Part shown: piece after piece, positions 1 to 64,000 of the stretch
Numbering within the stretch: position 1 is the first letter of the stretch
Layout: each line of letters begins with the position of its first letter
Assembly: GCA_049599475.1 (NCBI GenBank)
Contig: JBMYOQ010000004.1
Coordinates: 79,611 to 143,610, forward strand
Reading direction: 5' to 3'
Length of the DNA stretch: 64,000 nt
DNA from: Opitutales bacterium
GTDB taxonomy: Bacteria > Verrucomicrobiota > Verrucomicrobiia > Opitutales > JABSRG01
Notes under the pieces: model-generated
Database searches by the model: none
What the model saw: the letters and a program-made list of their open reading frames with translations, nothing else
What the model was told of the DNA's origin: nothing
Translations under genes and position numbers: made by a program

Positions 1-3000
1 GCCTCGGGCTTCGTAGATTATACAGTCGGCGAAAATACCTCACACGGGGCCTTGAATTGGGAGGTTTTCGAAATCGATTCTGATAAATCAGTGTTTTCGA
101 TGCCGATTGCTCAAGTAGCTCCTCAAGCTCTCGAAACCTTATCTCTCGAGCTTCAGGTCAACAATCAGAATATTCGCGAGAACAATCAGTGGAGTTTTCC
201 GAAGGGGGGAACCGTAGACATTTCAGGGGAGTTTTCCGATCTATTTACAGACTCGGCGAAGCAGGTGCTTTACCGATTGAACGCTTACAGGAGTCCATTA
301 GACGATGCGCAAAGCGGAAACTCCGGTATGCATTCGACTGCGCCTTCGACTCTGATGCGTGGCCTGCACACGCAGTCATCTCGTTGGGAGAGTGCTTATA
401 ATCAAGAGAATACGACCGATGAATTTGGGCGATTTCGGGACTTGATCCCCGTGGTTGAAGCCTTCGATTCCGAACATAAACGTTACCAATATTGGGTTGA
501 TTTTTTATACTACGAAGAGGGGTCCGGCGCTTGGGTTTCAGCAGGATGGATGGCCTTTGTGGTATCCGAACATGCTTACATCGGCCGTTTAGGGGTAAGC
601 TCCACTATTGTAGAACCGGGTGGTAGCGTATTGATGCGTTTCAGTGCGGAGTCTCCCTTTCGGTCTCCGGTTGCGGTCGATGGGCAAATTCGGGTTGAGC
701 GCAAGGAATGGGAGGAGACTTGGATCGATTCCAGAGGGCGCCAGTTGAGTGGCACGGAGTATCGCGAGACGCGTTCAAGGCGGGGTTTTTTTAGATCTTG
801 GGCTGAAGGGGATCGAGCTTACCGCCTTTTGGATTCGGGCTTTCGCCAGGAACCCATTTTTGCGCGCCGCCTAAACCTGAGGGCAGGTAATTCTTTTCAA
901 CGACAATTCCGCCTGGATGAGCCAGGCATATACGAATTCTCCTGGATGGATATTGATGCGGCAGGACGCCCTATTGTTGAGACGCAGACGGTCTACTGCA
1001 TCGACCTAGATTCAGGATCCACGGCAACTTGGAATTTACAGGATATTATTTGGGTGTCACCGGACGCCTTTCGCCCGAATGGGAGCGGGGACAGCGGTGT
1101 CATATTATTTCCCGACGAAGTTAAGCGAGCCTGGGTAGAGATACAGAGCCGGAATGGTCGAGAAATGAAAGTGTATGAAGTCGGGCGCGGTCTCATACAA
1201 ATCGCAGAAGCTGATTTTTCGAATCTATGGGCGGAAGCCACGGAGATTAAAATAGGTTTTTTAGAGGGGACTGAATTTCAAACTATGGCGATGCCGTTTG
1301 GCTCGATGAGCGCTGGGCAAGGCCTTGAAATAAATCTCTCACGAAGCCAGTTGGGCCCTCTGGATTCATTTGAGATATCCGCCTTCAATCTAAAAGAAAA
1401 GGAATCTCACAACCTTTGGTATATACTATCGCCAGAGTTGGATACTTCTCTTCAAGATAATCTGAGTTGGACACAAAATGCTCAAGGAAGGGAGCAGCAA
1501 GCTTCGTCTTGGACTACCTCATTTGATGCGATTCCCTATTATTTTCCGAAAAGCCCTCTTTCAGGCCAGGAACAAGAGGCCCGAGAAAGTAGTTCGTTGT
1601 TGGCTGCAGATCTCGAAGAGCATGCTCTATATCCTCTCGCAATAGGAGAGTGGCTCCATCAAATCGAATTACTGAATGACCGTGACGGCGTTGTTTCAAT
1701 GACCGCGCGAGCCCCCGATCAATCTGCTGAGTATCGGGTGCAGTTCTTGGAATTTGATCCGGGAGGAGATGCAGATGTCGGTGTAAGTAATATTTCCGTA
1801 CGAGCTCCTGTGGATGTAGACATCCGGGCACCAGAATGGGCGAGGAAAGGAGACCGCATTATTGCGGTAACGAAGATCTCGAACAACGACGAGAGTCCAC
1901 AAACTGAAGTCTTTGAAACACGCTTATCCTTCGGGTCAGAATCGGAATTTAGCAGCTTAAACAGAATGGATCTTGAGCCTGAAATCGATTATTCTCTTCG
2001 ATCCTATTTTGATATCCCGAATATCTCTGACTCTGACGATAATTTAGCTTCAATCAGTTTTAGGAGGGAGGGTAAACCTTGGAAGGTGGCCGTGGACCTA
2101 GAGCTGCATCCGAATGAATCGCTGGCAAAATACTTCTCCTCTGTAGATCAACTCCAGGCGGGTCTATGGAAAAACGAATCTGTTGATTTCGCTCGTTTGG
2201 ACGCCGTTTATTTCGCATTCGGGTATGAACATTTGATTGAAATGTTAGGAGAAGTTTCGGAGCAAAGTGCCCCGGAATTCGTATTAGCGCATCTACGCAA
2301 TTTGCTCTTTGAGCTGCTCTCTGGAGATGCAGACCTCGCGAAGATACGCCAAGAAATCGATCATTTGGAGAGATTTCTTACGTCTGACGGAGGTATTTCG
2401 TTCTACGAGAACTCTCAGAAGGATATCTTTTGGTCTGCCTTTATTTATTTATTATTGAGCGAAGTGCGGACCGAATTCGGAGTCGATTCGCCTCTGGATG
2501 ATGCGGTGAGTGGCTATCTGTCGAGTATCATTTCGGACGGCACTCAGAAGGCTTCGGCGCGCATATGGTCTCTCTATGCGCTATCGACTCGCTTCGTGGG
2601 GACAGACGCCACCGCAAGTAAGTCTGAACTATCGGCTTATCAACGCATGTGGAGGATTCGAGCCACATTGCCTCCGTATAGTTTACGGATGCTGAGTGTC
2701 GTGGCGGATCGCTTTGGTCTCGTCGAAGATCGCAAGCTATGGGAGGATTTGGCGACGAGGCGTGAGGAGACTCCGACGGAAATTAAAGTAAATGATCGCC
2801 TACGCATCGGCTTGGCTAGTGCAACGACGCCTTTCTTCTCCAACTCGGAACAGACTATGATTAATGAGCTATTCAAGTCAGGCTCTGAGACTGCCGGGGG
2901 TGCGTTTCAATTTTCGATCTCTGGTGATGCGTTAGATCGGACGTTTCTTTTGAAAATGCTTTTGGCTTTAAACTCTGTGCAGGGTGTGAGCTCGAAGGAG

Positions 3001-3705
3001 ACCGTTGGTTTTCCCGATTTGGATGCATTTAGAAATGCACTACAAGTGAGAGTGTCGGATCGTATCTTGAGTCCGGAAGAGTTCGAATTGGCGCGATCGG
3101 AGTCGGGTTATTTTATGCTGATACTGGATCCTTCAGTAGGCTTAGCAAATCCACAAGGCTCACTCACGTTGTCGATCCAGGGATCTGTGCAGCCGTTGTG
3201 GGTGCTCAAAGGAATAGATGATCTTCGGAAAGCAGGAGATGGTGTTTTCCTGAGCCGAGACCTGAAGCGTATTAGCCGCGTGCAGACCCTATTGCGCGGA
3301 GTTGTCGAAAAGTCCGAATCGGTTAAATCTGAGCAGGTTGTGCTCAATCCAGAGGATCGATTGCTCGTTGGTGTGAAAATCAACACAGACCGTGCTCTGA
3401 GATCGCTTGTATTAAGAGAGCCCTTACCTGCAGGGATGCGCTTGGTTTCATCGGATCTTAAGCTAGTAGGCCGCTCGGGCCGTGAGCTGCCAGTGGAAGA
3501 TGTAGAATGGTATGTCGATCCTTATGGAATCGAAGCCCGTATACGTAACTTGCCGGAAGGGGAATGGTCGATGGCTTATCGGCTCGGCCCTGATTTTGAG
3601 GGGGAATACCACTCCGGAAATTTTTCACTCTTTGGCAATGAACCAGAATTTCAGAAAGCGTACCTTCCGAAATACTCAGTCAAAATTTCTGAGGAACTGG
3701 AGTAG
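1..3705 (+). CDS. Alpha-2-macroglobulin-like protein, 5'-truncated by window edge
   Basis: Frame is open from base 1. MG-like beta domains, 'P..L..GD' motif (APEWARKGDRI), helical region 'DGGISFY...FWSAFIYLLL', C-terminal 'LREPLPAGM...YRL...GEY' typical of bacterial A2M. No CxEQ motif seen. Confidence 0.7.
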   Translation, partial: ASGFVDYTVGENTSHGALNWEVFEIDSDKSVFSMPIAQVAPQALETLSLELQVNNQNIRENNQWSFPKGGTVDISGEFSDLFTDSAKQVLYRLNAYRSPLDDAQSGNSGMHSTAPSTLMRGLHTQSSRWESAYNQENTTDEFGRFRDLIPVVEAFDSEHKRYQYWVDFLYYEEGSGAWVSAGWMAFVVSEHAYIGRLGVSSTIVEPGGSVLMRFSAESPFRSPVAVDGQIRVERKEWEETWIDSRGRQLSGTEYRETRSRRGFFRSWAEGDRAYRLLDSGFRQEPIFARRLNLRAGNSFQRQFRLDEPGIYEFSWMDIDAAGRPIVETQTVYCIDLDSGSTATWNLQDIIWVSPDAFRPNGSGDSGVILFPDEVKRAWVEIQSRNGREMKVYEVGRGLIQIAEADFSNLWAEATEIKIGFLEGTEFQTMAMPFGSMSAGQGLEINLSRSQLGPLDSFEISAFNLKEKESHNLWYILSPELDTSLQDNLSWTQNAQGREQQASSWTTSFDAIPYYFPKSPLSGQEQEARESSSLLAADLEEHALYPLAIGEWLHQIELLNDRDGVVSMTARAPDQSAEYRVQFLEFDPGGDADVGVSNISVRAPVDVDIRAPEWARKGDRIIAVTKISNNDESPQTEVFETRLSFGSESEFSSLNRMDLEPEIDYSLRSYFDIPNISDSDDNLASISFRREGKPWKVAVDLELHPNESLAKYFSSVDQLQAGLWKNESVDFARLDAVYFAFGYEHLIEMLGEVSEQSAPEFVLAHLRNLLFELLSGDADLAKIRQEIDHLERFLTSDGGISFYENSQKDIFWSAFIYLLLSEVRTEFGVDSPLDDAVSGYLSSIISDGTQKASARIWSLYALSTRFVGTDATASKSELSAYQRMWRIRATLPPYSLRMLSVVADRFGLVEDRKLWEDLATRREETPTEIKVNDRLRIGLASATTPFFSNSEQTMINELFKSGSETAGGAFQFSISGDALDRTFLLKMLLALNSVQGVSSKETVGFPDLDAFRNALQVRVSDRILSPEEFELARSESGYFMLILDPSVGLANPQGSLTLSIQGSVQPLWVLKGIDDLRKAGDGVFLSRDLKRISRVQTLLRGVVEKSESVKSEQVVLNPEDRLLVGVKINTDRALRSLVLREPLPAGMRLVSSDLKLVGRSGRELPVEDVEWYVDPYGIEARIRNLPEGEWSMAYRLGPDFEGEYHSGNFSLFGNEPEFQKAYLPKYSVKISEELE

Positions 3706-3735
3706 GCGAGGTCTTAGCTCGTATCAGCTTCACTA

Positions 3736-5472
3736 TTACGCCGAAGGTAGCCAAAATTCAAAAGTCGTGCCCTCAGGGCCGGACTGGAGGAGTTGAATGT
3801 CGCCACGGTGGCTTTTCAAAATCCGTTTGCTGATGGCTAGGCCAAGACCTGTTCCGTCTTTTTTACCGGTAAGGAAAGAATCGAAAATATGCTCCTGAAT
3901 CTCGCGTGCAACGCCCGCTCCGGAGTCGGACACACTGACAACTACGCGATTGCTTGAGCCCACATCGCGATTGTCGGTTGAGATGCGAATAGTCTGTGGC
4001 TCATCTTTATCTACGGAAGAGAGCTTTTTTTGAATGATGGCCTCCATCGCATTGATCATCAAGTTCAGCAAGAGCTGTTGTATTTGTCCCTTATTACAGT
4101 TTACATACACTGATTTTGGGGCGCTTTGGTGGACTATATTGATCTGGTTTTGCTTCAGTTTCAGGCGAACCAGTAAAATAGAATCTTCAATCAGGCGGTC
4201 GATATTGCAGCGGGCGTGCATATCTTGCCGGGCTTTTCCAAACTGGAGAACTCTGGAGACAATGTCTTCGAGTTGGTTCAGTTTTTCATGGATGACTTCA
4301 ACATCCTTCCCTCGCATATCACCCTCTGGAAATTTGAGATCCATGGCATCAAATAAAAGCCGGATAACAGTGAGCGGATTCCGGATTTCGTGTGCAATCT
4401 CAGCCGCGAGTAGACCCAGCGTTGTCAGTTTCTCTGTCTTACGCAGGCTCTCCTCAGAGGAGAATACGCGAGCATAGAGACGGGCGTTTTGAATGGCGAC
4501 TGCTCCCATCCTTGCCATAGTCTCCAGAAGCTTCTTTTCGTCGTTATTGAAGCGATGATGTGTATCCGTATACGCGTTTAAAACGCCAATTGGCTCGTCT
4601 TCGTAGGTGATCGGTACGGACAGCATGCTTACCAGGTTTTCCTGCCGAATAAGCTCTGTAAAATGATGCTCTTCACTTCTTGAGATGTCCGGTGCTTCAA
4701 TGGATTTCTGGTGTTGGACCACCGTCCCCATGGAGCAATCTGCAGTCTGGATGGCTTCTTGATAGCGAATCGGTTTACCATCCGGACCAATGAGCGAGGC
4801 CAGGCGAAGAGTCTTCTGGTCTTTACTCAATAGGAAGAGGGCGCACATTCGGCTTCCGAGTAGGCTGCGGGACTCGCGTACGACATCGACCAGCACCTCG
4901 GGCAACTCGATCTTGCTTACAATGCGGCCGGTGACATTTACCAAGCTCTGCAATTGTCCCGCCTTGGTTTTCAATTGGCGAATGAGCCACAGTCGGGACA
5001 CGACCTTGGCTGCTTCATTGGTGAGCAGAGTCAGGCTCTTGAGGTTATGATCATCAAATGCGCCGACTTCTTCCGAGTCTACATTTACAACACCGATCAC
5101 TGTGCCCTGTTCCTCTAGGGGCACTGCCATTTCCGATCGAATGCTCGATTTGATACGCACGTATCTCGGATCCTTTGTAACATCTGGAACGACTAGAGAT
5201 TTTCCTCGCTGAGCTACCCATCCTGTGATGCCGCGACCGAGAGGTAGTTGTAATGAATTGGTATCCGCCGGGAGTCCCGAATAGACCTCAATGTTTAGAG
5301 TATTTGTCTCAGGATTGATCATCGAGATGGATGCGCTACTGGCATCCAGCACACGGACCATCTCATCCAAAATTATCTGTAAAGCCTCGCTTGGATCGTC
5401 GGTGCTGCTGGTTAAGCTGCTTATTCTGTAAAGGGCATCGATCGCTGTGATGTCTCGGGACTCTAAGGACAT
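3736..5472 (-). CDS. GAF-GAF sensor histidine kinase (HisKA + HATPase)
   Basis: Two GAF domains (GRGITGWVA...SEMAVPL; SMLSVPI...IGVLNAY), H-box AHEIRNPL, N-box NLMINAMEA, DSGAG and GTGLGL boxes; no TM segments. Confidence 0.92.
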   Translation of the reverse strand: MSLESRDITAIDALYRISSLTSSTDDPSEALQIILDEMVRVLDASSASISMINPETNTLNIEVYSGLPADTNSLQLPLGRGITGWVAQRGKSLVVPDVTKDPRYVRIKSSIRSEMAVPLEEQGTVIGVVNVDSEEVGAFDDHNLKSLTLLTNEAAKVVSRLWLIRQLKTKAGQLQSLVNVTGRIVSKIELPEVLVDVVRESRSLLGSRMCALFLLSKDQKTLRLASLIGPDGKPIRYQEAIQTADCSMGTVVQHQKSIEAPDISRSEEHHFTELIRQENLVSMLSVPITYEDEPIGVLNAYTDTHHRFNNDEKKLLETMARMGAVAIQNARLYARVFSSEESLRKTEKLTTLGLLAAEIAHEIRNPLTVIRLLFDAMDLKFPEGDMRGKDVEVIHEKLNQLEDIVSRVLQFGKARQDMHARCNIDRLIEDSILLVRLKLKQNQINIVHQSAPKSVYVNCNKGQIQQLLLNLMINAMEAIIQKKLSSVDKDEPQTIRISTDNRDVGSSNRVVVSVSDSGAGVAREIQEHIFDSFLTGKKDGTGLGLAISKRILKSHRGDIQLLQSGPEGTTFEFWLPSA

Positions 5473-5677
5473 ACGTTAAAATTCTAGAGGGTTACTCAAA
5501 AGTCTCTTCATCTATAAGAGACGAAGTTCTTAGCGCTAGGCTATATCAGTTGGGCGAACCGCGATTTAAAGGTCTTTCGCAAAAGTTACTAACTCCTTCA
5601 GCCTATCGATTATTCGCGAAGAAAGTAAAGCTCTTCGCATCGAGGAGAGAAAATCATCTATATCGTCGAACTGCGTG

Positions 5678-8509
5678 TTACTCGCTCGTTCCGGTGCGGG
5701 TCTGCTCTTCGATGATTTGATTCAAGGTCTCGCGCAGTGAAAGGAGGTTATTCGTATCCGCGCTGGTTTCTTGATTGATGCGCTCGATGTAGAAGGTGTC
5801 CATGGCGACGCTGCGCTCGGTTGCGATTCGGGCAAATGCTATATCGAAACCGTGCTTATAAATGGCGTGCGCTATGAGATATAGCAGTCCGATTTTGTCA
5901 CTGGCTTGAATCTCAAGAATCGTCCTCTGTAGAGACAATTCGTGATAGACGTCCACGCGAGGCGGAATGGCGGCTTGAAGCTGATTATCGTTGTTAATTG
6001 AGAATAGCTTACGCTTCTCTTGTTTGCGGGCTTGGGCGAGAATCTCTGGGTAGAGATCCTTGTTTAGCATCAATGCATCATTGACCGCTTTGGAGAAAAT
6101 CTTGCGTGCCTTCGGGTTTTCCACAACTCCACCGCGTGGCTCGGAAACAAAGAAGGTATCGATCGTGATGTGGTCACTGCGTGAGATCGCTTTGGAGCTG
6201 AGGATATTCAACCCAGCAAGAGCAAATGCACCGGCGAGGCGGTAAAATAGCCCCGCTCGGTCCCATGTCACGATATTGACGACTGTCATGCTGCGCTCCA
6301 AATCGTCGTGCCAATCAATAATTGGGACGAGGGATCCTAGGGACTCCGCTTCGTGGATATTCGTCAAGAGTTGGTTGATCATCCGGATGTGCAACTCAAT
6401 CTCCGGAATCGTGTGATGGATGAAGTAGCGCTCAGGCAGCAGACTGAAATGTGCTTCGATTTCGTCGGCCGAGATATCTGTTATCCCACGTTCTTTTATT
6501 GATTCGTAGGCAGACATTTTTCTTTCGCGACTCTGATCGCTGAGAGTCGACTTATTTTTAAGAACTTCGAAAGTTTCACGGTAAAGGCGTGTGTGAAGTG
6601 TGTTTTTATATTCGTTCCAAAGGCCTTCTGAGGTTCCGCAAGCATCGCAATATGTGTGCACATACAGTAACGAGAGCTGGTTGGCATCACGTATAAATTC
6701 TGCGAAAGACTCTGGAGTTTTGGGGTCATCTAGATCAAATCTTTGCCAGAAGCGTGCCATTTCCAAATGGTGCCTTATAATGAACAATATTTGTCCCCGT
6801 AAATCCTCTGGGATATCTAGCCGTTGGAGGATGGGTTCGGCGATCGCAACGCCGTTCAAAGCGTGGTTTTTGATCGCGATACCTTTACCGATGTCGTGCA
6901 ACAGGAGAATCAAGTAAAGCAGGTTGGGGTATTGTGCTTGTCGCAGAGCATTGCGATAGAGATCTGCCAGACGGTCCCGTTCATTGAATACTCTATCCAG
7001 CTCTTTGATGGTATTTAGAGTGTGGATATCCGCAGTGTAGCGGTGATAGTATTCGTGTTGTACTAAGCAGGTGAGCTTTTGCCACTCGGGTATAAATCTG
7101 CCAAGAACGCGCGTGTCGTGCATCTCTATAAGTGCCCGGTGAACATCGCCCGCGCTTTGGAGAATAGCGCGCATCGCAGAGCTGGCTGATGGGTCGTCAA
7201 TAACGTGTCTTGTTATCAACGGTACGCTCTCGGAAATAAGGTTCTTAAGATCAAGATCGAGCTTCATCTTGTACTGTTGCATGTGTCGAAACACACGAAT
7301 CAGGCGGACGGGATCTCGTTTAAATACGTTCTTGTTTTGAGGGGTGATGAGTCCGTCCTGGAATACAAATCCATCGATGACACGTGGTTTCTCGCTCAAC
7401 CCCTTATGGGCTCGAATGACATCCATGAACTTGATCGGAGTCTTGTCGGGGAGATTTGAACGTGCGAGCTTGGCCTCCAGGTATCGTGAAACATTGAGGA
7501 TCACGTCCGCGTGCCCATAGAAAACCTGCATAAAGGACTCTACGCGATCGAAGATGTTTTTTTGGCGGTAGCCTAAATTCCACGCAACCAAGGGTTGTGC
7601 CTCGAGATCCAGGAGGTCAGTGGGGCGTGAGCTTCGAAAGTGGATTTCGTTCCGGACTCTCAAGAGGAAGCTATATGCCTCTTTAAGTCGCTTCGCTTTC
7701 GAGCGTTTGAGATAGCCATTTTTGATGATGCTCGAGAAATCTCCTTTCCCGAATCGCACTCTAGACATCCACAAAATATTTTGAAAATCTCTCAAGCAGC
7801 CTACGCCGCTTTTCACATCGGGCTCTTGGACGTAGACAGAATCTCCCTGTCGCTTGCGTCGCGCTGTCTGAGATGCGAAGCGTTCCTGCAGATATTTGGA
7901 AGTATCTTCTTTCTTGAGGAATTTTTCGATGGCGCGTTCGAATCGTTGGAAGAGCTTTGCATCTCCGATGATGAGTCGTGTATCCAAGATAGCATTCTTG
8001 GATTTTACCTCCGATTTTGCCTCGATGAGGGTTTCTTTGATTGAGCGAGAAGCGTGGCCTACTTTCAGTCCCAGGTCCCAGAGAGGGTAGAGGATGGCTT
8101 CGGTAAGTTTCTCCTGATATTTCTGGGCCGACTCGCCGCGGAGTGTATCTGGATAGAGAAAGAGCAGGTCGATATCGCTGAACGGACACAATTCGCAGCG
8201 TCCATATCCGCCCGTCGCTATCACCGAAATTTTATAGGGTGGCTTGGCCTCTTTGGAGGCTTCGGTGATCGCATCTTTGTAGATTGTCTCAATCAAGACA
8301 TCGATGATGATCGCGCGACTACGGGTAACGCGTATGCCACTATCGCCCTGGCGATGGTAGCGACGAAGCATTTTATCCTCGAGCGCGAGGAAGCGTTTAT
8401 AAGCCTTAGTTCGGGTGCCCCGGTCTTCTTTCGATATTTTCGCTAAGCGTTGCTTTGCGTGCTTACGAATTCTTCGAAAGAGAGGATCTTCTGTGAACAG
8501 GGTCGCCAT
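5678..8509 (-). CDS. glnD: [Protein-PII] uridylyltransferase/uridylyl-removing enzyme
   Basis: NTase motif ATGGYGR.EL.PFSDIDLL, EPDVKSG.G.LRD, HD domain (YHRYTADIHT, LLHDIGKG), two C-terminal ACT domains (DRAGLF, DKIGLL). Confidence 0.96.
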   Translation of the reverse strand: MATLFTEDPLFRRIRKHAKQRLAKISKEDRGTRTKAYKRFLALEDKMLRRYHRQGDSGIRVTRSRAIIIDVLIETIYKDAITEASKEAKPPYKISVIATGGYGRCELCPFSDIDLLFLYPDTLRGESAQKYQEKLTEAILYPLWDLGLKVGHASRSIKETLIEAKSEVKSKNAILDTRLIIGDAKLFQRFERAIEKFLKKEDTSKYLQERFASQTARRKRQGDSVYVQEPDVKSGVGCLRDFQNILWMSRVRFGKGDFSSIIKNGYLKRSKAKRLKEAYSFLLRVRNEIHFRSSRPTDLLDLEAQPLVAWNLGYRQKNIFDRVESFMQVFYGHADVILNVSRYLEAKLARSNLPDKTPIKFMDVIRAHKGLSEKPRVIDGFVFQDGLITPQNKNVFKRDPVRLIRVFRHMQQYKMKLDLDLKNLISESVPLITRHVIDDPSASSAMRAILQSAGDVHRALIEMHDTRVLGRFIPEWQKLTCLVQHEYYHRYTADIHTLNTIKELDRVFNERDRLADLYRNALRQAQYPNLLYLILLLHDIGKGIAIKNHALNGVAIAEPILQRLDIPEDLRGQILFIIRHHLEMARFWQRFDLDDPKTPESFAEFIRDANQLSLLYVHTYCDACGTSEGLWNEYKNTLHTRLYRETFEVLKNKSTLSDQSRERKMSAYESIKERGITDISADEIEAHFSLLPERYFIHHTIPEIELHIRMINQLLTNIHEAESLGSLVPIIDWHDDLERSMTVVNIVTWDRAGLFYRLAGAFALAGLNILSSKAISRSDHITIDTFFVSEPRGGVVENPKARKIFSKAVNDALMLNKDLYPEILAQARKQEKRKLFSINNDNQLQAAIPPRVDVYHELSLQRTILEIQASDKIGLLYLIAHAIYKHGFDIAFARIATERSVAMDTFYIERINQETSADTNNLLSLRETLNQIIEEQTRTGTSE

Positions 8510-8523
8510 GCGTCCGGGACTCC

Positions 8524-8823
8524 TTAGGCCTCCGCCTTCTGTTGTTTAGGACGATAAAATGTCGCTGAGAAACCCACTCTAGAAACGCAGATTGATCGAG
8601 TTTTAGTCTCGAGGTCGGCCACTTGCTCCGTCATCACCTTGCGGTCCTTCACAAATTTCACTTTGACCAACTCTTCCTTCAAAAGAGCGGTCTCCATTTC
8701 GGTTAAAACGGTTTCCGAGATCCCGCTCTTTCCGAGGAGGACAGACGCCTTCAAACGTTGAGCAATGCCTCGCAGGGCTTTCTTTTCTTTTTGGCTAAGA
8801 CTCTCTGTCTCTGATGATTCCAT
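8524..8823 (-). CDS. yhbY: YhbY/CRM-domain RNA-binding protein
   Basis: LSQKEKKALR..A..LK..V.LGKSG...L.KEELVKVK...G...FYR pattern, 99 aa. Confidence 0.88.
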   Translation of the reverse strand: MESSETESLSQKEKKALRGIAQRLKASVLLGKSGISETVLTEMETALLKEELVKVKFVKDRKVMTEQVADLETKTRSICVSRVGFSATFYRPKQQKAEA

Positions 8824-8901
8824 GTATAATAATTAAGTGTCGCCCGCTGGACTCATATATTCAGCTTTGCTACGGGCTTATCGATAATTGTTTCGCAGTT
8901 T

Positions 8902-11577
8902 CTAGGCCGTAATTTCGAAATCCTGGAGAGTTTCCGCGACTTTGCCATTGTCCACGCCGCCACCCATGGCGAAATCAGGTTTGCCTCCGCCTTTGCCGTC
9001 GAAGGCTGGTGCGAGTTTACGAATGATGTCTCCTGCCTTGTATCCGGCAGCGATCGCTTCCTTTGAAGATAACGCAGCGATAGATACCTTGTTCTTGGAG
9101 GCAGTAGCGAGGACCACGAGTCCAGAGTCGAGTTTTCCAAGAACTTGTGCTCCGAGTGTGCGCAATTCCTTAGGGTTCTCAATGCTGACCGCCTTTTTCA
9201 CGAGCTGGATGCCTCCCATTTCTGCTGCACCAGCAGCTAGGGTATCCGCAAGAGCTGCAGCATCTTTTTGCTCGGCAGCTTTAAGCTTCTGCTCGGCAGC
9301 CTTCTTATCGCTCAATAGGCTTTCAATGCGGGTGATCAATTGGTCTGGACGGCAATTCAAGGCCGCGGATGCTCCAGAAAGGTGAGTGAGCTGATTGTCG
9401 ATCCAGGACTTCGCCGGAGCGCCTGCGACCGCCTCGATTCTCCGCACACCCGCAGCGATCGCCGATTCGCCGACGATTTTTATAGTTCCGATTTCACCCG
9501 CGCTGGATACGTGCGTGCCTCCACATAATTCCTTGGAAAAGCCTCCGATGTCTACCACGCGAACACGGTCGCCATACTTTTCTCCAAAGACAGCGACTAC
9601 GTCTTCTGGCTTATCCTCGATTGCGATCTCGGAGGTTTGAACCGGGCCATTTTCTAGGGTCCGGGCATTCACGAGATTTTCGATGGTCTCAATCTGGTCC
9701 GAAGTCAGAGCTTCGAAGTGTGCAAAATCAAAGCGGAGGCGTTCGGGAGTGACCAAAGAACCTGCTTGGCGCACGTGGGTGCCAAGCACTTCACGAAGGG
9801 CCCAATTTAAAATGTGAGTGGCGGAGTGGTGGCGCTCAATAGGAGTGCGACGCTCATTGTCTACGGTCAGAGTGACGGCGCATCCAGCCGAAGCCTCAAC
9901 AGACTCTTCGAGGAAATGTAAGAACCTGCCGTGTGCGTCCTTTTGCGTGTCGACTATTTTGAGTGGCTTGTCATCGATAATCGCGGTGCCGGTATCGCCG
10001 ACCTGGCCGCCCATTTCCGCATAAAAGGGTGTCTTCTCTACGATAATGGCGTGTTTGTCTTCTTCGACAGATACGACTTCCACTAGCGTGGTTTCAATTT
10101 CACTCAGCGAACCTTCGAAGCCTACGAATTCAGTCGCTGCAGCGTCGTCGTCTTCGGATCTTACGGTAATCGTGGTTTTCTTTTGAGCTGCTCTAGCGCG
10201 TTGGCGTTGAGCCTCCATGGCAACTTCGAAGCCTTCCGAATCGACTGTCCAGCCACGCTCGCGAGCGATCAACTCAGTCAAGTCAACCGGGAAGCCGTAG
10301 GTGTCGTATAAGGTGAAGGTCTCTTCTCCCGAGATGGTTTTGGACGCATCTTCTGTCTTCGAGAAAATGCCGTTTAGCAGCTGAAGGCCTCGGTCAATCG
10401 TCTTATCGAAGGCATTTTCTTCTGCAGTGATGACCTTTTTGATCACCTCGCGCTGCTTCTCAAGCTCGGGGAAGAAAGGGCCCATCTTATCCACCAATGG
10501 ATCTGCCAGCTTCGCAAAGAATCCAGCGGGTAAATCGAGCTTTTTCCCAAACATCACTGCACGGCGCAAGATGCGACGGAGGACGTAATTGCGGCCTTCA
10601 TTGCCTGGAAGAATGCCATCAGCGATTGAGAAGGAGAGGGTTCGGATATGGTCCGCAATCACGCGGAAGGCACAGTCCTTTTTCTCTTCAGTGGTTGGCT
10701 CTTCACCCACTTCCGGCAGTGTGCTGGTGTAACTCTCAGAGCAGAGCGCTGAGATCGATTTGAAAATGTCCTGAAACAGGTCGCTCTCGTAGTTGGAGGG
10801 CGGAGCCGAGAAATTGGTAAAGCCCTGGGTCGTGGCAATAATGCCTGCAACGCGCTCAAACCCCATGCCCGTATCGACGTGCTTCGAGGGGAGCGGGCTG
10901 AAGCTGCCGTCTTCTCCGGCATTGAATTGGATAAATACTAGATTCCAGATCTCGATGCACCAAGGAGAGTCCTCGTTTACGAGCGAGCCTTTCGTGTCTC
11001 CCTCAGGTGTTAGATCGATGTGTAACTCCGAACAAGGACCACAAGGTCCTGTGTCGCCCATCATCCAGAAATTGTCCTTCTTGTTTCCGTTGACGATGTG
11101 GACGTCAGGATCGAGGCCTGCCTTTTCGAAGATAGCCTTCCAATAGTCGTAGGCTTCTTGATCAAATTCGGATGGGTCACCAGGGCCCGGTTTGTAGACC
11201 GTGGCGTAAAGGCGCTCCTTGGGAAATTTCCAGACCTCAGTAATCAGTTCCCACGCCCAAGAAATCGCTTCTTGCTTAAAATAGTCGCCGAAAGACCAGT
11301 TCCCGAGCATTTCGAAGAAGGTCTGGTGATAGGCGTCGAAGCCGACATCTTCGAGATCGTTGTGCTTTCCCCCAGCTCGAATACATTTTTGTGTGTCTGC
11401 CGCGCGTGTGAATGCGGGAGTCCGTTCTCCGAGGAAATAGGGCACAAACTGGTTCATCCCCGCGTTCGTGAACAGGAGATTCGGCGCGTCGGGCATCAGA
11501 GAAGCTGATGGAACAACGCGGTGCTGTTTCGAAGCGAAGAAGTCGAGGAAGGATTGTCGGATCTCGGCGGACGTCAT
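8902..11577 (-). CDS. alaS: Alanine--tRNA ligase
   Basis: LLFTNAGMNQF, DTGMGFER, HSATH and ELCGGTH editing motifs, GKGGGKPDFAMGG C-terminus. Confidence 0.98.
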   Translation of the reverse strand: MTSAEIRQSFLDFFASKQHRVVPSASLMPDAPNLLFTNAGMNQFVPYFLGERTPAFTRAADTQKCIRAGGKHNDLEDVGFDAYHQTFFEMLGNWSFGDYFKQEAISWAWELITEVWKFPKERLYATVYKPGPGDPSEFDQEAYDYWKAIFEKAGLDPDVHIVNGNKKDNFWMMGDTGPCGPCSELHIDLTPEGDTKGSLVNEDSPWCIEIWNLVFIQFNAGEDGSFSPLPSKHVDTGMGFERVAGIIATTQGFTNFSAPPSNYESDLFQDIFKSISALCSESYTSTLPEVGEEPTTEEKKDCAFRVIADHIRTLSFSIADGILPGNEGRNYVLRRILRRAVMFGKKLDLPAGFFAKLADPLVDKMGPFFPELEKQREVIKKVITAEENAFDKTIDRGLQLLNGIFSKTEDASKTISGEETFTLYDTYGFPVDLTELIARERGWTVDSEGFEVAMEAQRQRARAAQKKTTITVRSEDDDAAATEFVGFEGSLSEIETTLVEVVSVEEDKHAIIVEKTPFYAEMGGQVGDTGTAIIDDKPLKIVDTQKDAHGRFLHFLEESVEASAGCAVTLTVDNERRTPIERHHSATHILNWALREVLGTHVRQAGSLVTPERLRFDFAHFEALTSDQIETIENLVNARTLENGPVQTSEIAIEDKPEDVVAVFGEKYGDRVRVVDIGGFSKELCGGTHVSSAGEIGTIKIVGESAIAAGVRRIEAVAGAPAKSWIDNQLTHLSGASAALNCRPDQLITRIESLLSDKKAAEQKLKAAEQKDAAALADTLAAGAAEMGGIQLVKKAVSIENPKELRTLGAQVLGKLDSGLVVLATASKNKVSIAALSSKEAIAAGYKAGDIIRKLAPAFDGKGGGKPDFAMGGGVDNGKVAETLQDFEITA

Positions 11578-11701
11578 GGCAAACCAGATAGAAACGCCCC
11601 GAATTGGCTAAAATTCAACGCTAAATCGCTGATCGTTACGGTATTCATTTAGGTCGAAAAAAGCCCTCGACCTCTAGGAGAAGTGTTTGAAGATACCCAG
11701 C

Positions 11702-12769
11702 ATGGATTTAAAGCGGACACCTCTCTATGCATTACACAAGGAACGTGGGGGACGCATGGTCCCGTTTGCCGGTTGGGAAATGCCGGTCCAATATACGAGT
11801 ATTTTGGAAGAACACAGCCGTGTCCGTTCAGAGGTAGGCCTATTCGATGTTAGTCACATGGGGCAATTTCACCTTACGGGTGAGGAATCTGCGGCCTTTC
11901 TAGACTACACGTGCAGCGCGAATATGAGTTCTGCCGAGATTGGTCAGGCAAAATACGCGATTCTTTGCAACGATGAGGGCGGGGCGGTTGATGATTTGAT
12001 CGTCTATCGCTTGGCCGAAGCGGAGTGGCTGTTGATCGTAAACGCTTCGAACATTGATAAAGATTTCGAGTGGCTGAGCAGCTTTGTCTCAAGGTATCGT
12101 GTGGAGCTCAAAAATGTCTCGGAAGACTGGGCTCTTGTGGCGGTTCAAGGCCCTAAGGCGATCGCGGCACTCGAAAAAGCAGGGTATTCGGTGCCTGAAA
12201 AGCGCTTCTTTCATGAGGAATGTGTTTGGGAGGGACACACCATACGCGTGTGTCGTACTGGATACACCGGAGAAGATGGAGTCGAATGTCTGGTGGCGGC
12301 GGATTCTGCGGAGACCTTTGCGAAAGTCTTCGAGGAATGTTTTGGGACGGGGGCCTGGTGCGGTCTGGGTGCCAGAGATTCTTTGCGCCTTGAAGCAGGA
12401 TTACCTCTTTACGGCCACGAGCTGACTGATGAACTCGGTCCTCTCGAAGCGCGCATGAAGTGGGCTGTTGACTTCGGTAAGCCCGATTTTGCCGGAAAAT
12501 CGGCGATGGAGGCGCGATTGGCGTCGACTGAGCGAAGAATCGTCCGTCTGTTCACGATGCAAGATCGTCGCATTGCGCGAGCCGGTACTTCGGTGGTCGA
12601 TGCTTCGGGGAATACGATTGGCGAAGTGCTTTCTGGCTCAATGTCGCCCGGTTTACAGCTCGGAATTGGTTCAGCGATCGTGCCCTTTGGCTGGAAAGGG
12701 GAGGCTTTCGTCGCAGTGCGCGGGAAGTCTTTACCGATCTCTTGGAAGAAGTCCCTGATCGCGAGTTAG
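11702..12769 (+). CDS. gcvT: Glycine cleavage system aminomethyltransferase T
   Basis: LKRTPL, FAGWEMPVQY, FDVSHMG, RTGYTGEDG, GLGARDSLRLEAGLPLYGHEL; start placed at ATG 11702. Confidence 0.96.
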   Translation: MDLKRTPLYALHKERGGRMVPFAGWEMPVQYTSILEEHSRVRSEVGLFDVSHMGQFHLTGEESAAFLDYTCSANMSSAEIGQAKYAILCNDEGGAVDDLIVYRLAEAEWLLIVNASNIDKDFEWLSSFVSRYRVELKNVSEDWALVAVQGPKAIAALEKAGYSVPEKRFFHEECVWEGHTIRVCRTGYTGEDGVECLVAADSAETFAKVFEECFGTGAWCGLGARDSLRLEAGLPLYGHELTDELGPLEARMKWAVDFGKPDFAGKSAMEARLASTERRIVRLFTMQDRRIARAGTSVVDASGNTIGEVLSGSMSPGLQLGIGSAIVPFGWKGEAFVAVRGKSLPISWKKSLIAS

Positions 12770-12952
12770 GCGTCCCTCTGGACCTTTGAAAATTCCGATG
12801 GCTGCCGATTCTGGAAACAGAATTGGTCATTCCGTTGCGTATTCTGCGGAAAATCGTTATCTCGAGCCCAATAATTGAAGGCAAGGGCTCAAGAATCGGG
12901 TTGGCTCAGCGATCTCTGTAGGGAGCCCTTTTTTAATAACTTATATATCGTT

Positions 12953-13939
12953 ATGCTTGCTGCCGCCAAAAACGAAAATCAAGGAATCCTTCTCACCTCT
13001 GGAACAAATGAAGTAGAGTTCATCGAGTTCTACATCGGCGAGGAGTGCTATGGGATAAATGTCTCGAAGGTTCAGCGAGTAATCGCACGCAAGAGTATCA
13101 AGATTACTCCGGCGGTCAAAGCGCCTGAGGGCGTGCTCGGCACGATCTACATTCAGGATCAAGCTGTCATGCTTCTCGATTTACGGACTTCGCTCAATTT
13201 AAAAGGCGAGGCCTCGGACCCCGAGCGCCAACTGATCCTGGTGACAAGCTTTAATCAGACAGTGACGGCGTTCATGATCGACAGCGTAAACAAGATCCAC
13301 CGAACCGCATGGACTGAGTTTGACGCGGTGCAGAACGATTTCGGAGGGGAAGCAGGTTATTCTACCGGCACGGTTCGCCTGGAAGATCGAGTCGTAACCA
13401 TTCTAGACCTCGAGCGCTTGCTTTTGGATTATCAGCCACAACGTGATGAGAATCAGGCGATATCTCACCCAGAGAGGACCCAAGAACGCGGGCGGGTTAA
13501 AATCATTTATGCGGAAGATTCGAAAATGATCCGCAATGTTACCACGAAAACGCTCGCGAAGGCTGGGTATGGCCAAGTCGTATCATTCGACAATGGTCGT
13601 GATTGCCTCGATTACCTAGAGCATGCGTGGGAAGAATGTGATACCTCAGGAGATTCATTTAAGGACTTTGCTGATATTATTCTGACTGACATCGAAATGC
13701 CTAAAATGGACGGTCTTACTTTGTGTAAGCAGATAAAGGAGAATCCTCATTGTCGCGGTAAGACCCCGGTGGTCGTCTATTCGTCTTTGATTAGTAAGGA
13801 AATGGCGTCGAAATGTGAACTTGTTGGCGCTGACAAGTGGATCGCGAAGCCTCGAGGTGATGAAATTATCGGAGTCATCGACGAGTTGGTGCTTAAGGTC
13901 GCAGACCACGGTAAGGGCCATAAGATCGTCTCGGGCTAA
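12953..13939 (+). CDS. cheV: Chemotaxis coupling protein CheV (CheW + receiver)
   Basis: ILL.SGTNE.E..EF, YGINVSKV CheW domain; receiver AEDS...TDIEMPKMDG...VYSSL; start placed at ATG 12953. Confidence 0.9.
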   Translation: MLAAAKNENQGILLTSGTNEVEFIEFYIGEECYGINVSKVQRVIARKSIKITPAVKAPEGVLGTIYIQDQAVMLLDLRTSLNLKGEASDPERQLILVTSFNQTVTAFMIDSVNKIHRTAWTEFDAVQNDFGGEAGYSTGTVRLEDRVVTILDLERLLLDYQPQRDENQAISHPERTQERGRVKIIYAEDSKMIRNVTTKTLAKAGYGQVVSFDNGRDCLDYLEHAWEECDTSGDSFKDFADIILTDIEMPKMDGLTLCKQIKENPHCRGKTPVVVYSSLISKEMASKCELVGADKWIAKPRGDEIIGVIDELVLKVADHGKGHKIVSG

Positions 13940-14613
13940 AAGCCGCGATCGATTACGGTCTTCTTCGTTGCTAGATCCATCTTATGGACCTTCACTGTTG
14001 CGGGGCAATGGTCAAGCTGTGTCATTATATGGAAGCTGGAAAGGCTACCGAACGACCACAGAAATAGCCGAAAAATTCTCCTTTATTTCCGAGAATCTTA
14101 TCTCTGCGAGCCTTGAGTTATAGGTCTTCTTCAAAGCATCCAGCTTGTGCCACTCGGTGCTAGTTTGTTTACCAACACTATGTAGCTAAATGGAATCGGT
14201 GGTATAAAACCTAACCATCGCAACGCCACTACGCTCTAGCGCCAACACTTCAGTCTGCTTGAAAATTTGAGAGCATGCGAGTGAGGTGATAGCAGTTTGT
14301 TACCCGCTTTAGGTCTTCCTAGATAAAGTGAACATTCGTTTAAATTGAACGTAACCTCGAAAGCTCAAAACCTGCGCACCGCGACAAAAATCCTCTAACC
14401 AGTGCCTCGTCTGATTGAAAAATGTGTCGGCTTCAGTTTTGGGAGAGTGGAGCGCTCGGAACATTAACCATCATTCCTCAAAGGTTCGTGCTTCTCGAGT
14501 CTATAAGAATATTGTTTTAATGTATTGGGTCTGTTTATTTAGAAAATGTCAGGAAAATTAAGGGTTTTGTAAAGTCGTTGTGAAAAGGCTTGCTAAAGCG
14601 CCGTGTAACAAGC

Positions 14614-14814
14614 ATGGAACGGCCTTATATGAAAATGTTTGCCGCTCTAATATCGTCGTTTCTTGTATTTACGCCAACGTGTCTCACTGCAAGTGAGCCC
14701 TCGAATGGGACTTTGATCATGTTGGGATCTTTGAGTGGTTGGATGGTTCTCTCCACAGCTTTTGTCCTCAAAAAGAAGTCTGCTCTTCAGGTTGGCAAGG
14801 GAGAGAAACAGTAA
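14614..14814 (+). CDS. Small protein: signal peptide directly followed by PEP-CTERM-like segment
   Basis: MKMFAALISSFLVFTPTCLTA then SEPS, hydrophobic helix, KKK; ends 22 bp before the next gene. Confidence 0.55.
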   Translation: MERPYMKMFAALISSFLVFTPTCLTASEPSNGTLIMLGSLSGWMVLSTAFVLKKKSALQVGKGEKQ

Positions 14815-14836
14815 TTCATATCTGAAAGGATTCTAG

Positions 14837-17800
14837 ATGTACATTTTAGGTAGTGGACTCTCCTGGTCTAGAGGTTATGTCCATGGGACTCTTTTGATTC
14901 TTTGTTCTCTGGTTAATGCATCTGAAGCGGGTGTCGGATTACCGTATGAGAACGATTTCGAAAATTCCGATGGGGTTGGGATCGGACTAGTCTCCGAACT
15001 ATTGAATTGGTCGAAGACCGAAGGGCTTTCTGTTTCCGCAACTGACGACGCTGCATCCGGAGTTCAGGCGCTTGAACTATCATATGGTGGTGACTTTGGG
15101 CTCGAAATTCTGCCCTATCCCGAGCTAGATACTGTAGGCTGGGTCGATTTTTACCTTAAGCCCTCTGTAATAAATCAAGATGAGTTCCCCTCTTGGATTC
15201 CTCCCTATAAATCGGCGGTTACAGGCTTTGGTGAAATGGAAGGCCAGGGTGAGGTTTATGCTATCGACGGCGATGGGTTTGGAAGCGGGAAATGGCTCCC
15301 GTCTGGGGCATCCTTTGACATAGAGAGTAAGCAGGCAAAAGAATGGATGCGGTTGACCTACAGGCTCGATTTCGCGAGGAAGTCTTGGGATCTGTTTGTT
15401 GATGGTCAGTTTATTTACGCAGGTCTTGGGTTTCTAGACGATACAGTAAGCTCATTGGGGAGTTTTACGTTAAGATCTGGGATCGAAGATTCTACGAATT
15501 TTGATTTCTTCTATGCTGGATTCGAAAACCCAATATATCTGGATAGTTCAAACGATGGATTACCAGACGCCTGGCTTGAGGCCCAGGGATTGAGCGTTTC
15601 TGAAAGTCAACGTTATAGCGATTTAGATTTCGATGGTTTGGATGCTGCAGCGGAATATATAAATCAAACATTTGTCCATAATCCGGACTCTGATGGAGAT
15701 GGTGTCTCCGATGGAATGGAGGTTTCTTACAATAACGACCCATCCGTTGCTGATAGTTATATTTTAGGTGTCTTACCGTTTAGTGAAGATTTTGAGTCTT
15801 ATTTTGAGGGGAGTTTTTTCGATACGGAGAACTGGATTGTTACAGGGGGCGCCAATGTCTCTTCCAAATCACATTCTGGATCTCTCGCTCTCGATGTTGA
15901 ACCGATTTCCTCCGTCAAGAGTTGGATTGCGGGATCTTCTTATGGAATCGTTTGGGTTGATGTCTGGATCGAAAATCAAAGTGAATTACAGCCATCCGTA
16001 TCGTTAGATCAAAGTGTCGTTTACAGCTTTGACTTGGAGAATCGCCTGAGGGTTCGGGCTTCAAATAATCAATGGACCCAGGCTGATGTCTCGTCCCGGG
16101 TAGGATGGCGACGATACACCGTAAAGAATGACTACTCTTTGCAGTCGTCTGATATATACGTTGATGGCCTAAGGGTTCTGAGAGAAATCCCGTTTTCGGC
16201 TCCCTCTCCATTTTTGAATCAAGTTGAATTTCTAGGGCCGATAGCAATTGATGAATACTCTGTTCTGGGGACCAAGCCGGTAGGTTTGGATGACGACGCT
16301 GATGGCTTGGACAATGAATCCGAAATTTTACAGGGCACAGATCCGGAACTGTTCGATTCGGATAATGATGGAATGGGTGATCTGTCTGAAATTGTTCATG
16401 GCTTCGATCCATTAGCTGCTAACTCAGAGTTCTCATCATTTCAGGCTAGCTCCGAGAACCCGTTTTGGGTTTCTCAATTTTCTGTATTGGAGGGATTCCA
16501 AGCGGGAGACCTTGCTGGGCAAATGAATTGGTTGAGCTCCGGTGCCGCGTCGGTTTCCACTGAAGAAATGCTTGAAATAACAGACTCTATTGAGGGTCTA
16601 GTGCAGGTGTCCCACGGGTTTGGAATCGAAGAAATTAAAAGAGTCTGGGTCGCTTTTGATGCGGAAATGATTCCAGGATCTCTTCCTGAAACCCCAGATT
16701 CTGCTTTTGCATTCGCGATGGCGATGCGAAGTGTGGATTCTGTTTCGATTTGGAATGCTCAGGAGAATATGTGGAAGAATTACTATTCGGATCACCTTCG
16801 GGAAGGAATGAATACCTACGCATTTCATTTAGACTTCATTGAGAAAGCCTCGAGTGTGTATGCGAATGGAGTCCTTCTTGCCGATAACATTCCATTTTTA
16901 AACTCTCAGTTGGAGGCGTTCTCGAGACTTATGATTAGACAGGAACCCGCCGCCGACCGGGATCCTGGTGAGCCGTCTGAAATGGCATTGTTCGACAATT
17001 TTTATGTGTCGGCCGCCGAGCCAGCTGATATGGATTTTGATGGCGATGGTTTAGTGAACGAAATAGAGCGCCAGGAGGGAACGGACCTATATTCTGTAGA
17101 CTCGGACGGTGACGGTCTGGATGATCTATGGGAATATCAGAATGGCTTGGATGCCAGTGACCCTGAGGATGTTTATTCAGATTCAGATGGAGACTTTATT
17201 CCTGCTATTTATGAAATGAAGTATGGTTTGGATCCTAATTTTAAGGATTCGCATCCTATTTCAGGTATTGTAATGATGGACCAGTGGTGGGGGGCCAAAA
17301 GCAAGATCTCAAGTCTTACTGCAAAGAGCACCTTTCCTCTTAGTCCCGATAGGCGATTGGTGAATGATTCTCTGAACCTCGATGGAATTGCGTCTAACCT
17401 CATATTGGGCACATCTCTGCGTGTTAGAGGATATTTGAGCCCTCTTGAGACCGGGGATCATGAATTCTGGATCAAAGGCGAGAATCAAGCTCAACTATGG
17501 TTGAGTGACGATGATTCGCCTTTTGAGATGAGAAATGTGGCGCAGATCATGACGCAGAAGTATCGAGCTGAGGGATACGATGTTTACGCAGAGCAGAAGT
17601 CTCAGCCTATATACTTAGAAGCGGGGAAGCATTACTATTTTGAAGTCTTACAATCATCTACATCGAGTGAAGGGAACTTCTCTGTTTCTTGGAAATATGG
17701 TGCGGGTCCACGAGCTGAAATTCCATCATCAGCTCTTTCTTCAGCTGGACCATTTGCGGAGGAAGATAGTAACGACAATGGTTTGAAAGATTCGTGGGAA

Positions 17801-19495
17801 TCTAACTATCCCGCGATATCTCTTGATGGCTATTGGTCTGATTCAGATGCCGATGGCCTTTTAGACATACTGGAATATCAGATAGGAACCTCTCCTGTTT
17901 TATTTGATTCGGACGGTGATGGTTTCAGCGATTATGTAGAATATACTTATTTGATGAGTGATCCATCCACGGGAGATGTTATTTTGGATGCTGACAATCA
18001 TGTAGTAATCATTCCTTCGAACTATATATCCTCGTCTGCCGATTGGCTACCCTCCGGAGATGAAGTCTACTCGACTAATTCCACCGGATCGCTCGGGTAT
18101 GAGCTGAACTTGCTCTCAGATGGTGTATATTATCTAGAGATTGAAATTGCTGAGCAATCCAACGTCAAAACAACATCTTCGGAATTTGAAGTGAGAGCCA
18201 GTCTGAACGGAGTCTCCTATGGTATCGACAAATCTAGAGTCCCAGCTGGAGATGTTGGTAAGCTCGAATTCTATCTTCCTTACTTATCATTAGGGGCCTA
18301 TACTCTTGATCTTGACTGGATTAACGGGTTCTCTGGATCTCAGATCCGCATAAAGGCTATTCATTTGTATCGACTTACGGGAGAAGACGATGACGCATCA
18401 GGTGTCGCTGATTGGGTTGAGAGTCGTGCGCTAACCTTCTCTTCTGCTCCGATCGACGCGACTGTTTATACCTCACCGTTTCCAGTCGAAGGGGAGAGTT
18501 TCTCTCCTGAGCTAGTCGCAGTTTCCAGTTTTGTGGAGTCTGCCCCAGGCATTATCACCGCGGCGGAAACAAAGTTAGCCTTGTCGGGTGAGTATTTCGC
18601 TGAGGTATTGCTAAGCCCCGAGGAGCCCACGGTTGTAAATGTCATTGATGGAATAGCGAGTGTCTCCAGCCAGTTGCAGCTAACGTGGGCTGTATTTAAT
18701 GTATTTGAGAATGCATCAATCGATGTTCGACTTAATGACTCGCTCCTCCTCGGCTTGTTTGATCCGGAGAAATCCGAACAATCTAATTACGAGCTTACAC
18801 TATTCGCTCCTGATGGTTCCAGCGAGATGTATTCTATTTTTGGGAGCAACAATCTTCAGGTTTTATTTGATCAACCGGGTGATTGGGTAATTACCGGAAC
18901 AATTGACCAAGGAGAGGGGGTCGACCCACTCGTCTTTACGTCCAATATACGGGTTATGGAGGCAGACCTCAGCCCTACTCCTATCATTGTCGATAATGTT
19001 CAGAGAGACTGGCAGCCTAATGTATCAGCGCCAGATATCGAGTTGTCTTCAGATGCTGGAGTGATGCTTTATGAGCCGGATATCGGTTCTATGCCGCGCT
19101 CATTCAGGCTATCTAGTGGTGTGAATCGTGGCCGTATTTTGGCGAGACTTCCGAATGAGGGCCCGATCATATCGTCCACCGGGACGACAGTGATTCGAGA
19201 CTACACCCGTACGCAGACGCATGATACAATCGTAGAGACATTTGAAGATGGTACCGTTATGGTCAGCGCCTACATCATCCTTAATGAAGTTCCCGAAGAT
19301 CTCTCTTTGGAGATTACAATCTTTAAATCGGGGGTTACTTTCGATGATGGCACTATCACTCGGACCGTAACGGCTGAAGATTTTGATGAATCAGGAAGAT
19401 ACCGGTTCTACATGTTGCGTTCACCGAGTGTTAAAGGCGGAAATTGCCATCGGTATTTCTATTTTCAGGACGACACCCAAATTTCAACTTGGTAG
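14837..19495 (+). CDS. Large secreted protein: three lectin/LamG-like modules, thrombospondin type-3-like Ca-binding repeats, PA14 domain
   Basis: Signal-like N-terminus (…CSLVNASEA); many DxDxDG repeats; PA14 motif RVRGYLSP.ETGDHEFW…AQLWLS…I.LEAGKHYYFEV; highly acidic. Confidence 0.8.
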   Translation: MYILGSGLSWSRGYVHGTLLILCSLVNASEAGVGLPYENDFENSDGVGIGLVSELLNWSKTEGLSVSATDDAASGVQALELSYGGDFGLEILPYPELDTVGWVDFYLKPSVINQDEFPSWIPPYKSAVTGFGEMEGQGEVYAIDGDGFGSGKWLPSGASFDIESKQAKEWMRLTYRLDFARKSWDLFVDGQFIYAGLGFLDDTVSSLGSFTLRSGIEDSTNFDFFYAGFENPIYLDSSNDGLPDAWLEAQGLSVSESQRYSDLDFDGLDAAAEYINQTFVHNPDSDGDGVSDGMEVSYNNDPSVADSYILGVLPFSEDFESYFEGSFFDTENWIVTGGANVSSKSHSGSLALDVEPISSVKSWIAGSSYGIVWVDVWIENQSELQPSVSLDQSVVYSFDLENRLRVRASNNQWTQADVSSRVGWRRYTVKNDYSLQSSDIYVDGLRVLREIPFSAPSPFLNQVEFLGPIAIDEYSVLGTKPVGLDDDADGLDNESEILQGTDPELFDSDNDGMGDLSEIVHGFDPLAANSEFSSFQASSENPFWVSQFSVLEGFQAGDLAGQMNWLSSGAASVSTEEMLEITDSIEGLVQVSHGFGIEEIKRVWVAFDAEMIPGSLPETPDSAFAFAMAMRSVDSVSIWNAQENMWKNYYSDHLREGMNTYAFHLDFIEKASSVYANGVLLADNIPFLNSQLEAFSRLMIRQEPAADRDPGEPSEMALFDNFYVSAAEPADMDFDGDGLVNEIERQEGTDLYSVDSDGDGLDDLWEYQNGLDASDPEDVYSDSDGDFIPAIYEMKYGLDPNFKDSHPISGIVMMDQWWGAKSKISSLTAKSTFPLSPDRRLVNDSLNLDGIASNLILGTSLRVRGYLSPLETGDHEFWIKGENQAQLWLSDDDSPFEMRNVAQIMTQKYRAEGYDVYAEQKSQPIYLEAGKHYYFEVLQSSTSSEGNFSVSWKYGAGPRAEIPSSALSSAGPFAEEDSNDNGLKDSWESNYPAISLDGYWSDSDADGLLDILEYQIGTSPVLFDSDGDGFSDYVEYTYLMSDPSTGDVILDADNHVVIIPSNYISSSADWLPSGDEVYSTNSTGSLGYELNLLSDGVYYLEIEIAEQSNVKTTSSEFEVRASLNGVSYGIDKSRVPAGDVGKLEFYLPYLSLGAYTLDLDWINGFSGSQIRIKAIHLYRLTGEDDDASGVADWVESRALTFSSAPIDATVYTSPFPVEGESFSPELVAVSSFVESAPGIITAAETKLALSGEYFAEVLLSPEEPTVVNVIDGIASVSSQLQLTWAVFNVFENASIDVRLNDSLLLGLFDPEKSEQSNYELTLFAPDGSSEMYSIFGSNNLQVLFDQPGDWVITGTIDQGEGVDPLVFTSNIRVMEADLSPTPIIVDNVQRDWQPNVSAPDIELSSDAGVMLYEPDIGSMPRSFRLSSGVNRGRILARLPNEGPIISSTGTTVIRDYTRTQTHDTIVETFEDGTVMVSAYIILNEVPEDLSLEITIFKSGVTFDDGTITRTVTAEDFDESGRYRFYMLRSPSVKGGNCHRYFYFQDDTQISTW

Positions 19496-19501
19496 ATCGA
19501 A

Positions 19502-20389
19502 ATGTTTGGCCAATTAAATTTCTGCTCCTTATCCGGGAAGATTCTTTCTAAACTGCCAATTCTTTTGGGGCTGCTGTCATTCGTCCAAATTGTTCATCTG
19601 AGAGCTGAATTTTCCGTTGAAGATATTACAAACCTGTCGAGTGAGCCCTCGTTTGAAGAGCGCCATCATGCTCTTCATCGCCTATCAGGCGATCAGCTCT
19701 CCGATGGCTATCGTTGGTTATTCTCGTTTATGAAAGACGAGAATGTTCCTGAAGGAATGCGGCGAGTAGACTACATGTCCCTCGTAAATGATATTTTTAA
19801 TGTCCTGCTGGAGAATGATTTGAAGGCTCAAGATCTATTGGAGCTTTCAATAGATACGATACCTAAAATGGATGCGGACTTAGTCTGGCGGGACTATTGC
19901 GTTCAGAAATTTGGTTACTTGCTTGGCCGGAGTGACTTGTCCCCAGCTTCTGTTCATCGTGCGCTATCCCTTTTGGATAATGCTACTTCGGGAGCGTTCC
20001 CAGGATTGCAAGGTACTGCCCTTATTGTGGCTTGTAAGGTTATAGAAAGGCACCCTGAGATCGAATCATATTTCCTTGATAAAGGAAAAATCGGCATGCG
20101 GGCAATTAAGTCCGCTCAGTCGTTGGAGGCATCTCTTCTCGATAGAGTGACGGCCTTACAGGTTGCTGCGCGTTACCGTGCTGAGGGTACACTCGCTTAC
20201 TCGATTAAATTGATCGAAGAGTCTCTTTCGAAGGAATTGGATACGATGCTTTTGGTGTCCGCTATAGCTGCTCTAGGAGAGCTTGGAGATCTTTCTCACG
20301 AGTCATTGCTAAAAGAACACAGATTCTCTCCCGATGTCCGTTTGCGAAGTGCAAGCCGAAGAGCACTGAATGAAATTTCAACAAAATAG
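19502..20389 (+). CDS. Secreted HEAT-repeat-like protein
   Basis: Signal peptide (…LPILLGLLSFVQIVHLRA); helical; C-terminal 'SAIAALGELGD…DVRLRSASRRAL' HEAT/PBS-like motif. Confidence 0.7.
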   Translation: MFGQLNFCSLSGKILSKLPILLGLLSFVQIVHLRAEFSVEDITNLSSEPSFEERHHALHRLSGDQLSDGYRWLFSFMKDENVPEGMRRVDYMSLVNDIFNVLLENDLKAQDLLELSIDTIPKMDADLVWRDYCVQKFGYLLGRSDLSPASVHRALSLLDNATSGAFPGLQGTALIVACKVIERHPEIESYFLDKGKIGMRAIKSAQSLEASLLDRVTALQVAARYRAEGTLAYSIKLIEESLSKELDTMLLVSAIAALGELGDLSHESLLKEHRFSPDVRLRSASRRALNEISTK

Positions 20390-20405
20390 ATAAAGATTTA
20401 TTACA

Positions 20406-23400
20406 ATGTTTTCTCCATTTTCAGGTTATAGGCATACTCATATTTTGCGGTATATATTGCCGATTCTCTTCGCGCTTCTATGTGTCGGATTACCGGGAAC
20501 ACTTTTGGCAAATCGGGGCCCTTCTGATTCTTCTGGTACTGAAGATGATGGAAATGAAGAAGAGCTCTCTGGATGCGATTCATCGTCTGGAAGTGATAAC
20601 GGAAGTGTGAGTTTTGCTGTCCCGTTTCCTATTCTTCCTCTAGAAGAAGACTTAGGCGGACGGAAATTTCATATACTTGAGAGCGAGCCATCTCCGCTTC
20701 TGTTTACGCCCGCTTCCCTGAACCACACTTCTCGCGCATTCACATATGTGAGCGCTATTATAGATCCCTCTGACCTGCCAGAAGGGTTTTCTCACGAATT
20801 CGAAATTACAAATATTCAGAGTGAACCTATTAATTTTCTTGTTAGGCATGGCTCATCGATTGGAGTTATTGGAGGAGAGTTTACCGGATCGGGTGAAGTT
20901 GCGGAGTTGCTGGATTCTAGTTTTGCTCCGACGCAGGGGGTCCCAGCATATTATCGTGTCTATCTTGGTAGTGGTGGTTATATTGACTATCCGGCTAATC
21001 GGGGAGCGACACCTGATGCAGTCGTTACCCAAAGTGGTCGAAGTTTAAACCTGTCGACCGGAAAGGATGAGATTTTTGACGTCTCATATGACGGCGGTGC
21101 ATTTAGACAGATTCGTTCACCCTATGGTTTGGCAGATATTGTAGTGGTAGACGACTTCGGATATGAGATTAGATTTTATACTCCTGGTCAGGTTCTAGAG
21201 AAAGCTGGTGGAGAATACCCAGTAAACGGAGAACCATATCGAGTCATAGCGGTACGCAATCCGACGGGTCAAATTCAGAACAATTCGATTGTTCGAATTA
21301 CCGATACTCACGGTGATTACGAGTCGGTGTCTCAGTGGACATATGTATCAGGAGCCGAGGAGTGGGTCATGTCATCAGGCTATGATGCGGAGGCAGACGA
21401 ATTCTTACTGCACGAATACAAGACCGCAGAAGAGGTCTCGCCCGAAGAAAAATTGGTTTTAAGTGAGCTCTTAGATTCCGATTTAAATCTAGTTCAGAGG
21501 AAACAGGCTCTCCATACCACGGATAGTAATGGAAAAGTCTATATTACAGTCGAAACAGAGAGTCACAACGAAGAGAACTATGTAACGACGTATGATTATT
21601 ACTTCGAGGTTCAAGAGTCTGAGTCAGAGTCAGAGTCTGAGGCCCCAGATAGTGAAACAGACTCTGGCAGTGACAAGACGTTGACCTTTGGTAAACTGAA
21701 ATCTGTAGAGTACCCAAATGGCTCATGGGAACGTTATGTCTATGACGAAGCAAATAGGCGTTCCACTGTCGCGCGCCCCTGGTTAGATAGCGCGTTTAGT
21801 TCAACGGATGATGAAGCGAGGCTTACCGAATACTCATATGTCCCGGTACATCCGTTGGATATTTTGAACCCATTTGATAGTAGGCCGAGGACGACGATCG
21901 AATATACTTTAGGAATAGAGACGGGACGTGCATACAATGCCTTTTTCGTCGACTCCATAACTGGCGAGTACACGGAGATTATGGAAGTAGCGACAGTCGC
22001 TGGCGCACAATTTGGAGATTCAGCGAACTTACGTACAAAGCATACCTATTACCCTATCAGTGCGGATGCAGCATCAGCGGGACGTTTAAAGACTGTCGAA
22101 ACTCCAGATGGTGTTGTGCGGATCTATAGCTATGGGCAGGCTACATCTTCCGACAATTTTATTGAGACTGTAGATACAGTAGGTGTTGATGGTCCGGTAA
22201 ATGGTAAGTCCATGCGTATCCAAACAACTCGTAATACACGTGGTTTGGCTATCGCGGAGGCATCTTATGTGTATGCTTTGGATACATGGAATTTACTTTC
22301 GACAACATTCTTTGAATATACGGACGAGGTTTCGTCTTCGGGTGCGCAACTAAAGGTGTCTCGAAAAGACGGTAGGGTATTATTAGAGCAATCATGGTCA
22401 GGTCCAAACATTGCCTCTGTGATAGATGCGTTTGGAGTAGAGACACATTTTTTCTACGACCCTTTGGATCGCCTTGAGAGGGAAGTCAAAATCGGCGCCG
22501 AGGGGCGAGAGGATATTGTAACCACCTATAATAGAACACTTGGGGCAATCGATTGTGGCTGTGACGGAAAGCTCTCCATCAAGCGTACAGCTGGAGGGTT
22601 GACGCTGGAAGAGAAAAAGGACACAGACTCCGTCGGTAGGTTGTCTAGTACCCAAACTATTGATGGTTATCAGACTTCGTATTCATATTTTAATTACGAT
22701 TTGGAAACAACTGAGACTCTGCCGACTGGTGAGACGCGAACAACGTCGAATCATTTAGATGGTCAACTGAAGGCAACCTTGGGCAGTTCGGTTATTCACG
22801 AGTTTTATACTTACGAAATCAATTCAGATGGGCACCGTATAGTCACCGTTTCAATAGGCACTCAAAATTCTCCGCGCTACAAGAAGACGACTTACGATTT
22901 TGCGGGAAGATTGATAAGTGAGACTACGCCGACGACCACTGGTGGCACATACACTCGTACTTATACCTATGATGAGAGGGGGCTATTGGTGACTCAGTCA
23001 GAGCCTGGATTGGCGAGCACGGTATTTGAGTATGACTCTCTCGCAAACTCGGTACGCACAGGTTTGGATGTCGATGGTGATGGTGTGCTACAGTTACTGT
23101 CAGTAGATCGTATTACCGATAATGACACGTTTTTTGAGCAAGATGCTAGTCGTGATAACGCATGGTACGAGGTGTCCACCGTTACAACCTATCCTGACGA
23201 AAACAGCGACCGGTCAGTCATTGTTTCTCGTATGGCTGAAAAGAGTTCAGGTTTTACGCTTGCGACGGAGCACGGGGACCTGGTTTCGGAGACTATTGCT
23301 AGAGATATTCATGGAAACGAAACTGTCGTCACCACCTACGCTGAACGCTCGACGAAGACAGCCAAAGCTATCACCAATTCTCCCGGCTCTACGATCGATT

Positions 23401-26400
23401 CAGTAAGGACAGTAGTAAACACCTTACTCATCTCAGAGAATTCGCATACCTCGACTGAGGCTGTCATTTTCTATTACGACGCTCTGGATCGCCCTACGGG
23501 TATGCTTGACCCGAGAAATGCTCAGCCATCTCGGATTATATATGTCCCGAGGACCAGCCTTGTCGCATCGGAAATAGATGCGGCTCAAAACCTTACCACA
23601 TATACCTACTATCCTCAAAATTCCCTTGGCGCCGGTCTCGTACACTCGGTAACGGATGCCCTCGGAAAAAAAAGCTTTCGCGCCTATGATGAATTAGGGC
23701 GAGAAGAATACATCTGGGGAGAGACTGTATACCCGCAAAGATTTACTTATGATGAATATGGCCAGACAGAGACCCTCTCCACATGGCGCGAGGCTACCTA
23801 CGATCCTTTGTCGGATTCTTGGCCCGGTCTGACAGGGGGCGATACGACTACCTGGGATTATAATGCAGCCACTGGTCTGTTAATGCGCAAGGAATACGCA
23901 GACGGAAAAGGGACGGACTATACCTACAACGCCTCGAATCGCTTAGAGAAACGGGTCTGGGCTCGAGGCATCATCACCACCTATGTATATGATCAATCCA
24001 CGGGGGAGCTGCTATTAACCGATTATTCGGATACAACACCTGATGTTACTAATACCTATGATCGTATGGGGCGTTCTGATACAGTTACTGATACATCGGG
24101 TTTACGCACATATGCTTACCGCGATGCGGATTTACTATTAGAGAGCGAAACTCTTCCACACGTTTCAGGGCACGTCTTAGAGCGCCGCTACACGACCACT
24201 GATCAGGTCGGGCGCTTGGAAGGGACGGATCTCGACCTAAGTGGTGCGCATTTGCATACCTATTCATACGCGTACACATCCCATGGGCAGTTAGATACAG
24301 TGTCGGATGCGTCGGATATATTTACCTATCAATACCATCCCCAGTATGGCCATCGCACCGGGCGCTCAGGTGGAAAGGTAAATGTGACCTACACATACGA
24401 GGCCAATCGTATGCTTAAGACTCAAGTTGCCAATACCGACACGTCGGGTCAGGCCATCAGTACCTATTCCTATTCCTATGATGCGTTGGCTCGACGAGAT
24501 AGTCGTAGCCAGTCTGGGCTCTCGCAAAGCACAGATTCTGTCGATGTTTTTGAATACAATGATCGCTCCGAGCTTGAGGGGTGGGAGCGCTTCTCGGGCC
24601 TCGACCCCGAAAATCCGGGAGCAGCAATTCCCTATTTTAGCAGTGCATACACATATGATGAGTTGGGGAATCGAAAGACTAGTGCGGGCGGGTATCCCGC
24701 GCCAATTTCATCTACGTTCTCAGCCACCTATATGGTGAATGCACTGAACCAGTATGACGAGATCTCGAATAATGGGGTCACCCAAAGTCCTGAGTACGAT
24801 TTAGATGGCAATCTCCTCAATGATGGGAAGTGGTCTTACGTGTGGAGTGCTGAAAATCGCCTGATAGGCTTAGAGCCTACATCTGCTATAGCTGGCGACC
24901 AGCGATTCGAATATGCTTACGATGCGATGGGGCGCCGTTTCGCCAAAGAGACATATACGATGAACAGCCAAGGCGGTTGGAGCCTCACCGAAGACCGCCG
25001 CTTTGTCTACGATTCATGGAATCTCATCGCAGAATATGTAATCGATGCGTCTCTTGTTCCTCAGCCCGCAACCTTCCACACTTGGGGCCTCGACTTACGC
25101 AATTCCATGCAAGAAGCCGGAGGGATTGGAGGTCTACTAAAAACAAGAGTCATCGAGGATTCATCCCTCATCCCGTATCTCTCTTCACTTTACTACCCAG
25201 CGCACGATGCCAACGGAAATATCACCGAATATCTTGACGAGTCTGGAAATATTGCGCAATCCACGACCTACTCGCCCTTCGGCAGAACGCTCGATGAAGT
25301 GTCACCTAGCGGCTTTCATCCCAGCTTTGGCTTCTCATCTAAATATAGAGAGAATGAATCGGGCCTACTCTATTATGGCCTAAGATATTACGATCCAGAG
25401 ACGGGGCGATGGCTCAGCCGAGACCCCACGGGCGAACTGGGTGGCCTCAACTTGCTCTATGGCTTCGTGGGCAATGACCCATTAAATCTGACCGATGCGT
25501 TCGGACTTCTCGACTGTGAGACACAGGCTGTCATCAGCGAAGTCCTTGGCATCCTGACGGATCTCCTGATGGAGCTGGGGCCAGATATCCTGGATGCTAT
25601 CATTCCCGGAGCAGGCTTAATCATTCAGGCACTTTCCGGAGATATCGAGGGAGCCGTGATTGGCTTAGCTATTGAAGCTGTAGCTGGACTCACCCTCGCT
25701 GTCTTGACGGGCGGTGGTTCTATCCTGGCACGCGGGGGACTTCGCGTTCTATTGAACTCAAGGAGAATTTTTGGGGCATTGAGCAATGCGGCTTCTAGGG
25801 TTATGGATGTCGCCCGGCGAGTTTTGAATGGGCCAGCCACAAACAGAGTAGACAACATTGTTCCATGTTTTATTGCCGGAACTCTTGTTGCGACACCAAA
25901 TGGTGACGTTGAAATTCAAGACATCGAAGTCGGCGATATTGTTTATGCTTATAACTTCGAAACTGGTGAGGTCGTCGAACAAGAGATTCTACAAACGTAT
26001 AAGAATTTCACTTACTACTGGGTCGATATCGATGTTGGCGATGAGGTAATTACTGCTACCAGAAAGCATCGCTTCTGGGTTGAAAGTGAAGAAACCTGGA
26101 TTCCTGCTATCGACTTGAAAGAGGGGATGTCTGTCCTTAGCCAAAATGGGGAAGAGTTAGAGATCTTTAGCGTTAATCTTCGGCAAATTGACGACCCTCA
26201 GGACACTTTCAATTTGGAGGTGGAAGGTGATCATAATTACTTCGTTGGCACTTCAGGGACTTTGGTTCATAATGGTTATCCAGAATCACCTCAATATCCG
26301 CCACCAACTCAAGTCGGGGAGAACTTCCAATTTAACTTTGATGATTCTCCCGGGCGTCGAAACTCTCGTTCAGCAGGAGTTCGCCGAGCTCAACAAGCAG

Positions 26401-26576
26401 GAAACATCCAACCAGGAGAGATTGGGCACCACATCAATAGCGTTCAAAGTCATCCGCATTTGGCGGCTGAGCCGGATAATATTGAAGGTATTCAAACAGA
26501 ACCTGAGCATAGAGCTAGACATGGAGGTAATTATCGGAATCCTACGTCTGGACCACTTAGAACACCTGGTTGTTGA
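20406..26576 (+). CDS. Signal-peptide RHS/YD-repeat polymorphic toxin with Hint domain and Tox-GHH (HNH-fold) nuclease
   Basis: Sec signal (…ILPILFALLCVGLPGTLLA); many YD repeats; RHS core SGLLYYGLRYYDPETGRWLSRDP…DAFGL; Hint CFIAGTLV…LVHN; toxin GHHINSV..HP.LA..P.NI…EH…HGGN..NPT.G. Confidence 0.93.
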   Translation: MFSPFSGYRHTHILRYILPILFALLCVGLPGTLLANRGPSDSSGTEDDGNEEELSGCDSSSGSDNGSVSFAVPFPILPLEEDLGGRKFHILESEPSPLLFTPASLNHTSRAFTYVSAIIDPSDLPEGFSHEFEITNIQSEPINFLVRHGSSIGVIGGEFTGSGEVAELLDSSFAPTQGVPAYYRVYLGSGGYIDYPANRGATPDAVVTQSGRSLNLSTGKDEIFDVSYDGGAFRQIRSPYGLADIVVVDDFGYEIRFYTPGQVLEKAGGEYPVNGEPYRVIAVRNPTGQIQNNSIVRITDTHGDYESVSQWTYVSGAEEWVMSSGYDAEADEFLLHEYKTAEEVSPEEKLVLSELLDSDLNLVQRKQALHTTDSNGKVYITVETESHNEENYVTTYDYYFEVQESESESESEAPDSETDSGSDKTLTFGKLKSVEYPNGSWERYVYDEANRRSTVARPWLDSAFSSTDDEARLTEYSYVPVHPLDILNPFDSRPRTTIEYTLGIETGRAYNAFFVDSITGEYTEIMEVATVAGAQFGDSANLRTKHTYYPISADAASAGRLKTVETPDGVVRIYSYGQATSSDNFIETVDTVGVDGPVNGKSMRIQTTRNTRGLAIAEASYVYALDTWNLLSTTFFEYTDEVSSSGAQLKVSRKDGRVLLEQSWSGPNIASVIDAFGVETHFFYDPLDRLEREVKIGAEGREDIVTTYNRTLGAIDCGCDGKLSIKRTAGGLTLEEKKDTDSVGRLSSTQTIDGYQTSYSYFNYDLETTETLPTGETRTTSNHLDGQLKATLGSSVIHEFYTYEINSDGHRIVTVSIGTQNSPRYKKTTYDFAGRLISETTPTTTGGTYTRTYTYDERGLLVTQSEPGLASTVFEYDSLANSVRTGLDVDGDGVLQLLSVDRITDNDTFFEQDASRDNAWYEVSTVTTYPDENSDRSVIVSRMAEKSSGFTLATEHGDLVSETIARDIHGNETVVTTYAERSTKTAKAITNSPGSTIDSVRTVVNTLLISENSHTSTEAVIFYYDALDRPTGMLDPRNAQPSRIIYVPRTSLVASEIDAAQNLTTYTYYPQNSLGAGLVHSVTDALGKKSFRAYDELGREEYIWGETVYPQRFTYDEYGQTETLSTWREATYDPLSDSWPGLTGGDTTTWDYNAATGLLMRKEYADGKGTDYTYNASNRLEKRVWARGIITTYVYDQSTGELLLTDYSDTTPDVTNTYDRMGRSDTVTDTSGLRTYAYRDADLLLESETLPHVSGHVLERRYTTTDQVGRLEGTDLDLSGAHLHTYSYAYTSHGQLDTVSDASDIFTYQYHPQYGHRTGRSGGKVNVTYTYEANRMLKTQVANTDTSGQAISTYSYSYDALARRDSRSQSGLSQSTDSVDVFEYNDRSELEGWERFSGLDPENPGAAIPYFSSAYTYDELGNRKTSAGGYPAPISSTFSATYMVNALNQYDEISNNGVTQSPEYDLDGNLLNDGKWSYVWSAENRLIGLEPTSAIAGDQRFEYAYDAMGRRFAKETYTMNSQGGWSLTEDRRFVYDSWNLIAEYVIDASLVPQPATFHTWGLDLRNSMQEAGGIGGLLKTRVIEDSSLIPYLSSLYYPAHDANGNITEYLDESGNIAQSTTYSPFGRTLDEVSPSGFHPSFGFSSKYRENESGLLYYGLRYYDPETGRWLSRDPTGELGGLNLLYGFVGNDPLNLTDAFGLLDCETQAVISEVLGILTDLLMELGPDILDAIIPGAGLIIQALSGDIEGAVIGLAIEAVAGLTLAVLTGGGSILARGGLRVLLNSRRIFGALSNAASRVMDVARRVLNGPATNRVDNIVPCFIAGTLVATPNGDVEIQDIEVGDIVYAYNFETGEVVEQEILQTYKNFTYYWVDIDVGDEVITATRKHRFWVESEETWIPAIDLKEGMSVLSQNGEELEIFSVNLRQIDDPQDTFNLEVEGDHNYFVGTSGTLVHNGYPESPQYPPPTQVGENFQFNFDDSPGRRNSRSAGVRRAQQAGNIQPGEIGHHINSVQSHPHLAAEPDNIEGIQTEPEHRARHGGNYRNPTSGPLRTPGC

Positions 26577-26578
26577 CG

Positions 26579-27085
26579 ATGGACTCATTTGAAGACTTTG
26601 ATTTAGAAACATGGCTAGAAGCTCGATCGGATAAGAATGAGCTATCCGATGGTGAACTTCGCTTCTATCATAAAGATAACACGACTAGTGTTCTTATACC
26701 ACGGAACGATAATGATGGTTTGGATCCGAAGCTATTGTCTTCACCCCTTTCATGGTTTTATAAGAAGTATTTATGCGGCAGTATTGGGAATAGCCACATA
26801 ATCATTGGTTCTTCAAAGGTAGATGGTGTCGAAATTAGTCATCGATATAAAGTCCCTGGTCGCTTGGAAATGACTGACGTTCTAAAGAGGGTTGATGTGA
26901 CGAGCGAGGTAGGTGATTATTTTTTTGCAGTGGAGTCTGCTTGGATGTTTGCCTATGCTGTTAGGCCTGTTGATAATGGCTTCGAGCTGATTCGTTTTGA
27001 TCGAGACATGCAGACTTCAGAAGTTGTTTTTTCGATAAAGTCGATCTTTGATGACTGGTGGAATCTTGTTTCTGAGGACTTTTAG
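26579..27085 (+). CDS. Probable cognate immunity protein (SUKH/SMI1-KNR4-like)
   Basis: Starts 2 bp after the toxin stop; AT-rich; no signal peptide; 'L.WFY..Y..G.IG…YFFA…AY…IRFD…SI..IFDDW' resembles the SUKH layout. Confidence 0.7.
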   Translation: MDSFEDFDLETWLEARSDKNELSDGELRFYHKDNTTSVLIPRNDNDGLDPKLLSSPLSWFYKKYLCGSIGNSHIIIGSSKVDGVEISHRYKVPGRLEMTDVLKRVDVTSEVGDYFFAVESAWMFAYAVRPVDNGFELIRFDRDMQTSEVVFSIKSIFDDWWNLVSEDF

Positions 27086-27253
27086 ATAGCCGACTACGGG
27101 CACATGCAGTGCCAGATGCGTTGCATCTGATCACAGCATCTGCTGATCCGCTGCCACCAGGCAGCCCACGGCGGGTCTGCTATTGGTTCTGCGGATTAAC
27201 TAGAACCCGCACGGCGCATGAAACCTCGCTAAGGCTCGGGCGCCTACTGCACA

Positions 27254-27613
27254 GTAAGCGTCACACGAAGCACCGTCATTTAGCTATGTAACCAATGAAT
27301 GGATATCATAAATATGGTATCTATGACATCTACGACCTATACCGATACTGAAGCAGTCTTCCTAAAAACAGATCGTCTGGGGCGTGTCCACGTGCCGGCC
27401 GAGAAGCGCAAGTTGATTTTGAACCGTTTTGAATCGAGTGGTCTGAGTGGTCAGGCCTTTGCCGCTCAGATTGGCGTAAAATATCCGACTTTTGCCAATT
27501 GGGTTCAAAGGCGCCGAAGGGCTCAAGGCGGATATACCAACCGGGAGCTAGCGTCCGCAAAAGCTCCGCATAGAATTTCTTGTTGTATAGAAATACAGTG
27601 TATCTATTTTTAA
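27254..27613 (+). mobile_element. IS66-family remnant: left end plus truncated TnpA-like accessory ORF (27299-27613)
   Basis: GTAAGCGT… at 27254 resembles IS66 termini; HTH 'FESSGLSGQAFAAQIGVKYPTFANWV' typical of IS66 TnpA; tnpB, tnpC and right IR not seen. Confidence 0.7.
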
Positions 27614-27668
27614 CAGGTCACTTGCATTTAAATTTGCCTAATGAGTGCGGTTTCTTGTTTATACGATT

Positions 27669-28133
27669 ATGGAATTTGCAAGGGTTGTATTCATCGCATT
27701 TGTTTTTAGTTTGAGCCTAGTGTCTGAGGCTAAACAAATTAAAGGGGAGTCTCTTATATTTGATATCCCGGGCAACATAAACTACCAGAGTGTTGATGGG
27801 GTGGAGGGCTATATTTTTGAGTGGAAGGAAAAACAATCGGAAATCCAATTCTATATAGGCCGTAATGAATTAGGTCTTTCTATGGACAAATTGGAAAGTA
27901 TGGCAGATCTTTTAGTTAAGTTACAGGGAGCTGTGAAGGAGGAGGTTCGAATCGGAGTTTTCGAAGGGTTCGTGGTTAAGGTTAAGGAAACTGATATTTC
28001 CGGAGTAGAACAAAATCAGTGGAATTTCACGTTGACTACTGGGGATACCATTTGGGGAGGTTCACTTTCTGGAGCAGGCAAGAAGTCTCAACGCATCGTA
28101 AATTCCATTCTTGAGAATGCGAAAAAGCGCTAA
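27669..28133 (+). CDS. Hypothetical exported protein (possibly DcrB/PsbP-like fold)
   Basis: Signal peptide …FVFSLSLVSEA; beta-rich body ending 'IVNSILE'; AT-rich. Confidence 0.6.
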   Translation: MEFARVVFIAFVFSLSLVSEAKQIKGESLIFDIPGNINYQSVDGVEGYIFEWKEKQSEIQFYIGRNELGLSMDKLESMADLLVKLQGAVKEEVRIGVFEGFVVKVKETDISGVEQNQWNFTLTTGDTIWGGSLSGAGKKSQRIVNSILENAKKR

Positions 28134-28416
28134 TGAAGTATACTTATTTGTAATTATGGGACGATTTGACGTCTCCTTACTGTCTAACTTAGAAGAGCGT
28201 TTAAAAAGGTTTTTGATCGTTGTCCTGGAAAGCCACTCTTATAATGAGTTTGCAGGCGATTTAGAAGATGTTGATTGAAGGCTCTCTATTCATGGGGACT
28301 TTTGAAGATTTGAGGCGCTGGTGTTTATGGCCCTGCTTAAGTGGCTTCGCCGAGCGGCACGGCAACCAGATTGCAGTGGCCTATAGCAATGACTCTCAAA
28401 ATGAATGCGAATCGGT

Positions 28417-29133
28417 CTAATCGGAGAAATAGAGGTATCCGAATTTTTTGTATTCGTGGAAGCGTTTTTCGAAAGGTTTCCATGCCCATATGGCTCGTTC
28501 TCCTGTGTCGCGATCCGCTCGGTAAAAGTTTGCGCGCCAGTGGGTTCCCGGTTCAGCGGGGACGTTTTGGAGCGGTTTGAATAGAGCGTAGGGGATGAAG
28601 AACTCAGCGGTCCAATGAGTAACCTGTCCCTCGCTATCAGAGTGAATCTGGGTTTCGTGTCGTGTCTCACGATCTTCCCTGACTCGCCACGGGCGCCAGC
28701 CGTGAAAGTCTCCATCGTAATTGGGAACCAGGAGAATCAATTCATAGTTTGCAGGAGAGATTTCGTATTCGAAATAGATATTGCTGGACTCGTCTGGCCA
28801 AATGAAGATCTCTACGGCGTCCTCTCTAAAGATGTCTGCGTAATCCTCTTGAAGGGTCGAAGTGATGGTGTCGTCTTCGCAATGGAAAAGGAAATATACC
28901 CCGGTCTCCGAATGTAGCATCTTGAAACGGGTATCGAAGTCCTGACCCAATTCATTGTATTTTGGGACATCTACCCAGTTCGCATTCTCCCATAACGGCG
29001 AGGTGCCTGAGCCATCCAGAGCGAAATCTGCGGATTTCTTTATGTGCAGCGCCGACGCTTTAAGAGGATCCGCAGATGCGAGGTTGTAGATAAAAAGAAT
29101 CAGCAGCAGAGAACAGGAGATCGATCTATTCAT
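28417..29133 (-). CDS. Secreted CBM9-like/DOMON-like carbohydrate-binding protein
   Basis: Signal peptide; LDG…W..A.W, D.VEIFI.PD…YFEYEISP, WTAEFFIP, WRANFYR, FH….FG.L.F. Confidence 0.85.
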   Translation of the reverse strand: MNRSISCSLLLILFIYNLASADPLKASALHIKKSADFALDGSGTSPLWENANWVDVPKYNELGQDFDTRFKMLHSETGVYFLFHCEDDTITSTLQEDYADIFREDAVEIFIWPDESSNIYFEYEISPANYELILLVPNYDGDFHGWRPWRVREDRETRHETQIHSDSEGQVTHWTAEFFIPYALFKPLQNVPAEPGTHWRANFYRADRDTGERAIWAWKPFEKRFHEYKKFGYLYFSD

Positions 29134-31765
29134 TAGAGCCAGTAGTTTCGCCCATGTTTATATTTCTCTGATTAAAAACGCCTCCATTGATGTCCACCGA
29201 GGCCTTGGCGTAGCTATGCTCTTGCTCGATTTGCTTGAAGGTCAGAGAGCCTCCCAGCAGATCGAACCCTACATCGACTTCTCCGCGTGCATAGAATTTC
29301 GAGATCGCCATATCAATCTTTCCACTATCTGGAACGCTTGGATCGATGCGCATTACCATGCCCTTAGGAAGTTGACCTTCAGGAATGTCTTCTGGCTGCA
29401 CATAGGGCAGTCGAGTCATTGGGTTGAAGCTGAAGTTCACTATATTTGCGCCCTTGTTTCCGAGTGCTTTGACCCAGGCTCCCCAACCAGCTTCGCTCCC
29501 TCCAATAAGGATGTTCGCATTTCCTCCACCAGTTCCATTTTGGTCAATGAAATCGAAGGCCCGCGTGCTGCCGTTGGTGAAAAAACCGGTGATCTGCTCG
29601 TTCGCTCCGCTGGCAATAGTGATTGTCCCAGCGCCGCGCATGTTCGGGATTAGGCTGTGTTCCGTGCCGCGGAAAATGTCGTCCTTGGTCGGTTTGTTTT
29701 TCCGATCGCCTGGGAATTGAAAGCGAAGATTTCTCCCTGTACTTAGAGACCAGTCTTGGGGGCGAATGTGGCAATTGTCGATCCAGCCGATCGTCTTGGT
29801 ATTGCCGACCATGAACCCTATGTTCAGTGCGGACCCATTGACGCGCGAGAGGACGTGATAGTTGTTGTCGTATGTGGCGAAATCTACGGCGTTGTAAGTA
29901 TTGCCTAAATACAAACGCCTTGCCCAGCATCCAGGGCCCTTACTCTGAATCGTGAACGGGTAGGGCTGGATGTTTGTGAAGTCTTGATGCAAATACCAAA
30001 TTGTAAGACCCGTGATTCCTGATCCGCGCAGCTCTGGCGTGGACTCAAGTGTGATCAAAGGTGGGTTCTGAGGATTGCCCATATCCTGCGGGATATCGGC
30101 TATAAGCATGGCGCGCACTTGTCGGCCGCGTGGCATGAAGTCGTTTACACCACGAAGCTCGACTCCTGATGGGATCGTGAGATGCCTCTTGAGTAGATAG
30201 CGTCCTTGAGGCAGGTAGACGGTCCCTCCTCCGTTTTCCCCCGCCTTGTCTAGAGCGGATTGAATCGCTAGTGAAGCATCGGTTTCACCATCTGTCGGTG
30301 CATTAAATGGAGGTGCTGTTACGACGTAAAGTGACTCCGGATCGAGGCGGGCCGGAAGGGTGTCCGGGACTTGGATAATCTCGGGAAGTGAGCGGCCAGC
30401 ATAGGAGGTAGGAGAATGGTCGATTTCGTTTTTGGAGGAGCCCGTTGTTTTAATATCAGGCTGGCTTGGAAAAGTATTTCCTTTGGCTGTGAGCGGAGAG
30501 CGACTGCTCTTAAAGCGAATGTGTCGGTTGGACTGCAGAAACTTGGAGTCATAGACATCGACATAAGCATTTTCGGCATCTATCGCGTAGTCATCCTTTC
30601 CGGAGCCCCAGTTGGCGAATGTGCAGCTGTGCGCGTCGAACATTTGGCTGTATGAGCCATCAAGTCGGACTGCCGTGCCTGAGACATCGAACGTGCACTC
30701 AAATAGCCGAAGCTCGGCGTAGTCACGTCTGGAGCCGAATGGCTTGCCGGATTTACTCAGTTTAATCCAGTTCTCCTGCCACCCGGTTTTATCCATTTGC
30801 ATCAGGATTCCGTATTTCGACGCAGAAATGGATGTCCCGGTGACGTATACCCGGTGGTTGCTGCCTCCGGTAAAAAACATCCCAATCTCCGCATTCGTGA
30901 TTTTGACGTTGTGCCAGTAGGTCCATCCGTGTGGAGGCATGACCTTCACCCCAATCGGGTAATGGTCGATTTCTACATCGATGAAAATCCCGGCGTCCTG
31001 GCGGTTTAGCTGAATTGCGAATGATTGCTCGCGCTTTAGGGCTGCTGTGAGTTCTTCAAAGCTCGGGGCTCCTGGGAATCGGCTTTCCGCCCAATAACGT
31101 GGGGAGAAGCGCAAGTCGGTGCAGCGCGGCACCGCCACCGCTTTTAGCATGATGATCCCAGTTTTGAGAGGCGACCCACAGACATCTAGCACGGTAGAAA
31201 AGGATCCGGTAATGACGCCGATGTATGGGTTTACCAGATTGACGTGTTTAATCGCAGAATTGCCAGCAAGGAGAACGCAAGCGGGATAGGGAACGATGTT
31301 GTCCACAGTCTGTTCTGGGTAGACGATACTCAGGTCGCGCAGGCCCCCTTCGTTGATCGTGATAAAGGGTTTCGCGCTGGGATCACCTCTGCCTGCGTAG
31401 GCCATAAGAACAGTTCCGAGTGTGATGGGATCGGCTCCGGTGGGGCGTCTCCAGTCGCCACGTAGGGTGACACCTGCGGGGATCGACAGATTGCCGCCGA
31501 TGCGATACCGGCCTGAAGGCGCGTAGACCGTGCCACCAAACTTATCAGCGTCATTGATGGCCGCTTGAATCGCCTCAGTGCTGTCTGTGCGGCCCAAGCG
31601 ATCGGCATTGTAGGGCGGAGCCGTGACGTCGAACGAGACTACGGGTACGAGCCCCTCTGAATCGTAAACAATCGGTGTAATCCACGGAGTGGGTGGTTCG
31701 TCTGCCTGGACGAACGTGGTGTGTGCGATGAAAAGAGAAAGGAAGACTGGGAAAAGTCTATTCAT
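29126..31765 (-). CDS. Secreted double beta-helix (Pectate_lyase_3 / GH55-GH87-like) carbohydrate-active enzyme
   Basis: Signal peptide; two beta-helix caps: DSTEAIQAAI…GGTVYAPSGRY and DASLAIQSAL…GGTVYLPQGRY. Confidence 0.8.
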   Translation of the reverse strand: MNRLFPVFLSLFIAHTTFVQADEPPTPWITPIVYDSEGLVPVVSFDVTAPPYNADRLGRTDSTEAIQAAINDADKFGGTVYAPSGRYRIGGNLSIPAGVTLRGDWRRPTGADPITLGTVLMAYAGRGDPSAKPFITINEGGLRDLSIVYPEQTVDNIVPYPACVLLAGNSAIKHVNLVNPYIGVITGSFSTVLDVCGSPLKTGIIMLKAVAVPRCTDLRFSPRYWAESRFPGAPSFEELTAALKREQSFAIQLNRQDAGIFIDVEIDHYPIGVKVMPPHGWTYWHNVKITNAEIGMFFTGGSNHRVYVTGTSISASKYGILMQMDKTGWQENWIKLSKSGKPFGSRRDYAELRLFECTFDVSGTAVRLDGSYSQMFDAHSCTFANWGSGKDDYAIDAENAYVDVYDSKFLQSNRHIRFKSSRSPLTAKGNTFPSQPDIKTTGSSKNEIDHSPTSYAGRSLPEIIQVPDTLPARLDPESLYVVTAPPFNAPTDGETDASLAIQSALDKAGENGGGTVYLPQGRYLLKRHLTIPSGVELRGVNDFMPRGRQVRAMLIADIPQDMGNPQNPPLITLESTPELRGSGITGLTIWYLHQDFTNIQPYPFTIQSKGPGCWARRLYLGNTYNAVDFATYDNNYHVLSRVNGSALNIGFMVGNTKTIGWIDNCHIRPQDWSLSTGRNLRFQFPGDRKNKPTKDDIFRGTEHSLIPNMRGAGTITIASGANEQITGFFTNGSTRAFDFIDQNGTGGGNANILIGGSEAGWGAWVKALGNKGANIVNFSFNPMTRLPYVQPEDIPEGQLPKGMVMRIDPSVPDSGKIDMAISKFYARGEVDVGFDLLGGSLTFKQIEQEHSYAKASVDINGGVFNQRNINMGETTGSNE

Positions 31766-32062
31766 ATAGTGCCAATAGAATGGGGGGGCAGGCTTGGGCT
31801 GGTCTGCAGAGGGATAACCTGTCTAGGGAACGTGTGGTTACTCCCCTGCGATTGAATAGGTGTTTGAATAAACGTTTTACTAACTTATTACAAGGCCGAA
31901 TCACAGGTGCAGGTGATGCCTGAGAATCGGGAAATCTTCCGGCCGGAAGGCGACTCAGAAAGAAAGCTCTCGCCTAGATTATCGGTAAGCGGACTAGCCG
32001 TGTGGGCTGCTACGGATTTAAGAGTGCGCAGGGAATGGTCGTTTCACGCGCCAGAAAACACC

Positions 32063-33430
32063 TCAATCGACGTATACATTCTTCACGTTTGCGAAGGAAA
32101 GGAACCCAAACTCGCCGAGTTCTCTTCCGTATCCGCTTGATTTGACGCCGCCAAAGGGCGCTACGTAGCTACTCGCGACCTGCGCGTTTACGAAGCAAGA
32201 GCCGGCTTCTAGTTGATTGCGTGCAATCTCCTCGGCACACGTTGTGTCTGAGGAAAAAATGGCAGCGCCGAGGCCGTAGCGTGATGCGTTGGCCAGGCGG
32301 ATCGCGTCTTCAGTATCCTTTGCCTGGATAAGGGGAACCACGGGCCCGAAGGTTTCATCGTCGAAAATGGGCATGCCCGGCGTGACGTCCGTCAACATGG
32401 TGGCTGGGTAAAAAAATCCTGGGCCTTCAGGGATTTGGCCGCCCATCACGAGCTTGGCCCCTGTTTGGACACTGAGGTCGACTTGGCGTTGTAGGTTGGC
32501 TCTGAGGTCTTCGCGGGCCAGAGGGCCCATTCCGCTGGACTCGAGCATAGGATCCCCGAATGGGAAATCCCAAAAAATGTCTTCGAAGGTTGCAGCGAAG
32601 TCTTTGTAGATCCCAGGCGTCACGATCAGCCGCTTCGCGGCGATACACGTCTGCCCGGCATTCTTGACGCGAGCAGTCGCGCAGGTCCGCACAGCGAGGT
32701 CGAGATCGGCATCATCTAAGACGATGTAAGGGTCACTTCCTCCCAATTCGAGAACGGATGGTTTGAGGTATTTGCCCGCTAGCTGTCCGATGGCCTTTCC
32801 GGCACGCTCGCTGCCAGTGAGCGCGACGCCTTGGACCGCGGGGTGCGCGACCACTTGCTCGATCTGTGAAATCTCGATAATCAGTGTCTGGAAAACGCCT
32901 TCTGGGAAGCCTGATCGCTCAAACAGTTTCTCGATTTCTAAGGCGCAACCACAGACATTTTCCGAATGTTTGAGCAATATGGTATTGCCGACTAGCAGGG
33001 CTGTGATTGCAAAACGGATGGTCTGCCAAAAAGGATAGTTCCAAGGCATGATCCCAAGGACTGTTCCAAGAGGACGTATCGCAATGTAGCTTTTGATCGC
33101 TTCAGTCACCGTTACCCGATCTGCGAGCTGCTCTTCGATCGTTGCGGCAAAATGACGGCAGCTAGCTACGCACTTATCGATTTCCTTTTCGGAGTCTTCA
33201 AGAAGCTTGCCCATTTCTAATGAAATCAAGCGGGCGAGCCTCGATTTGTCTTCCTCGAGGACTTTTGCCAGATTGAGGACGGCCTGGATCCGTGTATCCA
33301 GATCGAGCTGTCCCCAGTGTTTATTGGCTAGTGCGCTTTTTTCGATGCGCTCCGAGAGCTCGGCATCCGTCAAAACGGTGTAGGTGTCAAACGCTTCACC
33401 GTTTGCTGGATTGATAGAATGAAATTCCAT
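32063..33430 (-). CDS. NAD(P)-dependent succinate-semialdehyde dehydrogenase-like aldehyde dehydrogenase
   Basis: IMPWNYPFWQ, LTGSERAG, LELGGSDP, NAGQTCIAAKR, ETFGPV, PFGGVKSSGYGREL; start at ATG 33430. Confidence 0.93.
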   Translation of the reverse strand: MEFHSINPANGEAFDTYTVLTDAELSERIEKSALANKHWGQLDLDTRIQAVLNLAKVLEEDKSRLARLISLEMGKLLEDSEKEIDKCVASCRHFAATIEEQLADRVTVTEAIKSYIAIRPLGTVLGIMPWNYPFWQTIRFAITALLVGNTILLKHSENVCGCALEIEKLFERSGFPEGVFQTLIIEISQIEQVVAHPAVQGVALTGSERAGKAIGQLAGKYLKPSVLELGGSDPYIVLDDADLDLAVRTCATARVKNAGQTCIAAKRLIVTPGIYKDFAATFEDIFWDFPFGDPMLESSGMGPLAREDLRANLQRQVDLSVQTGAKLVMGGQIPEGPGFFYPATMLTDVTPGMPIFDDETFGPVVPLIQAKDTEDAIRLANASRYGLGAAIFSSDTTCAEEIARNQLEAGSCFVNAQVASSYVAPFGGVKSSGYGRELGEFGFLSFANVKNVYVD

Positions 33431-33434
33431 CTTA

Positions 33435-33752
33435 CTAAATTCCAGCTGGAGGTTTCTTGAAGGTCTCGGGGGCGTTGCGATCCGATCCAGCAACTTTGTG
33501 GTAGGTGCCGGTGAGTTTGTCTCTCTCGTATTTGGTAAAGCCGTGCTTTTCTACGTTCGAATTTTCTAGCTTATTCTTTGTGCTACCGGGGGTGTAGCGA
33601 GTCGCTAAATTGGGTGCAGAGTAGACGCGTTTGACAGGTTTTTGGGTAATTGGGTGTTCGGTGAGCGCGGGATCGGTCATGCGCTGCTCGATTTCGAAAA
33701 TCAACCCGCCGCTTCCGTCGTCATTGATTACCTGGTATTGGTAAATGGGCAT
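33435..33752 (-). CDS. FmdB-family zinc-ribbon-like protein lacking cysteines
   Basis: MPIYQY…FEIEQRM.D..LT.HP…V.RV.SAP matches the FmdB pattern without CxxC pairs. Confidence 0.7.
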   Translation of the reverse strand: MPIYQYQVINDDGSGGLIFEIEQRMTDPALTEHPITQKPVKRVYSAPNLATRYTPGSTKNKLENSNVEKHGFTKYERDKLTGTYHKVAGSDRNAPETFKKPPAGI

Positions 33753-33788
33753 TGTTGGATGTCTGATTCGTGTAGTTGTGGAGAGAGG

Positions 33789-34550
33789 CTATTTTATTGA
33801 GATCCCTACGGGGCAGTGGTCGCTCCCCAGGATTTCCGGCCGAATGAAAGCATCAGCAATTTTCGGGGTAAATCGATCCGAGACGCAAAAATAATCAATG
33901 CGCCACCCTACATTTTTGGCTCGAGCTCCCGCGCGGTAGCTCCACCAGGAGTAGTGATCGGGCTCTCCAGGGTGTTGGGCGCGGAAGGTGTCGGTGAATC
34001 CGGAATCGAGGATTGAGGACAGACTGTTGCGCTCATCATCAGTAAACCCGGCGTTTTTACGGTTGGTCTTCGGGTTCTTGAGATCGATTTCTTCGTGTGC
34101 CACGTTGAGGTCGCCGCAGAAGATCACGGGTTTCTTCTGGTCCAAGGCCTCGACATAGCTTTGAAATGCGCGGTCCCAGGTATCTATCCGATAGGGGAGA
34201 CGCGCTAGTCCACTTTGAGAATTAGGCGTGTAGACTGTGACAAGAAAGTAAGCCTCATACTCAAAGGTGACCACTCGGCCTTCGTTGTCCTCTGTGTATT
34301 CGCCCAATCCAGTCGTGATGGATAAGGGGGCCGTTTTCGACAGAATTGCGGTGCCCGAATAGCCTTTTTTCTCGGCGTAATTCCATTTTTGAAACGGGTA
34401 TAGGTCGTCCAAAACCTCAGGCTGAGTCGCTTCGTTTACCTTCGTTTCTTGAAGGCAGACGATGTCCGCATCTTCCGATTTAAAATAGTCTTCGGCGCCT
34501 TTTTTCAAAACGGCACGGATCCCGTTAATATTCCAAGATATAAGCTTCAT
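33789..34550 (-). CDS. xth: Exodeoxyribonuclease III
   Basis: ISWNINGIRA, CLQETK, GDLNVAH, YSWWSYR, GWRIDY, GSDHCPV; start at ATG 34550. Confidence 0.96.
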   Translation of the reverse strand: MKLISWNINGIRAVLKKGAEDYFKSEDADIVCLQETKVNEATQPEVLDDLYPFQKWNYAEKKGYSGTAILSKTAPLSITTGLGEYTEDNEGRVVTFEYEAYFLVTVYTPNSQSGLARLPYRIDTWDRAFQSYVEALDQKKPVIFCGDLNVAHEEIDLKNPKTNRKNAGFTDDERNSLSSILDSGFTDTFRAQHPGEPDHYSWWSYRAGARAKNVGWRIDYFCVSDRFTPKIADAFIRPEILGSDHCPVGISIK

Positions 34551-34569
34551 AGAAATTGGTTTGCTTAGA

Positions 34570-35235
34570 TTAGAGGCGCTCAACGAGGATCTTCTCGGCG
34601 GCACCCATGCCCAAGGTGAGAGATTGATCCCGATCATCGATATTGAGGACAACGCACTCCGCGCTCATATTGCGCTCAATAACATTTACCCGGGTTCCAG
34701 GCATAAGGCCCGATGTCTCTGCAAATTTCAAAAACTCAGCGTCTTGGTCTTTCACGCGCGCAATTTTCACTGCGATCTGAGAATCGACCTCTGATAACGG
34801 TTCTAAAACCCGCTTCTTCCATTCTCCGTTGGCGGAGGGTATAATGTCCCCATGTGGGTCGGTGGTCGGGTGGCCTAGAAAGGCGTCAATGTGGTTGAGC
34901 ACACGATCAGATATGGCGTGCTCCAGATCCTCAGCCTCTTCGTGTATTTCAGACCAGTCCATTCCTAAGGTTTCGACGAGGAAATATTCGATGAGGCGAT
35001 GTCGTCTAAGCATTTGAATGGCAATCGCTTCGCCTTCTTGAGTCAGCGATACGCCGATTCTCGGCGTGTACTCGACCAGGCCTGATTTTGCGAGGCTCTT
35101 GATCATCGTCGTCGCAGTGCCAGGTACGACCTGCATCGCCTGTGCTACCTGTCCCATCGGTACGCAGCTCTCCTCGGATTCACGAGCGGTGAGGAAGATC
35201 TGCTTTAAATAGTTTTCAACCGTGGACGAAGGCAT
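34570..35235 (-). CDS. mntR: DtxR/MntR-family metal-dependent repressor with FeoA-like C-terminus
   Basis: TVENYLK.I, RRHRLIE.FL…HEEAE.LEH, DPHG..IP; start at ATG 35235. Confidence 0.88.
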   Translation of the reverse strand: MPSSTVENYLKQIFLTARESEESCVPMGQVAQAMQVVPGTATTMIKSLAKSGLVEYTPRIGVSLTQEGEAIAIQMLRRHRLIEYFLVETLGMDWSEIHEEAEDLEHAISDRVLNHIDAFLGHPTTDPHGDIIPSANGEWKKRVLEPLSEVDSQIAVKIARVKDQDAEFLKFAETSGLMPGTRVNVIERNMSAECVVLNIDDRDQSLTLGMGAAEKILVERL

Positions 35236-35258
35236 GGATTCACAATTTTGAAAAAGTG

Positions 35259-35276
35259 ATTTTGATAAAACAAAAT
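35259..35276. promoter_or_regulatory. Putative DtxR/MntR operator (ATTTTG-N6-CAAAAT)
   Basis: AT-rich inverted repeat 24 bp upstream of the repressor start, in a divergent intergenic region. Confidence 0.45.
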
Positions 35277-35374
35277 TGAGAAAAACCAAAATGAGAAATT
35301 TCATGAGCTTTGGGTTGCAGTTTCCGAATACATGCCTGTGCATTCTTAGACGCATCCACTATCCCCCACGCCAC

Positions 35375-36202
35375 ATGAATCTTCGCAGCTACATTTTACC
35401 ATCGATCCCCTTGGCCCTCTTTGTGGTTATTGGGGTGGCATGCTCCTCGAAGCCGAAGACGAATGAGGATGTAGCTGAAAGTACGGATAATTTGGGAAAG
35501 ACCCTGGTCATGGAATCCATTGAGGCGCACGGGGGTAAAGAGGCTTGGTATTCAGCCGGCTTATTGCAATTCCGTTGGCGCTATCACATGAGTGATTTGG
35601 GGCCGACCGCGATTGTCGATACCTTGCAGGTGATCGATCCTCAGGGCTTGAATGTCGTCCACGAAGTTCCAGGGGGGGAGACTCGTTTTGGATGGAATTC
35701 CGGCGAGAGTTGGATCATGCCGAAGGATGCTTCTTTCAGTCCTCCGCCGAAGTTTTGGGCGCTTACTCCCATATACTTTTTAGGGATCCCCTTTGTGTTC
35801 GACGATCCGAATGCTCGGTTTGAGCTGCTACCAGAGGTCATTCCCTTTGAGGGCAATTACTTTTCTCAGGTCAAAATCACATTCACTGCCGAAGCTGGTG
35901 ACACTCCAGATGATACCTATATTTTGTTGATCGATCCCGTATCGAAGATCACCCGAGGGGCGATTTATACGGTGACCAGTCCTCTAGTTGCGCCGGATGG
36001 TCCGACCGATCCCAAGCTGATCACTCTAGACGATTTGAAATCGGTGGGAGGCGTATTACTCGCACGTGTTCACCGAACATACAGCATTGATGATACACTC
36101 GTAGGCGACCAGATGAGATTTACCGAGGTCTCGGAAGTCGAATGGCTCGAGCGGGGTTCTGTCGATTTGGGCATTCCTGAGGGGGCTCTCGTGATCGAAT
36201 AA
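35375..36202 (+). CDS. Lipoprotein of unknown function
   Basis: Lipobox …VIGVA-C; 'SIEAHGG..AW', 'G.TP.D.Y.L.IDP' motifs; start at ATG 35375. Confidence 0.75.
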   Translation: MNLRSYILPSIPLALFVVIGVACSSKPKTNEDVAESTDNLGKTLVMESIEAHGGKEAWYSAGLLQFRWRYHMSDLGPTAIVDTLQVIDPQGLNVVHEVPGGETRFGWNSGESWIMPKDASFSPPPKFWALTPIYFLGIPFVFDDPNARFELLPEVIPFEGNYFSQVKITFTAEAGDTPDDTYILLIDPVSKITRGAIYTVTSPLVAPDGPTDPKLITLDDLKSVGGVLLARVHRTYSIDDTLVGDQMRFTEVSEVEWLERGSVDLGIPEGALVIE

Positions 36203-36214
36203 TTTTTTGGGAGC

Positions 36215-36916
36215 ATGGTTAATTTTGAAGAATTTGAGAAGAATGTAGCGACAATCCAGGGACGTGTTTCGCAGGCATGCCAGCAAGCAGGGCGAGCCCA
36301 GGGTTCGGTATCGATTCTACCGGTTACTAAGACGCATCCAGCCGAGGCAGTGAGCTTTGCGGCGGATCTGGCTTATAAGTCTGTGGGCGAAAATCGGGTC
36401 CAGGAAGTCCTTGAAAAACAATCGACAGGTGAAGCGCGCGGAGTGGGATTTGAGCTTATTGGGCACCTGCAATCAAACAAAGCGAAACAAGCGGTTGAGA
36501 CCTGTGAACGTATTCAATCTGTCGATTCAGAAAAGTTGATGCGCCGCATCGACCGCCTAGCTGGAGAAATCGGCAAGACACAGCGTATTTTAGTTCAGGT
36601 AAACGCGGGTGAGGATCCGGCTAAATTTGGAATTCGCTGTGAGGAGTTAGAGGCTTTTTTGAAGGTCGGCGTGTCGCTTGAAAACATCAAAATTGAAGGT
36701 CTGATGACGATCGCACCCTTGGATGATGATCCAGAAGTTGCGCGGATGACCTTTCGTCGGCTACGTGAAATCAGGGATGCCATGGAAGCAGAGCTCGGAT
36801 TGGCGTTACCAGAACTTTCCATGGGCATGACTGGCGATCTGGAAATCGCAATTGCCGAAGGGAGCACGCAAATACGCGTGGGTTCAGCTCTTTATGGCGC
36901 CAGAAATTACGGGTAG
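36215..36916 (+). CDS. yggS: PLP homeostasis protein (YggS/PROSC)
   Basis: PVTKT, GENRVQE, IGHLQSNK, LSMGMTGD, GST.IRVGSALYG. Confidence 0.95.
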   Translation: MVNFEEFEKNVATIQGRVSQACQQAGRAQGSVSILPVTKTHPAEAVSFAADLAYKSVGENRVQEVLEKQSTGEARGVGFELIGHLQSNKAKQAVETCERIQSVDSEKLMRRIDRLAGEIGKTQRILVQVNAGEDPAKFGIRCEELEAFLKVGVSLENIKIEGLMTIAPLDDDPEVARMTFRRLREIRDAMEAELGLALPELSMGMTGDLEIAIAEGSTQIRVGSALYGARNYG

Positions 36917-36919
36917 AGT

Positions 36920-37771
36920 TTAATAGCCCAGTATCCGGATGCTGGCAGCGTTGGCCGCTTCTAGAACCTTGTCCTTATCGAGCATAAGTGTTTTACCGGA
37001 TTCTAGGGCGACGTGCTTAATCCCATTTTCTTTCAGGGTCTCGACAGTCTTTAAGCCAAAAACCGGGACATCGTATCGATAATCCTGGGCCGGTTTTACG
37101 GTTTTGATGAATAGGGGAGTTTTGGTTTGAAAACCACCAGCACGCTTTAGCATTTCATCCGTGCCTTCGAAGGCCTCGACGGCTAGGACGGTGCCTCCAT
37201 TGACGACCACTCCCTGGCCAATATCAAGGCGAGCGACTTCTTTCGCGATGGAGATGCCGTAGTCTACAGAGCTTTGATCGATTCCGAAAGAGCGTTGCCC
37301 CGTCATGATCCCAGGGGAAGCTATATGATCGTCCAAGAAGGAACGTCCATCAAGCATATGCATATCTCGTTTCTCGATCTCTTCCCCGATCGCGCTGAAA
37401 ATAGATTCGGCATTCTTTTCCTTTAAACGTGCTAAGATTTGCACGGCCATGAAATCTGGATGCAGGCCGTTGAAGAGCTTACGCGGTGTAATGGAGCCCG
37501 CCATCATAGCGTGGGTAGCTCCCATTTGTTTCAGCGCTTTGACTGTCTTGCCGACCTGACCAACTTTAAAAATTTTAAAGTCTGCCTCCTCGAACTTCGA
37601 TACAAATTCTTCAGAGGTCTCATTTGCATATCCCACAATAACGCATCGCGCTCCCAAGGATATGATCTTCTCGCGTAGAAGTTCAGGATAGCGTCCCTGG
37701 CCAGCGATGATTCCGATGCATGCCGAAGAAGGATCGAAGCCTTCCGGGAGAAATTGAAATGAAGCATCCAT
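36920..37771 (-). CDS. lpxI: UDP-2,3-diacylglucosamine pyrophosphatase LpxI
   Basis: GIIAG.G.YP, LDIGQ.VVV, AVEA.EGTD, KP.QD.R.DVP..G..T. Confidence 0.9.
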   Translation of the reverse strand: MDASFQFLPEGFDPSSACIGIIAGQGRYPELLREKIISLGARCVIVGYANETSEEFVSKFEEADFKIFKVGQVGKTVKALKQMGATHAMMAGSITPRKLFNGLHPDFMAVQILARLKEKNAESIFSAIGEEIEKRDMHMLDGRSFLDDHIASPGIMTGQRSFGIDQSSVDYGISIAKEVARLDIGQGVVVNGGTVLAVEAFEGTDEMLKRAGGFQTKTPLFIKTVKPAQDYRYDVPVFGLKTVETLKENGIKHVALESGKTLMLDKDKVLEAANAASIRILGY

Positions 37772-37775
37772 CCAG

Positions 37776-38573
37776 CTATTGATTCTGCTTGCGCTCGGGT
37801 GTGATCCACACGACGTCCGTCAAATCGGTTCCGAGGAGTGTCGCGTTATTGCTGTTTTGGGTAAAGTAGACGCGCTTCGCGTTGGCTCGTGCGATCTCGA
37901 TTTGGCGCACGTGAATAGGGTCTTGTTCCCAGGTCTTGCGAGAGAGTGAATTCAGGCGGATGGCAGATGTATCAGAAAGTTCGATGCACCTGCCCTCTGA
38001 AATCATTAACGGGTTTTGAGTGTATTCGTTTTCAAAATATACTTGGCCCGATTCGATTCCAACCATGACGAATCCGCTGAATACTTTCACAACGCCAGTG
38101 GCCCGCTGGACTCGTAGATCGCCTAGATGAGTTTTTATGGTAAAGGTTGACTCGTCATTGAGGTGATCCGCTCTGAATGCGAAGGAGCCTTGTCTTACCC
38201 GAATAATTGTCTGGCTGCGCGTCGTCTCGCGCTCCCAGGGAAGGGTGTCTCGGAAGCGTAGATTGCCAGAGAGTTGTTCGATCTCCCAGCGAGCTCCCTC
38301 CATGGCGTGCACGCTAATTTGGTTTCCCAATACGATGCCAATATCATCCTGATAGCCTTGATGGAATTTGACTGCGTTTGGGTCGAAGACTTCACGGAGC
38401 GATACGCGTTTGCCTTCCATCTGTGGCGAGCCAGATAGGGTGACCACCGCAGCCAGGGCCTGCATCTCGCGGCTGCTCCCAAAGCCATGCAGGTTGGTCT
38501 GTCCATTCAGAGCACTAGCCAGGCAAAGGCAAGTAAGCGCGACTAGCTTTCTGATGATGGAGGTAGCTTGCAT
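37776..38573 (-). CDS. Exported FecR-like beta-domain protein
   Basis: Signal peptide; 'VRQGSF.F…F.IKTHLG.L.V…V.IESGQV' resembles the FecR domain. Confidence 0.55.
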   Translation of the reverse strand: MQATSIIRKLVALTCLCLASALNGQTNLHGFGSSREMQALAAVVTLSGSPQMEGKRVSLREVFDPNAVKFHQGYQDDIGIVLGNQISVHAMEGARWEIEQLSGNLRFRDTLPWERETTRSQTIIRVRQGSFAFRADHLNDESTFTIKTHLGDLRVQRATGVVKVFSGFVMVGIESGQVYFENEYTQNPLMISEGRCIELSDTSAIRLNSLSRKTWEQDPIHVRQIEIARANAKRVYFTQNSNNATLLGTDLTDVVWITPERKQNQ

Positions 38574-38597
38574 CAAGGATCTGAGAGCGGGGAACAA

Positions 38598-41195
38598 TTA
38601 ATTCGCAACGAGATTTACTAGTTTACCCGGGACATATATCTCACGACGGATTGTTTTACCGCTAATGTGTGAATCAATTTTGGGGTCAACTTTGGCCATA
38701 TTCAGGATCTCTTCTTTTGAGATGTCTTTGGACACATTGACCACATTGCGCGTCTTTCCGTTCACCTGAAATACAATTTTCATGGAATCTTCGACAAGTT
38801 TGCTCTCATCGAAGCTCGGCCAAGGCGCTTTGCAGACAGAAGGCTTATTCCCTAAACGCTCCCAAAGCTCTTCAGTGATATGCGGAGCAAAAGGGGCTAA
38901 CAATTGGACAAAATTCGTGGCAAAAGAAGTTGGATAAGCCTCCGCCTTTTGCATCCGGTTGATGCATACCATGAGCTGGGAGATAGCGGTATTGAATCTC
39001 AGCCCTTCGATATCCTCTGTCACTGATTTGATCGTTTGATGCAATACTTTCGCGGTCTCGGAGTCTGCTGAGGCATCGTCGCTGATCTTTGCGCTGATTT
39101 TTCCAGTCTCTGTATCAATGATTTCGGACCATACTTTCTTCAGAAAGCGGACCATACCTTGGATGCTCTGAGTGCTCCATGGTTTCATCGCTTCCAGAGG
39201 CCCCAGGAACATCTCATAGAGGCGCAGTGCATCCGCTCCGAAATCCTTTACGATATCGTCAGGGTTTACGACGTTGCCACGGCTCTTGGACATCTTTTGC
39301 CCATCTTCTCCGAGAATGATGCCTTGGTGGAAAAGGCGTTTGTATGGCTCGGGCTGAGACAATACACCGATGTCGTAGAGGAAATGATGCCAGAAACGCG
39401 CGTACAGTAGGTGCAAGACCGCGTGCTCTGCGCCGCCAATATAGATGTCGGGAGTTTGCCAAATCTTCTCGGCTTCGGGTCCGACTAGAGCTTCCGCGTT
39501 TGCGGGATCCATGTAGCGCAGGTGATACCAGCAGGAGCCCGCCCATTGAGGCATGGTGTTTGTCTCCCGTACTGCAGAAACCCACGCATCGCCCGTCTCG
39601 ACAGCTTCAGTCGCTGGGACGATCGTGCCTGTTTGGATGTTTACCTGGACTTCGAGCCAGGGTGAAATGGTGGCAAGAGGAGATTCTCCCGTTCCAGAAG
39701 GCTGGTAGCTCTCTGTTTTAGGCAGCTCTAGAGGTAGATGCTCAGGCAATACCGGAAGGGCATACTTAGTAACACCGTCTACCAAGCTCGTTACGGGCTC
39801 TTCTGGCATATAGTCTGAAAGTGCAGATCCTTCAGTGCTTTTTACCTTCTCAAAGTCTTCAAGGCTCACCCAAACCATCGGGATGGGCTCTCCCCAGTAG
39901 CGTTGGCGTGAGAAGATCCAGTCTCGAAGTTTGTAATTTACAGTGGCCTCTGCAGAGCCTGATTCGGCGAGTTCGCCAACGATTTGTTTCTTGGCCTCTT
40001 CGCTGGAAAGTCCGGTATATTTGCCGGAATTGATTAGAGAGCCTTTTCCGGAGAAAGGAAGCTTGGTTTCATTATCTTCCTTCTCAGAACCTGGCGTAAT
40101 TACCTGGATGATTGGAATCGAAAACTGTTCTGCGAATTCGAAGTCGCGCTCATCATGAGCAGGAACAGCCATGATGGCGCCTGTTCCGTACGAGATCAGA
40201 ACATAATCGGCGATCCATATCGGAATCTTGGCGCCGCTAGCAGGGTTTATGGCGTAGGCACCTGTGAACTCACCGGTCTTCTCTTTAGCTAGGTCAGTGC
40301 GATCGAGGTCGCTCTTCTTACTCGCAGTGTCCTGGTAGGCTCGAATGGCTTCAAGGCGATCCTCGGTGCAAATTTTATCAACGAGTGGGTGCTCCGGCGC
40401 GATTACCATGTATGTGGCGCCGAATAGGGTGTCGGGACGCGTCGTAAACACTCGGAGTGTTTCAGAGTCGTGACCGTCTACTGCGAAATCTATCTCCGCG
40501 CCTTCGGATCGACCGATCCAAGCCTTTTGCATGCGCTTGGTCGAATCGGGCCAATCAAGACCCTCCAAACCAGTCAAAAGTTTTTCTGCGTAAGCGGTGA
40601 TTCTTAGAACGACCTGGCGAAGGTTGCGGCGCTCGACTGGATGGCCCCCGACTTCGCTCTTGCCATCAACCACTTCCTCATTCGCCAATACGGCTTTTAG
40701 AGTATCGCACCACCAAACGGGTTTTTCATCCACATAGGCCAAGCCGTGCTTAAACATTTGGAGGAAGATCCACTGGGTCCACTTGAAGTAGTCGGGGGAG
40801 GTCGTGTTGATCTCGCGATCCCAGTCGTAGGCAAAGCCGATCTTTTTGATCTGCTTGCGAAAATTTTCGACATTTTCTTTGGTCGTGGTTGCGGGGTGTG
40901 TCCCGGTCTTAATCGCATATTGCTCAGCGGGTAATCCGAACGCATCCCAGCCCATCGGGTGCAGCACGTTGTAGCCGTTGGCCCACTTGAATCGGCAGAG
41001 AATATCGGTGGCCGTGTAGCCCTCGGGGTGACCAATGTGCAGACCAGACCCAGACGGATAGGGGAACATGTCGAGGGCATAGTATTTGGGCTTCTCGGCT
41101 GTGTTTTCAGCGCCAAATGTTTTGTCTTGGGTCCAAAAATCTTGCCAATGCGGTTCGATCTCTGAGGGCTTATAATCTGAGCAGTCCGTTGCCAT
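38598..41195 (-). CDS. leuS: Leucine--tRNA ligase
   Basis: [34 protein letters not shown]. Confidence 0.98.
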
Positions 41196-41382
41196 GTGTC
41201 TTGAAAATTTTAAAAGGGTCGGAGTGTGCCAAATTGAGCAGGGGCGTCAATAGTGCTGTCAATTGCGTTAGATTCTTCGCTTCTAAGGAGTGGCATCGCC
41301 GCACAGATGTTCTTCTAAGCCTGAAGCTAGGACCGTTAAATTGAAGCTGGAAGTGGCGGAGTAATTGCTAGAGTTCTGCGTC

Positions 41383-42465
41383 ATGGACTCTGATATGTTG
41401 ATTGTTTCTATTGGCTATATTGCGGCGGGCATTTTGATCGGCTCTGTCTTGAAATACTTTTTCGGGATAGTCGAATCGAAGCAGGCTAGGGAGCATTGGC
41501 TGAGGAAAAGCCTGTTTATGGCGGCGAAGGACTCGGTCTTAATCATCGCAATAGGCTATGGCCTTCGTGGAGGCGTTGGGGCTTGGGAGTTCTCAGAGGC
41601 AATGGCGGGTATCGAAAGTATGCTGCTCGTCGCGATCAGTGTGATTGTCAGCGTTGGTTATGGGGTATTGGCCTACAAGCTGATTGATATTCCAGATACC
41701 TTTTTGACGATACGAGCGGCCAAGACGCCGAGTAAGGTAGACGATATGCTCGCACCCATTTTGCGGCGAGTTTTGCACATTCTGGTCGTTGCCTTCGTGA
41801 TTCTTCAGGTGGCTCATGTGGTGAGCGGCAAAGAAATCGGAGCCATAGTCGCAGGTCTTGGTATAGGAGGTTTAGCCATAGCGTTGGCTGCTCAGGATAC
41901 GGTTAAGAATTTCTTCGGAGCCACTGTCATATTTGCTGAAAAGCCTTTCGATTTGGGAGAGCGGATAAACTTTGAAGGACATGACGGAGTTATTGAAAGC
42001 GTCGGATTGCGCTCCACACGCATGCGCAGGCTAGATGGACATTTGGTGACGATTCCAAATGCGAGTTTGGCTAATTCAGTGATCCACAACATCGCTAAGC
42101 GCCCCTACATCCGGCGGATTTTCAATATTGGAATCACCTATGATACGCCCCCTGAAAAGGTGAAGGAGGCGAAAGCTATTCTTGAGGATGTTCTCAAGGA
42201 CCATGAAGGCATGGAGGCAGATTTCCCGCCTCGCGTTTATTTCAACAATTTTGAAGCCAGCTCGCTCAATTTTATTTGTATCTACTGGTATCACCCGCCC
42301 GCATATTGGGATTACATGGCGTTCACGGAGTGGGTGAACACTGAGGTGCACCGCCGTTTTAACGAAGCTGGTATAGATTTCGCCTTCCCAACCCAGACTG
42401 TTCACTTGGCTGGCGATCCTGATCGTCCATTGAACATTGGTGGCTCAGGCATGCCGCCTGTCTAG
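41383..42465 (+). CDS. MscS-family mechanosensitive channel
   Basis: TM helices, AGLGIGGLAIALAAQDT..NFF, KPF..GE, GLRST, VTIPN, FAFPTQT. Confidence 0.93.
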   Translation: MDSDMLIVSIGYIAAGILIGSVLKYFFGIVESKQAREHWLRKSLFMAAKDSVLIIAIGYGLRGGVGAWEFSEAMAGIESMLLVAISVIVSVGYGVLAYKLIDIPDTFLTIRAAKTPSKVDDMLAPILRRVLHILVVAFVILQVAHVVSGKEIGAIVAGLGIGGLAIALAAQDTVKNFFGATVIFAEKPFDLGERINFEGHDGVIESVGLRSTRMRRLDGHLVTIPNASLANSVIHNIAKRPYIRRIFNIGITYDTPPEKVKEAKAILEDVLKDHEGMEADFPPRVYFNNFEASSLNFICIYWYHPPAYWDYMAFTEWVNTEVHRRFNEAGIDFAFPTQTVHLAGDPDRPLNIGGSGMPPV

Positions 42466-42568
42466 AGACAGTCTCAGATATTTGGCCGTTCACCAGAGGT
42501 ATTGGGGAATTCACGATAGTAAAACCGGCTCTTAATTGGGGTCCGGGAAGTTCCACTGCTTTTCGGAA

Positions 42569-42598
42569 TTGACCCTAAAGACCGGAGACTTTTATATC
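42569..42598 (+). promoter_or_regulatory. Putative sigma70 promoter of tig-clpP-clpX
   Basis: TTGACC, 17-18 bp spacer, TTATATC about 40 bp upstream of tig. Confidence 0.45.
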
Positions 42599-42638
42599 TG
42601 CCGGTTTTTCGACTTATCGACAAACCTACAAAGTCCGC

Positions 42639-43985
42639 GTGAATACTACTCTAGAGCCTATATCCTCTACCCGCAAACGAGTCATCGTCTCCGTATCTGG
42701 ATCTGAAATTGCATCCGAGGAGAAGAAATTGATCAATAATTATGCCCGTCAGGCTAAGGTTCCTGGGTTTCGCCCTGGAAAGGCTCCTGCCAGCATCATC
42801 AAGTCTCGCTACAAAAAGGAAATCGCAGATGACCTTCTCGGAGCTATTCAACGCAATGCTTATCAGAGCGCTGTCAGTGAGAACGATCTCAAGGTAGCAT
42901 CTGTTGTGGAGGCCGACGAACTTTCAGGTATTACGGGTGATCAGGACACCGAAGTCTCCTTCACGCTAGACATTTACCCAGAGATTACACTCGCTGACTA
43001 CAAGGGCCTCGAGGCTAAGAGCGGACCGACAAATGTCGAAGACGGCGAGGTCGACAAGGCTATCGATGAGATCCTTAACCAGCGCGCTGAGTATGATGTC
43101 GTAGAACGTGCTGCAGAGAAGGGTGATTATGTGCGCCTTGCTTACACCGGGAAAATTGACGATCAGTTGATCTCTGAAATTTCTGAAAACAAGATGTATT
43201 CCGAGCAGTCGTCGACCTGGGAAGAAGCCGGATCCGATTCGGCTCCTGGAGTTCCCGCTGTTGTCGAAGGCATCATTGGCATGGCTAAGGATGATAAGGC
43301 TACAGTGGAGTATGTTTTCCCAGAAGACTTCGAAGATGAAGCCTTGAAGGGAAAGACTGCTAGCTACGACATCGAAGTTTTCGAAGTCCGCGAAAAGAAG
43401 CTTCCCGAGTTGGACGACGCATTGCTCGAATCTATGGAAGTCGAGTCTGTCGAGCAGTTACGTGAGCGCGTTTCCGAGAACATCAAGCAGCAGAAGACCC
43501 AGCAAAACGGAAATGAAATCCGTCGCCAAATTCAGGACCAGCTTATCACTGCCAACGAGTTTGACCTTCCTGCCTCATTGATCGATCGCGAGCGCGACAG
43601 TATGCTTGTTGAGTTTATGCAAAAACAAGCGCAGCGCGGAGTGCCTCAAGAGGAGATCGAAGGTCGCCGCGAGGAGTTGATCTCTCAAGCAGAGGCTGCT
43701 GCGGTAAATCGCGTGAAACTGCAAAACATCCTTTCAGAAATCGCTGAAAAGGAGGAAATCAAGGTCGAGCAAAACGATATCGGCTCCATCATCTACCAAG
43801 AAGCGATGGCTCGCCGCACGACTCCAGACGAGCTCGTAAAGGAACTTCAGAAGAATCGCGAGATGCTCAATGAGTTCCAGAGAGCTGCACTTTTTAACAA
43901 AGTTCTCGAGTTTTTGGTGTCTGAAGCGAAAATTACTGAATCTGATAGCGATTTGAGTCCAGAAAGCGGCCACGATCACGATTAG
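42639..43985 (+). CDS. tig: Trigger factor
   Basis: [10 protein letters not shown] signature; FKBP-like middle; followed by clpP and clpX. Confidence 0.95.
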
Positions 43986-44032
43986 TAGAGGATTGCGTTG
44001 CAAACTCGAATAATTTTATAACCTACTCACAC

Positions 44033-44632
44033 ATGGGAGTCTATCTACCTTTACCTTACGTATACGAGCGCGACGGACGCCAGGAACGAGCTTGGGATAT
44101 CTATAGCCGCCTGCTGAAGGACCGTATCGTTTTCATCGGTTCACCGATCGATGATTATGTTGCCAACTCGATTATCGCACAACTGCTCTTCCTCCAAATG
44201 GAAGACCCAAAACGTGATATCAATTTATACATCAATTCCCCAGGCGGAAGTGTTACGGATGGCATGGCTATCTACGATACCATCAATATGTTGAGCTGCG
44301 ATGTTGTGACTTATTGTGTCGGTCTCGCTGCGAGCATGGGTACCGTTCTTCTCGCTGCGGGAACTAAGGGTAAGCGGTATGCTCTACCGAATAGCCGGAT
44401 TATGATCCACCAGCCTTCAGGAGGCGCGGGAGGTCAGACATCTGATATCGCCATCGCAGCCAAAGAAATTATGCGGTGGAGAAGCGCTATCAATGAGCTC
44501 CTTGCAGAACGCTCTGGACAATCTGTTGAACAGATCGCCAAGGATTCTGATCGTGATTTCTACATGACTGCTCAAGAAGCCATGGACTACGGTCTCGTGG
44601 ACAAGGTATTTAAGAAAAACGAAGCAAACTAA
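44033..44632 (+). CDS. clpP: Clp protease proteolytic subunit
   Basis: [30 protein letters not shown]. Confidence 0.97.
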
Positions 44633-44653
44633 AACGCTTCTCTAGTTTAAAAT

Positions 44654-45961
44654 ATGGCAAAATCTTCTCGAATGACATTCTGCTCATTCTGCGGCAAGTC
44701 CCAGAATGAGGTGCGCAAAATGATTGCTGGTCCTGCGGGCGTGCACATCTGTGATTCATGCGTGAATGTCTGCAAGACGATCATCGATCGCGAGATCAAG
44801 GAAGAAGATCCTGTCGTTGAGAATGAGAATGCGTTCAACCTGCTTCGTCCTTCGGAGATCAAGGGTAAGCTCGATGAGTATATCATTGGTCAGAGCGAAG
44901 CCAAAAAGGCACTCTCAGTTGCTGTTTACAACCATTACAAGCGTCTAGCTGGTGATATCAACCCCGATGCTGATGCGGCCTTTGCTGCGCGCGCAAAGGG
45001 GTATGAGGACGTCGATATTGAGAAGAGTAACATCCTCCTCATCGGACCTACGGGTTCCGGCAAGACGCTCCTCGCGCGGACCTTGGCTAAGATGCTGGAT
45101 GTCCCGTTTGCGATCGCAGATGCGACTACTTTGACCGAAGCCGGCTACGTCGGCGAAGACGTCGAGAACATAGTTTTGCGCCTGCTCCAGGGAGCAAACT
45201 ACGATGTTAAAAAGGCTGAGGTAGGCATTATCTACGTCGACGAAATTGATAAGATCGGCCGCAAGACCGACAACGTTTCGATCACGCGTGATGTATCTGG
45301 AGAAGGTGTTCAGCAGGCACTGCTTAAAATTCTGGAAGGAACCACCTGTAACGTGCCGCCGCAAGGAGGACGCAAGCACCCGAATCAAGAGTACATTCAG
45401 GTGAGCACGCAGAACATTCTCTTTGTGGTCGGTGGAGCTTTCGTAGGACTTGATAAGATCATTCGAGACCGTATTGGCCTCAAGGTATTGGGATTCAAAA
45501 ACGAGGATCCGGTTCCTGGAGAAGAAGAAGGAAATCGTTCTGAGAGCGATTATCTCCTTAGCCAAGTGCAGCCAGAGGACTTGGTGAACTTCGGAATGAT
45601 TCCAGAATTTATTGGCCGCCTCCCAATGGTTTCCGTTCTCAATGAAATGACTTCAGGGGACCTGGAGCACATCTTGACTGAGACTAAGAACTCTTTGGTG
45701 AAGCAATATGAAAAACTCTTCGCTATGGAGGGTGTGGAACTTCAGTTCACTAAGGATGCTGTCGCAGCTGTTGCAGAAAAAGCAATTGAGCTGAAGACCG
45801 GAGCCCGTGCACTGAGATCCATCATGGAGAAGGTCATGTTGGATATCATGTATGATATTCCCGAGGATAAGGCGATTCGCGAGGTGATCATCAACCGCGC
45901 CGTAATCGAGGAAAATGCAGCTCCTGAAATCCGCAAGGTGGATAAGAAGTCTGCGGCTTAA
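44654..45961 (+). CDS. clpX: Clp protease ATP-binding subunit
   Basis: CSFCGK zinc finger, [25 protein letters not shown]. Confidence 0.98.
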
Positions 45962-45990
45962 TTCCTGGGGCTTTCAGGTTCAGGCTTTTC

Positions 45991-47832
45991 CTACTCCATT
46001 TCGAAGCGCATAGGCGCAGCTCCGATGCCGTCGATCAGAATCGAGTCTTTCTCGGTGGGTTGAGGCCAATGAATCGAAATTTTTCCGTCCATGTGGGTAA
46101 TCACGTCTGGAGTCGGGCGGTCTTGCTTAGGAGATAAACGCCAGACATGAACGGGTGAATTTTCTCCAATTCTGGAGCGTATTTGAAATGCGGGATACTT
46201 TACGTTGTAGTCGGGTGCAAACCATCCCGCGATGAAGGGCTCTTCTTGTCCCTTGAAGATCTGAAAATCTGCTTCGGCGGGATAAACCAGTTCGATTTCT
46301 CCCCGCACCTTTCCCGCTGAAAGGGTCCAACGGGATGCCTTCTCAGTTGGCTCTAACTCGCAATTTGGGTGAAAGCTCCAGTGGGTGTCGGATGCTCCGC
46401 CCTGAGTGCTATCTCTCTGATCTATCACAAGAATTTCTCCGGATTCGAATACGATGATTGTCCGATATACGACAACGATTCCGAAAAAAGTTTTAAATAC
46501 CTTTGGAGCGACGGCCCACGACCAATCTGAATTGTGACCACTTAGGGTTTTAGATTCCGCTTGGGAAATTTCTCGGTTCCCCCAATCGGGTTGTAGATAT
46601 CGAGCGCCCTCTAGGATAATTGTATTGTGGGCAGGTTGAGTCCTGAAATATTCCCGCCAGGCATCATTTCGGTAGTGATAGCGACCATTATCGACCAGGA
46701 TTGACTGGTAGTTCACGGCCCAGGAGACATGCAGCCGGTCTTCGTGTTGATGGTCCGTTCCATAGGGCCCAAAGTCAGCCATGATCCACCACAGTAAAGA
46801 CTTCGTGCGTTTACTGGCAATAAACTGTCCTGAGGGGCCAGGTTCCTTGAAAAACATGGATTTTGAGGGCCGCCTTTCTGGGACCCATTGGGCGTGCCGC
46901 TCAAGAAATTTAGAGTTCACTTCAATGTCACCGTCGTTGTTCAGGGGCCCCAGGCCATTGGGCTGAGTCATGTCGCGTATGGCTGTCCATGCCGCCACCC
47001 ATTTGGGATTCTTTGCGATCTGTTCAGGGGCAATTTCCGCGGCCATTACTAAGCCGTCTAGTGCAATGCGATGGTAATGGTTTGAAAGCTCGCGATGCAT
47101 GCCATCACTGAAAAACTGTGTATCCAGCTGCTTCGACAATTTCATCAATGCGTATTCTTTCCATTCGGCGGCATCTGGAGAGTCATCCAAAAGGTGAGCC
47201 AAAAGGAGTAGGGCATTCATTTCAGTGATCAAATGATTGCCTTGGAAATGGTGGTGCTTGCGTAGATATTTCGCGTGATCGACGAGGCTGGGCAACCAGA
47301 TTTCTCTAAGATCCGGGCTCACCCAAGCACCTATATCGTCTCGAGCTAAGAGAGGGCCCCACGACTGAACAATGCGTCGGGCGGCTTCCAGAGCGCGCCA
47401 AGAGTGACTGTAGCTCCAGAGTTTGGGTACAGGATTTGTGCGAATCCAGTCCGTCAACATATCATTGGCGCGTGTATAGGCTTCATGGTTACCGGCCTTT
47501 CCCGCATCAACCAAAAATAGAAGGAACCGGTGGCGATTCATCAGCCAAGCCCATTCTTTATCGTTCTTTGGGCCCCTCCAGGCCCAATCCCAGGTGCCAT
47601 CTTCAGAAGCTTGGAATACACCCTCGACCCCCTGGATATAAATTTTCCCGGTTTGGAAAAAAATCTCGCCCGCTTCTGCGTTGCCTTTGGTTGAACGTAG
47701 AGATTCTAGTTCGCTCGCTTTTGCACTGATTTGTTGGAGCGCATTTTGAGAGTTTAATTCGGTTGCTAACATGGAGGAATGTGCGGCACAGAGGTAAGAT
47801 AGGAGGAGACACAGCGCACGATTCAACATCAC
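45991..47832 (-). CDS. Secreted heparinase II/III-family (alginate-lyase-like) polysaccharide lyase
   Basis: Signal peptide; W…NRH, GNH…E, DG.H.ELS..YH, H.HED.L, LVD.G.Y.Y, AHNT. Confidence 0.85.
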   Translation of the reverse strand: MMLNRALCLLLSYLCAAHSSMLATELNSQNALQQISAKASELESLRSTKGNAEAGEIFFQTGKIYIQGVEGVFQASEDGTWDWAWRGPKNDKEWAWLMNRHRFLLFLVDAGKAGNHEAYTRANDMLTDWIRTNPVPKLWSYSHSWRALEAARRIVQSWGPLLARDDIGAWVSPDLREIWLPSLVDHAKYLRKHHHFQGNHLITEMNALLLLAHLLDDSPDAAEWKEYALMKLSKQLDTQFFSDGMHRELSNHYHRIALDGLVMAAEIAPEQIAKNPKWVAAWTAIRDMTQPNGLGPLNNDGDIEVNSKFLERHAQWVPERRPSKSMFFKEPGPSGQFIASKRTKSLLWWIMADFGPYGTDHQHEDRLHVSWAVNYQSILVDNGRYHYRNDAWREYFRTQPAHNTIILEGARYLQPDWGNREISQAESKTLSGHNSDWSWAVAPKVFKTFFGIVVVYRTIIVFESGEILVIDQRDSTQGGASDTHWSFHPNCELEPTEKASRWTLSAGKVRGEIELVYPAEADFQIFKGQEEPFIAGWFAPDYNVKYPAFQIRSRIGENSPVHVWRLSPKQDRPTPDVITHMDGKISIHWPQPTEKDSILIDGIGAAPMRFEME

Positions 47833-47840
47833 TTAGATAT

Positions 47841-48083
47841 CTATTTGCTTAGCCATGTACCCAGAATTTTGGCACAACCAAAAAGGATGCAACCCAGAAT
47901 AATAAATACAAGAGGTGCTACGAGTGCTTCGCGTACAAAGCTGCCTATATAGCTCCATGGGAGCCTGCCCCAGGCATTGATGACTCGTATCAATAGAAGC
48001 CCGACGCCTCCAAGGACGCATAGAAAACCTACGATTTTTAGAATGAGCGTGGCGAGCTGTGGGGCGTCTAGATCGGCAGGCAT
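47841..48083 (-). CDS. Small two-TM membrane protein
   Basis: Two hydrophobic stretches; fits between cysS and the lyase with 7-8 bp gaps. Confidence 0.6.
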   Translation of the reverse strand: MPADLDAPQLATLILKIVGFLCVLGGVGLLLIRVINAWGRLPWSYIGSFVREALVAPLVFIILGCILFGCAKILGTWLSK

Positions 48084-48090
48084 TTAAGAA

Positions 48091-49533
48091 TTATTTGTTC
48101 GGGCTTAGGTTGAATCCGTCTTTTGTATCTAGGACAGTCCATCCGGCTTCCGATATTTCAGCGCGTAGGGCGTCGGCTTTTGCAAAGTCTTTAGCTTGCT
48201 TGGCCTCCCAGCGGGCTTGGGCTAGGGCAGTGATCGATTCAGGGGCTTCGATGATCACCTCTTCTTCCTTTTGGATTATAGTAACTTTCCACCCAAAGGC
48301 TGCGATGATAAAGGCCATTTGATCAAGGAGAACCGCCGCTTCATCTTCGCTGGTAGTTTTAGATTTGATACCTTTCTCAATCGGGCGCAATTGGGAAAAT
48401 AGCTGTCCTGTCGCGGCAGACGTATTCAAATCGTTTTCAAGAGCATCCCAGCAACCTTGGAAGGGCCCGAGATCTTTAGGGCCGCGCTCTACGGCTTCGG
48501 AGTAGGACATTAGACTTTCCTTACCCGCAAGGTGAGCCAAGTCGCTGACCACCTTCTCGATGCGTTCTAAGGATTTTTGTCCAGAATTGAGTCCGTTGAA
48601 ATTGAAATTCAGGGGCTGTCTGTAATGTCCTGCGAGAATCGCAAAACGGACGACTTCGGGGCGATAGCCTTTTTCCTCCAAATCCGAAAGTGTATAGAGA
48701 TTTCCAAGACTCTTACTCATCTTCTTGCCGTCAACAAGTAGATGAATCACATGGAACCAGTGGCGCGCGAAGAGCTTGTCCGTGGCAGCCTCGCTCTGGG
48801 CAATCTCATTCTCGTGGTGTGGGAAACAGAGGTCGATGCCTCCACCGTGAAGATCAAAGCTTTCCCCAAGGTGTTTCATCGCCATGACAGAACACTCTAA
48901 GTGCCAGCCCGGACGTCCTTCTCCCCATGGGCTGGACCAGTAATTATCGCCATCCTCAGGCTTTCGGCCTTTCCAGAGGGCAAAGTCGGAGACGGATTCT
49001 TTGTCGTATTCGTCGTTATCAGAGCGACCGCTGGCACCGTCCAGAATCTCTCGTGTATCCAAACGCGAAAGGCGACCATAGCGCGGAAAGGAAGAGATCT
49101 TGAAATACACCGAACCATCTTCTGTGGCGTAAGCGCATCCACGGTCCAAAAGTGTCTTTGTGAGTGAAATCTGCTCCTCAATGTGTCCCACCGCGGAAGG
49201 CTCAACGTGAGGCTCTAGCATATTGAGCGCTGCGCAGTCTGCATGGAATTTTTCCGTCCAGCTCTCGGTGAATTCGGTAAGAGTGCGCCCTTCAGCGATG
49301 CTCTGACGTATCGTCTTATCGTCTACGTCTGTGATGTTGCGAACGTGTTTTGTTTTCACGCCTCCCAATTCAACGACGCGTCTAAAGAGGTCCTGGACCA
49401 GAAATGTCCGGAAATTTCCGATATGTGCGGGACCATACACTGTCGGACCACAACAATAGAACCGGAAGGTATCCTGGTCGTTAGGAACGACCGGTTCGAC
49501 TTCGCGTGACATGGTGTTGTGCAGTTTTAGCAT
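48091..49533 (-). CDS. cysS: Cysteine--tRNA ligase
   Basis: CGPTVY..AHIGN, DFALWK, GRPGWHLECS, FPHHENE, KMSKS. Confidence 0.98.
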   Translation of the reverse strand: MLKLHNTMSREVEPVVPNDQDTFRFYCCGPTVYGPAHIGNFRTFLVQDLFRRVVELGGVKTKHVRNITDVDDKTIRQSIAEGRTLTEFTESWTEKFHADCAALNMLEPHVEPSAVGHIEEQISLTKTLLDRGCAYATEDGSVYFKISSFPRYGRLSRLDTREILDGASGRSDNDEYDKESVSDFALWKGRKPEDGDNYWSSPWGEGRPGWHLECSVMAMKHLGESFDLHGGGIDLCFPHHENEIAQSEAATDKLFARHWFHVIHLLVDGKKMSKSLGNLYTLSDLEEKGYRPEVVRFAILAGHYRQPLNFNFNGLNSGQKSLERIEKVVSDLAHLAGKESLMSYSEAVERGPKDLGPFQGCWDALENDLNTSAATGQLFSQLRPIEKGIKSKTTSEDEAAVLLDQMAFIIAAFGWKVTIIQKEEEVIIEAPESITALAQARWEAKQAKDFAKADALRAEISEAGWTVLDTKDGFNLSPNK

Positions 49534-49611
49534 CGGAAAAAAGAATCTTCGATCTTCGTAGAATGTGTGAAATTGAAGGGTCGCTCGCTCGACGACAAGT
49601 GCTAACGCTCT

Positions 49612-50343
49612 TTAATCGATCTGGGCAATGAATTGTCCGTCGCGAGCCCTTACATGAAGCCGGAGGATTTGAGTGGGTTGATCCGTGCTGATAGCGACGG
49701 GCGTATTGTCCGTGAAATGAGCATCAAAGGTAGAGTAGGGGGACAGGTCCTCTATTTCTGAATCCTCCAGAATCCATCGATTCGGTGAGGCCTGAGTGGA
49801 CACCCTGAAAGATGAGAGGGGTTTCTGAATGCCGAGTCCCAGCATTTTCACCCACGCTTCTTTCCGTGTCCAAATACGTGTGAAGGCCTCGCGGGATTCT
49901 GCAACATCTTGGATTTTGCGGAGGGAGCCCGACTCCTCAGCGGTGAAATAGCGATCTGCTATTTTAAGAAAGTTGTCCTTCTTGCTGGCCTCGCAGTCTA
50001 CACCGATAGCCATCTGAGTGTCCGCACACGCGAAGGCGATGCGTCCGTGGCTGTGGCTTAGGTTGAAACTCGCAAAAGTCTGGTCCTCGAAACATGCGAT
50101 TGGCTTGCCGTGAGCGGTCTCCCTGAGCCGATAAGATTCACCCTCTTGGAATCGATGCTTACGTAAGCACCAGTCCATCAACGCGTGCGCCTTTATAGCG
50201 CTGGACCTAAGAGCCGCAGTCTGCTTGCGCTGAATCTTTTCTTTTGAGTAGTCCGGTAATGCTTCCAGCGCAGCATCTATATCTATCTCCAGCTCAGATT
50301 CCTGTGCTAGATACAGATAAACGGTATGCTGCGCTTTCGACAA
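49612..50343 (-). CDS. Sfp-type 4'-phosphopantetheinyl transferase
   Basis: HGKP, FNLSHS, IGVDCE, F..IWTRKEA..K..G.G. Confidence 0.9.
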   Translation of the reverse strand: MSKAQHTVYLYLAQESELEIDIDAALEALPDYSKEKIQRKQTAALRSSAIKAHALMDWCLRKHRFQEGESYRLRETAHGKPIACFEDQTFASFNLSHSHGRIAFACADTQMAIGVDCEASKKDNFLKIADRYFTAEESGSLRKIQDVAESREAFTRIWTRKEAWVKMLGLGIQKPLSSFRVSTQASPNRWILEDSEIEDLSPYSTFDAHFTDNTPVAISTDQPTQILRLHVRARDGQFIAQID

Positions 50344-50356
50344 AACTAGCCGTCTT

Positions 50357-51595
50357 CTACCAAGACATGCTCTTCAAACGGCGCGCGACTTCTTCCGCGT
50401 TTGCGCGACTGTTGAAGGCAGAAAGGCGGAAATAGCCCTCGCCCTTGGATCCGAAACCAGAGCCTGGAGTTACGACGACATTTGCTTCCTTGAGCATGCG
50501 GTCGAACATCTCCCAGCTGGTCACGCCTTCTGGATTGGCGATCCAAATGTAAGGTGCGTGTTCGCCGCCGTAAACAGTCAAGCCAGCCGATTGAGCCGCC
50601 TCAGAGAGGAGCTTCGCATTGCTCATGTAATGCTCGATGAGCTCGGCTACCTGCTTTTTGCCCTCTTCGCTGTAGAGCGCTTCCGCAGCGCGCTGAATTG
50701 GGTAGGAGACACTGTTGAACTTAGTCGTGGTCCGTCGCAGCCAGAGGCGATGCAGATCGACTTCTTCACCACTTTCAGTGCTTCCCTTTAATTCCTTGGG
50801 GACGATGGTGTAAGCGCAGCGGAGGCCAGTGAATCCACCGTTCTTCGAGAATGAGCGTAGCTCGATCGCGCAGGTCTTCGCACCGGGGATCTCATAGATC
50901 GATTTTGGGATCGATGCATCTTGGATGAAGGCACCATAGGCGGCATCGTAGAAAATGATCGCGTTGTGCTTGTTAGCGTATTCGACCCACTCCGTGAGCT
51001 GCTCGCGCGTAGCGACGCCGCCGGTCGGATTGTTTGGGTAGCACAGGTAAATAAGGTCTACTGGCTCGTCTGGGATTGAAGGGACGAAGCTATTTTCCTT
51101 GGTGCAAGGAAGGTAGTAAATGCCTGGGTAAGAGCCATCTTCGTTTGCTGGACCGGTCCGTCCGACCATGACGTTTGTGTCGACGTATACCGGGTAGACA
51201 GGGTCGGTAATCGCTACCTTGTTATCGGCTCCGAAAATATCGAGGATGTTGGCGCTGTCGCACTTAGATCCGTCGGAAACGAAGACTTCGTCGTCGGCGA
51301 TCTCGATGCCATTCGAACGGTAGTCATTTTCCGCGATCGCGGCTCTCAGGAAGTCGTAGCCTTGCTCGGGGCCATAGCCACGGAATGAAGAGCGGTCGGC
51401 CATTTCGTCCATAGCTTTGTGGACGGCTTGCACCGCTGCATCGGGGAGTGCCTCGGTCACGTCGCCGATACCGCATTTAATAATCTTCTCAGCGGCCTCA
51501 GGATTTGCCGCAGTAAACTCGCGTACGCGGCGCCCGATCTCGGGAAATAAATAGCTAGCGGCTAATTTCAGATAGTTATCGTTGATTTTTGCCAT
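50357..51595 (-). CDS. dapL: LL-diaminopimelate aminotransferase
   Basis: [42 protein letters not shown]. Confidence 0.96.
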
Positions 51596-51878
51596 CCGGA
51601 GAAAAAGGAAGCGAAGTGCACTAAAATCAACTTAAAATAGAAAGTTAGGGGACCCTGCGCGCATATTAGAGTGATTTACCTGGATTCTGGTCGAACTTGG
51701 TGCCGGAGTTTCAAAATCTCCAATGGAGTTTACACAGTGGCGACGCCCATTGAAAATTGGACCCCCAGTAAAGCGTGTGATCGGCAACATTTGTGTATTA
51801 CAAATGTGTTAAGTTAGCTCTCGACAGGCCGACCTGCTCCGTTGATCCTCCCCGGTTTCAATGCTGGCTGAGTAATCC

Positions 51879-53792
51879 ATGAGCGACTCCATCAAACACG
51901 AGTGCGGTATCGTAATGATCCGCTTGAAGAAACCCTTATCCTATTTCCAGGAGAAATATGGAACGCCTCTTTGGGGCTTCAATAAGCTCTTTCTCTTGAT
52001 GGAGAAACAGCATAACCGGGGCCAAGATGGCGCTGGAATTGGATGCACCAAAATTGGAATGCCGGTGGGCGAGCAGATCATGTTTCGCGAGCGAAGCAAC
52101 GACCGCAACGCGCTCAGCAAGATTTTCAATACTCAGCTCAAGCAGTATGATGAGATGGTGCAGTCGGGAAAAATCCACCCGGAGTTCGCTAAGACGGTGA
52201 AGCTCAATTTTGATTATGGTGGTGAGCTCCTTATCGGTCACCTGCGCTATGCAACCAGCGGCAATACACAAGAGCGTGCGTGCCACCCTTACTACCGTCG
52301 CAGCAATTGGCCGACACGTACGATGATGCTCGTTGGTAACTTCACCATGACCAATGCTGGGGAGTTGCACGATCGTCTGGCCGCTCGAGGACAGCACCCG
52401 GTATTCGATACGGATACACGGGTAGTCTTGGAAGAAATCGGTTATTTCCTGGATGAGGCTCACAATGAGCAGTATAAGAAGTGTGTGGCTGCAGGGCTCG
52501 AAGGGCCGAGTATTTACGACACCATTAGCCGCGAGCTAGACCCTGCCGATGTCGCTCGGAAGGCGGCAGCCTACTGGGATGGCGGCTATGTCCTCTCCGG
52601 GGTAATTGGCAATGGCGATGCTTTCGTGATGCGGGATGCCCACGGTATTCGTCCCTGCTATTATACTGAAGACGATGAAATGATCGCTTTCGCGTCTGAG
52701 CGGGTCCCTCTCCTGACTGCTTTGGACAAGCGCGTGCGGGATATCCATGAGCTGGAGCCGGGAACCATCACAGTCATTAAGTCGGATGGTACCGTGCGCA
52801 GCGAACGCTTTGCCAAGGAAGCTAAACGCTCGGCTTGCTCATTCGAACGCATCTACTTCTCTCGAGGTAACGACGTAAATATCTACAGCGAGCGGAAAGC
52901 CCTCGGTGCTGCGCTCTCGGATCAGATCCTTTGGTCGATCAACCACGACGTTGATAATGCGATTTTTACCTACATCCCGAATACCGCCGAAATGGCTTAC
53001 TTTGGTTTGATGGGGAAATTGCACTCGATGAACCGCGAACTAGCTGCGCGCCGCCTGTCCGAGGAACTCAAAGCTGGCACGCTCACCGAAGATCGTATTC
53101 AAGAGGTGTTGGGTAACACTGGACCGCGTGGTGAAAAAATTGCCATTAAGGACATCAAGCTACGCACCTTCATTAGTGAAGAGAGTGGTCGCGCACAGTT
53201 GGTTTCGCACGTATACGATGTCGCTTACGGTGTCGTCAAAGCGACCGATACGCTCGTGTGTATTGATGACTCCATTGTCCGAGGAACGACCCTCAAGGAA
53301 TCGATCCTAAAGATGCTCAGCCGCACCGAGCCCAAGAAAATCGTTGTGGCCTCGACCGCTCCGCAGATCCGTTACCCGGATTGCTACGGGATCGACATGT
53401 CTCAGCTGGGTAAATTCATCGCCTTCCAGGCTGCCATTGCCTTGCATAAGGAAATGGGATCTGAGGATACCATAATTGATGTCTACCAGGATTGCTGTGA
53501 CCAGGCGACGAAAGAGCCGTCAGAATTGGTGAACCATGTGAAGCGGATATACGAGCCGTTCACTGACGCCCAGATATCGAAAAAGATTTCCGAATTGGTC
53601 CGCCCTCAGGACATTAAATGGGATGGGGAAGTAGAGATCATTTTCCAGTCCGTTGAGAACCTGCACGCTGCCTGCCCAAGGCACACAGGCGATTGGTATT
53701 TTACAGGTGATTATCCTACCCCCGGAGGCTACGCCGTTTTAAATCAGGCCTTTATTAATTACTACGAAAACCGTTCTGGTCGTAGTTATTAA
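51879..53792 (+). CDS. purF: Amidophosphoribosyltransferase (long form)
   Basis: Short propeptide then HEC, QHNRGQDGAG, GHLRYAT, CSFERIYFSR, DDSIVRGTT, YPDCYGIDM. Confidence 0.93.
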   Translation: MSDSIKHECGIVMIRLKKPLSYFQEKYGTPLWGFNKLFLLMEKQHNRGQDGAGIGCTKIGMPVGEQIMFRERSNDRNALSKIFNTQLKQYDEMVQSGKIHPEFAKTVKLNFDYGGELLIGHLRYATSGNTQERACHPYYRRSNWPTRTMMLVGNFTMTNAGELHDRLAARGQHPVFDTDTRVVLEEIGYFLDEAHNEQYKKCVAAGLEGPSIYDTISRELDPADVARKAAAYWDGGYVLSGVIGNGDAFVMRDAHGIRPCYYTEDDEMIAFASERVPLLTALDKRVRDIHELEPGTITVIKSDGTVRSERFAKEAKRSACSFERIYFSRGNDVNIYSERKALGAALSDQILWSINHDVDNAIFTYIPNTAEMAYFGLMGKLHSMNRELAARRLSEELKAGTLTEDRIQEVLGNTGPRGEKIAIKDIKLRTFISEESGRAQLVSHVYDVAYGVVKATDTLVCIDDSIVRGTTLKESILKMLSRTEPKKIVVASTAPQIRYPDCYGIDMSQLGKFIAFQAAIALHKEMGSEDTIIDVYQDCCDQATKEPSELVNHVKRIYEPFTDAQISKKISELVRPQDIKWDGEVEIIFQSVENLHAACPRHTGDWYFTGDYPTPGGYAVLNQAFINYYENRSGRSY

Positions 53793-53824
53793 ACAAACTC
53801 TTACGATATACTCCTGTATCCCCT

Positions 53825-54373
53825 ATGAAAACATCCCTATCTCTCCTGTGCGTATGTCTGATCGCTTCCGGCTGCGCGAACATGAACTCTGGCCAGTCTT
53901 CTGGAAAAAGTGGCGCAATGGATGCATCGATGGCTGCGTCTTCAGAAAAACCAGCTGCTGAGAGTATTGAAGCGACGATATCGACTCCGCTTGCTACTGA
54001 AGTCGACCCTGCAGGCAAAGCCACTTTGATTGAAAAGGCCTTGGGCGCCGTTCTTGAGGCTAATCCAAAACTATCCGCGGAGAACCTGAGTGTTCATCAC
54101 GTCCTCTACAATATGGACAACGTGGGCCCACGCGCAAACAACCAGATAGAGGTCGTCTTTCTCAAGAAAGACTCAGATGTCGTGCGGAAAGGAAAATCTG
54201 ATTTCCGAATCTCTGAGCCGAGCATCACCGCGACCTTTGATGCCGCCGGAGAGCTCGTTGGCGTGAAAAACGGTCGTTTGGGCTACCGGATCAAGGAGGC
54301 AGAATTGCAATCACACTTGGATGCTGGCTATGCGATGTTCGAGCCCAAAAAGAAGAAGAAAAAGAAGCAGTAG
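53825..54373 (+). CDS. Lipoprotein of unknown function with poly-Lys tail
   Basis: Lipobox …IASG-C; ends PKKKKKKKQ. Confidence 0.7.
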   Translation: MKTSLSLLCVCLIASGCANMNSGQSSGKSGAMDASMAASSEKPAAESIEATISTPLATEVDPAGKATLIEKALGAVLEANPKLSAENLSVHHVLYNMDNVGPRANNQIEVVFLKKDSDVVRKGKSDFRISEPSITATFDAAGELVGVKNGRLGYRIKEAELQSHLDAGYAMFEPKKKKKKKQ

Positions 54374-54395
54374 TCCGCTAAAATCATTTTAATAC

Positions 54396-54430
54396 AAAAA
54401 AGCCCGACTCTCATAGAGTGTCGGGCTTTT
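54396..54430. terminator. Bidirectional intrinsic terminator
   Basis: AAAAGCCCGAC…GTCGGGCTTTT stem with A/T tracts between the convergent lipoprotein gene and sucD. Confidence 0.85.
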
Positions 54431-54451
54431 CGTTTAAAGGGATACTGTCTT

Positions 54452-55327
54452 TTAGACCTTGTAGACAGAGAAGAGTGCTTCAGCCATGTGAGATGGCGTG
54501 GCTGCTACAGCGATGCCAGCGTCCTTGAGGGCTGCGATCTTTCCTTCGGCTGAGCCGGAGCTGCCGGATACGATCGCTCCTGCGTGGCCCATACGACGCC
54601 CTGGAGGCGCGGTCGTTCCTGCGATGAACGCAGCGACGGGCTTCTTGACGTTTTCCTTGATGTAGGCAGCAGCTTCTTCTTCTGCAGATCCACCGATTTC
54701 ACCGATCATGATGATTGCCTCAGTTTCTGGGTCTTCGTTGAAGAGCTTGATCGCATCGGTGTGGCTAGTGCCGTTGATAGGGTCACCCCCGATACCGATA
54801 CAGGTCGATTGGCCGTGGCCTGCAGAGGTGATTTGCCAAACTGCTTCGTAGGTCAAGGTTCCTGAGCGAGAGACGATGCCGACCTTACCTGGCTTGTGGA
54901 TGTAGCCTGGCATAATACCGATCTTGCACTCACCTGGAGTGATGACTCCTGGGCAGTTTGGACCGATCAGGCGTGAATTGCTCTCGAGGAGCTTCTTTTT
55001 CACGATAGCCATGTCCTTTACCGGAATGCCTTCAGTGATACAAATGATCAGCTCGATTCCTGCATCGATGGCTTCGAGGATGCCGTCTGCCGCAAATGGG
55101 GGAGGGACGAAAATGCAAGATACGTTGGCACCTTCCTTTTCGACGGTCTCCTTCACAGTGTCGTATACAGGCACCTTATCGAGGAACTTTTGACCGCCTT
55201 TGCCAGGGGTCACACCGCCGACTACGTTTGTGCCGTAGGCCATACATTGCTCAGCGTGGAAGCCGCCAGCTTTACCAGTGATACCCTGGAAAATGACGCG
55301 AGAGTCTTTGTTTACGAGTACGCTCAT
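54452..55327 (-). CDS. sucD: Succinate--CoA ligase alpha subunit
   Basis: [29 protein letters not shown]. Confidence 0.98.
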
Positions 55328-55358
55328 AATAGATTTCTTTTTAAAGTGTTAGCAGCAA

Positions 55359-56552
55359 TTACTTGGACTCTGCGACGAGCTTTACGATCTTCTCAGCAGC
55401 ATCAGCGAGGCTGTCGGCTGCTGTGATTGCGAGGCCGCTCGTGTTGAGCAGTTCTTTACCCGCATCTACGTTGGTGCCTTCGAGGCGGACCACGAGAGGA
55501 ACAGACAGGTTCACCGTCTTAGCCGCTGCGATAACACCGCGAGCGATGACGTCGCACTTCATGATACCTCCGAAGATGTTTACGAGGATACCTTCGACGT
55601 TTGGATCAGAAAGGATGATCTTGAATGCAGCGGTCACATTCTCCTCTGTCGCGCCTCCACCGACATCGAGGAAGTTGGCAGGAGATCCACCGAAATGGTT
55701 GATGATGTCCATGGTCGCCATGGCGAGACCCGCACCGTTCACCATACATGCGATGTTGCCATCGAGAGCGACGTAGTTGAGGTCAAATTTAGACGCTTCG
55801 ACTTCCTTTGGATCCTCCTCCGTGAGGTCGCGGAGTGCGAGGACATCCTTATGGCGGTAGAGCGCATTTGAGTCGAAACTCACCTTGGCGTCGAGGGCAA
55901 CGATGTCGCCTGCGGGAGTCGTGACGAGCGGGTTGATTTCCGCCATGTCGCAATCCTTTTCCCAGAAAAGTTTGTAGAGGCCTCCGAGGAGTTTGCCCAT
56001 TTGCTTGAGCTGCTCCTTGGTGCTGAGTCCGAGGCCGAACGCGATATCGCGCATTTGGTAAAATTGAAGGCCGATTGCTGGGTCTACCTTTACCTTGATG
56101 ATTTTTTCAGGTGTTTTTTCAGCCACTTCTTCGATGTCTACACCGCCCTCAGTAGAAGCGATAATGACAGGGCTGGAAGTTGCGCGGTCCATAAGGATCG
56201 CGAGGTAGTATTCCTTCTCGATGTCGCTGCACTCTGTGAAGTAAACGGTGTTTACCTGGCGGCCCGCTTCACCTGTCTGGTGGGTTACCAGAGTATTGCC
56301 GAGCATTTTGCCAGCGACTTCTTTGGCTTCTTCCTTGGAGCCCATAACTTTTACACCGCCTTTGAAGCCATCGGTAAAGGTGCCTTTTCCGCGTCCTCCA
56401 GCGTGTATCTGTGATTTCACGACGACTGCGCCGTCGGGAAGCGTTGCAAGTGCAGTGTCAAACTCTTCAGCTGATTGAGCTGGGGCACCGGCTGGAACCG
56501 GAACGCCGAAATCGGCGAGGAGCTGTTTTGCCTGGTATTCGTGTATGTCCAT
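55359..56552 (-). CDS. sucC: Succinate--CoA ligase beta subunit
   Basis: [41 protein letters not shown]. Confidence 0.98.
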
Positions 56553-56766
56553 CTAAGAAAGGGCCAGTTATAAGAATTGCTTAATGTAGGCTTAAGGGCC
56601 TGTGGATGAGCCCCGCGCCTTTTGCTAACAAAGCACAAGATGGAGTGAAAAAACAAGAGGATACCTCTATTTATATAGGTTAGGAGTTCGATCTCTTTTT
56701 AAGCCCCGAATCTATTAAAAATTCTAATGAGTTTATCTTGGCGATGCTCTGCCGAGTACAAAGGAT

Positions 56767-58377
56767 ATGTCGAAACGGCCCAACTTCCTTTGGTTTATCC
56801 TAGACGATGTCTCGCCCTTGTTGTCGGTCTACGGCTATTCGGGAGTCAAAACACCGAACATAGACAGAATCGCGGAAGAGGGGTGTGTCTATGAAAATGC
56901 ATTCGCTACGGCTTCGGTCTGCCCGACATCTAGAAATAGTATTTTCACCGCGCGCTATCAGACTGCGAATGGAGCCCATCATGCGCGCACCACTTTTGCC
57001 GGGAAACGCGCACCAGCGGGTGTCGAGGCCTATCATGCCTGCCCGCCGCCTTATGTGAAGTGTTTCACTGAGTATCTAAGAGCAGAAGGATATTTTTGTA
57101 CGAACAACTCCAAGACCGACTATCAATTCGGAGATCCGTCCTCGGCATGGGATGTGTGCTCAAGTGCGGCCCACTGGAATCAACGCGCCTCCGGGCAACC
57201 GTTCTTTGCTGTTTTTAATCCTGTTAACACCAATGAGAGCAAGCTCTGGCCTGAGAATCGGGTAGGCGAGGCTTCCGCAGATGCGCATTTTGAACTGCCG
57301 CCTTTTTTGGAGGATACCCCGACCGTGCAATCCACCTTTGCCACCCAGTTCAAAAATATCGAAGTGGCGGATGGGATATTAGGTCGGTTGGTTTCAGAGC
57401 TAGAATGGGAAGACCTATTGGATGAAACCGTCATCTTCATCACTAGCGATCACGGTATGGGCGTCCCGCGCTTCAAGCGTACCTTGTTCGATACAGGGAC
57501 CCATGTGCCCTTGATTGTCCGAGCTCCAGGACTCGTCGATGCGAATACGCGGAACGACGCACTCATCAGCTTAATCGACTTAGGGAGCACGGTTTTATCC
57601 CTGGCAGACATTGCAAGGCCTCAGTCGATGCATGGCGAGTCATTCATAGGGAAGAACCGTAGCCCGGAACGGAAATACATTTACTCTGCTCAGGATCGTA
57701 TCGACGAAAGCTACGCCTTGATTCGCTCGGTCCGCGACCAACGGTTTCATTATATTAGACATTACGACTCAGGCGTAGATTCGGCGCCCTGGAGCTCTGT
57801 TGCGAATAACCATCCAATCGCGCGAGAAATTGCTGAAAAACATGCACGGGGTCAGCTGAACCCAGAGCAGAATTATTTTAGCCGTGATGCATGCCCTCCA
57901 GAGGAATTGTATGATGTGCAAGCGGATCCGTGGGAAATGACAAATCTCATCGACGATCCCCTACATTCCGAAGAATTGAAGCGGCTGCGTGCTCACCTCA
58001 ATGCCTGGCAACAGCATGCAGATCCCTGGAGGGATGTCCCAGAGACTGAGATGCTCACGCAATGGTGGTACCACGGCGAGCTACCCGAAACCGAACCACC
58101 CGAAGCCCTCGTCCTGGGATACGAAGCCTCGGGCATTGAACCCCTAGAAACCCAGACTGAGTGGGAAGGTCCGGTGCGCTTGCAATTCACCTGTCCCACC
58201 CAGGGCGCCTCGATCGAATATCAAATCATCCCAGGAACGACCCTCAAATTGTGGAAACTATATGCGGGAAACCTTCCCCTGGGAGTGGGGGACTTCATCA
58301 TTCGCGCCCGAGCCGTTCGCTATGGATACAAACCAAGCCCCGAAGTGAGCTGGAAAATCCGCGTGGATAAAGCTTAG
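56767..58377 (+). CDS. S1 sulfatase-family protein with atypical active-site motif and C-terminal FN3-associated-like domain
   Basis: RPNFLW…DD, TPNID, C-P-T-S-R, SDHG, ELYD…DPWE..NL; C-terminal 'T.GASI.Y…A.RYGY..S'. Confidence 0.88.
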   Translation: MSKRPNFLWFILDDVSPLLSVYGYSGVKTPNIDRIAEEGCVYENAFATASVCPTSRNSIFTARYQTANGAHHARTTFAGKRAPAGVEAYHACPPPYVKCFTEYLRAEGYFCTNNSKTDYQFGDPSSAWDVCSSAAHWNQRASGQPFFAVFNPVNTNESKLWPENRVGEASADAHFELPPFLEDTPTVQSTFATQFKNIEVADGILGRLVSELEWEDLLDETVIFITSDHGMGVPRFKRTLFDTGTHVPLIVRAPGLVDANTRNDALISLIDLGSTVLSLADIARPQSMHGESFIGKNRSPERKYIYSAQDRIDESYALIRSVRDQRFHYIRHYDSGVDSAPWSSVANNHPIAREIAEKHARGQLNPEQNYFSRDACPPEELYDVQADPWEMTNLIDDPLHSEELKRLRAHLNAWQQHADPWRDVPETEMLTQWWYHGELPETEPPEALVLGYEASGIEPLETQTEWEGPVRLQFTCPTQGASIEYQIIPGTTLKLWKLYAGNLPLGVGDFIIRARAVRYGYKPSPEVSWKIRVDKA

Positions 58378-58386
58378 GTAGGGAAA

Positions 58387-58414
58387 TGATGAAGGTTGAG
58401 GGATGAAGGATGAA
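58387..58414 (+). repeat. Heptamer tandem array (GGATGAR-like x4)
   Basis: TGATGAA GGTTGAG GGATGAA GGATGAA. Confidence 0.85.
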
Positions 58415-58460
58415 TTTTGCTCGACGCGCTGAAACGAAATCGTAACTCTCTTTCTTTACT

Positions 58461-58488
58461 CAACGTGGGGCTGTAGCTCAGCGGTTAG
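58461..58488 (+). repeat. 28-bp exact duplicate of tRNA leader and 5' end (partial tRNA)
   Basis: CAACGTGGGGCTGTAGCTCAGCGGTTAG is identical to 58598-58625. Confidence 0.92.
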
Positions 58489-58603
58489 TTCCGAGGAGCG
58501 CAAGCGACGACAACCATTGCCTTAGCAATGCCACAGGGGACCGTCCCCTGCGAAAATAGTCGACGCGCATCCACAACACATTACATATCTATCTTTCCAA
58601 CGT

Positions 58604-58679
<76 letters not shown>

Positions 58680-58688
58680 TATTTGGAA

Positions 58689-58716
58689 GGATGAAGGATG
58701 AGGGATGAAGGATGAC
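58689..58716 (+). repeat. Heptamer tandem array (GGATGAR-like x4)
   Basis: GGATGAA GGATGAG GGATGAA GGATGAC. Confidence 0.88.
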
Positions 58717-58966
58717 GAAGCGCGGAAGCGCGAAGATGGCGCATCCGTAGGATGTGGCCGAAGGCCGACGAGATGGGTGCCCCGGAGGGGCAGTCGAGGA
58801 GCAAACTAGATGAGCCCTGTCTATCACTTGTGATGGGGTTAGTTCCAAGCGTAGCGACAAGACCGGCGTCTATCGACCGGATCACCCACGAAGTGGGTTT
58901 GACGTAGCGCAGCGGAGATGGGCATTAGTCGACAGTTTTTTTTCTTATGCGTATCCTTGTTTCCCT

Positions 58967-60229
58967 CTACAGTAAAATCCGCAAGCCAGTACCTACGGAC
59001 CAGCCTGAGTAAATGTCTTCGCCATTCGAGCTGAGCGTTTCCCATTCGATTCCGGATATGATTTTTAGATTATCTCCGAAGATGTAGTAGTTGTAGCCTA
59101 GATAGAAGCTGTGGTGTTCATCGCCGCGGCCGGAGTTGATGTCGATGGTGTCGTCTTGAGTGGCTCCGAGGCGGGCGTAGCGGCTGTTGAGGCGGATACC
59201 TTCGGATTCTTCAGATGCTTGGTATTGGTAGCGTGCGACGATTTTTTGTTTGTCTGCTTGGAGCCAATACATGGGTTGTAACACTAAACCCCAGAAATCG
59301 CCCTCGCGATTCGGATTGAGTTGATCTCCGTTTTTACCGTAAGCCAGCGTCGTGTGGAAATCCCAGTCGTCTTGCCCCCAGCGGGTGACGAAAGAGAACG
59401 CCCATTCGTTGCCTTTAGCGAGGCGGTCTTCGCCTAGTTCTCCGTCTTGGTAGTAATATGAAAGCCATACATCTGTGGTGTCTAGTCCGGTAGTCTCAGA
59501 ATAATCGCTCTCCCATGACAGGTAGGTGACGGTGCTATCATCCCATCCGCCGATCCAGTCGTCATAAGTGCCGGAGAAGAGGGCTAAGTCGAATGTGTGC
59601 GTGCCGATTGTCGCTTTTGCCCAGGCGGCGAGGGGATTGCCGTTTTCTTCGTCAGAGAGCCATAGCTTGTTGGAGAAGGGCGAGCGTTCTAATGTGTGAA
59701 TGTGGGTTGCCGAACGCTGCCATTCATCAGCCATGCGTCCCGAGCGTCTTCCATAGCCGAGTGTCAGTTTATCGAAAATGCCTGTATCGAAGGCCTGGTG
59801 AGCGCGAAAGGTGATGTTGGCACTGCGGAAGGTTTCGTGCCCAAATTGACGTGCCCCCCCGGGGTAATTGTGTCGATCGTTGGATAGCTGGCTGACTGCT
59901 TTAAACCCAAAATAATTCAGGAAATCGCCTTCGATCCCGGCCCAGAGGCGTCGGATTTCTTCTGAGCTGTCATTGAAGGAAGTCTCGTTTCTATCTTCTC
60001 CATCGATATATCCGAATTGATGCATGTATGCGAAATACAGTTTGAAACGCTGAAAGGGAGCACCCTCTGGATCCTTGTATAACGTGCTGAGGTCTTTTAT
60101 TTCCTGATGCAGAGTATTCTGTGCAGAAGCGAAGTGAGTGATCAAAACTGCAAGGCTCACACACAGAATTACAGGGCGTCTCAAGATTCGCTGGATATTC
60201 GACTTGGGTTTTGTGGCAGAGAAAGGCAT
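58967..60229 (-). CDS. Outer-membrane porin (OprO/P-like beta-barrel)
   Basis: Signal peptide; 'EIRR…G', 'TLERS', amphipathic strands, C-terminal 'GWSVGTGLRILL'. Confidence 0.75.
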   Translation of the reverse strand: MPFSATKPKSNIQRILRRPVILCVSLAVLITHFASAQNTLHQEIKDLSTLYKDPEGAPFQRFKLYFAYMHQFGYIDGEDRNETSFNDSSEEIRRLWAGIEGDFLNYFGFKAVSQLSNDRHNYPGGARQFGHETFRSANITFRAHQAFDTGIFDKLTLGYGRRSGRMADEWQRSATHIHTLERSPFSNKLWLSDEENGNPLAAWAKATIGTHTFDLALFSGTYDDWIGGWDDSTVTYLSWESDYSETTGLDTTDVWLSYYYQDGELGEDRLAKGNEWAFSFVTRWGQDDWDFHTTLAYGKNGDQLNPNREGDFWGLVLQPMYWLQADKQKIVARYQYQASEESEGIRLNSRYARLGATQDDTIDINSGRGDEHHSFYLGYNYYIFGDNLKIISGIEWETLSSNGEDIYSGWSVGTGLRILL

Positions 60230-60312
60230 AGACGTGCAACTGTTCGAAATTGGAGGGGATTAGCTAGGGTGCTCTCAACAATCTCCTCGCGAGCATTAGC
60301 ATCATTCCCCGT

Positions 60313-61260
60313 ATGACACTCAAGGACTATTCCCTCAAAGGCATTTTTACTCCTCACGATGGCCAGATCGAAACGCTGCAAACTCAGGTGCATTGGACTT
60401 TGCGTATTACCGTGGCTCTCTGCTTCATCGGTCATGGCACTTGGGGGCTGATTGCGAAGTCCGGCTGGTTGCCGTTTTTCGCATCGCAAGGCATTCCTAT
60501 GGATGTTGCGTGGACATTGCAGCCTTTGATCGGGGCCTTCGATATTGCTATGGCATTGCTGGTTCTCTGGAAACCGCGCCGCATCATTATCCTCTGGATG
60601 TTTTTCTGGGCTTTGTGGACCGCCGCGCTGCGTCCATTGGCAGGTAATTTAGAGAAATTTCAGGAAAACGGTGAATGGGCGGTGCGCTTGGCGACCAACT
60701 CTATGAATGTGCCCAAAATGCAGACTTGGGAGTTCTGGGAACGCGCGGGTAATTGGGGACCTCCCTTTATGCTACTAGTTATGGGCGGTGTCTTCGCTCT
60801 GCGCTGGAAAGATTGGTTTGGGGCCTATGTTGAGCCGAAAATGAAGGAGACGACCATTGACTGGGTTTTCTTCCTGTGCCGCTGCACGCTTGCGCTACTT
60901 TTGATCGGCCACGCGGGTTTCGGCTTCGCGGTCGAAAAACAAATGCTGATCGATCACTGGCAGTCGATCGGAGTTCCCGCGAATGTTGCCTTCATAAAGG
61001 CCGTAGGATGGGGCGAACTCGTATTGGGACTTTTGGTCTTTATCAGGCCTTCTGTTATCCTCGTCTGGGCTTGCATGCTTTGGAAGCTATTTACCGAGTT
61101 CCTCTATGTGCCCGCTGATACGGTGAAAGGGATGGGCTTCGTTAATATCTTCGAATGGATCGAGCGCTGGGGTGACTATGGTGTGCCGTTGGCGATGCTA
61201 TATATTATCGGGTATCGCGTTGCGAAGGCGAAGGAGGAATCCTCGTCTCTAGCTGCCTAA
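60313..61260 (+). CDS. Membrane protein with two DoxX-like repeats
   Basis: Repeat 1 LR…IGHG…ERAGNWG.P; repeat 2 R…IGHAG…ERWGDYG.P. Confidence 0.75.
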   Translation: MTLKDYSLKGIFTPHDGQIETLQTQVHWTLRITVALCFIGHGTWGLIAKSGWLPFFASQGIPMDVAWTLQPLIGAFDIAMALLVLWKPRRIIILWMFFWALWTAALRPLAGNLEKFQENGEWAVRLATNSMNVPKMQTWEFWERAGNWGPPFMLLVMGGVFALRWKDWFGAYVEPKMKETTIDWVFFLCRCTLALLLIGHAGFGFAVEKQMLIDHWQSIGVPANVAFIKAVGWGELVLGLLVFIRPSVILVWACMLWKLFTEFLYVPADTVKGMGFVNIFEWIERWGDYGVPLAMLYIIGYRVAKAKEESSSLAA

Positions 61261-62071
61261 GCACGACAATTAGGACGAAGCTCAACTGCATCAGAAGAAA
61301 CCACGCGGTCCACTTCTCTGGGCCGATCAACTGCCATCCTTGTTCTTGGTTTGGGTATACCCAGGCGCGTGCGAAAGTAGATATGTTTTCCGCCACCCAG
61401 ATAAAGAAGGAGACTAGGGTGAAGCCGATGAGAAGGGGCATTTTTCGGTGGCTTTTGTCGGCGCGGAAACATACCCAGGTTTTACGATAGGCAATCAGGA
61501 TACCGAGAATTAGCAGCCATCTAATATCGAAGATGAAATGGTGGCTGAAGAAATTCAGGTAGGATAGGGTCGCCAGGGTAACTGCGAGTTTGATTGGCGG
61601 GAAATTTTCAAACTGAAATTCAAAACCACGCCACACGCGAGCCATGTAACTGCCTACGGCTGAATACATAAATCCTGCGAAGAGGGGCACATTTCCCAAC
61701 CGAATCACGGTGTCTCCTTCGTATGTCCAGCTCCCGATAGAATCATGGGTCTTGAACAGCTCCATCAGAGTGGCAAGGACATGGAATATCATGATGACGC
61801 CTAGTTCTCTCCAGCTCTCCAGGCGAAATGCTATCAGGGCAATCTGTATCGAAACGGCATAGATAAACAGAAAATCGAACCGATGAAGCGCGATGTCTGG
61901 ATACCAATAATGAGTCACGAGGATTCCTGCGAGAAGGAGGGCTCCAAAGAGGCAGGCCCAGGCTTGTTTGATTCCAAAAAGCAAGAATTCCTCGAGCCAT
62001 GCTTGGTTCAATTTGCTGATCGCCTGCCTAGATTTGTGCCTCAGATGATCAATTCTGGAGTCAGACATCAT
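61205..62071 (-). CDS. DUF817-family membrane protein
   Basis: FG.KQAWACLF, MELFKT…GSW.Y, VPLF.GFMYSAVGSY, FIW.AENI.T…W.YP.Q; start uncertain. Confidence 0.85.
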   Translation of the reverse strand: MMSDSRIDHLRHKSRQAISKLNQAWLEEFLLFGIKQAWACLFGALLLAGILVTHYWYPDIALHRFDFLFIYAVSIQIALIAFRLESWRELGVIMIFHVLATLMELFKTHDSIGSWTYEGDTVIRLGNVPLFAGFMYSAVGSYMARVWRGFEFQFENFPPIKLAVTLATLSYLNFFSHHFIFDIRWLLILGILIAYRKTWVCFRADKSHRKMPLLIGFTLVSFFIWVAENISTFARAWVYPNQEQGWQLIGPEKWTAWFLLMQLSFVLIVVLRQLETRIPPSPSQRDTR

Positions 62072-62215
62072 CTTAAGGCGTCGCATCGACTCGGATTTGT
62101 GCAATTTAGGTGGGGCATTCGCTAATAGCTGAACGACTGGCATTGACGTATTTCCATTGCCCGCTTTGCTGTCACGGGTGGATTTGTGAATCCTCACTCA
62201 ATTTTTAAATTTCCT

Positions 62216-63613
62216 ATGGCAGATATCACTCACTACGAACTCATTGTAATTGGCGGCGGCCCTGCAGGTTATGCAGCGGCAATTCGTGCGGGTCAGCTGG
62301 GCCGGAAGGTGGCCTGTGTTGAAATGGAGCGTGCGGGTGGTACCTGTCTGAATTGGGGGTGTATCCCATCAAAGGCTCTCTTAAAGAGTGCGGAGCTCTA
62401 CAAAAGCATGGAGCACGCGGCAGATCTCGGTCTGGGCGCGAAGGAGATTTTCTACGACTTCGAAAAGATCATCCAGCGTTCGCGTGGCGTCGCGGACACC
62501 ATGGCTAAGGGGATCGAGTTTCTTTTCCGCAAGAACAAGGTCGATTACATCACGGGCTTGGGCACGATCGAGGTGCCTGGCATGGTCAAGGTGAAGGACG
62601 CCGACGGCAAAGACACTTTTTACAAGGCCGACAAGATTTTGATCTGCACCGGCGCAAAGGCGCGCAAGCTTCCTGGGCTAGAGCCTGATGGCGAAAAGAT
62701 CATGACTTCGCGTGAGGCGCTTGTCATGAAATCGCAGCCCAAGAGCATCGTGATCATGGGAGCAGGGGCAATCGGATGTGAGTTTGCCTACTTCTTGAAC
62801 AGCTTTGGCACGAAGGTGACCTTGGTTGAGATGATGGATCAGATCCTTCCAGTTGAGGATCATGAGACTGCAGATGTCGTCGCCCGCAGCTTCAAGAAAA
62901 CAGGGATCGATATCCGCACAGGCACGAAGGCCGAAGGCATCGAAACGACCGACTCTGGCGTGAAGCTCGACCTTGTGAAGGGCGAAAAGTCAGAGACCAT
63001 CGAAGCCGATGCACTTCTGGTGTCCATCGGGGTTGTAGCAAATACAGAAGGGCTCCTCTCCAATAAGGTGAAACTGAAGGACACGCGCGGATATCTCGAT
63101 GTCGACGCGAACTACCAGACAAGCACTCCGGGCATCTACGCAGCTGGCGATATCATTGGGCCACCATGGCTCGCGCACATCGCGACATTTGAAGCGATCC
63201 AAGCTGTAAATGGTATGTTCGGCGCGGGCAAACCGCATCGCTACAATGCGTTTCCAGGATGCACTTACTGCCAGCCTCAAGTCGCCTCAATCGGTGCTAC
63301 TGAGAAGAAGCTCAAAGAAGAGGGTGTCGCCTACAAGGTGGGCAAATTCCCATTCCAAGCTTCGGGTAAGGCAGTGGCTGCCAACCACCCAGAAGGTTTT
63401 GTAAAGGTCATCACAGATGCGAAGCATGGTGAAATTTTAGGGGCTCACATTGTCGGGTCCGATGCGACAGAGCTGCTTGCAGAATATGCACTCGCGATGA
63501 ACGCAGAGCTCACCAGCGACGAAATCCACCACACCATTCACGCTCACCCAACGATGAGCGAGGCTCTGATGGAGGCCGCTTCCGCAGTAAAGGGCGAAGC
63601 AATCCACATCTAA
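62216..63613 (+). CDS. lpdA: Dihydrolipoamide dehydrogenase
   Basis: GGGPAGY, GGTCLNWGCIPSK, GAGAIG.E, HAHPT.SE. Confidence 0.96.
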   Translation: MADITHYELIVIGGGPAGYAAAIRAGQLGRKVACVEMERAGGTCLNWGCIPSKALLKSAELYKSMEHAADLGLGAKEIFYDFEKIIQRSRGVADTMAKGIEFLFRKNKVDYITGLGTIEVPGMVKVKDADGKDTFYKADKILICTGAKARKLPGLEPDGEKIMTSREALVMKSQPKSIVIMGAGAIGCEFAYFLNSFGTKVTLVEMMDQILPVEDHETADVVARSFKKTGIDIRTGTKAEGIETTDSGVKLDLVKGEKSETIEADALLVSIGVVANTEGLLSNKVKLKDTRGYLDVDANYQTSTPGIYAAGDIIGPPWLAHIATFEAIQAVNGMFGAGKPHRYNAFPGCTYCQPQVASIGATEKKLKEEGVAYKVGKFPFQASGKAVAANHPEGFVKVITDAKHGEILGAHIVGSDATELLAEYALAMNAELTSDEIHHTIHAHPTMSEALMEAASAVKGEAIHI

Positions 63614-63641
63614 GAGTTTATTTCGAGCTCAATAAGATTTC

Positions 63642-63674
63642 CAAAACCCGCAGCATCCTACGTTGCGGGTTTTG
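63642..63674 (+). terminator. Intrinsic terminator after lpdA
   Basis: CAAAACCCGCAGC…GTTGCGGGTTTTG hairpin ending in a T-rich tract. Confidence 0.85.
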
Positions 63675-64000
63675 TTGTTCTTTAGGGGGACTGATCGACC
63701 TTAATGCCTGCTTCTCGCGACAGTCTTTTCGTCGAAGGCAGATGATGGAAGGTCTATACTAATCCTCAAAAGTGCTTTCGTTTATTCATTACGAATACCC
63801 GCTGTTGAAGTGTAGGAGTGGTAGGGCGAAAATTATTCTGAGAAACTTGGGAGGGACATTGTCCTCAATATCCTCTGCGATCGAATCTGCGGACGCTGAG
63901 GACAGCGGACGTAGGCTTACCGGAGATGGCGAAGCAATGGCGCTGCCTTTATAGAAGAAATGGGGTAGCAACCGATCTCCGAGCGGTTGAAGACAGCAAT

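Follow-up and report, generated by a model that had tools for sequence, protein, structure and literature searches.

In a 64,000-nucleotide stretch of the genome of a marine Opitutales bacterium (the window), we identified a five-gene operon whose conserved core consists of the C-terminal 346 residues of an adhesin-like protein (protein A), a HEAT-like protein (protein B) and the secreted cargo encoded by the next gene, in this case an RHS toxin. We propose that this core probably loads polymorphic toxins onto the cell surface in a tag-directed way, in that interchangeable toxins bearing a short N-terminal asparagine tag are docked on an adhesin stalk. The toxin itself is of a known kind, with a signal-peptide RHS shell, a Hint protease, a Tox-GHH-like tip and a SUKH-like immunity gene. 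Novelty lies in the core formed by the C-terminal module of A, protein B and the tagged cargo; the lectin-like part of A does not belong to it.

The operon is real and all its genes lie on the + strand. They encode a 66-aa mini protein (14614-14814); protein A (14837-19495; 1552 aa), an adhesin-like secreted stalk with a variable N-terminal part and a conserved C-terminal module; protein B (19502-20389; 295 aa), a HEAT-like solenoid that is secreted or membrane-tethered; the RHS toxin (20406-26576; 2056 aa), made of a signal peptide, disordered tail, RHS shell, hydrophobic linker, Hint domain and nuclease tip; and a putative immunity protein (26579-27085; 168 aa), which is SUKH/SMI1-KNR4-like and cytoplasmic. 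The original prediction had described five co-oriented genes with small gaps and signal-peptide-like N-termini on the first four products, and both points were borne out: the ORF coordinates give gaps of 22, 6, 16 and 2 bp, and products 1-4 begin with a hydrophobic core (best 11-residue hydropathy of 2.4, 2.1, 2.5 and 3.1, respectively), which the fifth product lacks (-0.3). Signal peptides, both in the operon and in its relatives, were called by this hydropathy rule, which is a heuristic. A 16-kb contig of run X1 spans positions 13500-27250 with zero mismatched letters, a match that does not count as independent support since X1 is possibly the source sample. Run X2 contains the same strain at thin coverage only and carries no information on tip exchange.

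Profile searches of the RHS protein matched the RHS repeat, the RHS core (aa 1622-1701) and PT-HINT (aa 1827-1956), and returned no PAAR, VgrG, TPS or SpvB family match. In a structural model of aa 36-1198, a disordered tail (aa 36-65) leads directly into the beta shell, which is entered at approximately aa 68, and Rhs structures are ranked above teneurins. The profiles, together with this direct passage from tail to shell, agree with the earlier claim that the protein lacks a PAAR, VgrG, TPS or SpvB-like N-terminus. The core autocleavage motif PxxxxDxxGL (aa 1690-1701; 25473..25508) is intact, with DPTG at residue 1673 and a TIGR03696 match at E 1e-20. Between core and Hint lies a hydrophobic helical segment (25509..25865; 19-residue hydropathy of 2.13 at aa 1749), a candidate membrane-translocation region with a weak, below-cut-off match to prePAAR_I. 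The PT-HINT domain (25866..26273; PF07591, E 2.9e-18; PDB 2lwy, E 4e-18) carries Cys1821, TxxH and a terminal HN followed by Gly, which is the cleavage type.

The 100-aa tip of the toxin (26274..26573) is a mobile cassette: 19 homologues with 60-72% identity to it follow other Hint domains. Its score against PF15636 (Tox-GHH; E 0.035, 14.5 bits) is below the gathering score of 25, but two PF15636 members match the tip at E 2e-8 to 3e-8, and it was therefore called GHH-like. The GHH-N-H-H residues of Tox-GHH are conserved in the alignment, and on this sequence basis we predict a Tox-GHH-like, HNH-nuclease-like tip. The 168-aa protein encoded directly downstream is a putative SUKH-like immunity protein: it had no Pfam match, and its matches to SMI1_KNR4/SUKH/Syd clusters (Atlas features 0.93-0.94, structure TM 0.5-0.6) lie under the naming bar. 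The aligned tip agrees with the predicted RHS-Hint-nuclease architecture, which is followed by the gene for this cytoplasmic, putative immunity protein. As in RHS polymorphic toxins generally, the YD/RHS shell contains the conserved core and its PxxxxDxxGL motif, and variable C-terminal tips are carried on a conserved body; the 26 module-linked RHS tips fall into 23 unrelated groups, on shells that in the closest cases are 28-35% identical over 1300-1800 residues.

Protein A gave no PDB sequence match at E 0.1. Its N-terminal domain (aa 33-245; 14933..15571), which may have a lectin-like fold, was delimited with our own HMM, gave no match of note in an NCBIfam search and is a lineage-restricted partner of the mini protein. 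The PA14 domain and DxDxDG motifs that had been read in the 1552-aa protein are indeed there: the former (aa 860-963; 17414..17725) matches PF07691 above cut-off (E 3.1e-6) as well as PF18884 and is flanked by TSP3/DxDxDG calcium-binding-type repeats, and nine DxDxDG-type motifs are distributed over aa 262-1024. The lectin/PA14 part had however been regarded as the partner, whereas it is this part that is swapped between lineages, the C-terminal Ig module being kept. This module (aa 1207-1552; 18455..19492), the conserved core of A, comprises four tandem Ig-like domains and was modelled with a pLDDT of 94.5. A fold search returned generic Ig matches only (best Z 9.6 over 85 residues), and for the window protein no Pfam or NCBIfam family and, in a PDB sequence search, no specific relative was found. 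Its last Ig domain contains Cys1537 (19445-19447), invariant in 36/36 and 86/86 alignment rows; this is the only Cys of mature A and consequently has no internal disulfide partner. In one locus (L051) the N-domain of A is fused to an RHS shell and the C-module is missing, as would be expected if the module stands in for a covalent link. Both this invariant Cys and the Asn tag of the cargo were absent from the original prediction.

Protein B belongs to an unnamed family of its own, which comprises 2382 clusters at E 1e-10 and is marked by conserved ND, RDYxxQ and GT motifs, the window copy being without some of the residues conserved across the family. It is HEAT-like by Atlas features and structure, the HEAT_2 Pfam match being weak, and a cluster look-up of 10 B proteins returned one name only, 'HEAT repeat protein'. 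Many homologues have an N-terminal anchor and a long low-complexity linker, and some copies adjoin or are fused to DUF1573 Ig domains. In 10 of 40 loci B was found without A or RHS nearby, several of these loci ending at contig edges. We propose protein B as the loader of the cargo.

The mini protein, previously thought to be a PEP-CTERM-like part of the system, is an accessory whose occurrence follows that of the N-terminal domain of protein A. Its ORF is a real gene: an iterated HMM collected 30 homologues, made up of 8 copies in the window genome and 22 in the other loci collected. It adjoins 24 of the 32 proteins that start with the A N-domain vs 1 of 63 without this domain, and was rejected as a core component on these counts. 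Its sequence consists of a signal peptide, an EPxxGTLI motif, a hydrophobic helix and a basic tail, so that it resembles PEP-CTERM/exosortase substrates (PMC1569441, accessible part) in the order of motif, transmembrane helix and C-terminal basic cluster; two homologues, fused at the C-terminus of 222-251-aa proteins, end in LPEP or VAEP. It differs from them in having neither the near-invariant Pro-Glu-Pro motif nor any cargo between signal peptide and motif. The PEP-CTERM profiles PF07589/TIGR02595 gave no match, and hhalign against the PEP-CTERM tails of the window genome, which encodes 3 exosortases and 15 PEP-CTERM matches over cut-off, reached only 10.5%.

Among 401 Verrucomicrobiota genomes, 39 (approximately one in ten of those sampled) contain both the A C-module and B, 7 and 13 contain one or the other alone and 342 contain neither; as the genomes are related, these counts and those of the tag below overstate independence. 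We also collected 74 GTDB loci using a 10-residue B motif alone, which was derived from a 14-row B alignment and is hence biased to canonical B and uninformative on other phyla. The A module is carried by 71 of these, and by 66/66 where 1.5 kb of upstream sequence is present; an RHS signature occurs in 31, and in 18/30 where 6.5 kb downstream is present. The record titles of four loci name non-PVC taxa and those of two only 'bacterium'. RHS cores were found in 36 of the 39 A+B genomes, against a background of 248/401. The module is absent from 194 of the 248 RHS-positive genomes, and the RHS clade of the window was detected in 28 of 80 RHS-positive genomes lacking A and B (80 of the 194 were searched) vs 29/58 with A or B; the module is not required for this clade. 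The suggestion of a conserved three-gene neighbourhood with variable tips therefore holds insofar as the three large genes co-occur widely and the tips vary, but the RHS clade also occurs without its partners. The order A-B-RHS-small gene was also found in Rubritalea tangerina KCTC 12907 (L260).

Of 77 triplets, 70 have a signal peptide on the product of the gene that follows A and B. With the tag defined as Asn within 12 residues of the signal-peptide hydrophobic core, Asn was found in 67 and Asn-Pro in 40 of these 70 cargoes, compared with 8 and 4 of 37 A proteins, 17 and 6 of 71 B proteins and 274 and 41 of 602 genome control proteins. Shuffling the cargoes 300 times gave a mean of 40.1 for Asn (max 50) and 7.5 for Asn-Pro (max 16); none of nine other residues exceeded its shuffles, and the enriched residue is Asn, not Asp or Gln. 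The cargoes form 19 unrelated groups, in 16 of which all members are tagged. RHS proteins in loci without the module have Asn in 7/18 and Asn-Pro in 1/18 cases, and within a single RHS clade the module-linked members (L040, L130) are tagged and the module-free ones (L044, L060) untagged. In the window, the tag is located at the predicted mature N-terminus (Asn36; 20511..20522), where the sequence reads N-R-G-P, degenerate relative to the N-P-[PC]-V of the family; NP is present in four of the five closest homologues. In the paralogous locus C32, an 83-aa ORF has NPP and the RHS protein only a distant Asn. Many cargoes are non-RHS or split, and Cys-rich and TSP3-rich proteins of 300-1300 aa in which no RHS was detected also occur. 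Several cargoes (L040, L043) are free of Cys over their first 200 residues, which disfavours a plain disulfide between A and cargo, and this option was set aside.

Delivery of the window RHS protein by a T6SS is largely refuted. The window genome gave no match for TssC or VgrG, TssC was found in 4 of 49 module genomes, and the toxin has no PAAR/VgrG N-terminus; the system does not track T6SS, in keeping with the original prediction. The shell also lacks the N-terminal SpvB domain of a Tc BC complex, and the TPS domain and linked TpsB gene of two-partner secretion (CdiA/CdiB) are likewise missing. A further option is that a T6SS, Tc or two-partner apparatus whose genes lie elsewhere delivers the protein as its effector, the neighbours being incidental; in favour of it, the genome is 96.6% complete, encodes two paralogous RHS proteins (C59, C90) in which PF03534 (SpvB) matches an internal domain, and has one TpsB gene. 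We consider this highly improbable given that TpsB has its own adjacent 1808-aa partner, that the RHS protein has a signal peptide and that its neighbours are conserved. The outer-membrane route, originally left as unknown, now has a ready candidate in a complete T2SS cluster (G000:C1:88352-99060). A GspG-like gene was found in 50/50 module genomes, a count that covers module genomes only and does not single out the T2SS. A search with PF11751 (T9SS PorP-type) matched nothing, this profile being silent in the controls too.

According to the mechanism that we propose, Sec would take A, B and the cargo across the inner membrane. Protein B, often held by its N-terminal anchor and long linker, would in the periplasm read the Asn(-Pro) tag that cleavage of the signal peptide has exposed, and would place the cargo on the head of A formed by the four Ig domains. 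Together, A and cargo would then exit via the T2SS and be displayed on the surface, where attachment and reach may come from the variable N-terminal part of A with its PA14, calcium repeats and lectin-like domains. The RHS shell would cut itself at the core motif and, on contact, the hydrophobic segment and Hint would free the Tox-GHH-like DNase into a neighbouring bacterium, the SUKH-like protein protecting kin. What the data show are gene content, conservation, co-occurrence, the tag, the folds and the absence of T6SS markers; every binding step, the use of the T2SS, display and killing are predictions.

The docking might alternatively be covalent, with the invariant Cys reacting with the cargo Asn by thioester formation or transpeptidation and B acting as assembly factor, so that the cargo is ligated to the stalk and may perhaps be passed on to a nucleophile on the target. 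Cys-Gln thioester adhesins exist, and the conservation of a sole, unpaired Cys in all 86 rows, the enrichment of Asn over Asp or Gln and the cargoes without early Cys all point this way. The residue after the Cys is His in 92% of rows, yet Asn or Gln replaces it in 3 of 36; the whole-module fold search ranked no thioester (TED) or sortase domain above the generic Ig matches, and a free Cys could instead bind metal or lipid. We therefore hold covalent docking to be unlikely, and are equally tentative about its extension to a phylum-wide ligation system, in which an N-terminal Asn-Pro tag, a HEAT loader and covalent joining via the Ig-head Cys would allow any tagged toxin or surface protein to be plugged onto the stalk.

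It is also conceivable that there is no tether, B being a private foldase for A (as lipase-specific foldases are private foldases), A an independent adhesin and the Asn tag a processing or T2SS signal, with genes that cluster because they are jointly used in contact killing. That B tracks A (71/74) far more tightly than RHS (31/74) would fit, as would the anchors, linkers and DUF1573 associations of its homologues. A mere export signal should however also be found on A and B, which are expected to share the route and are without the tag; module-free RHS proteins mostly lack it, and in all seven loci where B directly precedes a tagged RHS gene with no A adjacent the RHS protein has the Asn, making this account rather improbable. 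Somewhat doubtful, but compatible with tag-directed loading, is a general surface-display platform whose main job is adhesion or biofilm structure and for which toxins are one cargo class. The Cys-rich and TSP3-rich cargoes and the 3 of 39 A+B genomes without an RHS core speak for such a platform; the prevalence of RHS cores in the other 36, the many non-RHS cargoes that end at contig edges or precede an RHS gene, and the complete toxin-immunity pair of the window speak against it.

If tag-directed loading is correct, it would represent a new mode of surface arming and, in the 2-4-residue N-terminal tag of unrelated cargoes, a new sorting signal. Covalent docking, if true, would bring sortase-like logic with an N-terminal tag and a Cys-Asn link to Gram-negative bacteria, and a new peptide ligase useful in protein engineering. 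Two large unnamed families and a short cargo tag emerge from this locus and make the question of display and delivery testable by point mutation, for example in the cultured, harmless species Rubritalea tangerina KCTC 12907. How Sec-exported RHS toxins are displayed and delivered in Gram-negatives is an open question, stated as such for teneurin-like toxins in the accessible part of PMC13018210.

The Sec-exported RHS-Hint toxin, which had been put forward within a candidate new delivery system, belongs to the commonest known class: Zhang et al. (2012; PMC3482391), in the accessible part of their paper, give Sec/T2SS export as the most prevalent route and list verrucomicrobial tips. Their toxins share with ours the signal peptide, RHS, HINT before the tip, toxin-immunity order, variable tips and lectin-type adhesion domains. 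They differ in that the adhesion domains lie within the toxin chain, and the same part of the paper describes no separate Ig-module stalk, HEAT partner or Asn tag. We found no description of the A-B-cargo arrangement in full-text searches of a mainly open-access literature; the supplements of PMC3482391 might contain comparable neighbourhoods. Rhs/YD proteins of Akkermansia, some in outer-membrane fractions, are reported with no partners or route in the accessible parts of PMC8920140 and PMC4960237. T6SS Rhs effectors (RhsA, Tse5) and Tc BC complexes share the shell fold and core motif with the window protein, which however has a signal peptide in place of PAAR/VgrG/Eag or SpvB and comes from a system mostly without TssC. 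Bacterial teneurin-like proteins (PMC13018210, accessible part) are likewise YD shells that leave by Sec and combine varying adhesion modules with toxic tips; how they are delivered is unknown. They are single chains with an FN-plug and NHL propeller, neither of which appears in the overall fold of our RHS model (shell of ~1640 residues), and the teneurin-like structures 9pt5 and 9ifo gave weak matches. A further parallel is MafA of Neisseria, which is conserved, secreted and encoded upstream, and for which a role in anchoring polymorphic toxins to the surface via their N-terminus has been proposed (PMC3482391, accessible part). In that pair the upstream partner, MafA, is a lipoprotein, and MafB carries a conserved N-domain that is globular; the window system, for which no homology to MafA-MafB was found, has three components and a 2-4-residue tag common to unrelated cargoes.

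The operon at 14614-27085 (forward strand) encodes five products, mini, A, B, RHS and D (66, 1552, 295, 2056 and 168 aa), and the five ORFs, their lengths and the gaps of 22, 6, 16 and 2 bp agreed with the original prediction. The hydrophobic N-termini it had assigned to mini, A, B and RHS were also recovered, D having none; signal peptides were called by a hydropathy rule, not SignalP. GC content was 44-47% over 14-23 kb and 26-29 kb of the window versus about 50% in the surroundings, and the operon block terminates at an IS66 tnpA remnant (27299-27613; NF047593 over cut-off). The remnant is followed at 27645-28133 by the gene for a secreted protein of 156-162 aa that belongs to no family, possibly an orphan immunity gene. 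A short repeat (27123-27252) has matches on further contigs of X1, a sequencing run, and an alpha-2-macroglobulin-like protein with weak A2M and bMG10 matches, unrelated to the operon, is encoded at 52-3705.

The N-terminal half of A found a match in 30 of the 301 genomes of the order, and the neighbourhoods of these matches repeated the order mini-A-B-large gene, with variants. The B profile retrieved 2382 clusters at E 1e-10 and was present in 52 of the 401 genomes of Verrucomicrobiota. Around B, 40 loci were fetched: the last 330 residues of A were present in 22 and an RHS signature in 23, with both in 15 and neither in 10, and the N-terminal parts of A varied. The C-terminal module of A (hereafter the A module) was modelled as four Ig-like domains (pLDDT 94.5); structure and PDB sequence searches for specific relatives gave generic matches only, and it has no family in Pfam or NCBIfam. 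It occurred in 46 of the 401 genomes, with B in 39 and without in 7, B alone being found in 13 and neither in 342; these counts come from related genomes, are not independent, and used an alignment drawn partly from the same 401 genomes. A more independent test was provided by scanning a 10-residue B motif over GTDB, which yielded 74 loci; their titles place nearly all of them in Verrucomicrobiota, and about eight repeat loci fetched earlier. The A module was present at 71/74 (66/66 where 1.5 kb upstream was present) and RHS at 31/74 (18/30 where 6.5 kb downstream was present). At five loci (L114, L121, L124, L127 and L129) B homologues stood next to DUF1573-like Ig proteins, mostly with no A or RHS nearby, and one cluster of the Atlas protein resource showed B fused to DUF1573.

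The product of the gene after the A-B pair, termed the cargo, was collected from 155 loci, giving 77 distinct A-B-next-gene triplets, 70 of them with a signal peptide by the rule. Asn lay within 12 residues past the hydrophobic core in 67 of these 70 cargoes and Asn-Pro within 22 residues in 40, with the consensus N-P-[PC]-V. The corresponding values for Asn and Asn-Pro were 8/37 and 4/37 in A, 17/71 and 6/71 in B, and, with false signal peptides included, 70/173 and 10/173 in other proteins of the loci and 274/602 and 41/602 in the genome. Shuffling the first 60 residues of each cargo gave a mean of 40.1 (maximum 50) for Asn and 7.5 (maximum 16) for Asn-Pro; none of nine other residues rose above its own shuffle maximum, and among four other pairs Pro-Pro alone did so (19 versus 17). 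The cargoes formed 19 groups with no detectable similarity between them, and in 16 all members carried the Asn. At loci without the A module or B, 18 RHS proteins had a signal peptide, with Asn in seven and Asn-Pro in one, and nine further RHS proteins had none. The RHS protein of the window starts A/N-R-G-P, and NP was found in four of its five closest homologues. We consider the Asn a probable new N-terminal sorting tag.

The reading that we moderately favour is one in which B would recognise the Asn tag of the cargo and dock it onto the Ig head of A, the A-cargo pair would leave via the type II secretion system (T2SS) and be displayed, and the RHS shell would deliver a DNase into neighbouring cells. 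At locus L051 the N-domain of A (aa 33-245) is fused directly to the RHS shell and the C-module is absent, an arrangement that would fit a module standing in for a covalent link. A Cys was found in the last domain of the module in 36/36 and 86/86 aligned rows (the latter after exclusion of one fragmentary locus) and is the sole Cys of mature A. An invariant free Cys in A and an invariant Asn in the cargo would allow a covalent A-cargo link, which we regard as rather unlikely. That B acts only as a foldase seems unlikelier still; it would account for the pairing of A and B but leaves unexplained why the tag is restricted to cargoes.

With regard to export, TssC and VgrG had no match in the source genome (96.6% complete), which encodes one TpsB only, with its own partner, and a complete T2SS cluster on contig C1. 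Of 49 genomes selected as module carriers, four had TssC, and a GspG-like gene was present in 50/50 of a sample made up of module carriers only. The T9SS profile PF11751 gave no match, nor did it give one in the controls. At L122:2-15789 a complete T2SS-like gene cluster is directly followed by B and a tagged RHS gene, a single case tying the module to T2SS.

The RHS protein has RHS repeats, a core at aa 1622-1701 (PxxxxDxxGL motif intact) and a hydrophobic segment; its PT-HINT domain carries Cys1821, TxxH and a terminal HN-G. The model of aa 36-1198 (pLDDT 84.5) begins with a tail that is disordered up to about aa 65 and continues as a beta shell, the best structural matches being Tse5 and other Rhs shells. 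The 100-aa tip of RHS fell below the Tox-GHH profile cut-off; its GHH-N-H-H residues aligned with those of two PF15636 members, and it had 19 homologues (60-72% identity) behind other Hint domains. D was similar to SUKH/SMI1-KNR4 clusters, with a score under the tool's bar for naming. Tips of 26 module-linked RHS proteins fell into 23 unrelated groups.

RHS cores were present in 248 of the 401 genomes, 194 of them without the module. Of 58 genomes encoding A or B, 29 had the RHS clade of the window, as did 28 of 80 sampled genomes with neither. In genus g125 this clade is found in many copies, with no recognisable signal peptide and no partners (L188-L190, L199, L200), which points to yet another export route; at loci outside g125 it had other upstream partners. 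The module is therefore seen as one route among several. A second partner type (G000:C63:3421-12663 and C112:162-9970 in the source genome; L054, L056, L058, L194, L202) ends, by eye, in an apparent lone first Ig strand, e.g. PLITL...P or VFTPL, and suggests that strand donation may be another way of coupling stalk and toxin.

Mini adjoined 24 of 32 A proteins with the first domain versus 1 of 63 without. The PEP-CTERM-like character predicted for it held as to layout; the PEP-CTERM motif and a profile match were both absent. Upstream of A, secreted proteins of 220-260 aa (L038:18730-19398, L047:18598-19353, L057 and L260:4933-5619) have the mini motif, or a tail resembling it, at their C-terminus; mini therefore appears to derive from a PEP-CTERM-type protein but to lack the cargo. 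Four paralogous loci lie in the source genome: C32:55-14374, with the order mini-A-B-83 aa-RHS and NPP on the 83-aa ORF; C59:4265-17770 and C12:84075-88053, each with mini and an A without C-module; and C90:1-9347, whose RHS protein, like that of C59, has an internal SpvB domain.

The toxin part, a Sec-exported RHS protein with HINT and variable tips, is of an already known kind; Zhang et al. (PMC3482391) give the general secretory route as the most prevalent in polymorphic toxins, with HINT found alongside it. For the arrangement of Ig module, B and tag, no published description was found in the full texts that the literature search covered. Sec-exported RHS-Hint toxins, MafA-MafB and teneurin-like toxins are the closest systems and, in the portions of the sources available, differ in being without the Ig module, the B family and the tag. 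Set against these, the novelty within polymorphic toxin systems lies in two unnamed families and, probably, in a new N-terminal sorting tag.
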